Source of the DNA: an uncultured Lentisphaerota bacterium
GTDB lineage: Bacteria; Verrucomicrobiota; Lentisphaeria; Oligosphaerales; CAJXKU01
Direction: 5' to 3'
DNA length: 36,326 bases
NCBI GenBank assembly: GCA_913055945.1
Contig: CAJXKU010000002.1
Span: 1-36,326 of the forward strand
Shown here: one piece after another, positions 1 to 36,326 of the stretch
Position numbering within the stretch: the stretch's first letter is position 1
How the letters are laid out: each line of letters starts with the position of its first letter
The notes under the pieces: generated by a model
Seen by the model: only the letters and a program-made list of their open reading frames with translations
Told to the model about the DNA's origin: nothing
Databases searched by the model: none
Translations under genes and position numbers: made by a program

Positions 1-198
1 CGAGTCTCATACGAGCCTGACCGCCGGCCAAAGTCCTGACACCCCAAACAAGAGACTAATCGGGGGTTTGACTGTAACGAATCGCTGAACGCAGTTCTCA
101 TACGAACCTGGCCGCCTAGGCAACCGTCGAATACCCCCCGGAACAGAGACAAACAGCGAAACAATGGTAAATACGCGCTGAACGCAGTTCTCATCCCC
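1..198. repeat. degenerate ~93-nt tandem repeat, about 2.2 copies, cut by the window edge
   Basis: The exact 19-mer cgctgaacgcagttctcat occurs at 83-101 and 176-194 (period 93). A diverged partial copy (cgagtctcatacgagcctgaccgcc) lies at 1-25. The segments between copies also align loosely (acaccccaaacaagagac vs ataccccccggaacagagac). Confidence 0.4.
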
Positions 199-271
199 TA
201 TACCAAAGCGAATCTTTGCTTATGTCTGTCTTTTCCTCCATAATTGGCATTAATTGTGCTAATCACCAACC

Positions 272-661
272 ATGAAGGTCGCAGTAACATTGTTCGGTGT
301 ACGCGTTTCGCCCAGGTTCGATGGCGCACCGCAGGTGCTTATCGTCGATACAGCGCAGGACGGCGAAAGGGCGCGCCAGATTGTCGATCTGTCGGTGCGG
401 TCAGCGCTGCAGCGCGTACAAACACTTAGAGAGTGGCAGGTGGACGTCGTGATCTGCGGCGCCATTGATCAGGCATCGTGTCACCTTTTATGTCAAGCCG
501 ACATCGAGTTATACAGCTGGGTAACGGGCACGGCAGAGGAGGCTTTGCAGTTGTTCCGCGAAGGGCGCTTAAGGTCCGGTGTGATACTTCGCGGTCGCGG
601 GAAACAGCCCCAGCGATGGCGCTTCAGGGCAGGCTGGGGATATCGTTTCGACAATGGCTGA
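272..661 (+). CDS. NifX/NafY-like (dinitrogenase FeMo-cofactor biosynthesis domain family) small protein
   Basis: 129-aa ATG-initiated ORF. The N-terminus MKVAVTLFGVRVSPRFDGAPQVLIVD fits the MKiAv...s..FG.a..f.ivD pattern of this family. It sits next to DUF5320 and MinD-ferredoxin genes, the usual partners. Motif recognition only. Confidence 0.65.
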   Translation: MKVAVTLFGVRVSPRFDGAPQVLIVDTAQDGERARQIVDLSVRSALQRVQTLREWQVDVVICGAIDQASCHLLCQADIELYSWVTGTAEEALQLFREGRLRSGVILRGRGKQPQRWRFRAGWGYRFDNG

Positions 662-724
662 TCAGCACCACACCAGTGGCCGTTCGGAAGAAAATGGAAA
701 CCAACCAAAAAGGAGGGAAACACT

Positions 725-1162
725 ATGCCACGAGGAAACGGAACAGGACCAGCAGGAATGGGACCGATGACAGGCAGAGCGGCAGGTTTTTGCGCGGGAT
801 ATGCCGTCCCGGGGTACATGAACCGGATGCCGAGCGGCGGCTTCGGTCGCAACCTTGGCCGGGGTCGGGGCTGGCGCAACTGGTACCGGGCCACCGGCAT
901 GCCTGGCTGGATGCGCGCAGCGCAGGGCCTTCCGGCATGGGGGGAACCCGGTTTTGCCGCCGCTCAAACGCCGCCTCCGCCGGCAGCAGCGAACAGTGCG
1001 TACGCCGCATCCCAGGCGGCCCCAACTGCAGAGCAGGAACTGGAAATGCTTCGCACTCAAGCCGAGCAGATGCAATCTGCCCTTGAAAATGTGCAAGAGC
1101 GCATCCAGGAACTCGAGCAGTGCCAGGACGGAGAAGAGCAGCCAAAGCAGAACTCCTCATAG
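725..1162 (+). CDS. DUF5320-family protein
   Basis: MPRGNGTGPAGMGPMTGRAAGFCAGY...GRGRGWRNWY Gly/Pro/Met-rich signature, followed by a C-terminal coiled coil (EQELEMLRTQAEQMQSALENVQERIQELE). Confidence 0.7.
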   Translation: MPRGNGTGPAGMGPMTGRAAGFCAGYAVPGYMNRMPSGGFGRNLGRGRGWRNWYRATGMPGWMRAAQGLPAWGEPGFAAAQTPPPPAAANSAYAASQAAPTAEQELEMLRTQAEQMQSALENVQERIQELEQCQDGEEQPKQNSS

Positions 1163-1202
1163 CCGGATGCATTCACGCATAGAATTCGACTTACATGGAA
1201 GT

Positions 1203-2072
1203 TTATTTGAACTCAAGACTCGTTGCGACGGGGCACGGGAATACGCGATCCGGAAATTCCCGCCAAAGGCGGGCCGCTGCCGTAAACCCCGTGCAATGAA
1301 GCGGGTAAAGGTATTGTACGTCGAATTCGCGCAAGGCCTCAACGGTCTTACGCATTCGCGATTCGTCAGCCGCGGTCAGATGCGTGCCGCCGATTACCGT
1401 GTGTATAGGGCGTCCGGGAAACAGCTCCTTCACATACCGAAGAGTGTTGATCAGACCAGCGTGGGCACAGCCGAGGACAGCCACGACGCCGTCATGCGTG
1501 TCCATAACCGCCGCCTGATCATCCACAAGGTGATCCGGGCGCCTGCACTGAGTGTCTGTAAAGAAAGCTCCGCCGGTGTCTTCATAATCCGTGGTTCTGG
1601 GCACAGGCCCCGTGCACCAGAATCCTCCACATACGTTCACGGGGTGTTCGGTAAATATGGGGGTACCGCATGCGTCTAACGCATCCCGGCTTTCACCGGG
1701 CATGCCGACGTCCCTTACCGTACCATCGAGGTTTTCGGCATATTTTTCCGCAAGTGCGTGCGGGTGAAGATAAACGTTGATCCGGCCCGTCTGGCCCTGA
1801 ACCGTCGCCAATCCGCCGGTATGGTCATAATGGCCGTGGCTCAACACAATTGATTCAGCTGCGGGCGGATCTATGTTCAGTGCGCGGGCATTGCGCCGGA
1901 CGAGTTCTGTCTGCCCAGTATCGAAAAGGATGCGCTTTGTGCCGACTTCAATCCAGAGCGCCAGCCCGTGCTCTCCCAGCAGACCGCGCCACTGGGCCGT
2001 ATTTTCTACAAGAACTGTAATACGAAATGCGCTCATCTTTTGGTGCTCCGCAGGATTATTGCTCATTCTCAC
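1203..2072 (-). CDS. MBL-fold metallo-hydrolase (MJ0301/MptB-like subfamily)
   Basis: HGHYDHTGG metal-binding motif and the ITVLVENT...EHGLALWIE...ILFDTGQ N-terminal pattern. The likely true start is the ATG at 2036 (MSAFRITVLVEN); the ORF-track start at 2072 is a GTG. Confidence 0.8.
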   Translation of the reverse strand: MRMSNNPAEHQKMSAFRITVLVENTAQWRGLLGEHGLALWIEVGTKRILFDTGQTELVRRNARALNIDPPAAESIVLSHGHYDHTGGLATVQGQTGRINVYLHPHALAEKYAENLDGTVRDVGMPGESRDALDACGTPIFTEHPVNVCGGFWCTGPVPRTTDYEDTGGAFFTDTQCRRPDHLVDDQAAVMDTHDGVVAVLGCAHAGLINTLRYVKELFPGRPIHTVIGGTHLTAADESRMRKTVEALREFDVQYLYPLHCTGFTAAARLWREFPDRVFPCPVATSLEFK

Positions 2073-2087
2073 TCGACGTTGTTCTAT

Positions 2088-2426
2088 TTATCGGGTGGTT
2101 GTTTTGGTCCAGATAGCCAAGCGCCGAGACGTGTTGCTCTGCTTCGAGATCATTATACCACGCATAGTGTGGTGTATTTCAAGTGCGTTTACATAATGTG
2201 GCGTTATTTTTCTTTTACGAAGTGGTTCACAATATGCTGGCTGCCAATGACCGCCGGTTTCAGGTGTCAGGTGTTGGATTTCAACATTCAGACTCCCCTG
2301 AAACCAGCCCAGCAGATTACGCACCAATTCGTAAGTTATGCTTCCGCCCTTATGTGATTTGTTGAAACGATAATCAACGAACGTTTCGTCAATGCAATTC
2401 CGATACAGAACACTAGAACCAAGCAC
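2088..2426 (-). CDS. hypothetical protein (weak call)
   Basis: 112-codon GTG-initiated ORF that exactly fills the gap between two co-oriented genes. No recognisable motif, and visibly more AT-rich than its neighbours. Confidence 0.3.
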   Translation of the reverse strand: MLGSSVLYRNCIDETFVDYRFNKSHKGGSITYELVRNLLGWFQGSLNVEIQHLTPETGGHWQPAYCEPLRKRKITPHYVNALEIHHTMRGIMISKQSNTSRRLAIWTKTTTR

Positions 2427-2501
2427 TGCTCCTGAGCACGAAAGGCGGGATTTGTCCTGCGCCTTTTCAGTACCGGTTCTATCGCTGCTGAACCCTGTAC
2501 G

Positions 2502-4373
2502 TTATGCCTCGGCAATTGCCTGCTTCAAGTTCTCCCAGAGCTCTTCGACGGTCTTTTTCGCTTGACTTTCGCCGTATTCGACAATGGTTTTACCTTCGGT
2601 AAGGGCATCATTGACAGCCTGGTCGAAGGGAATATGTCCGATGACCATTGATCCGTGGTCCTGCGCGATTTCTTCAATGCGTCGGCTCTGCTGCGGATTG
2701 AGATCGGATTTGTTGATCGCGACGACAGTCGGAATGCCGAAATGGGCGGTAAGCTGCAACACGCGCTCCATGTCATGTACGCCTGACACGGTAGGCTCGG
2801 TAACAATCATCACCAGGTCCGCCCCTGTGACCGAAGCTATAACGGGGCATCCCGTGCCCGGCGGACCGTCGCCCAGGATCAACGGTTGTCCCAGTTCATC
2901 GGTGAGTTCCCCCGCACGGAGGCGAACCTGTGTAACAAGACGACCCGAATTCTCTTCGGCAATTCCCAGGCGCGCGTGAACCATCGGGCCGAACTTTGTC
3001 CCCGACACATGCCAACGGCCCGAGACATTCTGTTCGCTGCGGATGGCTTCTGTGGGACAGACCAGGCGGCACAAACCACAGCCTTCGCAGGCCAAAGGCT
3101 CTACCCGATATGTCCGGTCCACTATGTCATTGGCCGGACCGTCGAACCGGATGGCGTCAAAGTGACATGCTTCGGCGCACTTACCGCAACCGATGCATTT
3201 GTCCGGCTCAACCATTGCTTTCCTGCCACCGACGAAATCGTGTCCTTCGTACACCGTGGGGGCCAGCAGAAGATGCAGGTCAGCGGCGTCTACATCATTA
3301 TCGGATAAGACCTTATTGTCCGCCAAGTGCGCCAGCGCCCCCATCACCGTGGTTTTGCCGGCGCCGCCTTTACCGCTGATTACGGCCACATCTTTATACG
3401 AGTCTGCGGTTCCTTTCTCAAAATCCGGCGTCTGCTCTTCCGCGAGCTCAAAGATACACTCCTCGGGCTCCGGCGGTCGCGCAGTGTTCAGGTTATCATA
3501 GATATCTAAAAGGTTCTCCCGCATATCAGGGAATGCTTCCGCTATGATCCCCCCGCCTGAATAGACTTCGGCGTATGCTCTATGGAAGGGAATTCGTCCC
3601 GAAATGGGCAGCCCCACATCGGCGGCATAGTCCGCAATGATTCTGTCTTCACCATCGGATCGATTCACAATGATCCCGCTCGGTACGCCTACTTTGAGGG
3701 ACAGACCTACAGCGAGCCTCAAGTCATTCAGCCCAAACGGCGTCGGCTCTGTGACCAGAAATACCGCATCGGCTCCCTCTACAGCTTCCACTACGGGACA
3801 CCCGGTACCGGGCGAAGCGTCAATGATGTTGATCGCTCCCGGGTCGATGCAGCTTTTGACCTCCTGAACCACGTTGGGGGCAAGTGCCTCGCCGATGTTC
3901 AACATGCCGTGAGCAAAAAAGAAGCCTTTCGTGTGCCTGTCTATCTGAACTTTCCCGATCGATGCTTCCTGTTCCGAGATGGCCCCTTCCGGACAGATGT
4001 ACGAGCACACACCGCACGCATGGCAGATCTCATTGAAAATGAGGACCTTGCCTTTTACCACAGCCACGGCATTGTAATTACACGCCTCGGCGCACCTTCC
4101 GCAAGCGGTGCATTTCTCGGCATCCCAGACCGGCTTCGGAACCGTTACGGCATGCTCTTGATGAATATCCGGCTTGATAAAGAGATGGTCGTTGGGTTCC
4201 TCCACGTCGCCGTCCAGGAGCCGAACATTTTCGCCACGTGCGGCAAGCGCATATGCCAGGTTCACCGCGAATGTCGTTTTGCCTGTACCACCTTTTCCAC
4301 TTGCAACCGTAATAACCATCCGTGTATAAGCCTTTCCCAAAATAGATTCACGCTTCCCGGCCGACTCAAGCAC
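2502..4373 (-). CDS. tandem fusion of two MinD/ParA-type P-loop ATPase modules, each with a 2x[4Fe-4S] ferredoxin insert
   Basis: Two Walker A motifs (ASGKGGTGKTT near the N-terminus; ISGKGGAGKTT mid-protein). Two pairs of CxxCxxCxxxC clusters (CTACGRCAEAC / CHACGVCSYIC and CIGCGKCAEAC / CEGCGLCRLVC). The two halves are alignable with each other by eye. Confidence 0.85.
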   Translation of the reverse strand: MLESAGKRESILGKAYTRMVITVASGKGGTGKTTFAVNLAYALAARGENVRLLDGDVEEPNDHLFIKPDIHQEHAVTVPKPVWDAEKCTACGRCAEACNYNAVAVVKGKVLIFNEICHACGVCSYICPEGAISEQEASIGKVQIDRHTKGFFFAHGMLNIGEALAPNVVQEVKSCIDPGAINIIDASPGTGCPVVEAVEGADAVFLVTEPTPFGLNDLRLAVGLSLKVGVPSGIIVNRSDGEDRIIADYAADVGLPISGRIPFHRAYAEVYSGGGIIAEAFPDMRENLLDIYDNLNTARPPEPEECIFELAEEQTPDFEKGTADSYKDVAVISGKGGAGKTTVMGALAHLADNKVLSDNDVDAADLHLLLAPTVYEGHDFVGGRKAMVEPDKCIGCGKCAEACHFDAIRFDGPANDIVDRTYRVEPLACEGCGLCRLVCPTEAIRSEQNVSGRWHVSGTKFGPMVHARLGIAEENSGRLVTQVRLRAGELTDELGQPLILGDGPPGTGCPVIASVTGADLVMIVTEPTVSGVHDMERVLQLTAHFGIPTVVAINKSDLNPQQSRRIEEIAQDHGSMVIGHIPFDQAVNDALTEGKTIVEYGESQAKKTVEELWENLKQAIAEA

Positions 4374-4772
4374 CCTTCTCCCGTTGGTAGCAACTTATGT
4401 GCCAGCGTGAATTCACTAACAGCTTAACGGCTTGAGGGCGCCCATGTTCGATGAACAGAGTCCGGCGCGAGCGGAAAAGCGACGCTTGCACATTGCAACG
4501 ACGGGTTCTCAATTGCGTTGCACGTTGCACAGGAACACGAAGAACGGAAACGAGAGAACGAATAACCGATACACCGCCACACTGATACACCCTCCGAAGC
4601 GGACCGCAAAGCGGTCCGGGTAGGTAGCCACGGGTGTGAACCCGTGGGCTCGGGGATGCCCACCACCGATATGCGCCCCAAAGCGGGCGCGGGTGAGTTT
4701 TCTCATGTATAGCCACAAAAAGTCACAAAAAGGCACGAAAAAAATGTGGCTTCGGAAGAAGCAGGAACGATA

Positions 4773-4852
4773 GGACCACAGGACCACGGGACTACAGGAC
4801 GATGGGACTACGGGACTATGGGACTGCTGGACTATGGGACTGCTGGACTGTG
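4773..4852. repeat. octanucleotide microsatellite, 10 units of GGACNNNN
   Basis: ggaccaca ggaccacg ggactaca ggacgatg ggactacg ggactatg ggactgct ggactatg ggactgct ggactgtg, read directly. An 8-nt period is incompatible with coding. Confidence 0.9.
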
Positions 4853-4912
4853 ATACAAGGAAGCGCGAGGCACGGAGAACGAGCCCCCGGCACACCGCCA
4901 GACCGGAGCACC

Positions 4913-4960
4913 GATACACTGGTACACCGCTACACCGCTACACCGCTACACCGATACACC
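4913..4960. repeat. octanucleotide microsatellite, 6 units of GNTACACY
   Basis: gatacact ggtacacc gctacacc gctacacc gctacacc gatacacc, immediately 5' of repeat core 2. A 3-unit version lies at 4568-4591, 5' of core 1. Confidence 0.9.
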
Positions 4961-5130
4961 CTCCGAAGCGGACCGCGAAGCGGTCCAGGTGGGTAGCCAC
5001 GGGTGTGAACCCGTGGGATCGGGGATGCCACCACCCATATGCGCCCCAAAGTGGGCGCGGGCGAGTTTTCTCATGTATAGCCACAAAAAGTCACAAAAAA
5101 AATATGGCTTCGGAAGAACCAGGAACTATA

Positions 5131-5186
5131 GGACCATAGGACCACAGGACCACAGGACCACAGGACCACAGGACGACGGGACTGAA
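5131..5186. repeat. octanucleotide microsatellite, 7 units of GGACNNNN
   Basis: ggaccata ggaccaca x4 ggacgacg ggactgaa, immediately 3' of repeat core 2. Confidence 0.9.
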
Positions 5187-5236
5187 GGATGACACGTCAG
5201 TCACAGGGAACCGTTTTACTGACGAACCGACTTCCC

Positions 5237-5308
5237 GGTACACCACTACACTGCTACACCGATACACCGCCACACTGGTACACCGCCACACTGGTACACG
5301 GGTACACC
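5237..5308. repeat. octanucleotide microsatellite, 9 units of (G/A)NNACACN
   Basis: ggtacacc actacact gctacacc gatacacc gccacact ggtacacc gccacact ggtacacg ggtacacc, immediately 5' of repeat core 3. Confidence 0.9.
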
Positions 5309-6411
5309 CTCCGAAGCGGACCGCGAAGCGGTCCAGGTGGGTAGCCACGGGTGTGAACCCGTGGGCATGGGGATACCCCAACCACATCTGCGCCCCAAAG
5401 CGGGCGCGGGTGAGAATCCGGGGACATTCTCCTATGCGTACAATGTTTCTTTAACCACGAAGGCCACGAAGAACACAAAGATGCTAAGAAAATTGAGCCT
5501 CAAGAAGGCCAGCATTTTCAGTCAACGGCGAATCACGTGAATATAAGTGGTTAGTTGGACATTGATGTTATTCGCGTCTACTCGCGTGATTAGCGGTTTT
5601 CTTATATTCTTTCTTTACATTCTCCGCGCCTCTGCACGATAACACAAATGACATATGGATATTTATGCTCGCACGGAGCCATGAAGAGCACGGGAAGTGA
5701 TAGCTTACCGGTGGCATAGGAGGAGCGCCAGTAGAATTGCTGACGCAAAGCAAAACTTCGTGACGCTGGCTTTGCGTTCCTTGTTGCTCTTTGTGGTTCA
5801 CTCATATTTACGTTAATCACCTAATTCTCGATATAATGTTATGTTGTAATTGGTGATTTTTAAAGCCAAGCAACGGCCATTTTCGGGCTGATTAAATCAC
5901 ATTTTTCTTGGATAACTAAGACTTTCTATTAACAAAAAAGGAAAGGATGAAATTATGCGCACGGCACGAATCAGGAATTGATCGGGAGCGGTGTTATTCT
6001 CATGTTGTAAACCGGGTGTCAGGCATGCCGGGGTATCTCCCCTTCGAGAAACACATTTACGAAGAAAATGTGTTTTTTCGGTCAGGAGCGCATGCGGAAG
6101 AAAAGATTTGAACAAGACGAGAGCTCCGGTCTTGTCTCCTTCTGCCAACTGCGCAAAGCCGAGCTTTGAAAGCGGTTTATCCACGTAAAATGCAATCATC
6201 CAGACCCCTTTTTCCCGTCCGGATTGTGTCGCCTTCCCGCTTAAAACAGGCTACGAAAGACCGGAATACGGCTTTCATTCCGCTCTCATTTCTGATCGCT
6301 GGCTTCATTTTCTAAAAATCTTCCCCTTAAAATTAGAGACGCTTTCTCAGCGAAATTGGTACACCGATGCTATGCTATAGCTCGGTTGTCTCCAGGTTTC
6401 ATATCTGCCCT

Positions 6412-6726
6412 TTATCTATATTTCTCTTTTGTTCGGTAATGCCAGTACGCTGGCTTACGACGGTGATGGGCAACAGCCATAATTTCGACCGTTTCTTGTT
6501 GATAGCGGTAGATTACCGCATAAGGAAAGCGATGGAGATTCAACCGATGAATACGGGGCATGTCGGCGTAATTAGGTCAAGTATCAGGATTCTGAATGAT
6601 TCGGTCGATTGCACGGTCAACTTCATCAAAAAATTCAATGCCGAGATGCTCACATTCGTCTTCGTACCAAGCAATCGCCGCATCCAGCTCTTTCTGAGCG
6701 TGGGGATGTATTCGTACGTCAGGCAT
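6412..6726 (-). pseudogene. ParE/RelE-family toxin interrupted by an in-frame TGA (codon 50, at 6577-6579)
   Basis: My translation of the minus strand from the ATG at 6726 gives MPDVRIHPHAQKELDAAIAWYEDECEHLGIEFFDEVDRAIDRIIQNPDT*PNYADMPRIHRLNLHRFPYAVIYRYQQETVEIMAVAHHRRKPAYWHYRTKEKYR*. The same frame continues on both sides of the TGA. The HRFPYAVIYR...VEI.AV.H.RR.P.YW C-terminus is a classic ParE/RelE pattern. The start overlaps the antitoxin stop (6719-6721) by 8 nt. It is absent from the ORF track because neither piece reaches 60 aa. Confidence 0.75.
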
Positions 6727-6982
6727 GGTATTTGGCCTTAATCTCGTCCCTTACTTCCTCCCAGGGACGGCAATGGGCTTCTCCCTGATCAATCTGCCTG
6801 ACTCGCTTTTCAATCTCTTCCTGCCAAGCCAACTCAATTTCCACTTGTGCTTCATCCCCTGGTTCAAGACTTGTAATCAGTCTTTCCGCGATGCGAGCAC
6901 GCTCGGGCTCAGGCAGGTGAAGTGCGTCCTCCAGTATATCGTTAGATTTTGTCATGTTAGGTTTGTCCTCTATTGAATTCAT
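6719..6982 (-). CDS. addiction-module antitoxin (the 'putative addiction module component' family that pairs with ParE/RelE toxins)
   Basis: ILEDALHLPEPERARIAERLITSLEP...IE.AWQEEIEKRVRQIDQGEA...W.EV pattern. It lies directly upstream of, and overlaps, the toxin reading frame. An alternative start is the ATG at 6955 (MTKSNDILEDAL). Confidence 0.7.
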   Translation of the reverse strand: MNSIEDKPNMTKSNDILEDALHLPEPERARIAERLITSLEPGDEAQVEIELAWQEEIEKRVRQIDQGEAHCRPWEEVRDEIKAKYHA

Positions 6983-7477
6983 TCACCGCTTTATTTTTCT
7001 AATTATAGCGCAACTAGTCCTTACTCGCAAGGCATAATTCTTAAGGTAGCCAACTTCTAGATTCACTTTCAGTTTATAAATTCCATAGGAACTTATTCTG
7101 CTGGAGCCGTACATTGGTTTTTGTGTTTTGTCAAATATCCGGCGCGTTCACTTATGTTTTTTCCGCTACAAAAAGGTTCACTTTTAGACTTTCGCTTTTA
7201 TAACTTATACGGAACACATATCCCCCGTCCCTAATCGTCGATTCTCGTCGTGGAGAAACATTGAAAGGCCAAAAGCCGCCGGAGCTTCCGGCGTATAAAG
7301 TGAGGCGTAACAGTGTATGCAAAATGGACGTTCACACCTATAGTTACAATTGCTCAAACAGGAATTTTTCTGTCAGCATGGGTTACACGATGTTCTCCGA
7401 AAGAGGAAGATCGAGTGATCGCACTATCGTTCTGTGTCGTCGTTACCAGCTGACCGGACATGCGTTTTGGGGAAACG

Positions 7478-9061
7478 ATGATGACTATGGCTGAGAATCT
7501 GCGTCATTTTTTTTATTTGTGTGTTGTTGCTTCACTCCTCCTGTCTACCACCGTACATGCGGAGAAGAGTATGGAATGGAAGGATCAAGTGCCTGAACCG
7601 ATATTTGATAAAGAGCCTGGTTATACAAACCTGTACTGGACTGCCTGGGAATTGGCTCATGAAAAGGTTAGAGCGCAGCGCAATCTCCCCCGATCGCCAT
7701 ACATGGATGAAGGCTTCTGGGACGATACGATCTGGATCTGGGACACCTGTTTTATGGCGTTGTTCTGTAAGTATTCTCCCCGTGAATTTCCCGGCGTGGA
7801 GAGTTTGAACAACTTCTACGTACCTCTTCACGGTAATGCATATGAGGAAGGGACGTACCCACTGAATATTCAGCACCCTGATAATCCACCGCTGTTTGCC
7901 TGGGTGGAATACGAGAATTTTCTTTTCAACGGAAACGAGCAGCACGTGAAGAAGCTGCTTACTGAGCAGAAATACCTACAGAAACATTTCGAATGGTTCA
8001 ATGAGGTTGAACCGGGGTGGAGTTTCAAGTCCCAGGCGGAGCATCGGAAGAAAAGCGCGCCGGTTAAGATCAGGAAAGTTGAAAACGGGTATTACTGGGG
8101 CGGGGTTCAAAGTGGTATGGACAATACGCCGCGCAAGCGCCATGGGCTCTGGATCGACGCCATTTCGCAGCAGGCGCTTTCTGCGCTGTACATCAGTCGA
8201 ATGGCTGAAAAGATTGGACGTGCGGATATGGCCGAAAGGTGGAAAACACGCTATTCAGAGCTCAAAAATACCATAAATGAGTTCTACTGGAACGAAGAAG
8301 ACGGCATTTATTACGATCTGGATCCGGAGACGATGGAGCATCTGAAAGTGAAAACACCGGCTTCTTTCTGGCCGATGCTGGCGGAGGTGCCCACACCTGA
8401 ACAAGCTGAGCGAATGGTCAAACACGTCCAGGATCCGAACACCTTCGGCGGGAAGCGTCCCTGGCCAAGTGTCGCCAGATCCGATCCGGCTTATACAGAA
8501 CCTGATGGGAAGTACTGGCGGGGCGGAATCTGGCTGCCGATTGCCTACATGGGGACGAAGGCCTTGGAAAAATACGGTTATTACAAAGAAGCGGACGAGA
8601 ACGCCGAGAAACTCTTAGCCCAAATGTTCCGCACCTACAGGGACTACAATCCAAACACCATCTGGGAGTGTTACAGCCCGACTCGCGATGCGCCGGGCAA
8701 GCACAAAGACGGGAACCGTGTGGTGCGACCGGATTTCTGCGGTTGGTCGGCGCTGGGACCGATTGCGCTGTTTATTGAGAACGTACTTGGATTCCATGTG
8801 GTCAACGCTGTTGAGAAAAAGATTGAATGGCGCCTGCATCAAACCGCCCGCCATGGTATCAGGGATCTGCGTTTTGGGGATATTGTTACGGATATTGTAT
8901 ATGACGGAAAAGGTGAGATAACGATCAAAAGTAATGCTGCGTATACGTTAGTTATCAATGGTGAGTCGCGAAGAATATCTGAAGGGACTACGACCATAAC
9001 GATTGACCCTGAAACCATTCCTGCGAGCGATAATGTCCTGAACACCGGGCCTGAAAAGTAG
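7478..9061 (+). CDS. secreted (alpha/alpha)6-barrel glycoside hydrolase, GH63/GH37-like (MGH1/trehalase-like)
   Basis: Long ORF (track 7460-9061). I prefer the ATG at 7478, which is preceded by ggggaaacg. The N-terminal signal peptide is FFYLCVVASLLLSTTVHA. Motifs WDTCFMALF, GGVQSGMDNTPR and YWRGGIWLPIAYM are typical of this fold. Family assignment is motif-level only. Confidence 0.65.
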   Translation: MMTMAENLRHFFYLCVVASLLLSTTVHAEKSMEWKDQVPEPIFDKEPGYTNLYWTAWELAHEKVRAQRNLPRSPYMDEGFWDDTIWIWDTCFMALFCKYSPREFPGVESLNNFYVPLHGNAYEEGTYPLNIQHPDNPPLFAWVEYENFLFNGNEQHVKKLLTEQKYLQKHFEWFNEVEPGWSFKSQAEHRKKSAPVKIRKVENGYYWGGVQSGMDNTPRKRHGLWIDAISQQALSALYISRMAEKIGRADMAERWKTRYSELKNTINEFYWNEEDGIYYDLDPETMEHLKVKTPASFWPMLAEVPTPEQAERMVKHVQDPNTFGGKRPWPSVARSDPAYTEPDGKYWRGGIWLPIAYMGTKALEKYGYYKEADENAEKLLAQMFRTYRDYNPNTIWECYSPTRDAPGKHKDGNRVVRPDFCGWSALGPIALFIENVLGFHVVNAVEKKIEWRLHQTARHGIRDLRFGDIVTDIVYDGKGEITIKSNAAYTLVINGESRRISEGTTTITIDPETIPASDNVLNTGPEK

Positions 9062-9077
9062 GATTGTTGGCTCCTGT

Positions 9078-9980
9078 TCACTTGCCCGGAACAACATGAG
9101 ATGTGGAAAACGGGAGACCGTGTGATTCGCCCTGCTTGCCTTCCGGCGGCAGCACGACGCAATTGCCCAGCGGCCGCCAGATCTGCGGATCTGTCGATCT
9201 GAACATCGCAACGGTGGGCTTACCGAGGTAAGCGGCCAAGTGAGAGATGCCGCTGTCATTGCCGATAAAAACTCGGGTCTTGGCCTGCAGATACTTTATG
9301 AGCGTTTGAAGTTCAGGGCAGTAAAGGTAATTGAAGGGGATTCCGTATTCGGATAACAACTCCGTCATAGGCTCGAACAGGTGGGTGTCCGCAGGCCCGA
9401 AGGACAGCCAGACCTTCCGGCCGTGGCGCATATACCAGCCATGAGCAAGGCGTAGAAACATTTTGAGTTTTACGTTTTTGGTGTCACTGCCGCTTCCGGG
9501 GTGGAGCCAGAGATGCTCGCCGTTGTCCGACTCTGCGTCTCCGGATAACCGAATCTGCCACCAGTCGGGAGGTAACGGCTCTTCCGCTTCCAGGAAAAAT
9601 CTGCGTGCAATATGCGGTGGTCTCCGGGGTCTGGGATTAAGCCAGTACACGGTTTCCGCTCCCGCCTGATAAAATGATCTCTCCGTCGCTGTGTCACGTT
9701 TACCGAAAAGATAAACCGCGGCGCCTTCTGCATATTGCACAAGTTCCCGGCTGGGGCCATTTTCTCGGTACAGCGATTGCAACGCTGCCCCGTCAACATT
9801 CAGGAAGTGTGTGTAGAATGTCTCATGCGGCAGAAGGTCCAGGTATTCCCTCTTCGTAATCAAGCACACTTCGGAACACCGGGATGACAGCGCAGACAAC
9901 AGCGGAAGGCTCAGGATGAAGTCTCCGATCCCGCCTCTGCGCATAAAAACAACTCGTTTCCTGTCGTCGGAGTCGGCCAA
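9078..9980 (-). CDS. glycosyltransferase family 9 (heptosyltransferase-like)
   Basis: N-terminal RRGGIGDFILSLPLL and C-terminal FIGNDSGISHLAAYLGKPTVAMF motifs characteristic of GT9. The start at 9980 is a TTG. Confidence 0.75.
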   Translation of the reverse strand: MADSDDRKRVVFMRRGGIGDFILSLPLLSALSSRCSEVCLITKREYLDLLPHETFYTHFLNVDGAALQSLYRENGPSRELVQYAEGAAVYLFGKRDTATERSFYQAGAETVYWLNPRPRRPPHIARRFFLEAEEPLPPDWWQIRLSGDAESDNGEHLWLHPGSGSDTKNVKLKMFLRLAHGWYMRHGRKVWLSFGPADTHLFEPMTELLSEYGIPFNYLYCPELQTLIKYLQAKTRVFIGNDSGISHLAAYLGKPTVAMFRSTDPQIWRPLGNCVVLPPEGKQGESHGLPFSTSHVVPGK

Positions 9981-10196
9981 AATCCAGTCAGTTCAGTGGT
10001 GTTATTCATGTATCTTAAAAGACGCCGTCGACAAACAAAGAGTGGAGTGTGTTGTTATCGTCATGCGGAGATGACGCCGAAGCTTGACCAGCGGCGTTAT
10101 CCAGCTAACCTTATGCTGCGACGTCCTGTTTCTTCACTCTGGTGAAACGGCTGCTGTAAATTCCCAACCGCCAGACGGCGGATGATTGCGCGTTTG

Positions 10197-10997
10197 TTAT
10201 CCCGGGCTTACGGCTTCGGCCAATGAACGCACGAACTGGCGGGCGCTGTTGAGGCCCGCCTCGCGGCTTTCGGCCTCCGCTATCGTCTTGACCAGGGCAC
10301 TCCCCACCACTACGCCGTCTGCGTATTGTACGACTTCGCGCGCCATGTCCGGTGTAGATACGCCGAATCCTGCCACGGTCGGAAGTGCTGTCTCCGACTT
10401 TATCTGTTTAAGGTGCTCGGCCAGATCTGAGGGCACGGCTGCACGTACACCGGTAACACCGGTTACGCTCACGTAATAGATAAAACCGCCGGCTTTCCGG
10501 AGCACTTTATGCCTTCGTTCCGAAGATGTTGTCGGCGCCAGAAGCGGAATAAGGTGAAGATCATGCTCTTCCAGGGCAGGGTAGACTTCGTCCGCTTCTT
10601 CCGGCGGCAAATCAACCACGAGGAGTCCATCAACGCCGGCCTGACGAGCATCGCGGGCAAAGGCTTCCAATCCGTAATTAAAAAACACGTTGTAGTACCC
10701 GAAAAGAATCAGGGGCGTAGAAATTTCTTTCCTGACCTCGCGAATCATTTCAAAAATACGCGGGAGGGTGGTCCCCGCCCGGAGTGCCCGCTGACTCGCG
10801 GCCTGAATCGTAGGTCCGTCTGCCGTTGGATCCGAAAAGGGGACGCCGACTTCGATAATGTCTGCACCGGCATCCGCAATGTTTTTGATCAGTTCCGCAC
10901 TCGTGGCGAGGTCCGGATCGCCTGCCGGGAGGAACATGACCAGCGTTTTGCTGTTGGTTCGGCTTTTGCGGGAAAATGTTTCGTCTATTCTGTTCAT
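10197..10997 (-). CDS. trpA: tryptophan synthase alpha chain
   Basis: Full-length TrpA-like sequence ([12 protein letters not shown]...[18 protein letters not shown]...GFGVSTP). A 4-nt overlap with trpB shows coupling. Confidence 0.95.
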
Positions 10998-12214
10998 TCG
11001 CTGTTGGCGTCTTCCTTTTTTTGTGCGTTGCGGAATTCGTCTACAGCACTCATGTCCTTATCTCCGCGCCCTGAAAGGTTTACGATCAGGTATTCATCCG
11101 GTCGCATCCGCGGTGCGCGCCGCACGGCTTCGGCGACAGCATGAGCGGATTCGAGCGCGGGGATAATGCCCTCCAGGCGACAGAGCAGGTCGAAGTTGTC
11201 GACGGCTTCCTGATCGTTGACCACCGTGTATTCGGCCTTTTGCATTTCGTGGAGATAAGCGTGCTCCGGTCCTACGCCGGGGTAATCCAGCCCTGCTGAG
11301 GCCGAGTGTGTCGGTTTAATCTGGCCATAGTCATCCTGTAACACATAACTTTTGCTTCCGTGCAGGACGCCCAGGCGGCCTCCGCCGATGCTTGCCGCAT
11401 GCTTACCCGTTTCCAGGCCGCTGCCGCCTGCTTCAACGCCGATGAGCTTTACCTGGGATTCCTGCTGAAACGCCTGAAAGATGCCCGACGCGTTGCTTCC
11501 GCCGCCCACGCAGGCGATGATCGCGGCGGGAAGATCGTTTTCATGCCGGGCAATCTGCTCGTAGGTTTCGTCTCCGATGACGCGTTGGAACGCGCGAACC
11601 ATGAGCGGATATGGATGGGGGCCGGCAACTGTTCCCAGCACGTATGACGTACGCTGCACACTGCCCACCCAGTCCCGAAGAGCTTCATTCAGAGCATCCT
11701 TCAGCGTACCCGAGCCGGTATCGACCGGCAGCACATTTGCTCCCAGGTATTCCATCCGCCGAACGTTGGGCGCTTGCCTATGGATGTCTTCGCGCCCCAT
11801 GTAAACGTCACATTCCAGCCCCAGACGAGCGGCTACCGTGGCTGTGGCTACGCCATGCATCCCTGCCCCGGTTTCGGCGATGACCCGAGGTTTGTTCATA
11901 TATTTCGCCAGCAGTGCCTGCCCCAGCGTGTTGTTGATCTTATGTGCTCCGGTATGATTCAGGTCTTCACGCTTCAGGTAGATACGGGCTCCGCCGCAGT
12001 GCCGGGTCAAACGTTCCGCATAGTAAAGCGGGGAGGGGCGCCCCACGTAATCGCGGAGATACTTATCGAATTCGTTTCGAAAGTGCGTATCGGCCCAGCA
12101 ATAGTTGAAGGCCTGTTCCAGTTCCTCCAGCGCGGGCATAAGCGTTTCCGGCACATACTGCCCGCCGAACGGTCCGAAATGACCGGTCTTATGTTCTGAT
12201 TGGTCCATGATCAT
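10994..12214 (-). CDS. trpB: tryptophan synthase beta chain
   Basis: [35 protein letters not shown] (PLP lysine motif), and GGGSNASG. Confidence 0.95.
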
Positions 12215-12241
12215 CTGATTCGTCTTTATCTCTGCTTTAAG

Positions 12242-12865
12242 CTAAGCACGGAACGGTCGGAGTCGTTCCATGGCAAGCTTGATTTTTTCAGGATCTTTCG
12301 TGCCCGGCGCATGTTCCACACCGCTGTTCAGGTCCACGCCGAACGGCTGGATTTGTCGGACCGCCTCGAGGACGTTGTCCGGGCCCAGGCCACCTGCTGC
12401 AATCACCCAGCGTTCAGCAGCAAGTTTGGAGGCCAAGGCCCAGTTTCCCGTGCGTCCTGTGCCGCCGCGCATACCGGCCGCACGTGAGTCCGTCAGAATA
12501 GCCGCCGCCGGGAATGTTAAAGCGTGCTGAAGGTCTTCAGCTGCGGTCAATGTTATTCTTTTCCAGACCCGGCAAGCCCCGATTTCCTGCGCTGACGCTT
12601 CTGTTTCCTCGCCATGAAGCTGGGCAATGTTCAGGCCACAGGCGTCCATGGTCCGCTGTATTTCATAAGCGCTTTCATTGACGAATACGCCCACCTTCCC
12701 GATGCTTCCTTCTATCCGTGAACTGATGTCTGCACACTGCTCGGGTGTAATGCAGCGCGTCGATTCCGGCGCAAAAATAAAACCCACATAATCAGCGCCG
12801 GCGTTTACAGCGAACTGCGCATCTTCGAGCGAAGTGATACCGCAGATTTTAACTTTAAGCTTCAT
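12242..12865 (-). CDS. trpF: phosphoribosylanthranilate isomerase
   Basis: KVKICGITSLEDAQFAVNAGADYVGFIF...QLHG...GGLGPDNV...GVDLNSGVE pattern, positioned upstream of trpBA. Confidence 0.9.
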   Translation of the reverse strand: MKLKVKICGITSLEDAQFAVNAGADYVGFIFAPESTRCITPEQCADISSRIEGSIGKVGVFVNESAYEIQRTMDACGLNIAQLHGEETEASAQEIGACRVWKRITLTAAEDLQHALTFPAAAILTDSRAAGMRGGTGRTGNWALASKLAAERWVIAAGGLGPDNVLEAVRQIQPFGVDLNSGVEHAPGTKDPEKIKLAMERLRPFRA

Positions 12866-13056
12866 ACAGCGTGGCTGCTCCTTTTCAGCCTCGATACTTT
12901 ACTACAGTAGAGCGAATGATGTTTTGATTGAGGAAAGAATATACGATTTGAAATCGTCACTTGGACACAGCATAATTGTGCAATACTGGCCGGATTCATC
13001 AATCTGTTTATGTGGCGCGCAATGTAAACAGATAACGAGAAGAGGCGGATTTTCTT

Positions 13057-14535
13057 TCAGCCGTGATGGGATAAATACTCGTGTATTCTTTCCGCTAAAC
13101 GTTCTCCAAGTCCTGGCACGGCTTTGCGGATTTCTTCCGGCTGAGCATTCCTTAAATTCTTAACAGAGCCGAAATATCGAAGCAACTGTTGCCGTCGCTG
13201 GGGTCCAACCCCTTCGATCTCGTCAAGTACGGATTCAGATAATCGTTTACGCCGTAATTGTCTGTGGTAATTTACGGCGAACCGGTGAGCTTCATCCCTC
13301 AGACTCTGCAGAAGCTTCAGTCCTTCGTGTTCTCGAGGAAGCACGAGTGGCTCGGCCTGATCGGGAAAGTAAATCTTCTCTCGTTGTTTCGCAAGCCCGA
13401 TGACGGGCATAGGTTGGACGTCTGCTTCGACCAAGGCTTTTATGACAACGCTGAGTTGGCCGGGTCCGCCGTCCACAACGATTAAATCGGGCATTTCTTT
13501 TCCTCTGTTTGCCTTTCGTTCTCCGGCGTATCGGCGTTTGACGACTTCCGCCAGCATCGCATAGTCGTCCATCCCGGAGACATCACGTATGCGGAAACGT
13601 CTGTAAGCGTTTTTGGCGGGGCGTCCTTTTTTAAAGCAGACCATACTTCCTACCGCCATGCGTCCGCTGATATTCGAAATGTCGAAGCATTCTACGTTTT
13701 CCGGCGGATGCTTTAGCTCCAGCGCGCGCTGCAGCTCGAGCACCATGTGATCCGGATCATCTCCGGTCTGTTGAAGAGTGGTTTTCTCAAACTTTCGCAC
13801 TTGCGGTGTGCAGAGGGATTTGATGTTTGCGATGACATCCCGGAGCCGGGCCGCCTCCTCGAAGCGCTGTTTCTGGACATGTTTCTGCATCTGCTCCTGT
13901 AAGTCGTTGAGGATATCGTCAGTTTCGCCTTGAAGAACTTGAAGAGCGGCCTGTAAACGCTGATCGTATGCTTCATCGGATATCTGCTCAATGCAGGGAC
14001 ATGAACACGCCTGCACTTTACGTTGCCGGCAGTGCCGGTAGGTCGAGGCGTCCGGAAAGCGTGTGCTGCATGTTCGAAGTCCGAAATGCTTGGAGATGAT
14101 TTCCACGGTATTCCGTACCGCCCGAGCGTATGGGAAAGGACCGTAGTACCGTCTGCCGTCCTGGCGCTTTATGCGGGTTAATTGCAGGCGCGGGTATTTT
14201 TCGGAGGCGTCGACAGCAATCAGAAGGAAGCGCTTATCATCCCGCAGTTCGACGTTGTATCGCGGGTGGTAGGCCTTGATCAGTCTTGACTCCAGCAGAA
14301 GTGCCTCCGTTTCAGATTTGACAGGGTGGATCTCGTATTCGTGGATGCTGTTGATCAAAGCACGAAGTTTGGGGTCGGCGCGTCGGTTGCGGCTGGGTTG
14401 GAAGTACGTCGTCAGGCGTTTACGGAGCGACTTGGCCTTTCCCACGTAGATGACGTCCCCCGCACTGTTGCGGAATACATAGACCCCCGGTTTTGAAGGG
14501 ACGTCCTGTGGCTTGAATTGTTCAGGGGCAGGCAC
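13057..14535 (-). CDS. uvrC: excinuclease ABC subunit C
   Basis: GIY-YIG N-terminus (PGVYVFRNSAGDVIYVGKAKSLRKRL), a UVR motif (RFEEAARLRDVIANI), an RNase-H-like endonuclease region (ECFDISN...DLIVVDGGPGQL...GLAK) and a C-terminal HhH (IEGVGPQRRQQLLRYFGS). It is compact at 492 aa, but all domains are present. GTG start. Confidence 0.9.
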   Translation of the reverse strand: MPAPEQFKPQDVPSKPGVYVFRNSAGDVIYVGKAKSLRKRLTTYFQPSRNRRADPKLRALINSIHEYEIHPVKSETEALLLESRLIKAYHPRYNVELRDDKRFLLIAVDASEKYPRLQLTRIKRQDGRRYYGPFPYARAVRNTVEIISKHFGLRTCSTRFPDASTYRHCRQRKVQACSCPCIEQISDEAYDQRLQAALQVLQGETDDILNDLQEQMQKHVQKQRFEEAARLRDVIANIKSLCTPQVRKFEKTTLQQTGDDPDHMVLELQRALELKHPPENVECFDISNISGRMAVGSMVCFKKGRPAKNAYRRFRIRDVSGMDDYAMLAEVVKRRYAGERKANRGKEMPDLIVVDGGPGQLSVVIKALVEADVQPMPVIGLAKQREKIYFPDQAEPLVLPREHEGLKLLQSLRDEAHRFAVNYHRQLRRKRLSESVLDEIEGVGPQRRQQLLRYFGSVKNLRNAQPEEIRKAVPGLGERLAERIHEYLSHHG

Positions 14536-14554
14536 GGGTGCAGATTTCCTTTAC

Positions 14555-15136
14555 TTACGGTGTGGCGTCACTGGACTCATCACCGGAGGTGTCTGCAGAG
14601 GTATAGCTCTCCAGTTCGTAATTGATATATTGACTCGGTTTCGGTAAACGGGCCAGTGCAACGTTTGACTCAGAGAAGAATTCTTCTGCCATCGTGTTAT
14701 GATAGCCGGAGAAGACTACAACCCGCCTGATCCCGGCAGCGATCAGTGCTTTGGCGCAACTCGTGCACGGCATATTCGTGATATAAGCCTGGGCGCCTTC
14801 AATGCTGACGCCATGTCTGGCTGCTTGACAGAGCGCGTTGATCTCCGCATGGTTCGTTCGGACACAGTGGCCGTCTACGACGAGGCATCCCACCTGCGTA
14901 CAGTGCGCTGCGCCCGGCAGCGACCCGTTATAACCGGTAGCCAGGACATAACGATCTTTGACCAGCACACATCCGCAATGCATACGTGGACAAGTAGCTC
15001 GTTCCGAAGCCAGCATCGCCAGCTTCAGGAAGTACTCCTCCCACGAAGGACGCGGGTGTGCAGTGCAGTCGTTCTTCTTGCCTTCGGATATGTGGCTTTC
15101 GTGATTGTCCATGGCGGTCTCCAGTGTTTGAGTCAA
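14555..15136 (-). CDS. deoxycytidylate (dCMP) deaminase, ComEB-type
   Basis: Zinc-binding HAEINAL and PCTSCAKAL motifs. The likely true start is the ATG at 15112 (MDNHESH) with GGAG upstream; 15136 is a TTG. Confidence 0.85.
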   Translation of the reverse strand: MTQTLETAMDNHESHISEGKKNDCTAHPRPSWEEYFLKLAMLASERATCPRMHCGCVLVKDRYVLATGYNGSLPGAAHCTQVGCLVVDGHCVRTNHAEINALCQAARHGVSIEGAQAYITNMPCTSCAKALIAAGIRRVVVFSGYHNTMAEEFFSESNVALARLPKPSQYINYELESYTSADTSGDESSDATP

Positions 15137-15311
15137 CGTCGTCTATCGTGTATTTTCCTACTATAAATGTTGTCGGACGCCAGGACGTTATCGGTTCACT
15201 GGATAAATATCATATCGGAAAGGAATCGTTGTAAGGTCACTTTTTTCTTCCCGGCCCCGTTTTTTGTCAAATACATGGGGGGGAGTAGGACGGGGTCGCT
15301 CGGGGTCGGGG

Positions 15312-15938
15312 TTATTCGGGGGGAATGTTCAGTTTCATGCCGGGGGAGAGTTGGGATGGGGCGGTTAACTTCTGTTTATTGGCATTGTAGATCTTGCGCC
15401 ATTTTTTCGGCGTACCATAGAATTTTTGAGAAATTCCGGTGAGGGTGTCGCCTTTTTTCACTTTGTAGTGCTTCGGCTTCTGGGCGCTGCGGGGTTGCTG
15501 GCTGTCCCCTGCGTCTCCGACGGGCACGAATTCCATGCCTTCGGTGGGCTGTGCTTTTGATGCAGGCGTCTGCTGCTGCTTTTCCGCGGAGGGTGCGGTA
15601 TCCGGGCCGGTTTGTTTTTCCGGTTGTTCACGTTGATCCGGTGCCGTGTGGTACTTCATGGGCGGCGGATGCCCGGGCGCTTTCCAGCGGGGGTAGGATT
15701 TGTTTATAGCCTTAATCCACTCTTTTTCCTTGGGCGAAAGCGGGCGGACGGCCAGTTGCGGACCTTTACACCCCGCGCCGGTAATAACCAGAAAGAAGCT
15801 CAGAACCACGAGCCCCGGCAGCACCCTCTTTGAAGTGGCCGAGAGCAGATGGCGGGCCATTCGTACGAAGGGATGGGTATTCAAAGTTTTGTTTGGGGTA
15901 GAGCCCAGGTTTGAGGTGTGGTCTGAACTGATCATCAT
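15312..15938 (-). CDS. LysM-domain lipoprotein
   Basis: C-terminal LysM (YKVKKGDTLTGISQKFYGTPKKWRKIYNANK...L.PGMKLNIP). Lipobox LVITGAGC after a hydrophobic stretch. The likely start is the ATG at 15860 (MARHLL...). Confidence 0.7.
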   Translation of the reverse strand: MMISSDHTSNLGSTPNKTLNTHPFVRMARHLLSATSKRVLPGLVVLSFFLVITGAGCKGPQLAVRPLSPKEKEWIKAINKSYPRWKAPGHPPPMKYHTAPDQREQPEKQTGPDTAPSAEKQQQTPASKAQPTEGMEFVPVGDAGDSQQPRSAQKPKHYKVKKGDTLTGISQKFYGTPKKWRKIYNANKQKLTAPSQLSPGMKLNIPPE

Positions 15939-17185
15939 TCGCCTCTCCTGAATAGTAGTGCTGAATTGTGTCCACCGAAACCGAGGTTGACGTTCATGGC
16001 ATGATCCACGTTTAATTCGCGGGCCTCATTGGGAATATAATCCAGATCGCATTCAGGGTCAGGCGTTTCATAATTGATCGTGGGCGGAACTACACCATGA
16101 TTCAGTGACTGGATACAGGCGATGGCCTCTATGCCGCCAGCGGCACCGATCGTATGACCGATCATGGATTTTGTACTGCTGACGGGGGTCCTGTAGGCCT
16201 GCTCTTCGCCCAGCGTATGTTTGATGGCATTGGTTTCCATCTGGTCGTTCAAAGGTGTAGAGGTGCCGTGAGCATTGATATAATCAATTTGATCGGCAGA
16301 TACAGAAGCCTGCTTCATGGCGTTCTGCATGGCGCGGACTGCACCTTTTCCCTCCGGCTGGGGGGCGGTGATGTGGTAGGCGTCGCCGCTTAAGCCGTAT
16401 CCGACGATTTCCGCAAGGATAGGCGCATTCCGGCGCTTTGCGTTCGCGAGGGATTCGAGGACAAGAATGCCGGCGCCTTCCCCCGGCACAAATCCGTCCC
16501 GGTCATGGTCGAATGGTCGGCTTGCTTTTTCCGGGGTATCATTCTGTTCTGTAAGGGCTTTCATTGCGCAGAACCCGGTGAGCCCAAGCGGATCAATGAT
16601 GGCCTCGGCGCCACCGGTTACAACGGCGTCAGCGTCGCCGCGTCTGATGACCCAGGCGGCTTCTCCGATGGCGTGTCCGCCGGAGGCGCAGGCGGTGACC
16701 ATGCCCAGGTTGGGTCCCTCCAGCCCGTGGCGGATGGAGACGACCCCGGACGCCATGTCGATGATCATTTTCGGGACCATAAGGGGGGAAGACTTTGAGG
16801 GGCCTCTGCTGTGGAGGGTCTTCGCCTGTCCGTTCAGCGTGGTGATCCCGCCGATTCCGCTTCCGATATATGTGCCGATGCGTTCGGGATCCGTATTGTC
16901 AGGACTTAAGCCTGCCTGGTTCAGGGCCTCATCCGAGGCGGCAATCGCGTAATGACAGAACGGGTCCAGGCGTTTACCTTCTTTCGCAGGCATATAAGCG
17001 GAAATATCCAGATCGCGCACTTCGCCGGCGACCTGACAGCGAAATTCCGAGGCGTCGTATTTGCTGATCGTGTCGATACCCGACTCGCCGGCGACAATTC
17101 GGTCCCAGTACGTTTTTACGCCGTTACCGAGGCATGTGACTGCGCCTGTTCCGGTGACAACAATCCGCGTATTCTCGTCCTGCAT
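15935..17185 (-). CDS. fabF: 3-oxoacyl-ACP synthase II
   Basis: RIVVTGTGAVTCLG..., active-site TACASG, HGTSTPLND and GHTIGAAG motifs, in fab-cluster context. Confidence 0.95.
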   Translation of the reverse strand: MQDENTRIVVTGTGAVTCLGNGVKTYWDRIVAGESGIDTISKYDASEFRCQVAGEVRDLDISAYMPAKEGKRLDPFCHYAIAASDEALNQAGLSPDNTDPERIGTYIGSGIGGITTLNGQAKTLHSRGPSKSSPLMVPKMIIDMASGVVSIRHGLEGPNLGMVTACASGGHAIGEAAWVIRRGDADAVVTGGAEAIIDPLGLTGFCAMKALTEQNDTPEKASRPFDHDRDGFVPGEGAGILVLESLANAKRRNAPILAEIVGYGLSGDAYHITAPQPEGKGAVRAMQNAMKQASVSADQIDYINAHGTSTPLNDQMETNAIKHTLGEEQAYRTPVSSTKSMIGHTIGAAGGIEAIACIQSLNHGVVPPTINYETPDPECDLDYIPNEARELNVDHAMNVNLGFGGHNSALLFRRGE

Positions 17186-17340
17186 AAGTAGATGATCCTC
17201 GTTTATCCTTCTGCTGTTCCGGGTGATCCGGCAGACAGGTCGTTTTCAGTCGCAACGCTTATCGTTCGGCGGAAGAATAAGACGTTTGACTTGTTCCGCT
17301 TGTCAGCGTCGGAGAAAAACCTGTCTTACAGTGCAGCTTT

Positions 17341-17580
17341 TCAGCCTTGCTGCTGATTTTCGATGTACTTTACGGCTTCGCCCACAGTGGTAAGCTTTTC
17401 CGCTTCTTCATCGGGGATCTCTTCGCCGAATTCTTCCTCTAAGGCCATAACCAGTTCTACCGTGTCCAGCGAATCTGCGCCCAGATCTTCCACGAACTTT
17501 GCGTCCGGCTTGACCTGATCTTCATTGACGCCGAGCTGGTCCACGATGATCTTTTTCACACGGTCGTTTATAGATGCCAT
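17341..17580 (-). CDS. acpP: acyl carrier protein
   Basis: 79 aa with the [20 protein letters not shown] phosphopantetheine-attachment motif. Confidence 0.95.
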
Positions 17581-17715
17581 CTTTATTCCTCCATTGCTTT
17601 TTAATGTTACTTTGCCGTTATACTTTATGTTTATTGGTGGCCGACTTTTGTTAACGAGCTAATATGAAGCCCGCTTTTGTCATTGCAAACCATCCGTTTG
17701 TGTTTGTGCGGCGTT

Positions 17716-18456
17716 TTACATAACCATCCCGCCATCGACCTGGAGAACCTGCCCCGTTATATACCCGGCGTCCGGTCCGGCGAGAAATTTAACTGCGTTC
17801 GCCACATCTTCCGGCGTTCCGGGGCGTTGTAAGGGGATGTTCTGCAGGAAATTCGTCCGTGCTTCGTCGGTCAATTCGCCCGTCATTTCCGTTTCGATAT
17901 AACCGGGGGCCACCGCGTTGACGTTTATGCCGCGGGAAGCGAACTCACGGGCTGTTGACTTGGTCAGCCCGATGATGCCCCCTTTCGATGCGCTGTAGTT
18001 GGCCTGGCCGGCATTACCGGTTAAGCCTACGACCGACGCCATGTTTATGATCCTGCCGGATCTGGCTTTCATCATCGGTCTGGCGGCTGCTTTGGTGCAG
18101 TTGAAGGCGCCTTTCAGGTTAATAGCCATTACTTGATCCCAATCTTCGTCTTTTAGACGGACCAGAAGATTGTCGCGCGTTATGCCGGCGTTGTTCACCA
18201 GGATATCCAGAGACCCCATTTTGTCGACCACATTTTTCATAAGGTCTGCTACGGCATCAGCATCGACCACGTCGGTGACAAATGGTTCGCACGCGATGTC
18301 CTGCTGCTTCAGTTCTTCAGCGGTGGCCTGTGCGGATTCGGTCTGGATATCCACGAGGGCTATGGCGGCTCCATGTCGGCCCAGTTCATGGGCTATGGCT
18401 TTTCCGATACCCTGCGCTCCGCCGGTGATAAGAGCTACTTTGTTCTCCAGTATCAT
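17716..18456 (-). CDS. fabG: 3-oxoacyl-ACP reductase
   Basis: SDR motifs TGGAQGIG, NNAG and YSASKGG, between acpP and fabD. Confidence 0.95.
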   Translation of the reverse strand: MILENKVALITGGAQGIGKAIAHELGRHGAAIALVDIQTESAQATAEELKQQDIACEPFVTDVVDADAVADLMKNVVDKMGSLDILVNNAGITRDNLLVRLKDEDWDQVMAINLKGAFNCTKAAARPMMKARSGRIINMASVVGLTGNAGQANYSASKGGIIGLTKSTAREFASRGINVNAVAPGYIETEMTGELTDEARTNFLQNIPLQRPGTPEDVANAVKFLAGPDAGYITGQVLQVDGGMVM

Positions 18457-18584
18457 CTTTGCACTCCTTTTGTATTCAGCGGTTTATCAAAAACGGGTGT
18501 AGCATCGGTATTCTGTTCGTCCGTTTTTCTGTCACTCGTTTTTCGGGTCAATGTTTTTGACGCGAGTTCTGCTCGCGTTTCTTC

Positions 18585-19514
18585 TCAGATATTTGCCTTA
18601 AGCTCCTCGATATCGTCGTTGCAACCCATTAAATATGTAGGGAGACTCTTATCGGTCTTTTTCATAAATCCTTTCAGGGTTTTACCGGGGCCGATTTCCA
18701 TAAAACAGTCTGCGCCGAACGTTGTCCGCATGGTTTCCACGCAGGCATGCCATCGGACACTGTTGTGGATCTGGCTTTTCAGGTTTCTGCGGATCTGCTC
18801 CGGATCATGGACCTGCTCACCGACCACATTCTGCACGACGGGGACGGAGGGGCGGTTAATCGCGGTATTCTGCAGGTAAGGCTCAAAGCCTTCCGCCGCA
18901 GAGGCCATGAGGCGTGAGTGGAAGGCGCCATCCACTTCAAGGGGGACCAGGCGTTTAACGCCGTTTTCCTTCAATGCGGCGATGGCCTGGTCGAGCTTCT
19001 CACGTTCTCCACTGATCACGATTTGTCCTGGGCAATTGTAATTTGCGGCATCGACATCGTGTTCCTCGCAGACGGATTCAACGAGTTCGGGATCTGCGTT
19101 CAGTACAGCTGCCATTCCGCCTTCAGTGTTACGGCAGGCTTCATCCATCAACTGACCGCGTATAGAGACCAGCTGCAATGCATCTGAAAAGGTGATTGCT
19201 CCGGCTGCGGTGAGTGCTGCGAATTCTCCCAGACTGAGGCCGCCGCAGACGACGGGCTTAACGGATGTTTCCTCCTGCATAGCTCCTAAGCAGGCGAGAC
19301 TGGTGGTGAAGATGGCCGGTTGGCAATACGTACTTTGTTTCAGTGTCTCGGCATCGCCCTCGAAACAGATTTCCGACAGCTTGTACGAGAGGGTTCTATC
19401 CGCCTGTTTAAAGGTTTGGTACGCTGACTCATAGGTATCGTACAGATCTTTGCCCATGCCGGAAGACTGACTGCCTTGACCGGCGAACATGAAAGCCCAA
19501 CGCCCTTCACTCAT
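18585..19514 (-). CDS. fabD: malonyl-CoA:ACP transacylase
   Basis: FMFAGQGSQ and GLSLGEF active-site motifs. I chose the start at the ATG at 19514 (MSEGRWAFMF), which is preceded by AGGAG. The ORF-track start at 19553 would overlap fabH. Confidence 0.9.
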   Translation of the reverse strand: MSEGRWAFMFAGQGSQSSGMGKDLYDTYESAYQTFKQADRTLSYKLSEICFEGDAETLKQSTYCQPAIFTTSLACLGAMQEETSVKPVVCGGLSLGEFAALTAAGAITFSDALQLVSIRGQLMDEACRNTEGGMAAVLNADPELVESVCEEHDVDAANYNCPGQIVISGEREKLDQAIAALKENGVKRLVPLEVDGAFHSRLMASAAEGFEPYLQNTAINRPSVPVVQNVVGEQVHDPEQIRRNLKSQIHNSVRWHACVETMRTTFGADCFMEIGPGKTLKGFMKKTDKSLPTYLMGCNDDIEELKANI

Positions 19515-19536
19515 TATGCTGATTACTCCTTTATGT

Positions 19537-20580
19537 TCAGTTCGTTTTGTCATTCTGGGGAGTGCCTGGAGCCGGGTGCGGCCAGCGCAGCAACTGTGCT
19601 CCCCACGTAAGTCCTCCGCCGAACGCGGTTAATAACAGATGTTCGCCTTCGTCGACCTGGTTGTTGCGCACAACTTCGTCCAGGCATAAAGGGATTGTAG
19701 CGGCGGAGGTATTGCCGTATTTGTGAAGGTTCATGAACACACTCTCGGGGGGAACGCCTAACCGTTTACCCACACTTGCCAGGATGCGGGTATTGGCCTG
19801 ATGAGGAATCAGCCAGCGGATCTGGTCACTTGATGTTCCGGCTTGTGACAGTACCTTACTGCACGCATCAGCCATTGCTCCCACGGCGAGTTTAAAAATT
19901 TCGCGCCCGTTCATATGAAGATAGTGCAGGCCTTTTTCCATAGCCTCGGGGGTAACGGGCTGAGCGCTGCCTCCTGCGGGGATATAGAGCAGGTCGGAGT
20001 GGTGTCCGTTCGACCCCATTTCCGAGGCCAGGAGGCATTCGTGCTCTGCCGGTACACGGGAAAGTACAACCGCACCGGCGCCGTCGCCGAACAGTACACA
20101 TGTGCTGCGGTCCTGCCAATTCACGACACTGGACATTTTTTCTGCTCCGACGACGAGTACGTGTTTGTACATGCCGTTGCGGAGGAAGTTCGCCGCTGTT
20201 TCCAAAGCGAATAAAAAGCCGGAGCATGCCGCTTCAATGGAAAAACAGGCGGCATTCATGGCTTGGATCTGCCTTTGCAGGTGACACCCTGTGTTCGGGA
20301 ACGGGGTGTCCGGTGACAGGGTAGCGACAATGATCAGGTCCAGTTGGCTTGCGTCAATATCCGCTGCATGCAATGCATGTTCAGCCGCTTTTGCCCCCAG
20401 GGTGGAGGTGGGCTCATCGTCGGCTGCGATGCGGCGTTCGTGGATACCGGTTCGAGTTCGGATCCACTCGTCTGATGTCTCGACGAATTCCTCCAGATCG
20501 GTATTCGTCAAGACTTTTTCCGGCACGTAAGAGCCGGTTCCTATAGGCGCTGCCCCGTACGAACTCATTTTTGTAGACAA
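19537..20580 (-). CDS. fabH: 3-oxoacyl-ACP synthase III
   Basis: GTGSYVPEKVLTN.DLE, ACSGF active-site Cys, and HQAN / GNTSAA motifs. Confidence 0.95.
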   Translation of the reverse strand: MSTKMSSYGAAPIGTGSYVPEKVLTNTDLEEFVETSDEWIRTRTGIHERRIAADDEPTSTLGAKAAEHALHAADIDASQLDLIIVATLSPDTPFPNTGCHLQRQIQAMNAACFSIEAACSGFLFALETAANFLRNGMYKHVLVVGAEKMSSVVNWQDRSTCVLFGDGAGAVVLSRVPAEHECLLASEMGSNGHHSDLLYIPAGGSAQPVTPEAMEKGLHYLHMNGREIFKLAVGAMADACSKVLSQAGTSSDQIRWLIPHQANTRILASVGKRLGVPPESVFMNLHKYGNTSAATIPLCLDEVVRNNQVDEGEHLLLTAFGGGLTWGAQLLRWPHPAPGTPQNDKTN

Positions 20581-20787
20581 TTCTTTCCGTTTATGGACTT
20601 TTACTTAGCCCTGGCACCCGCAATCGAAAAGACCAAAGGCGTGTTATTGATTTTTCCATGAGGTGGCCGTCTGTTCGTTCGTTTCACTTTGAAGCTGTAA
20701 TCAGGTTTTCTGTTTTTACGCCACAAGTGTTGTGCCTCTGCCGGCGTTCGTCCCTCCCCGGGGGTGAATACCCGGGGTGTAACGAGA

Positions 20788-21855
20788 TCAACTGCTGAAT
20801 CCCGGCTGAGCATGCTGCCCGGTTGATGCCGCCGTGGTTTGTGCGACATCGCTTATATCCTGGATTCGTTTTGTAATGGTGTCATTGACTTGCGCCTGTA
20901 CGAAATTCGAGGCGACGAGGATTGCATTCTGAATGGCTCGCCGCGAGGATGAGCCGTGTCCGATGATGCACACGCCGTTCACACCCAGAAGCGGAGCACC
21001 GCCGTATTCGTCCCGATCGGACATCGCTTTCATTTCGTAAAAGGCATTCCGGGAGATAAGTGCTCCCAATTTTCTTATGAATGTCTTTTTCAAACATTGC
21101 TTGAGGATGCCGTTCAGTCCGTTGGCAAGACTTTCGCAGCATTTGAGAACGACATTCCCTACGAAGCCATCGCAGATAACAACATCTATACGGTTCTCAA
21201 AGAGGTCGTGACCTTCCACGTTTCCGACAAAGTTTAACTCCGGGATTTCTTTCAGCTTCTGATACGTGTTTTTTGTTAGCTCGTTGCCCTTGGATTCTTC
21301 TGCACCTACGTTGAGCAGTCCTATCCTGGGGGAGGGGATATTCAGAATTTTCTGCGCATAAGCTTCTCCCATAAGGGCGTAATGGACCAGATGCAGGGGC
21401 TTCGCATCCATGTGCGCCCCCGCGTCGAGCAGTACGAACGGGCCCGTGGGGGAGGGAAAAACTGTGGCGATGCCGGGGCGTTCAACGTTCGGAAGTGCGC
21501 GCAGCTTGAGAATTGAGGAGCCGACGACTGCGCCCGTATTGCCTGCGCTGACAAATGCATCTGCTTCGCCTTCCTTCGTAAGATGTGTTCCGACGGAGAT
21601 GGATGAATCCTTCTTAGTGCGAAGTGCTTTGGCGGGCGAATCCTCCATGTGGATCACTTCCGAGGCCTCAGCGATTTCAATTCTGTCGTTGTTCGCCAGG
21701 CTCAGTTGCTGCAATTCGGGGTTCAGCGCGTCGGGATCCCCCACCAGGCGGATCCGCTGATCGGCCGGCAATTTTTCTAATGCGTCAGCGGCCCCTTCGA
21801 CCACGACCCGGGGGGCGGCATCTCCGCCCATTGCATCAACGGCAATCGTAAGCAT
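20788..21855 (-). CDS. plsX: phosphate acyltransferase
   Basis: MLTIAVDAMGGDAAP N-terminus and conserved body, in the canonical rpmF-plsX-fabH order. Confidence 0.95.
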   Translation of the reverse strand: MLTIAVDAMGGDAAPRVVVEGAADALEKLPADQRIRLVGDPDALNPELQQLSLANNDRIEIAEASEVIHMEDSPAKALRTKKDSSISVGTHLTKEGEADAFVSAGNTGAVVGSSILKLRALPNVERPGIATVFPSPTGPFVLLDAGAHMDAKPLHLVHYALMGEAYAQKILNIPSPRIGLLNVGAEESKGNELTKNTYQKLKEIPELNFVGNVEGHDLFENRIDVVICDGFVGNVVLKCCESLANGLNGILKQCLKKTFIRKLGALISRNAFYEMKAMSDRDEYGGAPLLGVNGVCIIGHGSSSRRAIQNAILVASNFVQAQVNDTITKRIQDISDVAQTTAASTGQHAQPGFSS

Positions 21856-21879
21856 TTAAATGTGCCAATATCCTTGCGT

Positions 21880-22062
21880 TTAATCGGAGGTGACGGTTAC
21901 CACTTGCTTCTCTCCGTAGGAGCCGCAGTTCAGGCATACGCGATGGGGCTGACGAGTCGCCCCGCATGCCGGACATGAGCTGACCGGGTGGCCCCGGTAA
22001 GCGTTGGCGGCTTGGCGCCTTCTTTTTCTCGTTTTGGACATTTTTCGTTGTTGTACCGCCAT
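21880..22062 (-). CDS. rpmF: 50S ribosomal protein L32
   Basis: MAVQQRKMSKTRKRRR... with the zinc-ribbon pair CPACG...CLNCG. Confidence 0.95.
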   Translation of the reverse strand: MAVQQRKMSKTRKRRRQAANAYRGHPVSSCPACGATRQPHRVCLNCGSYGEKQVVTVTSD

Positions 22063-22098
22063 TGTGCTGTCTCCATATTAGCTTGCGTTACGGTCTGT

Positions 22099-22587
22099 TT
22101 ATTCGGAGAAGTCCAGTTGGTCGAGTGCACGCCAGACATCAGGGGTTTCACCCGATGAGCGGGAGCACCCGCAGTCGTGTTCGTTCAGGTTCTGTCCGCA
22201 CATAGGGCAAAGCCCCCGACACGAAGTGCTGCAGAGGTTATGCTGCGGAACAGCCAGTAAGATATCCTCCCGTACAGCGTACGTCAAATCCAGTATATCT
22301 TCAGCGAAATCTTCAAACAGGTGACATATATCTGACAGGGCTACTGCGGAGTGGTACGATGTAAGGCAGCGATCGCATGTACAACTCAACTGAGCATTGA
22401 TTCGACCTTGACAGAGTATGCCTTTTTTGACACAGGATATAAAAAGATCCACATGTACCTCTCGGGCCAGAGAAAAGCGTTCATCGGCCGGGAACTCCAG
22501 CTCCTCAGCGGACACATAGCCTTGACGTTCAAGACCTTCGGGCGGAAGATTTTCGACGTTGACGAGTAAGATCGGGTTGTTTCTCAT
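22099..22587 (-). CDS. yceD: YceD/DUF177-family protein
   Basis: Conserved position immediately upstream of rpmF. Cys-rich C-terminal half (CRGLCPMCGQNLN...CGC). Confidence 0.8.
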   Translation of the reverse strand: MRNNPILLVNVENLPPEGLERQGYVSAEELEFPADERFSLAREVHVDLFISCVKKGILCQGRINAQLSCTCDRCLTSYHSAVALSDICHLFEDFAEDILDLTYAVREDILLAVPQHNLCSTSCRGLCPMCGQNLNEHDCGCSRSSGETPDVWRALDQLDFSE

Positions 22588-23069
22588 TGTCTTTGCACAC
22601 GCTCTGTAATTGATTCAGCTACGAGGGAGGGGACGAACGGCGAAACGTCCCCACCGAGTTCGGCAATCTCGCAAATCATGCTGGAACTGATATAAGAATA
22701 TTCTGCCGAAGGCATGAGGAAGACGGTCTCACAACTCGGCGACAGTGCTCTGTTCATCAGGGCCATCTGGAATTCCCATTCAAAATCCGCCACGGCGCGC
22801 AGCCCCCGCACCACAGCCACTGCATCGAACTCGTGGACAGCGTCGGTTAAAAGGCCGGTAAAGGATGTGATCTGTATGTTTTGCATCTCGGAACAGTTAT
22901 ACTTCAAGTGTTGAATTCGCTCGGGCACGGAAAAAATCGGGCGTTTTTTTTCGGTGTTGTCCCCGATTGCTACAATGAGCTGATCAAATAGATGGGTTGC
23001 CCGGCGGATAACATCGAGGTGGCCATTTGTCAGTGGGTCGAAGGTTCCCGGATATAGTGCTGTTTTCAT
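22584..23069 (-). CDS. coaD: phosphopantetheine adenylyltransferase
   Basis: ALYPGTFDPLTNGHLDVIRRA (T/HxGH nucleotidyltransferase motif) and ISSSMICEIA. 161 aa. Confidence 0.95.
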   Translation of the reverse strand: MKTALYPGTFDPLTNGHLDVIRRATHLFDQLIVAIGDNTEKKRPIFSVPERIQHLKYNCSEMQNIQITSFTGLLTDAVHEFDAVAVVRGLRAVADFEWEFQMALMNRALSPSCETVFLMPSAEYSYISSSMICEIAELGGDVSPFVPSLVAESITERVQRQ

Positions 23070-23297
23070 AGTTGTTGCCGCTTGTTTTTTCGTATACAGG
23101 GTAAAGGTTCGTTATACTTACCATAGCACAATCTGGGCGTTTCGGTTGCACCAATGGGGGGGTGGGTGAACGGTTTTTCTGTAAAGGGTGTCTGTTGACA
23201 CCGTGGCGTTTACCTATTATGCTTGCGGTCAAACGAGGGGCGGAGGGATGTGTTTTCGCGGCGAGATTCAGCATTGTGTAGAAGAGAGGAGAAAGCG

Positions 23298-24308
23298 ATG
23301 GACACGCGGACAAGTTATCTTGGCCTTGAGCTGAAAAATCCTCTGATGGTCGGCGCAGGGCCTTTGACGGCGAACGCGGAGAGTGTATGCCGGTGCGAGG
23401 ATGCCGGCGCAGGCGCGGTTGTGCTTAAATCATTGTTCGAAGAGCAGATTCGGCGGGATAACGAAGGGCTGGATGCGGCATTGGAGCAAGAGGAAAACTG
23501 GCATACCGAAGTGGGCGCGTATCGCGAGGCGGATCTGGCCCTTCGGTATGGGTCTCACGAGTATCTGGAAATTCTCCGCGCGAGTAAAAAGCGGGCCGAT
23601 ATTCCGGTTATCGCCAGCATCAATGGGACGTCGGCTGAGTCCTGGCTGCAATTCGCCAAAGATATTGAAGCGGCGGGCGCCGATGCGCTGGAACTCAACA
23701 TCGCGCTTATCGCGCGGGATGTTTTTACTGACGGGGCGACAATCCAGACCGAATATGAAAATATTGTGCGGCGAGTGGGGAAACGGATTTCGATTCCGTT
23801 CAGTGTGAAACTCGTTCCTTACTTCAGTGCTTTGCCGTGGACGATCAATCGGCTCTGCAGCGAAGGCGCGCACGGGTTTGTATTGTTCAACCGTCTTTAT
23901 CGCCCGCACGTTGATCCGGGGTCAATGCATATTCGCGTGGACGGTGAAGATAAATACAGCAGCCGGAAAGAACTGGCCCCCTCCTTGCGGACGATTGCCG
24001 GCGTGGCGGGGCGAGTGAACGCAGATTTTGCCGCCGCCACCGGTGTGCACGAAGTGGAGGACGTCCTGGGGGCTCTTCTTGTTGGCGCCAGTGCTGTCCA
24101 GATGGTAACCGCCCCTCTGACGCGTGGCTTGAACGTGCTGACGGAACATCTTCAGGGCATGAAAGAGTGGATGGAAAGTCACGAATTCAATGATATTTCA
24201 TCGTTCCGCGGCAGATTGAGTGAAATGAACAGTGCTGAGGGAACGATGTTCAGTCGAACCCAGTATGTCAAAAGTATCGCTGTACCGTCCGGTTCAACAA
24301 ATAGGTAA
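23298..24308 (+). CDS. dihydroorotate dehydrogenase-like (class 1 DHOD fold) protein
   Basis: MDTRTSYLGLELKNPLMVGAGPLT..., VLKSL, ELNI and other TIM-barrel DHOD-like patterns. I chose the start at the ATG at 23298, preceded by agagaggagaaagcg. The ORF-track start at 23223 is a TTG. Confidence 0.7.
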   Translation: MDTRTSYLGLELKNPLMVGAGPLTANAESVCRCEDAGAGAVVLKSLFEEQIRRDNEGLDAALEQEENWHTEVGAYREADLALRYGSHEYLEILRASKKRADIPVIASINGTSAESWLQFAKDIEAAGADALELNIALIARDVFTDGATIQTEYENIVRRVGKRISIPFSVKLVPYFSALPWTINRLCSEGAHGFVLFNRLYRPHVDPGSMHIRVDGEDKYSSRKELAPSLRTIAGVAGRVNADFAAATGVHEVEDVLGALLVGASAVQMVTAPLTRGLNVLTEHLQGMKEWMESHEFNDISSFRGRLSEMNSAEGTMFSRTQYVKSIAVPSGSTNR

Positions 24309-24377
24309 ATTTCGCTTATCGTCTCCTTGCAAGCGGCGGAATCAGGAATAAATTCCGTTTTATAGAAAGGCGCCAGT

Positions 24378-24454
24378 GGGGCTGTAGCTCAGTTGGCTAG
24401 AGCGGCACGTTCGCAACGTGCAAGTCAGGGGTTCGAGTCCCCTCAGCTCCACCA
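24378..24454 (+). tRNA. tRNA-Ala (anticodon CGC), CCA encoded
   Basis: Hand-folded cloverleaf: acceptor GGGGCTG/CAGCTCC with the G3:U70 alanine identity pair; D arm GCTC/GAGC; anticodon stem GCACG/CGTGC with loop TTCGCAA; T arm AGGGG-TTCGAGT-CCCCT; 3' ACCA. Confidence 0.95.
24407..24454 (+). repeat. attL core (3' 48 nt of the functional tRNA-Ala)
   Basis: Identical to 35932-35979. Confidence 0.9.
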
Positions 24455-24536
24455 CCTTTTCGCCTTCCCCGCCCTTGATTAACCGTCTTTTCTGTCCTTC
24501 ACTGTCTCTGTCAGTCTACCATATATAAGGCTCTTG

Positions 24537-24628
24537 TAAGTAACTAATAAGTAACCACCCCTGAAACCATCCTATTCGCCTACGTGCGCCCCGACTGGTA
24601 TGTATTCCCGAAGTATTGTAAGTAACCA
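24537..24628 (+). promoter_or_regulatory. cluster of direct TAAGTAAC(C/T)A repeats (candidate integrase arm-type sites, attL side)
   Basis: taagtaact at 24537-24545, and taagtaacca at 24548-24557 and 24619-24628. The last two extend to ~24-nt imperfect direct repeats (taagtaaccacccctgaaaccat / taagtaaccatcctgaaagccat). The same 10-mer recurs at 35883-35892, next to the int promoter. Confidence 0.4.
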
Positions 24629-24727
24629 TCCTGAAAGCCATACAGCGCTTAATCTGGATCACCCGTATAAAACCACCATCAGGACACAAGTTTGCGCTCA
24701 GTGTCGCTCTGTGCGGCTTCTATAAAT

Positions 24728-24761
24728 AAAAAAAGACCGAAACGCTATTAACGCTCCGGCC
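24728..24761 (-). terminator. intrinsic terminator closing the island's leftward transcription
   Basis: The minus strand reads GGCCGGAGCG-ttaata-GCGTTTCGGTC followed by TTTTTTTATTTAT. The 10-bp stem needs three G:U pairs, so it only folds well in the minus-strand transcript. Confidence 0.65.
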
Positions 24762-24787
24762 TGTGATCCTGTATTTTATTTTAGCCT

Positions 24788-24925
24788 TCACTTAAACAGT
24801 TTCTTGAACAGCTTCCCCGTCGTTTTACCTGCTGCCCTGCGTCCAACTCTCCGACCGATCTTGCCTTTGCCGACCGCATTCAGGTCGCCTAACAGCTTTG
24901 CCAGCGTGTAAAGGAAACGTCGCAT
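24788..24925 (-). CDS. 45-aa highly basic peptide (hypothetical; resembles small basic ORFs I have seen in phage genomes)
   Basis: My translation is MRRFLYTLAKLLGDLNAVGKGKIGRRVGRRAAGKTTGKLFKKLFK*. An AAGGA lies ~9 nt upstream of the ATG, and the terminator follows directly. It is below the ORF-track length cutoff. Confidence 0.4.
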   Translation of the reverse strand: MRRFLYTLAKLLGDLNAVGKGKIGRRVGRRAAGKTTGKLFKKLFK

Positions 24926-24957
24926 TACTTTAATCCTTTAGTCGAAACATCTACTGT

Positions 24958-25284
24958 CTATGCGTGATGCCACCACATCAGAAATCGGACGATGATAAAC
25001 CAAATTAGTCCCACGACAATTCCGAGTGTACCAAAAGCAGAAATTCCGGGAGAAGGGTCGTCTCCTGAAAAACCAAACATCACTGCCATAATACTCCCTA
25101 TAATGAGTAGGCAGGAAAGCAATTGCTGTAACTTATAGCGTTTAGATCTCTGTTCAACTGTTTGTATTTTTCCTCCGTGCGCTTGGGTACTTCCCCCGCC
25201 CGTTAACGGGTAAGCACAATTAGGGCAAGTGTCAGCATTGTCAGAAACCTGTTTGTTGCATTCTGGGCAAGTAGTAAGTGCCAT
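24958..25284 (-). CDS. zinc-ribbon membrane protein (2 predicted TM helices)
   Basis: The ATG at 25284 is preceded by gaaaggagacgacaac. The N-terminal ribbon is CPECNKQV...CPNCAYPL. Two hydrophobic helices follow (LLSCLLIIGSIMAVMFGF; FGTLGIVVGLIWFIIVRFLMWW). Confidence 0.6.
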   Translation of the reverse strand: MALTTCPECNKQVSDNADTCPNCAYPLTGGGSTQAHGGKIQTVEQRSKRYKLQQLLSCLLIIGSIMAVMFGFSGDDPSPGISAFGTLGIVVGLIWFIIVRFLMWWHHA

Positions 25285-25384
25285 GTTGTCGTCTCCTTTC
25301 CGTATGATTCGTATTTTTGTATCGGGGCCACGCCCTACGATACTTACAACAAGCAAGCTAACATGTTTTTGAGGGATGTCAAAT

Positions 25385-25669
25385 CTATATATCAAGACCG
25401 CTGCTGCCTTCATCCTCGGCGTTAGCTACCGACTCGAACTGGCGGGCCATTTCGCGAGCGGCCTGGACGGATCCCCGCTCCCGGACTTCCCCCATGAGCG
25501 CCGCGTAAATCACGCTCCGCGCCCGTAACTGCCCGCGTCGGTATGCTTCCATTGCCTCTTTGTCGTTCTCGATGGTACCGGGTTCCAGTTCACATAACCG
25601 CGCTACATCACCCACACTGAACGGCATGGCGCTGTATTTTTCAACGTGTTGTAATGTCTCCGAATCCAT
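25385..25669 (-). CDS. 94-aa HTH-like protein; possible small-terminase-like / packaging-specificity factor
   Basis: The ATG lies 1 nt after the stop of the upstream gene. FSVGDVARLCELEPGTIEN (HTH-like), then EAYRRGQLRARSVIYAALMGEVRERGSVQAAREMARQF, resembles the A.erGra.a...l.......G....a pattern of some small terminase/HTH proteins. This is pattern-level only. Confidence 0.3.
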   Translation of the reverse strand: MDSETLQHVEKYSAMPFSVGDVARLCELEPGTIENDKEAMEAYRRGQLRARSVIYAALMGEVRERGSVQAAREMARQFESVANAEDEGSSGLDI

Positions 25670-25670
25670 A

Positions 25671-26417
25671 TTACACCCCTGCGATTGGGACGTTGACCTT
25701 CTGGGCGTTCAGCAAGTCCCACATCTTCTGAGGCGGCAACCTGTATTTAATAACCTGCGTGCCCCACTTGCGCTGTATTGCCTCGCAGTACGTCTGTTCT
25801 TTCGCCATAGTGCGCTCGCTCACGATCCCGCCCGCGTTATCACCGTGGTCTGTGAAGTAACAGTATTTGTTGAATCGTAGCAACCTTTTGTACCGGCATA
25901 GAACCTGAAGAGAAAAGTCGTAATCATCCTTCGTTCCCATACGTTCATCATATAACAAGTTGTGCTCTAAGTGCCCCTGAAACGGGCCCAGAACCACACT
26001 CGTAAGACTGAAAGGCTTATACTGCTGGTAATTACGACCGTCCTCATTACAATTCACGCCCCAGAATACGCAGCCCCACTCATACGCCAGGTTGAACCCC
26101 TGTTTTATCACGTCGAGGGCAGTCTCCGGGTCGAGGCAAATTTGTTGCTTGCCGCCCTCCGAATGTCCCAGTGCAGAAACATCATCATCTAACATCAACA
26201 ATGGTCGCTCGATATTACGCAGGATCCAGTTCCTTTTACGTGCAATGTTGCGGTCTGATTCGTCGGGAATCACGATCAGACGCTTAGCGCCGACCGTCTT
26301 TGTGTATTGATCCCGCTGGCTCTCAGGAATTACATATTTGGCCGCAGAGAAATAATCTTTGCCCTTCAATCCCTGGGGGCGGTTATAACTCGGTATGCAG
26401 ATATTCAAACCCCGCAT
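25671..26417 (-). CDS. GT-A-like glycosyltransferase, size and motifs reminiscent of the phage TET/JBP-associated (TAGT/GREB1-like) family
   Basis: The ATG at 26417 has GGAGGG 8 nt upstream and overlaps the end of the previous gene by 13 nt. NICIPSYNRP near the N-terminus and LLMLDDDV (DxD-type) fit GT-A logic. 248 aa. Not verified by search. Confidence 0.5.
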   Translation of the reverse strand: MRGLNICIPSYNRPQGLKGKDYFSAAKYVIPESQRDQYTKTVGAKRLIVIPDESDRNIARKRNWILRNIERPLLMLDDDVSALGHSEGGKQQICLDPETALDVIKQGFNLAYEWGCVFWGVNCNEDGRNYQQYKPFSLTSVVLGPFQGHLEHNLLYDERMGTKDDYDFSLQVLCRYKRLLRFNKYCYFTDHGDNAGGIVSERTMAKEQTYCEAIQRKWGTQVIKYRLPPQKMWDLLNAQKVNVPIAGV

Positions 26418-26896
26418 AGTATCAACCCTCCGACCGCTTTGCAGTCCTGTAATGCCCGCAGGCACCGTGTCATTGTGAGTAATGTCTCTCCGAAGTCGTC
26501 AAACAGCAATACCCGCTGCTCTGTCACGTCCGCTGCCAGTTCTGTCTTGTAATCCTGTAACTTTGCACCCCGCCAGCAACGTGTTTTTCTATTCGCCGGC
26601 GCAAAGACTGTCTCAAAGTCGATGTTCAGCCAGCGTGCAACTCGTGTCCCGATCCACTCAGCGAACGGAACGCCGTCTGCACTTGCCGGTGGAACCGTCA
26701 CCATATCAAAGCGCCCGCCTAAAAAATGCTGTATCACCCGACGTGGCGCCTCGATAAGGTCGGCGTCTGATTCTTGTTTACGCTTTAATCGCATCAGTTC
26801 ACGCTTAGCTTTTATATTGCGTCCTGAATACACCGCTCGAAACCGTATGCCGTCGCGAAATTGGCTATAGAAAGGATGTCCTACGTCAACTATCAC
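26405..26896 (-). CDS. ComF-like phosphoribosyltransferase-fold protein with a degenerate PRPP-binding loop
   Basis: MVTVPPAS... / ...RVLLFDDFGETLLTMTRCLRAL aligns by eye to the ComF/PRTase layout (ivpVP ... vlLvDDVxTTGxT), but the TTG phosphate-binding residues are replaced. The likely GTG start at 26896 is preceded by GGAGAGG and overlaps the ParB-like stop. The ORF-track TTG start is at 26929. Confidence 0.45.
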   Translation of the reverse strand: MIVDVGHPFYSQFRDGIRFRAVYSGRNIKAKRELMRLKRKQESDADLIEAPRRVIQHFLGGRFDMVTVPPASADGVPFAEWIGTRVARWLNIDFETVFAPANRKTRCWRGAKLQDYKTELAADVTEQRVLLFDDFGETLLTMTRCLRALQDCKAVGGLILCGV

Positions 26897-27506
26897 CTTG
26901 TAGCCTCTCCAATACCTTTGAACCGTCAATGACCCGACCCGTGCCCGTAGGCTGGTTTTTCCGGGGAATAAGGTCTTTCACTTGCTTCAGTCCGAGCTTG
27001 TCCATTGCCACCTGCCAGTCCATCGGGTTGCTGAAGTACAGAACCACATAGTTATGCTCGAGCAACAACTCTTCGCTGAATTCGACCTCTGCCTGTTCTT
27101 CCGGCTCGGCTGCCTGCTGGCTTTCCGCAAAGATGGCGTTGAGTTCGTCTTGCGGAAACCCCCATCCTTCCAGCTCCTGCTTCTCGAAAAACTCGGCGAG
27201 TGCCTTGTCGTCGAATTCGCCAGTGTTACGATTGAGCCGGATGTTTAACTCCCGTTCCCTGTCGCGGTCAAGCTCCACCTCGACGCAAGGTATCGTATCG
27301 TGTCCGAGTTCCTGCCATATCCGTAGACGCTGGTGACCACCGATTACTATATTTCGGCGATCTTCGTGTGTGTTCACGATGATGGGATCCACACAACCAA
27401 ACCTCTGCATTGAATCCCGCAGAGCTTTTTCGTCCTCTTTGCCCAACGTGCGCGGGTTGTACTCGCTTTCGACCAATTCTTTGATACTCCGTTCTTTGAT
27501 CTGCAT
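26886..27506 (-). CDS. ParB/Srx N-terminal-domain protein (of the type usually fused to phage DNA methyltransferases), no partner enzymatic domain
   Basis: IKELVESEYNPRTL...ALRDSMQRFGCVDPIIVN...IVIGGHQRLRIWQELGHDTIP matches ParB-N (ParBc) motifs. I chose the ATG at 27506. The acidic/helical C-terminal half has no recognisable catalytic motif. Confidence 0.7.
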   Translation of the reverse strand: MQIKERSIKELVESEYNPRTLGKEDEKALRDSMQRFGCVDPIIVNTHEDRRNIVIGGHQRLRIWQELGHDTIPCVEVELDRDRERELNIRLNRNTGEFDDKALAEFFEKQELEGWGFPQDELNAIFAESQQAAEPEEQAEVEFSEELLLEHNYVVLYFSNPMDWQVAMDKLGLKQVKDLIPRKNQPTGTGRVIDGSKVLERLQGDS

Positions 27507-27554
27507 ACATACCCCCAATGAAAGGGGCGCCCCGAAGAGCGCCCCGGTTTGTGT

Positions 27555-27749
27555 TTACGCCGACGGTCGGTTGCCGGTGCCCTTCGCGTACTTCGCTGCC
27601 ACGTCACGTATTGCCTCGGCAATTAGCCGGGCAGTCTCTTCGGGCTTTTCAGCGACGGCTTTCCGATCACGGCACAGCTCTTTGAAATGCTCTGCCATTC
27701 CGTTCGCCAGTCCTTGTCTGTAGCCTTCGTTGTACGTCTTCTCTGCCAT
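27555..27749 (-). CDS. 64-aa hypothetical protein
   Basis: The ATG at 27749 has AGGAGG 9 nt upstream. Sequence MAEKTYNEGYRQGLANGMAEHFKELC..., helical. The longer ORF-track version (to 28034) overlaps the upstream gene out of frame. Confidence 0.5.
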   Translation of the reverse strand: MAEKTYNEGYRQGLANGMAEHFKELCRDRKAVAEKPEETARLIAEAIRDVAAKYAKGTGNRPSA

Positions 27750-27780
27750 TGTTTCGATCCTCCTGTTTGTTTGTTTTTGT

Positions 27781-28173
27781 TTAGATGCCCGGAGGTTCTG
27801 TGTAACCTGGGGGCCTCGCATCCTTACCTTGTTTGCTATCCGCCGGCTGTGCGGGTGGACTCTGCACATCACCGACCGGCGGCAGTGACTCGCGCCGCCC
27901 GGACGTCGCCTTCTCGCGCTTACCGCTGGACACGGATACCTTTCGCTGATTACGTCCTCGCTTTTTCTTGCCCCGCTGCGCCATAAGTGCATCGAATGAG
28001 GCAGGCGGAATTTCCCGTGTCCGAAAAACCGCAATGAGCTTATCCGGTGAACATGTCGCGCACCAATGTTCGCAATGTCTGGTGTGATCCTTCAGTCGCA
28101 GTGCTTTCAATGTCGCCGTTTCGTACCCGCCGCACTTCGGGCATTGTTGTGGTTTGTGCAGTGCATCTTCCAT
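27781..28173 (-). CDS. zinc-ribbon protein with a basic disordered tail (possibly Ogr/Delta-like)
   Basis: CPKCGGYETATLKALRLKDHTRHCEHWCATC, followed by KKKRGRNQRK...GKREKATSGRR. The ATG lies 1 nt after the upstream stop. Confidence 0.5.
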   Translation of the reverse strand: MEDALHKPQQCPKCGGYETATLKALRLKDHTRHCEHWCATCSPDKLIAVFRTREIPPASFDALMAQRGKKKRGRNQRKVSVSSGKREKATSGRRESLPPVGDVQSPPAQPADSKQGKDARPPGYTEPPGI

Positions 28174-28174
28174 A

Positions 28175-29116
28175 TTATGCCTCCGTATACAGTTTGTTGA
28201 GTCGCGTACTGCGTGCCCTTTTGCATTGCCCGGAACACGTCAACTGCCCTTTTTCGCGGGACACCGCCGCTGAACACTCTGAACATTCTGCGGAGAACAT
28301 CTGGTTTCTGAACCGCCAATAGTGGTCACGCACCCAATCAACTGCATCGGGCTCCCAGCCGCAACATGGAACCCCGAGCGATATTTCGTGCGTTTGCGTA
28401 TGCTTGATCCGCTGCCGCTCTGACCGCTTGGCTTTGCCGTAAACCTGCACGCATTCCTTGATCTCCGCATTAGACGGCTCCGGGACGTCCATCATGTCGG
28501 GCACTGCGTCCTTATCTTCGGCAATCGCACGGCCTTGCTCGGTCAAGGCATAGTACGTGTTACCCATTGCGTCACCAGCTACCTGCACCCACCCGCGCGC
28601 TGCTACCGACGTCATATCGAAGATGGTGTTGAACAGAATTGTTTCATCCCGTGTTCTGCGTGCTTTAGACGAGAAACCCCACTCCGGGACACCCGCAACT
28701 CCCCAAAAAGGAAGCCAGCGCTTGTCCTGAAACTCGATGCAGATCGGCGTCTCGGACTCGTAGGCCGCCATGTCTTCGAGATACATGCACAGGCAATCGA
28801 CTGGCCCCTGCTGGAGGAACATTTCGCAAGCCTGAAAGCCCTGTTCACTGAACCGAACCGACTGCACAGACCTGTCCGCGCCAGTGGTTTGGACGAGCTG
28901 CTTATCCAGCAACGCTCGTAACGCCCGATGCCGCTTTTGGCGCTCGTTTGCGTCCCCGCCACTCGAAGCAACCGTGATTCCACCTCCATTTGAGTATTGC
29001 ACCCTCGCAGCTTGCCTTTTACACTCGAAGTCCCTGCTGCCATCCGGCTGGGGTGGCTCATATACCGCATCCAACCTACCTTTTAACTCGATCAGAAGTT
29101 GTCTGGTATTGTTCAT
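28175..29116 (-). CDS. 313-aa hypothetical protein with a C-terminal Cys cluster
   Basis: Long ORF with an ATG start and gacaggagc upstream. C-terminal CSECSAAVSREKGQLTCSGQC. No family recognised. Confidence 0.6.
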   Translation of the reverse strand: MNNTRQLLIELKGRLDAVYEPPQPDGSRDFECKRQAARVQYSNGGGITVASSGGDANERQKRHRALRALLDKQLVQTTGADRSVQSVRFSEQGFQACEMFLQQGPVDCLCMYLEDMAAYESETPICIEFQDKRWLPFWGVAGVPEWGFSSKARRTRDETILFNTIFDMTSVAARGWVQVAGDAMGNTYYALTEQGRAIAEDKDAVPDMMDVPEPSNAEIKECVQVYGKAKRSERQRIKHTQTHEISLGVPCCGWEPDAVDWVRDHYWRFRNQMFSAECSECSAAVSREKGQLTCSGQCKRARSTRLNKLYTEA

Positions 29117-29146
29117 ATTTTTTTGCTCCTGTCACAATTTGCCGAC

Positions 29147-29180
29147 AAAAAATACCCGACTGTCGCTTGTCGCACTCGGG
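29147..29180 (-). terminator. intrinsic terminator between the 183-aa and 313-aa genes
   Basis: The minus strand reads CCCGAGTG-cgacaagcga-CAGTCGGG (7 bp plus 1 mismatch) followed by TATTTTTTGT. It ends about 30 nt before the 313-aa gene ATG. Confidence 0.5.
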
Positions 29181-29327
29181 CGTTCGTTTTATCGAGCGAA
29201 GGACCCAACAGGGGGGGTGAAAAGGTGGTCGAAGCAGAACTGCAATCCTACAAACAGTTCCGCCCCGACCCGCCGCATCGCTCCTACGTGCCGGCTGGTT
29301 AACGGCGTCGGCCACGATGCGACAACT

Positions 29328-29879
29328 TCATTCACTCACGCTCGCCACCTGCAACTTCTTAGCCTGCAGTAAACTACGCGCATACTCCAGTGCTTTCGGG
29401 TCGTTCATGCGGCGTTCGCCTGCATCGCGCAAAGATTCCGAAGCGAGATTCGCGTTTTTGACACGCTCGGCATCCTGTGCCACTACTTGCGCGTGCCCTT
29501 TTTCCAGACCGTCATTGCACAGCGATTTTACCGTTTCGTTATACGCCTTTTCGCGCTCTTGCCGCAACCGTTTGCCCTCCGCAGAGCGATCACGATACAA
29601 CAATTCGTGCAACTCCGGCAACATCGTCCTGGCTTCGACTTCTGAAGCCAAAGCACGCAACTCAGCATCCTGCACCGCCTGCCCAGCTTTCCGAATGTCT
29701 GCCGGGTCCACCATCTCGACGATGCTGTCGCGCGCTTCTTCCACTTCCTGCTCGGCATTCGCAACGTCTTTGACGTACTCATTGAACATTTTCAGCTTCT
29801 CTCGGGACTCCTGAGACATCCATCCTTGCCGCGCAATCTGTTTCAGTTCTGCTTCTGCGTTCGCGAGTTGAATTGCCAT
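29328..29879 (-). CDS. 183-aa coiled-coil hypothetical protein
   Basis: ATG with gacaggagatagaca upstream. Highly charged helical sequence rich in E/A/R/K/Q. No family recognised. Confidence 0.6.
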   Translation of the reverse strand: MAIQLANAEAELKQIARQGWMSQESREKLKMFNEYVKDVANAEQEVEEARDSIVEMVDPADIRKAGQAVQDAELRALASEVEARTMLPELHELLYRDRSAEGKRLRQEREKAYNETVKSLCNDGLEKGHAQVVAQDAERVKNANLASESLRDAGERRMNDPKALEYARSLLQAKKLQVASVSE

Positions 29880-30008
29880 TTGTCTATCTCCTGTCTTCTG
29901 TTTGTTGTTACCCCCCCGGTCTATTTCGAGAACCGCATCCGGCGGCTTCCCCAGGGGGGATGATTTTGTGTCAGCCTTGCCGTAAATATTGGCAAAGCAA
30001 CCCTATTG

Positions 30009-30036
30009 AAATTATCTGCATCGCCGCCATTGCCAA
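30009..30036 (-). promoter_or_regulatory. candidate sigma70-type promoter for the 183-aa gene unit
   Basis: The minus strand reads TTGGCA (30031-30036), a 16-nt spacer, then TAATTT (30009-30014). A G/C-rich structured leader (cccccctgg...ccggggggg) follows. Confidence 0.35.
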
Positions 30037-30053
30037 TAGAATAAATAACATTG

Positions 30054-30509
30054 TCACACCTCCAACTTTGCTTTGAATTCTTGACACTGCCGGAAGAATT
30101 GCCGTAGAATTTGCAAGGTTGCTGTCGCTGCATGTTTCGTATCCGTCGCCCAAACAAACGGCACAGAATACCGAATCTGCCACGAAGAAACCGATGCTAT
30201 TAAGCACTGGGGCTTCAGTTGGCTTCTATACCGCCCCTGAACCGCGTCCTCGAAAGTCGCTTCGACTACAACCGCCCGGCATCGGTACGCCTGAAGACGA
30301 TGCAGTTCCGATCTGAACCGCTGCCGGTTGCTGTTCGTACAACATGAAACCAAGTCGGGCAGGCTCTTGCGCTCGACGGCGCATAATTCCTCGAGACCGC
30401 TCAGCGAATAATCGCCTGCACCCAATGTCCCGACCTGAACGCTGACCCCAACAGGAAATTGAAGAGGATCCTGTTCACGCGAGTCTTGAATTATTGCTGG
30501 CAACTCCAT
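30054..30509 (-). CDS. ERCC4 (XPF/Mus81/Hef-like) nuclease-domain protein
   Basis: IIQDSREQDP...GDYSL...AVERKSLPDLVSC matches the ERCC4 D.RE / GDY / ERK.x.DL signature. The start overlaps the primase stop (TGATG). Confidence 0.7.
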   Translation of the reverse strand: MELPAIIQDSREQDPLQFPVGVSVQVGTLGAGDYSLSGLEELCAVERKSLPDLVSCCTNSNRQRFRSELHRLQAYRCRAVVVEATFEDAVQGRYRSQLKPQCLIASVSSWQIRYSVPFVWATDTKHAATATLQILRQFFRQCQEFKAKLEV

Positions 30510-31660
30510 CAGTTCAGCCCCTCTGCTCTCAATGCTTCAGCGTCGCTCATACCGCCGTCCACTGTCCGTATTGCCAGACGTTCCAACTGTTCAACCGAAA
30601 AGCGCTCTTCCCATTCCTCCGGGAACGGCTGTATCGTGTTTTGCGTCTTTGTACGCTCACTAATCCCCAGACCTGTGCAGACCCATCGTCTGACCACGCC
30701 CTGCATGTCGCCGCAATCCTTCCCGACCGGCAACCACCGCTGCGTATTGTTCAACCGTACCTGCCACCAACCCGCCGCCTTCATTCCTGCGTCGTCTCTG
30801 TCGAAGGAAAGCAGAACCAACGGAGAAGCGGACAATCGATAAACCCACTTTTGAACCCGTGAACCAGTGCTTGCCCCCGTGGCGACCGGCGTTACCAAGT
30901 CCTCGGCCGCCTGTTCAATGAGAATGGCGTCGAGTTCGCCTTCAACCAGCACCGCCGGTTTGTCTGTACCCAACGTATCAGCGTTGAATAAGCCATTCCT
31001 GAAGCCACGCGGCCCCATGTACTTGTTACCGTTCCCCGGCTCCGGGCGCCTAACGTTCAACCGCCAGACCGTGCCGTCGATCCACCAAGGAATTACGAGT
31101 CCCGCCGGGAGAAAGACATCTTTTGCGTTTTCGTTTGTAGGCAGCCCCCAGTCTTCAGGCTTGTAATACTGATCCCGTGCGTTCCAACCGAGCCCCCACC
31201 GTTGTGCAGTGTCTTGTGTTATTCCGCGGGAGTGTAGGTATTCGCGCCCGGCTTTGCCCGAATTGTCCCACAAACGGTTTTTCGCGCTTATTGCGACTGC
31301 TTCAGCTTTCGCCGCCCACGTCTCCGTAGGCTTCTCAGATTGTTTGAGAGGCGCCCTCTTTGAACGCTGCAATGGCATATTTGCGCTCTGGGGCACGTCA
31401 CCGCCGCTTAACCGCTCGCAGGCTTCCTGAAAGGACACCCCCTCATATTCTTGTATGAAAGCGATGGCGTCACCACTCCAACCGCACCCCAAACAGTGGC
31501 ATAGCTTCGCGTTTCCCCGTACAATTCCGAACGACGGGTTGCGATCCTTATGAAACGGGCAGTGCCAATGTCCTGACCGTGCAGGCTTGCCCAGCTTGCG
31601 GATAAGTACGCTTTCAAGGCTGTGCTTCTCTAACAAACTTTCTGTATCTATCGTTGTCAT
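30509..31660 (-). CDS. DnaG-like primase (CHC2 zinc finger + Toprim)
   Basis: HCPFHKDRNPSFGIV...CLGCGWSGDAIAF is a CHC2 finger, and VLVEGELDAILIEQ / SFDRDDAG are Toprim acidic motifs. I chose the ATG at 31660, preceded by GGAGG. The ORF-track extension to 31777 is translated iterons (KWFTWFTWFT). Confidence 0.8.
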   Translation of the reverse strand: MTTIDTESLLEKHSLESVLIRKLGKPARSGHWHCPFHKDRNPSFGIVRGNAKLCHCLGCGWSGDAIAFIQEYEGVSFQEACERLSGGDVPQSANMPLQRSKRAPLKQSEKPTETWAAKAEAVAISAKNRLWDNSGKAGREYLHSRGITQDTAQRWGLGWNARDQYYKPEDWGLPTNENAKDVFLPAGLVIPWWIDGTVWRLNVRRPEPGNGNKYMGPRGFRNGLFNADTLGTDKPAVLVEGELDAILIEQAAEDLVTPVATGASTGSRVQKWVYRLSASPLVLLSFDRDDAGMKAAGWWQVRLNNTQRWLPVGKDCGDMQGVVRRWVCTGLGISERTKTQNTIQPFPEEWEERFSVEQLERLAIRTVDGGMSDAEALRAEGLN

Positions 31661-31676
31661 ATAAACCTCCGAATTA

Positions 31677-31783
31677 GTGAACCAAGTGAACCAAGTGAAC
31701 CATTTACCTTTTTTATGTTTGATAATGTTTCTATGGGAAAAAAACAGAAAGAGGGTCACTTCATTCACTTCATTCACTGTGAA
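31677..31783. other. candidate replication origin: inverted iteron sets flanking a 52-nt AT-rich spacer
   Basis: gtgaaccaa gtgaaccaa gtgaaccat (31677-31703); then ttaccttttttatgtttgataatgtttctatgggaaaaaaacagaaagaggg; then tcacttcat tcacttcat tcactgtga (31756-31782). The GTGAA core therefore occurs 3x on each strand, ending in the palindrome ttcactgtgaa (31773-31783). Confidence 0.6.
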
Positions 31784-33422
31784 TGAGAGTCAACCCCCTG
31801 TAAACCTTTTTCCCGCCCGAACCGCGACTACTCTCGAACCCTCTCTCTTTAACCGCGAGTCCGAAGTTACGCTGGTTTAACACTCCGAAGCCTCCATGCT
31901 CTGCCCAGCTTTTGTAGGCTTGGTAAAGTTCGCTACTTGATACTGACAACTCCCTTGACTGCTCGCAGCACTCTTCCAGAAAAATCCCTACTACGTCTTG
32001 CTCGTTTCGGTACTCATTCGTAGCTCTTTCCACCGCGTTAGGCATTCCAAGCCCCTTGTCCTGCCATTCGCGGCAACCGTCAACCGCCCAGCGCAGAACG
32101 CCGGGCAATTCCTGCGTGAGCTTGTACGCAAGGTTCGGGTCGCGTTCTGAATTCTCAAACCGTGCCGTAAACGGAACCAACCTCACCCGTCGCCAGATAC
32201 CTTCATCAGTCCCGTTTATCTGGGGCTTGTGGTTACAGGCGAGCCATAACTTGAACTCCGGGTTGAACTCGAAGCTGTTCTGGTGGAGGAACCGCGCTGT
32301 AATAGGTTCGCCGCCCGTCGCGTCCTTAACAAAGGATTCGTCTAAACGGTGCCCCTTTGCCGTCTCTGAAGTCGTAGCAAAACGGGCGCCCCTTAACCGT
32401 GCGCGGTCTTCAGGGATCCTGCCCGTGTCGCGAGCGGTAAACGCTTCTATGTTTGTATGCAGTGCCAAGGGACCCAACGCTGCCCGCAAAGTATTCAGAA
32501 ACGTGGACTTGCCGTTTGCCCCGATCCCATACAGGATGAAGAACACCTGCTCGGATATGTCACCCGTGAGGCTATAACCGACTGCTCTATGAATAAAATC
32601 GATTAACTCCGCGTCTCCCTTAAATACCTCATTCAGGAATTGCTCCCACCGCGGGCATGTTGCCTGGGGGTCATATTTCAAAGGCAGGACGTGTGTTATA
32701 AAATCATCACGGCGATGTTGCCGCAGTTCTCCTGTGCGCAAGTCAATCGTGCCGTTTTTGCAGTTCACAAGCCACGGGCTGCGGTCGAACTTGTCCACCG
32801 TGAGTGTCATACCGGGCTCCGCGGCTGCAAGGTTCAACATTGCCCCGCGTCGCCGCTCTTCCAACGACTTATTAGCCCACTTGAGCAGTTGCTCTTGTCG
32901 TTTCTGTTCTTCCTCAGACTGAGCGCTCAGTTCAAAACACTCCGCTCGAATGGCGTCTGATACCTGCGAGGTCAACCCCAGCACATAATTTTCATTGTCC
33001 GGCTGCCAGTGCGTTCCCGCCCACCGATACCAGCACTTTGCCTCAGTTACGAAACGCAGGTCACGCCCTGCCATATCAACAAGGCGCCGGGCGTTGCCCG
33101 TGTCCGTTTGCGTATATTCACGCTGGGGCTGTTCTGGACTACTTCCGCTTAACGCTGCGAGTCCTTTCGCGTCGTTCTGTAAAGCATTCCGCATAAAGTC
33201 GCGTCGCTGTTCTATGTCGTTTATCCGAAGTGCCTCCGTTGCCAAGTCCGCATATTCATCCGAAACGCCCTCGCTGGTATTGGCGCCGTCGAATATCTGA
33301 GCCAAAACGTTGGCATTCTCTCTGTCACCCGCTATATTATTATTAACGGTTGTCGCCGTCGCCTCTTCATTTACCCCGTTGGCATTCCCCAGCGGGGTTT
33401 TTTCTTGTGTGTCCCTACTCAT
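31770..33422 (-). CDS. P4/D5-family SF3 helicase (phage/plasmid primase C-terminal-domain type)
   Basis: GNARRLVDMAGRDLRFV...WYRWAGTHWQPD; PWLVNCKNGTIDLRTGELRQHRRDDFIT; CPRWEQFLNEVF; and Walker A ILYGIGANGKSTF. These are typical of the P4-alpha/D5 helicase module. The ATG at 33422 has GGGAGG upstream and overlaps the previous gene by 8 nt. Confidence 0.85.
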   Translation of the reverse strand: MSRDTQEKTPLGNANGVNEEATATTVNNNIAGDRENANVLAQIFDGANTSEGVSDEYADLATEALRINDIEQRRDFMRNALQNDAKGLAALSGSSPEQPQREYTQTDTGNARRLVDMAGRDLRFVTEAKCWYRWAGTHWQPDNENYVLGLTSQVSDAIRAECFELSAQSEEEQKRQEQLLKWANKSLEERRRGAMLNLAAAEPGMTLTVDKFDRSPWLVNCKNGTIDLRTGELRQHRRDDFITHVLPLKYDPQATCPRWEQFLNEVFKGDAELIDFIHRAVGYSLTGDISEQVFFILYGIGANGKSTFLNTLRAALGPLALHTNIEAFTARDTGRIPEDRARLRGARFATTSETAKGHRLDESFVKDATGGEPITARFLHQNSFEFNPEFKLWLACNHKPQINGTDEGIWRRVRLVPFTARFENSERDPNLAYKLTQELPGVLRWAVDGCREWQDKGLGMPNAVERATNEYRNEQDVVGIFLEECCEQSRELSVSSSELYQAYKSWAEHGGFGVLNQRNFGLAVKERGFESSRGSGGKKVYRGLTLIHSE

Positions 33423-33741
33423 AACTAACACCTCCCTTCATCACCGTCTCCACGTCTTCCGAGTGGAAGCGCAGTGACTTTCGACTGCTGGTCAGGTAAA
33501 CCGCTCGCAGCGTGCCCGCGTTCCGCAGACGATGCACAGTTTTTGTGCTACAGTTCAACTTCCACGCCACCTGCTGCACAGTGAGAAGGTGCGTTTCTTT
33601 TGGCGAGGTGTCGTTCTCTCCATCCTGCGATTTTCTTGCGAGGCGCACCAATTCGTTAAACTGATCCGCGGGAATAATCCCGCTCTCTACTGCGGGCTTG
33701 CAGAATTGTCTTACGTTCTGAATAGTGCTCTTCGTAATCAT
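33415..33741 (-). CDS. excisionase-family / MerR-like HTH DNA-binding protein
   Basis: LLTVQQVAWKLNCSTKTVHRLRNAGTLRAV is a Xis/AlpA-type HTH. It has an ATGA start/stop overlap with the upstream XRE gene. Confidence 0.55.
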   Translation of the reverse strand: MITKSTIQNVRQFCKPAVESGIIPADQFNELVRLARKSQDGENDTSPKETHLLTVQQVAWKLNCSTKTVHRLRNAGTLRAVYLTSSRKSLRFHSEDVETVMKGGVSYE

Positions 33742-33971
33742 ACTGCACCTCCAGACCCCTCTTCAGGGAAAATGTCTTGAGGTGAGCAGTGGAGTGCTTG
33801 AGCGAGTAGGTAAGACGTAACACGTTGGGCAGTACGTTTGCCGTTCAAGATGTCCGAAACCGTGGTCACGGCGAGCCCCGTCTGTCGGGCAAGATCGGCG
33901 CCCGTCACGCCCTGTCGTTTCATGGTAGTGGCAAGTTTGACGTTCGGTGTGGGGTTGTTGCGCTGTGTCAT
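33738..33971 (-). CDS. XRE/Cro-cI-type HTH transcriptional regulator
   Basis: MKRQGVTGADLARQTGLAVTTVSDILNGKR...LAQAL is a classic HTH_3 pattern. The ATG at 33971 has AAGGAGG 5 nt upstream. Confidence 0.75.
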   Translation of the reverse strand: MTQRNNPTPNVKLATTMKRQGVTGADLARQTGLAVTTVSDILNGKRTAQRVTSYLLAQALHCSPQDIFPEEGSGGAV

Positions 33972-33992
33972 TTTAGCCTCCTTCCCCCGGCC

Positions 33993-34036
33993 AAAAAAAA
34001 GCGACGAGCCGAGGTTGTTTCCTCGAACTCGCCGCC
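33993..34036 (-). terminator. strong intrinsic terminator immediately upstream of the XRE regulator RBS
   Basis: The minus strand reads GCGGCGAGttCGAGG-aaacaa-CCTCGgCTCGTCGC (about 13 bp with a small internal loop) followed by TTTTTTTT. The T-tract ends 21 nt before the ATG at 33971. Confidence 0.65.
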
Positions 34037-34106
34037 ACAGTCGCAACGTGAGTTAGGTTTTAATTACCGTGAATTACTGCCTGAAATCAGACAATGATCC
34101 CGGTTG

Positions 34107-34319
34107 TTAAGTCGTTGTGCAAGTTATTGTCGTAGTGTGTGTGCCGTGCTCCATTATATATTCATCTTTGCCTTCGGGTATGGATTTTGCCTTTGTTGCC
34201 CGTCGGTGCGTTTTCTCGTGGTTCTCTCTACAACACACCAAACCGCGTTCCAAACGATTGGCATGGACAAACCGACCGCAACCGGGCTTTGCGCATATTG
34301 TTTTGTCGCTGTCTGTCAT
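34107..34319 (-). CDS. 70-aa Cys-rich hypothetical protein (leader gene of the regulatory unit)
   Basis: The ATG at 34319 has gagagaagg upstream and lies ~25 nt downstream of a near-consensus promoter. It contains CAKPGCGRFV...CCRENH. The C-terminal tail is low-complexity (HGTHTTTITCTTT). Overlapping plus-strand ORFs show no signals. Confidence 0.45.
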   Translation of the reverse strand: MTDSDKTICAKPGCGRFVHANRLERGLVCCRENHEKTHRRATKAKSIPEGKDEYIMEHGTHTTTITCTTT

Positions 34320-34348
34320 AAATAAACCTTCTCTCTTATTATTACTAT

Positions 34349-34377
34349 ACTATATGTAATTTTTTTCGATTTGTCAA
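34349..34377 (-). promoter_or_regulatory. near-consensus sigma70-type promoter (TTGACA-17-TATAGT)
   Basis: The minus strand reads TTGACA (34372-34377), a 17-nt spacer aatcgaaaaaaattaca, then TATAGT (34349-34354). The -35 lies inside an imperfect hairpin (ttgtcaac...gttgtgacaa, 34371-34396). Confidence 0.55.
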
Positions 34378-34484
34378 CCCCAACATGTTGTGACAACGTT
34401 TTTTTCGACACCCTCGCTCTATCTCGCACCCCACCCCGATTTTGCCTTTCAGATTGCCGCTTTAACGCCGTCAAAAGTGTTTTT

Positions 34485-35792
34485 TTACGTGTTCTGATCT
34501 TGAGCATGTTTGAGCATATCTCTCACTTCTCCAATGGGGAGACTGTCTACCAACTCGTGCAATCGTTCGCGTTCAGGATCTTTTGTCTGCGGACTTTCCC
34601 CCGGCCCGGATGTCAACTTCGGCAACTGGTCGAAGCCAGTAATAAGCGTGTCACCCAGTCCCGCCCGAATGTAGTACTGATCCGTAGTCTGAATCGAGTC
34701 TCCAAGCATTCGTGCCAGCCATACGCTCTTGCATCCTGCCATTGCCGCCTGAGTGGCGAATGTTGCCCGCAGGCTGTGGGCGCCGTATGCTGACCTTTGG
34801 ACTTTGCGTTGTCCGTGCGTTTCGTTGTGCTTTTTGCCGTCGCCAGCTACCTGCTGCACAAGAGTTACGATCCGTTTATGAATCGCATCCGCGTTTCGTT
34901 CGTACTGCTCGACAAGCCCCGGAAAGAGGTAATCTTGATCGTTACCCGCCATGCTTTCCAATGTAATAATTTCGTTATATAACGGCTGTAAAAGCGGCAC
35001 TTCAGCTTCCTTGCCCTTGCTTCCTGTTTTGCGTGGCGTGTAAGTCAACGCCCCGCGATTAAGGTCGATGTTATGCCAGCACATTGTAACCGCATCAATG
35101 AGTCGCGTGCCCGCGTACAGGCACATCTTTACCACAATCCGGCATTCGTTCGGGCAGGGCAGGTCGACGTGTGGTTCATCAAGTTTCTGCAGTAATGCCG
35201 TCACCTGCTGGCAGGATAATGGGAGACGCTTTTGTTTCGTTTCTGTTTTGCGCAGGCTGGGGTCGTGCCACTTGTTTTCGGCGATCCCGTATTTATTCGC
35301 CAGCGCTTTCGTGATATGTCCCAAGCTGTTTTTCTTGTAATGATACGTGTTCGCGCTTATTCCGCTCTCCCAAAGGTGCTGACAATACTCTGCGGCTATA
35401 TCCCCGGATACATCCGTGAACGATGTAATCACCGGGTAATTACTCTGTAGCCATTCGATAAACTCATTCAGGTGCCTTTTGTAATTGCCGAGCGTGCCCT
35501 GACTTGCCGAGGGGTTTGTCTGCATGAATGCCGTCCATACATCCCCCAAGGGCAGGTCTTTTTGTTGCATGAGCTTTTTAGCTTTCGCAGCTTCATGGAG
35601 GACGTCTGCCTTGTCTTTCGCCGCCACCCCGCGCTGAAGATCCTCTGCCTGTTTTTGCGCTTCAGCTTTATTACGAGTTCTGAGGCTTTTCTTGTGGCGC
35701 TTGCCGTTCGCATCAGACCACCAGAAATAAAACATCCCGTTCGCTGCCTTGCTGATAGTGCCGCTTCCCCGTGAACGCCGTTTCCTACTCAT
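34485..35792 (-). CDS. int: tyrosine recombinase / phage-type integrase
   Basis: The ATG at 35792 is preceded by AAGGAG. The N-terminal arm-binding-type region is GTISKAANGMFYFWWSDANGKRHKKSL. Catalytic motifs are GTRLIDA (Arg I), AHSLRATFAT (H-x-x-R) and LGDSIQTTDQYY (Tyr). It lies adjacent to attR. Confidence 0.9.
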   Translation of the reverse strand: MSRKRRSRGSGTISKAANGMFYFWWSDANGKRHKKSLRTRNKAEAQKQAEDLQRGVAAKDKADVLHEAAKAKKLMQQKDLPLGDVWTAFMQTNPSASQGTLGNYKRHLNEFIEWLQSNYPVITSFTDVSGDIAAEYCQHLWESGISANTYHYKKNSLGHITKALANKYGIAENKWHDPSLRKTETKQKRLPLSCQQVTALLQKLDEPHVDLPCPNECRIVVKMCLYAGTRLIDAVTMCWHNIDLNRGALTYTPRKTGSKGKEAEVPLLQPLYNEIITLESMAGNDQDYLFPGLVEQYERNADAIHKRIVTLVQQVAGDGKKHNETHGQRKVQRSAYGAHSLRATFATQAAMAGCKSVWLARMLGDSIQTTDQYYIRAGLGDTLITGFDQLPKLTSGPGESPQTKDPERERLHELVDSLPIGEVRDMLKHAQDQNT

Positions 35793-35849
35793 GGTTGCAA
35801 CTCCTTTATTTTGTCGTTTTGAGCTACTGGCTGTCCTTCTCAGTACAGT

Positions 35850-35892
35850 ACTATAAAGCATAAAATAAAGAAATGCAACCAATAAGTAACCA
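35850..35892 (-). promoter_or_regulatory. candidate int promoter (TTGCAT-17-TATAGT) with an adjacent TAAGTAACCA arm-type repeat
   Basis: On the minus strand the -35 is TTGCAT (35873-35878), the spacer is 17 nt, and the -10 is TATAGT (35850-35855). The 10-mer taagtaacca at 35883-35892 sits just upstream of the -35. Confidence 0.4.
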
Positions 35893-35931
35893 ATATGTCT
35901 GTTTATCGCATTACGTCACCGTGTCTGCTAT

Positions 35932-35979
35932 ACGTTCGCAACGTGCAAGTCAGGGGTTCGAGTCCCCTCAGCTCCACCA
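35932..35979 (+). repeat. attR core (orphan 3' tRNA-Ala fragment)
   Basis: Identical to 24407-24454. It has no 5' tRNA half upstream (preceded by ...gtgtctgctat). Confidence 0.9.
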
Positions 35980-36294
35980 TGATTTTTCCTTCCCAGCCCT
36001 TGATTAACCGTCTTTATTGTCCTTCATGTTTTTGTCCAGTCAGACTGGATAGATAAAACGCTAACCAATCCGATACTGAAGCGTCCTTACAGGATGCAAT
36101 TGTTGGCGGCGTTCTTCCCCCCCAGGCTGGCGCCTGGGCTTCCGGCTCGCAGAGCCTACAGCTCGGAGAGGCTACGGTGAATCGGCCCCTTCGGGGCCTT
36201 ATACAATCTTCAATCATTGAATAGCGAATTGCTGGATGCTGAAGCATGAACGCCGACAAGTCGAAGATCTGAACTGAGCTCTATTACATCCTTA

Positions 36295-36326
36295 ATCCTA
36301 ATCGCAATCCTAATCGCAGTCTTAAT
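36295..36326. repeat. 12-nt tandem repeat running into the window edge
   Basis: atcctaatcgca atcctaatcgca gtcttaat..., also preceded by the related tccttaat. Confidence 0.6.

Follow-up and report, generated by a model that had tools for sequence, protein, structure and literature searches.

Boundaries of the integrated element

The window analysed here is the whole stretch of 36,326 nt (positions 1 to 36,326) of contig CAJXKU010000002.1 in assembly GCA_913055945.1, from an uncultured Lentisphaerota bacterium. It contains a discrete integrative element of 11.5 kb with integration, regulation and replication modules. An intact tRNA-Ala(CGC) gene at 24378-24454 (plus strand) was detected by ARAGORN and Rfam (68.8 bits), confirming the integration site proposed in the initial annotation, and the 48 nt at its 3' end (24407-24454) make up the attL core. 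Direct-repeat comparison placed the attR core at 35932-35979 on the same strand, where the tRNA 3' half is present as a partial copy; the two cores match perfectly over 48 nt at a spacing of 11,525 bp, which is far beyond chance. The similarity of the att sites, missed in that annotation, extends for 47 nt outside the tRNA, so that 95 nt altogether match at 92%: the island-internal stretch 24455-24501 is about 85% identical to the host DNA after attR (35980-36026). Host genes flank the island on either side; beyond attR, host DNA with repeats is followed by a CoaX-like gene (on L123).

Both repeat junctions recur in two other assemblies, each with an identity of 100% (attL spanned by L109 and L124, attR by L028 and L123), so the repeat is not an assembly artefact. 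A search for the empty site and for a circular junction had also been suggested; junctions with the island recurred, and neither an empty attB nor a circular attP junction was found, which counts against the helper-dependent reading given below. Three copies of the octamer TAAGTAAC (at 24537, 24548 and 24619; 24537-24626, plus strand) and a fourth TAGTAAC-type copy between the integrase start and attR (35883-35890, plus strand) are putative integrase arm-type sites. The whole window has only these four matches, none of them more than about 170 nt from an att core; the chance expectation is 0.47, and four copies were reached in 0 of 100 shuffles.

Core genes and putative origin

All 17 island genes lie on the minus strand, as first described, and independent gene prediction on L028 and L109 gave the same result. 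The integrase gene adjoins the partial tRNA copy, at the end distal to the intact tRNA, and is transcribed toward the latter. The functions originally assigned from the sequence alone (integrase, XRE HTH, Xis-like HTH, SF3 helicase, CHC2-Toprim primase and ERCC4 nuclease) are each backed by a domain match. The tyrosine integrase (34485-35792; Phage_integrase, 4e-11) is intact, with the catalytic R, HxxR and Y present. Downstream of it, the best sigma-70-like promoter candidate by consensus match (11/12; 34349-34377, minus strand) precedes the regulatory and replication operon, which begins with a 70-aa Cys-rich protein (34107-34319) that has a homologue at the same position in the related island L113. 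An XRE/Cro-type HTH regulator (33738-33971, a 77-aa gene call; HTH_3/HTH_26, about 5e-8) and an HTH_17 protein of AlpA/Xis type (33415-33741; 2.8e-9), 60% identical to that on the related island L117, follow.

The replication module starts with an SF3 helicase/initiator of the "phage/plasmid primase, P4 family" type (31770-33431; D5_N 1.4e-39, DUF5906, Pox_D5 C-terminal domain). Judged by alignment, it is a homologue of the P4 alpha protein (24% identity over 360 aa covering the helicase and C-terminal part, E 1e-13). A DnaG-type primase with CHC2 zinc finger and Toprim domain (30509-31660, likely start ATG 31660; Zn_ribbon_DnaG 7.6e-16, Toprim_2) and an ERCC4-type nuclease (30054-30509; 4.9e-12, GDY...ERK motif) are encoded next, and catalytic motifs are visible in the translations of all three. 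The ori-like iteron site noted earlier was confirmed in the gap from the stop codon of the helicase gene (31770) to the ATG of the primase gene (31660): the putative origin (31661-31790, minus strand) consists, on the coding strand, of three AGTGA-type repeats, an AT-rich spacer of about 52 nt and three copies of TGGTTCACT.

Four ORFans lie between this module and the cargo. A charged-residue-rich protein of 183 aa (29328-29879) is homologous to proteins of 181 aa on L113 and 182 aa on L117, far above shuffles, and is the second signature gene of the family. The first is a 313-aa protein (28175-29116) with a Cys-rich C-terminal segment and homologues on L113, L117 and L120, for which AF2 predicts a tandem winged-helix fold with confidence (pLDDT 81). 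As the only capsid-sized ORFan it was considered as a capsid and rejected, given this model and no capsid-like match. Judged from its sequence, the 130-aa ORFan (27781-28173) shows a Cys4 zinc ribbon at the N terminus and a tail that is basic and of low complexity, and the 64-aa ORFan (27555-27749), also called on L109, matched no family in profile searches.

Cargo genes

A GC-rich terminator-like hairpin (27524-27545, minus strand) separates the core genes from the cargo, and an intrinsic-terminator-like hairpin with a 13-bp stem and a T run (24734-24762, minus strand) ends the cargo operon. Between them is, as read from its genes, a terminator-insulated phage-type DNA-modification cassette, and PADLOC finds no defence system here, contrary to the earlier suggestion of a defence-gene hotspot. 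It comprises a 206-aa ParB N-terminal-domain protein, the conserved TAGT partner (26886-27506; profile match), a 163-aa protein of type-I phosphoribosyltransferase (PRTase) fold, a ParB-TAGT accessory (26405-26896), and a TAGT-family GT-A DNA glycosyltransferase (25671-26417). The 163-aa family profile has PRTase-fold proteins as its listed PDB matches, the best at 5e-4. The glycosyltransferase has the R...DDD...DDY motifs, as defined in bioRxiv 10.1101/2023.12.21.572611, scores 50 bits for PF20691, whose cut-off is 27.5, and also matches phrog_842 (8e-20). In the literature searched, there is no earlier report of a DNA-sugar-tagging cassette on such islands.

All 17 of the viral loci from IMG/VR have a ParB gene immediately upstream of TAGT, and terS, terL and portal genes come next wherever the contig is long enough; the same ParB-TAGT order is found in Streptococcus phage Javan291 and Clostridium phage CS266P4. 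By these sequence relationships the cassette is of phage origin, the pair lying in phages directly upstream of the terminase genes. The island has in the terS position a 94-aa ORFan (25385-25669) for which two other protein clusters are known in all, one of them on L113 (71% identity). Homology to TerS is not supported, with no detectable similarity between the two, and this counts against the helper-phage reading. The remaining genes encode a 108-aa zinc-ribbon protein (24958-25284) with a C-terminal hydrophobic segment read from the sequence, and a 45-aa highly basic peptide (MRRFLYTLAKLLGD...; 24788-24925), 91% identical in L113 with 87-92% identity in DNA.

Related islands

At least two related islands occupy other tRNA genes and are bounded by their own intact repeats, so the present island belongs to a mobile family. 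Both carry the 183-aa/313-aa gene pair, and the replicases differ. L113 (11,716 bp, tRNA-Gly) has a different integrase and a DUF3854/AAA_25 replicase, and shares the 183-aa, 313-aa, ParB, TAGT (81%), 94-aa and 45-aa genes; it additionally has a HicA-like toxin and a DUF3467 gene. L117/L118 (6,476 bp, tRNA-Ala(GGC)), with an integrase of 39% identity, has the pair and no cassette. Because this relative of 6.5 kb lacks it, the cassette is not the reason for the existence of the family; such a small relative also speaks against a fixed packaging size, and thereby against the explanation preferred below.

These relatives bear on a prophage remnant, i.e., what remains of a temperate phage's early (left) arm, int to ParB-TAGT, after a deletion from terminase to lysis genes. 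The order of integrase, regulators, replication genes, ParB and TAGT matches that of complete phages just before terS/terL. Against decay, both att copies are perfect, none of the 17 ORFs is broken and catalytic motifs are present, two other compact islands have the same signature genes in different tRNA genes, and IMG/VR lacks the 183-aa, 313-aa, 94-aa and 45-aa genes; we regard a remnant as very unlikely. It is equally improbable that this is a chromosomal DNA-modification or immunity island, in which the cassette modifies host or invading DNA and mobility is occasional only. An insulated cassette could have its own expression, ParB homologues are present in DNA-hypermodification gene clusters (PMC13229309), and the extra toxin and DUF3467 genes of L113 would fit; nevertheless, no known defence system and no enzyme making an acceptor base were detected, and in phages the cassette is part of the phage's own genome, adjoining the packaging genes.

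Mode of transfer

Profile searches of the ORFs, which had been proposed as a check for a small prophage, were made with Pfam, PHROGs, NCBIfam and PADLOC; none hit a family of capsid, portal, terminase, tail or lysis proteins, in line with the first reading. Relaxase, T4CP and other conjugation families were likewise absent from the island. As it has neither virus-particle nor conjugation genes, the island probably rides on a helper phage. We consider it a site-specific integrative, self-replicating element dependent on a helper, most likely a phage, for its transfer: a satellite-like "hitcher" of a previously undescribed family (probability roughly 0.55). Against this explanation, the analysis identified neither a helper phage nor a cos/pac site, and no gene for a small terminase, for capsid size or for redirecting capsids or packaging.

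An integrative mobilisable element would excise and replicate alike, and be moved by a host conjugative element via an unrecognised oriT. Such mobilisation may be compatible with the absence of conjugation genes, which counts against the hitcher; integrase, excisionase-like and replication modules are present, a packaging gene is absent, and many small relaxase-less islands are reported to be mobilised in trans (review, PMC11389934). The lack of any conjugation family, the phage relatives of the helicase/primase, ERCC4 and ParB-TAGT genes, and the packaging-proximal nature of the cassette in phages make this alternative unlikely.

For the helper-dependent hitcher, the early part of the following course is shown by the sequence. 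The integrase recombined an attP bearing the tRNA-Ala(CGC) 3' half with the host tRNA, leaving the 48-bp duplication with TAAGTAAC arm-type repeats on both inner flanks. The operon that starts from the strong promoter-like site comprises the small Cys-rich protein, XRE regulator and AlpA/Xis-type protein, and continues with a replicon of P4-alpha-type SF3 helicase with C-terminal DNA-binding domain, DnaG-type primase and ERCC4 nuclease, the putative iteron/AT-rich origin being located between helicase and primase genes. The 183-aa/313-aa pair, kept in the related islands whatever the replicase, comes next, and after the terminator the ParB-N, PRTase-fold, TAGT, 94-aa, zinc-ribbon and 45-aa basic proteins. 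For the later part, induction would lead to excision, replication from the island's own origin and packaging in helper-phage virions, with the 183-aa/313-aa pair and/or the 94-aa protein as candidates for helper interaction. A ParB protein is an activator of a DNA-modifying enzyme, a phage thymine dioxygenase (PMC13229309), and by analogy the island ParB may recruit or activate the glycosyltransferase on double-stranded DNA, so that element DNA would exit the cell sugar-modified and restriction-resistant. Because profile searches found no 5mYOX/TET or hydroxymethylase gene in the island, its genes do not account for the sugar acceptor, which counts against this explanation; the sugar would probably be placed on hydroxylated bases that the island cannot make itself.

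Comparison with known systems

The initial annotation regarded the layout as a hallmark of PICI- and P4-type satellites and of some integrative mobilisable elements. Using the core-component definitions of PMC10085698, three of seven P4-like components and three of the five PICI components of SatelliteFinder, which requires at least four, were detectable; membership in either group thus fails, and what stands of a "helper-dependent satellite or related island" is the set of integration, regulation and replication modules, the lack of detectable virion, lysis and conjugation genes, the P4-alpha homology of the helicase and the relatives at other tRNA genes. P4 (11,624 bp) is similar in size, and both have a tyrosine integrase directed at the 3' end of a tRNA gene, arm-type repeats, an AlpA/Vis-type HTH protein, a cargo region at one end, a helicase of the alpha type and iterons with a GTGAAC core (P4 ori type-1 repeat, GGTGAACA). 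In contrast to P4, no Sid, Psu, Delta or Epsilon homologue and no C4-type RNA was found in the island, the primase has a DnaG-type gene of its own, placed downstream of the helicase gene, and does not form the N-terminal domain of the helicase, an XRE protein occurs where P4 has its own immunity region, and the host is a poorly sampled lineage and not one of the Enterobacteriaceae. With PICIs the island shares the order of integrase, AlpA-type regulator, primase/replicase and accessory genes, a size of about 10-15 kb and the absence of tail, holin or other structural genes; unlike in PICIs, a small terminase, a capsid-morphogenesis gene (Cpm/Ppi/Rpp-type) and a divergent Stl-type repressor were not detectable.

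Phage clusters of 5mYOX, ParB and glycosyltransferase genes co-occur with terminase genes (PMC13229309; bioRxiv 10.1101/2023.12.21.572611). The island resembles them in having a ParB N-terminal-domain protein beside a TAGT/GT-A enzyme with R...DDD...(E/D)DY motifs, and differs in having a PRTase-fold protein between ParB and glycosyltransferase, a location on a non-viral island, and no 5mYOX/TET dioxygenase, C5-methyltransferase or thymidylate-synthase-like hydroxymethylase, none of which was seen either among the gene families found most often around the 17 related phage loci.

Tycheposons (Hackl et al. 2023) reportedly combine a tyrosine recombinase, tRNA targets and modular replication genes of primase/helicase type with cargo at one end, and are said to occur as several related elements that swap modules. 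In these general features the island is like tycheposons.

Boundaries and Host Context of the Island

The sole tRNA gene of the window, tRNA-Ala(CGC), is located at 24378-24454 on the plus strand (ARAGORN, Rfam), and its last 48 nt (24407-24454, attL) are repeated perfectly at 35932-35979 (attR) with a spacing of 11,525 bp. The initial annotation had reported this repeat and had considered that it might come from misassembly. The attL junction is found also on two contigs from elsewhere (L109, ENA ERZ27241914; L124, JGI 3300027580) and the attR junction on two more (L028 and L123), in all cases 100% identical to the window; the repeat is real and the island junctions are not an assembly artefact.

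Similarity between the two repeat copies extends 47 nt beyond the tRNA end (24455-24501 versus 35980-36026, approximately 85%), giving 95 nt at 92% overall, and therefore the attP of the element also included sequence like the host DNA 3' of the tRNA. A related island on contig L113 has a comparable extension of 18 nt (1465-1482 versus 13181-13198), and a CCCCGCC..GATT-like motif is common to the tRNA downstream regions of the window and L113. The extended homology suggests that attP captured host flank or, alternatively, that tRNAs of this host are followed by a conserved element. A second island in tandem, an idea raised by the 47-nt similarity, was rejected on the evidence of contig L123, which reaches 1.7 kb past the window: beyond a stretch of non-coding repeats it carries a gene whose translation, as read by eye, shows pantothenate-kinase (CoaX)-like motifs. 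Host DNA is therefore present on both sides of the island.

A dispersed repeat of about 100 nt, with copies 80-91% identical, occurs at the left end of the window (1-105), just past its right end on L123 (1359-1466 and 1559-1655) and on L113 (16630-16734), and the right end of the window (36294-36326) carries a 12-nt tandem repeat, AATCCTAATCGC. These repeats are probably the reason why contigs break at the window ends, and the copy on L113 hints that this contig and the window derive from one genome or from two close relatives.

When flank and island proteins were queried for exact matches, nothing but this island, present in two further assemblies, was recovered, and an att-pattern scan of JGI metagenomes returned only occupied attL and attR. 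Neither an empty attB nor a circular attP junction was thus found among related contigs and JGI metagenome matches. When GTDB species representatives were scanned with the flanking DHO-dehydrogenase-like protein, matches had at most 43% identity and were spread over many phyla, with no close host relative or empty site among them, and the host proteins FabF, TrpB, PlsX, and FabG (encoded within 1-24300) are singletons or near-singletons at 90% clustering of 15 billion proteins. Sampling of the host lineage is therefore very poor. No megablast match to the island was found in GenBank phages and PLSDB plasmids.

Integration, Regulation, and Replication Genes

All credible genes between the repeats are on the minus strand, and the same set was obtained in independent calls on two contigs of another assembly. 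The order starts with a tyrosine integrase (34485-35792; PF00589, 4e-11; phrog_1, 3.8e-36; R/HxxR/Y present), followed by a sigma-70-like promoter match (34377-34349, minus strand, 11 of 12 consensus positions), a 70-aa Cys-rich protein with a homologue in L113 (34107-34319), an XRE regulator (33738-33971) and an AlpA/Xis-type HTH_17 protein (33415-33741; HTH_17, 2.8e-9; phrog_66). The replication genes are an SF3 helicase (31770-33431; D5_N, 1.4e-39, with DUF5906 and Pox_D5), a CHC2/Toprim primase (30509-31660) and an ERCC4 nuclease (30054-30509). The Cys-rich proteins encoded after the integrase in the window and in L113 (3332-3583) share an unusual C-terminal ending, …TCTTT.

The helicase belongs to the family "phage/plasmid primase, P4 family", with more than 6,000 homologues, and is 24% identical to P4 alpha over 360 aa (BLASTP, E 1e-13) in the helicase and C-terminal part. 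Its closest relatives (53-62% identity) are found in small contexts of integrase, HTH_17 and primase/helicase genes, with ERCC4 in one case. The approximately 110 nt from the helicase stop to the primase ATG contain AGTGA-type repeats, a 52-nt AT-rich spacer and three copies of TGGTTCACT; the GTGAAC core is common to these iterons and to the type-1 repeat of the P4 ori (GGTGAACA, annotated in the GenBank P4 record). This region has the classic look of an iteron origin, putatively for an alpha-type initiator. Four copies of the octamer TAAGTAAC are present in the 36-kb window, against 0.47 expected, three of them just inside attL and one between int and attR, and these are best read as putative integrase arm-type sites. 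P4-type RNA immunity was not detected, as Rfam gave no family besides the tRNA. Judged from these genes and sites, the island is bounded, intact and predicted to be able to integrate and replicate.

Search for Virion, Transfer, and Defence Genes

Genes located 3' of ERCC4 encode proteins of 183 (29328..29879), 313 (28175..29116), 130, and 64 aa, and only the 313-aa protein, the sole ORFan of at least 250 aa, has the size of a capsid. A word-indexed search found no homologue of it, and a full HMMER scan of 1.84 billion representatives gave 17 relatives. Single-sequence AlphaFold2 prediction was uninformative (pLDDT 36); with the alignment of the 17 relatives, a model with pLDDT 81 and pTM 0.75 was obtained, which has two winged-helix domains followed by helices. 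In the PDB, the family profile matches MarR-type winged helices (9e-4). Foldseek of the model gave no significant match in PDB and BFVD, and its top-ranked, insignificant matches were winged-helix proteins such as JetB, MukE, ScpB, and MarR, with no HK97-type capsid. A capsid role was rejected, given the tandem winged-helix model and the lack of a capsid-like Foldseek match. For a RepA-like initiator role, which was also considered, there was no significant Foldseek match whatsoever.

Searches of the island proteins with Pfam, PHROGs, NCBIfam, and PADLOC gave no capsid, portal, terminase, tail, lysis, relaxase, T4CP, or defence match. No match was obtained to the large terminase, head-tail connectors, major capsid, or portal by which a cfPICI or small prophage is recognized, and the absence of virion genes claimed in the initial annotation was confirmed. 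A prophage remnant is possible and less well supported than a satellite. Relaxase and T4CP/T4SS families, which define an IME or ICE, were likewise absent from the Pfam and NCBIfam results, so that the check on an IME proposed in the initial annotation was negative; an IME mobilized in trans is possible and also less well supported. Defence cargo was rejected, since PADLOC was negative. The island has no machinery for its own transfer.

Related Islands and the Family Core

The 94-aa gene has just two other clusters among 5.8 billion proteins, one of which led to L113, a contig of the sample that also yielded L028 and L109. The L113 island (11,716 bp) is located in tRNA-Gly(GCC), and the repeat at its ends is perfect over 45 nt (63 nt at 92%); its integrase, 26% identical to that of the window, adjoins the tRNA, and it has a different kind of replicase (DUF3854/AAA_25). 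The L113 island encodes homologues of the Cys-rich, 183-aa, 313-aa (37%), ParB (52%), TAGT (81%), and 94-aa (71%) proteins and of the 45-aa peptide (91%). Past the shared genes, L113 has extra cargo (10779-12874) consisting of a 209-aa protein with a secreted-looking N-terminus, DUF3467, a 149-aa protein and a HicA-like toxin (PF07927, 4e-6).

A homologue of the 313-aa protein led to L117/L118, which carry a 6,476-bp island with a 54-nt tRNA-Ala(GGC) repeat. Its integrase (39% identical to that of the window) is distal to the intact tRNA, as in the window, and its AlpA-like protein is 60% identical; the replication module of this island is PolA-like/PDDEXK, and the 183/313 pair is present but not the ParB-TAGT cassette. 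Just outside the partial tRNA repeat of L117, a second tyrosine integrase gene (3185-4474) is placed back-to-back with the island integrase; it is perhaps a remnant, or else an adjacent element that uses this tRNA-Ala(GGC) hotspot too. On L120, a distant relative of the 313-aa protein is encoded directly 3' of a DUF5906 primase-helicase. From comparison of these relatives, the family core is an integrase, regulators, an exchangeable replicase, and the 183/313 pair, and the island belongs to a modular family targeting several tRNA genes.

The segment from ParB to the 45-aa gene is an add-on beside the att end. Terminator-like hairpins are present on both sides of it (27545-27524 and 24762-24734), and its DNA is 75-92% identical between the window and L113, in contrast to the core genes, for which no DNA-level alignment is possible. 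The gene for the 45-aa basic peptide (window 24788-24925; L113 10592-10729; L114 4159-4260) is the most conserved island DNA (87-92%, against about 75% for TAGT), and a second partial copy is found on L113 0.8 kb downstream (11430-11510). Recent exchange could account for this conservation, as could a signal in the DNA itself, for instance a packaging site. The 45-aa, 94-aa, and 313-aa genes were not found in IMG/VR scans.

The ParB/PRTase/TAGT Cassette

The add-on encodes a ParB-N protein, a PRTase-fold protein, a TAGT glycosyltransferase, the 94-aa protein, a zinc ribbon, and the 45-aa peptide. The 248-aa glycosyltransferase matches Pfam TAGT (PF20691) at 50.0 bits against a gathering threshold of 27.5, and its GT-A catalytic motifs are visible as ARKRNW, LDDDV, and KDDYDF; it thus contains the R...DDD...(E/D)DY motifs of phage GT-A DNA glycosyltransferases (bioRxiv 10.1101/2023.12.21.572611). 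The PDB matches listed for the PRTase-fold family profile are proteins of this fold, among them OPRT, HGPRT, APRT, PyrR, and PRPP synthetase.

In all 17 IMG/VR phage loci with a related TAGT (51-64% identical to that of the window), a ParB-N gene is directly upstream of TAGT, and the PRTase-fold gene is added in four of them. Downstream of the phage TAGT, terS, terL, and portal genes follow in every contig long enough, and the same ParB-TAGT-terminase order is found in Streptococcus phage Javan291 (L121, 5405-7200) and Clostridium phage CS266P4 (L122, 5328-7325). Where contigs extend far enough, all relatives of the cassette adjoin phage packaging genes. Other neighbours are GT2, radical SAM, UDP-galactopyranose mutase, and cytidylyltransferase genes; TET/JBP is not among the top 25 neighbour families listed. 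A two-gene unit of ParB-N and a TAGT-like GT-A enzyme directly upstream of terS/terL recurs in diverse phages (L011-L027, L121, L122), with no TET/JBP or hydroxymethylase seen nearby. The 94-aa gene occupies the syntenic terS position of phages with the cassette. As a small terminase its product was rejected, with no TerS family match and no hhalign similarity to the phage TerS-like family, and its resemblance to a "transcriptional activator" PHROG was below significance.

No island protein matched Tet_JBP (5-methylpyrimidine dioxygenase), and no enzyme creating a hydroxylated acceptor base is encoded by the island. In a 2026 study, a ParB homologue without a DNA-binding domain activated a phage thymine dioxygenase on double-stranded DNA, and the commonest neighbours of such dioxygenases were glycosyltransferases, ParBs, and terminases (PMC13229309). 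By analogy, the island ParB may serve the glycosyltransferase as ParB serves the thymine dioxygenase.

In the favoured reading, the island would be transferred inside helper-phage particles, DNA glycosylation would act as anti-restriction for the packaged DNA, and the 183/313 pair or the 94-aa protein may interact with the helper. Neither a helper nor a cos/pac site was found for the window island, nor were an empty site and a circular form. A resident modification island is possible and less well supported than this satellite reading.

A bolder reading is one that we consider unlikely as a whole, with a probability of roughly 15%: the island would be the founding member of a new satellite family in an uncultured lineage, in which the 183-aa and 313-aa proteins form a conserved helper-interaction module. 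Part of this family would have taken up a ParB-activated GT-A DNA glycosyltransferase cassette from phages, accompanied in the window by a PRTase-fold enzyme, and would use it to add sugars to its own DNA ahead of packaging. The acceptor bases would come from the helper, or the acceptor chemistry would be one not yet described, the latter because no hydroxylase is seen beside the ParB-TAGT clade in phages either. If this bolder reading is true, the island is the first satellite with its own DNA hypermodification.

Comparison with Known Satellites

SatelliteFinder requires at least five of seven core components for P4-like satellites and at least four of five for PICI (PMC10085698), and the island has three of seven and three of five, respectively. 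It shares with P4-like satellites an integrase, an alpha-homologous helicase and an AlpA/Vis-type regulator, and differs from P4 alpha in encoding its primase separately. Pfam and PHROGs gave no match for Sid, Psu, Delta, or Epsilon, and BLASTP and phmmer against P4 proteins matched alpha alone. With PICI it shares an integrase, an AlpA/Stl-class regulator, a primase-replicase, and the absence of tail, holin, and portal genes. For the small terminase of PICI (or redirection of packaging by an Rpp-type protein) there was no TerS family match in the island, and for a capsid-morphogenesis gene no match in Pfam and PHROGs. The island resembles both families in integration, regulation, and replication and is a member of neither. 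The satellite label of the initial annotation stands for a bounded element with integration and replication genes and without its own transfer machinery, but not as membership of the P4-like or PICI class; the label is reasonable but unproven, and the observation itself is solid.

Small islands that combine integrase, AlpA-type regulator, and primase/helicase genes are often met, and the general kind is therefore already known. What is new is the family signature genes (the 183/313 pair), the exchangeable replicases within the family, and the predicted phage-type ParB/PRTase/TAGT DNA-glycosylation cassette on such an island, of which no report was found in the searched literature. DNA hypermodification has so far been treated as a phage trait, and the ParB-TAGT cassette ties hitchhiking elements to it; if the island DNA is glycosylated, anti-restriction strategies extend to satellites. 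Since current satellite finders are built on hallmark genes of Proteobacteria and Firmicutes, the present element and its relatives would be missed by them. They provide a concrete case of satellite-like diversity in uncultured lineages, and the two new signature genes can be used to find further members.

Follow-up and report, generated by a model that had tools for sequence, protein, structure and literature searches.

What kind of activity would bring a ParB-like protein, a PRTase-related protein and a glycosyltransferase (GT) together in one cassette? Four tightly packed minus-strand genes, the last encoding a small HTH-like protein, raise this question in a stretch of 36,326 nucleotides from an uncultured Lentisphaerota bacterium, which was analysed as a whole and is referred to here as the window. 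A first-pass annotation had treated the four genes as a candidate for one undescribed module, acting either in nucleic-acid modification or in defence. Here, we describe a computational analysis of the cassette, its relatives and its surroundings. We present evidence that its conserved core is a pair of genes, and we argue that the encoded proteins probably sugar-modify DNA, although no enzyme that would make the usual hydroxymethyl acceptor was found on the island.

Setting and layout of the cassette

The cassette lies within an island of 11.5 kb bounded by attachment repeats, which form a 95-nt direct repeat whose copies are 92% identical and whose first 48 nt are identical (Table 1). This small integrated element encodes an integrase, regulators and replication proteins of its own; virion genes were not found on it, and it also lacks a terL of its own. 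As judged from its sequence, the island is a phage-satellite-like element. It shares with PICI and P4 satellites tRNA integration with direct repeats, an integrase, HTH regulators, a D5-type primase-helicase and the lack of virion genes, but the usual cargo of those satellites serves packaging redirection or defence, whereas the island holds a DNA-modification-type module instead.

Table 1. Features of the island and of the minus-strand cassette (window coordinates)
Feature	Position	Strand	Basis or detail
Left attachment repeat	24407..24501	+	3' half of tRNA-Ala(CGC) (gene 24378-24454) plus 47 nt
Intrinsic-terminator-like hairpin with T7 tail	24734..24762	-	hairpin scan
Basic peptide gene, 45 aa	24788..24925	-	end of operon
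Zinc-ribbon protein, 108 aa, C-terminal hydrophobic segment (from internal ATG)	24958..25284	-	downstream of 94-aa gene
HTH-like protein, 94 aa	25385..25669	-	ATG 25669
TAGT-family (PF20691) GT-A glycosyltransferase, 248 aa	25671..26417	-	ATG 26417, stop TAA 25673-25671
PRTase-related ORF, 163 aa	26405..26896	-	GTG 26896, stop TGA 26407-26405
ParB-like ORF, 206 aa	26886..27506	-	ATG 27506, stop TGA 26888-26886
GC-rich hairpin, 9 bp, 8 G-C pairs	27524..27545	-	ends 18 nt before ParB ATG
313-aa protein	28175..29116	-	upstream of ParB, conserved there in sister satellite
ERCC4 nuclease	30054-30509		profile matches
DnaG-like primase	30509-31777		profile matches
D5-type primase-helicase	31770-33431		profile matches
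HTH regulators	33415-34046		profile matches
Tyrosine integrase	34485..35882	-	profile matches
Right attachment repeat	35932..36026	+	direct-repeat comparison

Direct reading of the minus strand upheld the packing, coordinates and motifs given for the four genes in the first-pass annotation. The sequence GGAGAGG (26910-26904) lies 7 nt before the GTG of the PRTase-like gene, whose 5' end overlaps the 3' end of the ParB-like gene by 11 nt. GGAGGG precedes the ATG of the GT gene, the start of which overlaps the 3' end of the PRTase-like gene by 13 nt, and the ATG of the 94-aa ORF is one base past the GT stop. The GC-rich hairpin ahead of the ParB-like gene is possibly an attenuator, a terminator or an RNA-stability element, and the hairpin with the T7 tail is probably the end of the operon. 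Homologues of the 94-aa protein occur only in two sister satellites, L001 and L002; its match to phrog_868 reaches just 0.04, and in hhalign comparisons with terS profiles the probability never exceeds 20%, leaving it a candidate regulator or small-terminase-like protein. The 108-aa protein matches PF13240 Zn_Ribbon_1 (1.5e-6) and phrog_6586 (2.5e-9), and the 45-aa basic peptide is ~89% identical to a 45-aa ORF of L001. The 313-aa protein, which has no Pfam or PHROG family match, is 37% identical (E 2e-70) to a 312-aa protein of the same satellite.

The ParB-like, TAGT and PRTase-related proteins

The ParB-like protein comprises a ParB N-terminal NTP-binding domain (PF02195, 1.6e-9, 38.2 bits against a cut-off of 26.3) with the motifs NPR (residues 17-19) and GGHQR (56-60), a helical linker, and a conserved C-terminal domain of ~65 aa (EVEFSEELLLEHNYVVLYFSNPMDWQVA...GTGRVI). 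The GxxR motif is present in at least 55 of 73 family members. Residues 1-146 match phrog_498 (DNA methyltransferase, 2e-34) and residues 1-142 match PADLOC MTase_II (1e-20), which agrees with the earlier statement that N-domains of this kind are found fused to DNA methylases in phages. Other close relatives of this ParB module include N6_N4 methylase fusions, a C5 methylase neighbour, PRTase-domain fusions and operons of the order ParB-TAGT-Tet_JBP-terS; over the N-domain, the window protein shares 35% identity (E 1e-15) with the ParB encoded in an operon of this last type. We rejected a canonical partition ParB (ParABS), as the protein is only 206 aa long, no HTH family that would form a central parS-binding domain was matched in profile searches, no ParA was found on the island, and the NCBIfam models parB_part and noc score far under their cut-offs. 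With NTP-binding and C-terminal domains, no DNA-binding domain and a gene that adjoins that of an enzyme, it has the features of the ParB activators of phage DNA-modifying enzymes; no Tet_JBP was found that could be its cognate 5mYOX partner.

The 248-aa protein, which had been annotated as a GT-A-like enzyme, is confidently assigned to the TAGT family (PF20691, 3.7e-13, 50.3 bits against a cut-off of 27.5; phrog_842, 7e-20); its fold is GT-A, and its R/DDD/DYD active site is intact. It has at least 314 homologues at 50-81% identity. The motifs IPSYNR and DDD are at residues 8-13 and 77-79; R13, D77-D79, H149, H152, D165 and D167 are invariant and Y166 nearly so (at least 90%), conservation of the catalytic residues (R13, DDD, D165/D167, Y166) having been counted in 64 sequences of ~60% mean identity, and DDD is present in 90 of 91 GTs. 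The invariance of these active-site residues argues for selection for catalysis. In Foldseek searches of BFVD with the AF2 model (pLDDT 93.4, pTM 0.90), the best matches were phage TAGT-domain proteins (TM 0.7-0.84). The best solved structures (PDB) were the teichoic-acid enzymes TarS and TarP, at a TM of ~0.5 and 12-15% identity, and a polysaccharide or teichoic-acid GT was rejected on this comparison.

The 163-aa protein appears to be PRTase-related, with a PRPP loop that has degenerated, and its family is very rare, numbering 14 proteins among 5.8 billion (5.8e9), with 11 representatives at E<1e-30 among 1.84e9. Its loop, DDFGETLLT at residues 133-141 (DDFGETLLTM), keeps the DD and two Thr but has lost the Gly of the canonical DD-h-x-T-[TS]-G-x-T; T-G-x-T is kept in just 3 of the 14 members. 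The window protein itself gave no Pfam match (including PF00156 at E<=1) and no PHROG match, and its AF2 model (pLDDT 47) was unusable. All 34 matches in a PDB profile search were type I PRTases, but these were weak (E 0.018-1.6). PF00156 was matched by three family members and by 34 of 53 remote relatives, three of which are fused to ParB_N. A ComF-type double zinc ribbon occurs in 2 of the 53, and an N-terminal zinc ribbon of this type is absent from the window protein. Together with the family alignment, the PDB and PF00156 matches sustain the first-pass view of a PRTase-related protein with a degenerate loop.

A conserved ParB-TAGT pair and its possible acceptor

When distinct ParBs with the ~65-aa C-terminal domain were pooled, a TAGT gene was found just downstream of 74 out of 75, the exception being located at a contig end. 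Among loci collected with the GT as seed, 62/63 have ParB immediately upstream; with the ParB C-terminal domain as seed, TAGT is the next gene downstream in 69/70. The GT start falls within -35 to +18 nt of the ParB stop in 74 of 92 distinct ParB sequences, and the junction is a 4-nt overlap in 43 of these 92. Recurring as it does across relatives, the coupling is more than chance. The PRTase-like gene stands between ParB and TAGT in all ten loci with readable neighbours (10/10), and the closest sister satellite, whose GT is 81% identical, has no PRTase-like gene. The functional core is a two-gene ParB-TAGT module; the PRTase-like gene is an optional addition to it, and a rare one. The four-gene unit first proposed is therefore replaced by this pair, the 94-aa gene being satellite-specific, although the ParB, PRTase-like and TAGT families do occur together in other genomes, a check that the first-pass annotation had suggested.

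Phage copies of the module lie immediately upstream of terS/terL; in Microbacterium phage Paschalis the module is near the right genome end and terS at the left end. This position fits a role in packaging without chemistry, in which the ParB-like protein would act with terS/terL in concatemer recognition or cutting while the GT and the PRTase-like protein, with its degenerate loop, would be structural or inactive passengers. We regard this reading as very unlikely, given the invariant GT active site and the absence of terL from the satellite; the plain-packaging alternative raised earlier is borne out in part, by the terminase neighbourhood.

Defence cargo is common in satellites. An anti-phage or helper-interference function, whether exerted through a nucleotide signal or directed at the DNA of invaders or of the helper, can further draw on PRTase-fold proteins in nucleotide-based conflict systems (PMC7824862), and had been entertained in the first-pass annotation. 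We give it hardly any credence, since the match in PADLOC-DB 2.0 is limited to the ParB part of the MTase_II model and most copies of the module are in phage genomes beside their own terminase genes, outside defence islands.

In some phages, sugar-nucleotide enzymes (GLF, NeuB, DegT, an epimerase and UDP-Glc dehydrogenase) and extra GTs are encoded near the module, and some loci carry tandem second TAGT genes. The sugar-nucleotide enzymes and the tandem TAGT genes would be expected for hypermodification of the glycan type. A similar neighbourhood accompanies virion glycosylation in actinophages, and so these neighbours are also consistent with a GT that modifies a non-DNA target, such as a protein of the virion or of packaging or a polymer of the cell envelope, with the ParB-like protein as a packaging or regulatory operon partner. 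The likeness to TarS and to TarP, which is prophage-encoded, and the lack of an acceptor-making enzyme for DNA point the same way, and the TAGT domain of GREB1 O-GlcNAcylates protein (PMC7968844), so that the family is not limited to DNA. Such a target nevertheless seems improbable to us: the pairing is near-absolute and coupled, with a ParB module that is elsewhere fused or linked only to DNA-modifying enzymes, and the resemblance to TarS/TarP is generic to GT-A folds in comparison with that to phage TAGT proteins.

If DNA is the target, the acceptor has to be accounted for. Profile searches confirmed the earlier remark that the island carries no TET/JBP oxygenase or pyrimidine hydroxymethylase; no Tet_JBP, thymidylate-synthase-like or methylase candidate was found in the complete Javan291 and Paschalis genomes, no Tet_JBP homologue in ~130 loci of this clade (three-seed jackhmmer, of limited sensitivity), and no acceptor-making enzyme among the top 25 Pfam families listed for neighbouring genes. 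Satellite replication draws on the helper's nucleotide pool, and the acceptor may accordingly be supplied in trans: the GT would glycosylate 5-hydroxymethyl-uracil or -cytosine put into DNA by a helper phage or an unlinked gene, and the satellite would contribute only the last step, along with ParB as an assisting protein, so that its own DNA is decorated or that of the helper phage re-decorated. The ParB-TAGT-Tet_JBP-terS operons (L143/L144/L147 in this analysis) favour such a supply, as does the finding that all characterised TAGT-type DNA enzymes, among them the T2/T6 beta-glucosyl-HMC-alpha-GT and the 5mYOX-associated phage GT-A enzymes resembling JGT, use a hydroxymethyl-pyrimidine or its glucoside (PMC13216743; bioRxiv 10.1101/2023.12.21.572611). 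We nonetheless think it rather improbable, in view of the two complete genomes and the ~130 loci described above and of the identity of only 21% between the window GT and that of the Tet_JBP operon, which places the two in distinct clades.

On balance, we consider it somewhat likelier than its contrary that the cassette is a satellite copy of a widespread phage module for ParB-assisted post-replicative DNA glycosylation. A ParB-type NTP-binding protein without a sequence-specific DNA-binding domain would team with a TAGT-family GT-A enzyme, DNA would be glycosylated after replication, around packaging time, and the packaged genome would thereby be protected in the next host. The substrate of the GT would be DNA and its donor an NDP-sugar, and gene order suggests that ParB and the GT may interact physically. 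Because the phage T-dioxygenase (5mYOX) that depends on a ParB of like architecture needs it on double-stranded DNA only (O'Toole et al., PNAS 2026, PMC13229309), we infer that ParB may load on or open double-stranded DNA and activate or position the GT. With no source of hydroxymethyl-pyrimidine, the sugar would have to go onto a canonical base, onto the DNA backbone or onto a base supplied in trans. The PRTase-like protein would be an accessory third subunit, either nucleotide- or DNA-binding or with a second modifying activity, rather than the acceptor maker, because the 81%-identical GT is paired with ParB without it. A more specific form of the proposal, to which we assign a low but real likelihood, is that ParB-TAGT performs TET-independent glycosylation, placing the sugar directly on a canonical base or the backbone or, in the three-gene form, on a phosphoribosyl from the ParB-linked PRTase-like enzyme. 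We know of no GT-A enzyme that glycosylates canonical DNA; if true, the TET-independent or phosphoribosyl route would be a DNA modification chemistry so far undescribed, widespread among temperate phages and taken over by satellites.

Hypermodification of phage DNA affects restriction, CRISPR and type IV defence and is a source of epigenetic-tool enzymes. Only recent work has shown that a DNA-modifying enzyme can depend on ParB as its partner. Besides serving in methylase fusions and activating a dioxygenase, the ParB module would have a third role in a discrete and widespread ParB-GT pair. Among TAGT-encoding phage genomes, 288/753 are without alpha- or beta-GT (PMC13216743); a ParB-TAGT pair without an oxygenase bears on the role of the many TAGT genes without a hydroxymethylase (the "solitary TAGT" puzzle). 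The ParB-PRTase link, seen in the inserted gene and in fusions, suggests a second, so far unexplored, activity directed at DNA, and a satellite with its own modification module is relevant to satellite-helper-host biology. Carriers of the module are in culture, among them Microbacterium phages (cluster EC; Paschalis and Quhwah), Streptococcus phage Javan291 and Clostridium phage CS266P2.

Comparison with known systems

The description of the cassette as undescribed has to be narrowed, as ParB-assisted phage DNA-modifying enzymes are known experimentally (PMC13229309), and one study mentions in passing that ParB and terminase genes adjoin phage GT-A genes (bioRxiv 10.1101/2023.12.21.572611). 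The 163-aa family shares with type I PRTases (PF00156) and ComF/ComFC a VPPxS segment and the hydrophobic-DD-x-x-x-T-x-x-T layout of the PRPP loop, but the window protein falls under every Pfam threshold, its loop glycine is replaced and it has no N-terminal zinc ribbon; unlike those proteins, the family is always located between ParB and TAGT where neighbours are readable. With the T2/T6 beta-glucosyl-HMC-alpha-glucosyltransferase and the 5mYOX- and ThyS-associated GT-A enzymes, the window GT has in common PF20691, the GT-A fold and the R...DDD...DY motifs. The acceptor that those enzymes use is hydroxymethyl-cytosine or its glucoside, supplied by a phage hydroxymethylase or TET, and obligate pairing with ParB, as in the window clade, is not reported for them.

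The 5mYOX systems (PMC13229309) share a short ParB with NTP-binding and C-terminal domains and no DNA-binding domain, its position directly upstream of a TAGT gene, and an adjoining terS. They differ in the presence of Tet_JBP, which was not found in the window clade, and in the ParB C-terminal domain, which is unlike that of the window beyond a short YFDN-like motif seen by eye; furthermore, the ParB-assisted enzyme here would be the GT, or the product of the inserted gene, rather than an oxygenase. Finally, phage fusions of ParB to N6/N4 DNA methyltransferases (phrog_498; PADLOC MTase_II; bioRxiv 10.1101/2025.10.10.680097) share the ParB N-domain and helical linker as well as the position directly upstream of terS/terL. 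In the window, by contrast, a distinct ~65-aa C-terminal domain takes the place of the methylase domain, and the partner is a separate, translationally coupled GT.

Gene organization and family assignments of the cassette

Direct reading of the minus strand of the window bore out the first-pass annotation of four closely packed genes and its coordinates, and the motifs it quoted (NPR, GGHQR, DDFGETLLT, IPSYNR and DDD) were all found in the corresponding ORFs. The ParB-like and phosphoribosyltransferase (PRTase)-like genes overlap by 11 nt, the PRTase-like and glycosyltransferase (GT) genes by 13 nt, and a single base separates the GT stop from the start of the 94-aa gene. The hairpin ahead of the ParB-like gene has a short, T-poor tail; attenuation, processing and RNA stabilization are its possible roles, each of which would set the cassette apart from the upstream genes.

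Coordinates of features in the window and in homologous loci (L numbers)
Feature	Sequence	Coordinates	Strand	Remarks
tRNA-Ala(CGC) gene	window	24378-24454		
Duplicated tRNA-Ala segment	window	35932-36026		
Terminator-like hairpin	window	24762-24734	minus	strong; closes cassette operon
45-aa peptide gene	window	24788-24925	minus	extreme operon end
94-aa ORF	window	start 25669	minus	direct strand reading
GT ORF, 248 aa	window	ATG 26417 to TAA 25671	minus	GGAGGG ahead of ATG
PRTase-like ORF, 163 aa	window	GTG 26896 to TGA 26405	minus	GGAGAGG 7 nt before GTG
ParB-like ORF, 206 aa	window	ATG 27506 to TGA 26886	minus	direct strand reading
GC hairpin	window	27524-27545	minus	9 bp, 8 G-C pairs, very stable; 18 nt upstream of ParB start
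313-aa protein gene	window	28175-29116	minus	
183-aa protein gene	window	29328-29879	minus	
ERCC4-type nuclease gene	window	30054-30509		
45-aa peptide gene	L001	9837-9974		
313-aa counterpart	L001	6439-7377		37% identity
183-aa counterpart	L001	5695-6240		26% identity
ERCC4-type nuclease gene	L152	2590-3099		
ERCC4-type nuclease gene	L154	748-1197		
Radical-SAM/SPASM insert	L022	4409-5338		
DUF5131 insert	L029	7291-8004		
Sugar-nucleotide enzyme	L048	7449-8576		
Sugar-nucleotide enzyme	L065	5028-5810		
Javan291 gene 34	L064	14807-15397		
ParB (195 aa)-TAGT (246 aa)-Tet_JBP (299 aa)-terS operon	L143	749-3306		IMG/VR contig
Same operon	L144	4324-6881		IMG/VR contig
Same operon	L147	5013-7563		IMG/VR contig

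The 248-aa product is a TET-associated glycosyltransferase (TAGT), an established family, reportedly defined by Iyer et al. in 2013. It scores 50.3 bits on PF20691 (cut-off 27.5) and 7e-20 on phrog_842 (beta-glucosyl-HMC-alpha-glucosyltransferase). At 50-81% identity it has over 300 homologues, each of them annotated PF20691; R13, D77-D79, H149, H152, D165 and D167 never vary, and Y166 is almost invariant. The AlphaFold2 model (pLDDT 93.4) matches phage TAGT-domain proteins (TM 0.7-0.84), one of them a beta-glucosyl-HMC-alpha-glucosyltransferase, whereas the solved structures of TarS, WrtF, TarP and K4CP match only at a generic GT-A level (TM ~0.5, 12-15% identity). The protein thus does not fall with confidence into a polysaccharide or teichoic-acid GT family, the outcome that the first-pass annotation had named as refuting. 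A protein or envelope target for the GT, as with GREB1 or TarP, appears unlikely.

The 206-aa protein contains the ParB N-domain proposed for it (PF02195, 38.2 bits against 26.3). Its residues 1-146 correspond to the ParB portion of phage proteins that fuse ParB to a methylase (phrog_498, 2e-34; PADLOC MTase_II model, 1e-20), and the C-terminal ~65 residues form a domain kept across relatives (EVEFSxELLLEHNY[IV]VLYFDN..DW.VA...GIGRV). The protein has no HTH, and no ParA was found on the island. A stand-alone 196-aa ParB_N protein, the product of gene 34 of Streptococcus phage Javan291, is named 'DNA modification methylase' in GenBank; it contains no methylase domain, so the name was probably carried over from ParB-methylase fusions.

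The 163-aa protein itself matches no Pfam or PHROG family and belongs to a tiny group, with 14 proteins among 5.8 billion and, in a second search of 1.84 billion, 11 representatives below 1e-30. PF00156 is matched by three family members and by 34 of 53 remote relatives, a ComF-type double zinc ribbon occurs in two relatives, and the 34 weak PDB profile matches are all to type I PRTases, with the alignment at the PRPP loop. This loop, read at first as deviating from the canonical form in the window protein, retains DD and two threonines, and 11 of the 14 family members lack its glycine. An AlphaFold2 model from the 14-sequence alignment reached a pLDDT of 47, too low for a fold search; judged by sequence, the protein is PRTase-related, with a putative PRTase fold.

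The 94-aa protein has an HTH-like look, judged by eye. A small-terminase identity was not supported, since jackhmmer against the genes downstream of phage GTs matched a sister satellite only and hhalign against four terS profiles gave probabilities of at most 20%.

Conservation of the ParB-TAGT pair

In searches seeded with the GT, this ParB lies directly upstream on the same strand in 62 of 63 loci, the exception being a GT at a contig edge. Seeding with the ParB C-terminal domain matched 219 IMG/VR contigs, of which 80 were kept, and TAGT lies directly downstream of ParB in 69 of their 70 new loci, with one contig end as the exception. Among pooled distinct ParBs, TAGT is next in 74 of 75: 58 directly adjacent, 10 with two GT-family matches (mostly tandem paralogues), 5 with a PRTase-like insert and 1 with a radical-SAM/SPASM insert. 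DUF5131 and a second TAGT are also found between the two genes, and 43 of 92 ParB-GT junctions have a 4-nt overlap. What is conserved as a unit is the pair of ParB and TAGT, rather than the four genes first proposed: the PRTase-like gene is absent from sister satellite L001, and homologues of the 94-aa gene are confined to sister satellites. Isolate and MAG genomes contributed only 2 loci, so the picture of host range comes chiefly from contigs of viruses and from three cultured phage groups.

The predicted co-occurrence of ParB, PRTase-like and TAGT genes was found in L003/L004, L005, L008, L020 and L152-L155. In these loci and the window, which are all those with readable neighbors, the PRTase-like gene lies between the other two, its start usually overlapping the ParB stop; though optional, this third member keeps faithfully to its place. 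Among wider relatives, P0150, P0155, P0160, P0174 and P0175 are single proteins of ~320-335 aa that join a PRTase domain to a ParB module whose N-domain is of the type fused to methylases, which indicates that the ParB-PRTase link does not depend on the GT. The loop is canonical (DDVATSGxT) in all except P0155, where the glycine is substituted (DDVATSVVT).

Radical-SAM/SPASM and DUF5131 genes are inserted between ParB and TAGT in L022 and L029, respectively, and could encode alternative acceptor-making enzymes.

Phage and satellite settings

In Javan291 and Clostridium phage CS266P2, as in many IMG/VR contigs, terS and terL follow the ParB-TAGT module directly. In Microbacterium phage Paschalis, a Quhwahvirus (cluster EC; PMC7302621), the module is found close to the right-hand end of the genome, with a second GT and a gene resembling UDP-glucose dehydrogenase as neighbors, and terS is at the left end. 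Close homologues of the ParB module, each by terS/terL, are fused to N6_N4 methylases or PRTase domains, neighbor a C5 methylase, or head ParB-TAGT-Tet_JBP-terS operons. The terminase neighborhood would suit a packaging role without chemistry, a reading that we consider improbable.

Sugar-nucleotide enzymes (UDP-galactopyranose mutase, UDP-glucose-dehydrogenase-like, NeuB, DegT, epimerase) stand beside ParB-TAGT in some phages, an assortment suggesting a variety of sugars.

In the window, the setting is a phage-satellite-like island. The 3' half of a tRNA-Ala gene plus 47 nt (within 24378-24501) recurs at 35932-36026; the copies span 95 nt, agree at 92% and are the same over their first 48 nt. 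Their starts are 11,525 nt apart, with an 11.5-kb integrated element between them and an integrase beside the right repeat. The island encodes a tyrosine integrase, two HTH regulators, a D5-type primase-helicase, a DnaG-like primase and an ERCC4 nuclease, together with the cassette and several genes without assigned function; no virion genes lie between the repeats. The nearest relative of the GT (81% identity) belongs to L001, whose order is ParB-TAGT-94aa-...-45aa.

The gene at the operon end encodes a highly basic 45-aa peptide (MRRFLYTLAKLLGDLNAVGKGK...), ~89% identical between the window and L001, which exceeds most larger genes of both satellites. Upstream of ParB, the 313-aa and 183-aa proteins, common to L001, match no Pfam or PHROG family; the former has a Cys-rich, zinc-ribbon-like C-terminal segment. 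The satellite, like L152 and L154, two contigs with the ParB-PRTase-like-TAGT trio, has a gene for an ERCC4-type nuclease a few genes ahead of ParB, so that this segment of it could have come from a phage of that kind.

Candidate function and relation to known systems

The island has no oxygenase or hydroxymethylase gene, as first noted, and none is present in the complete genomes of Javan291 and Paschalis. A jackhmmer search with three Tet_JBP seeds had no match in any other locus, and Pfam lists for 180 neighboring proteins, with methylases, radical-SAM/DUF5131 and sugar-nucleotide enzymes (GLF, NeuB, DegT, epimerase), held no Tet_JBP among the top 25 families of each; TET absence near ParB-TAGT is thus likely rather than proven. 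A helper might provide the acceptor in trans, which seems unlikely beside the complete Javan291 and Paschalis genomes. Glycosylation directly on canonical DNA or on a phosphoribosyl adduct is a fairly unlikely reading. A role in defense or signaling is very improbable, PADLOC being negative for the cassette apart from the ParB part of the MTase_II model.

We narrowly favor ParB-assisted, post-replicative DNA glycosylation tied to packaging. Of its elements, the family assignments, the gene coupling, the position and the repeated use of the ParB module are observed; we infer a DNA substrate, a ParB-GT contact and a sugar donor. The part of the ParB-type protein would be to load on or open double-stranded DNA and to activate or position the GT, with the PRTase-like protein as a putative accessory subunit.

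In the literature searched, which excludes Iyer et al. 2013, we found no description of the obligate oxygenase-free ParB-TAGT pair as a discrete unit, the specific C-terminal domain of this ParB, the PRTase-like insert and ParB-PRTase fusions, or satellite carriage of ParB-TAGT, and nothing on ParB, PRTase and glycosyltransferase together. The presence of ParB and terminase genes close to those of phage GT-A enzymes has been remarked on (bioRxiv 10.1101/2023.12.21.572611), and PMC8256090 cites a hypothesis that ties ParB to phage DNA-modifying enzymes. The experimental tie comes from PMC13229309, in which T-dioxygenase activity on double-stranded DNA needs a ParB with an NTP-binding and a C-terminal domain and no DNA-binding domain. 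The ParB-TAGT-Tet_JBP-terS arrangement is of the type characterized there, and the three such operons in IMG/VR contigs are the oxygenase-containing counterpart of the window module; compared with one of these operons, standing in for ParB176 of that study, the window shows 35% identity for ParB (E 1e-15) and 21% for the GT.
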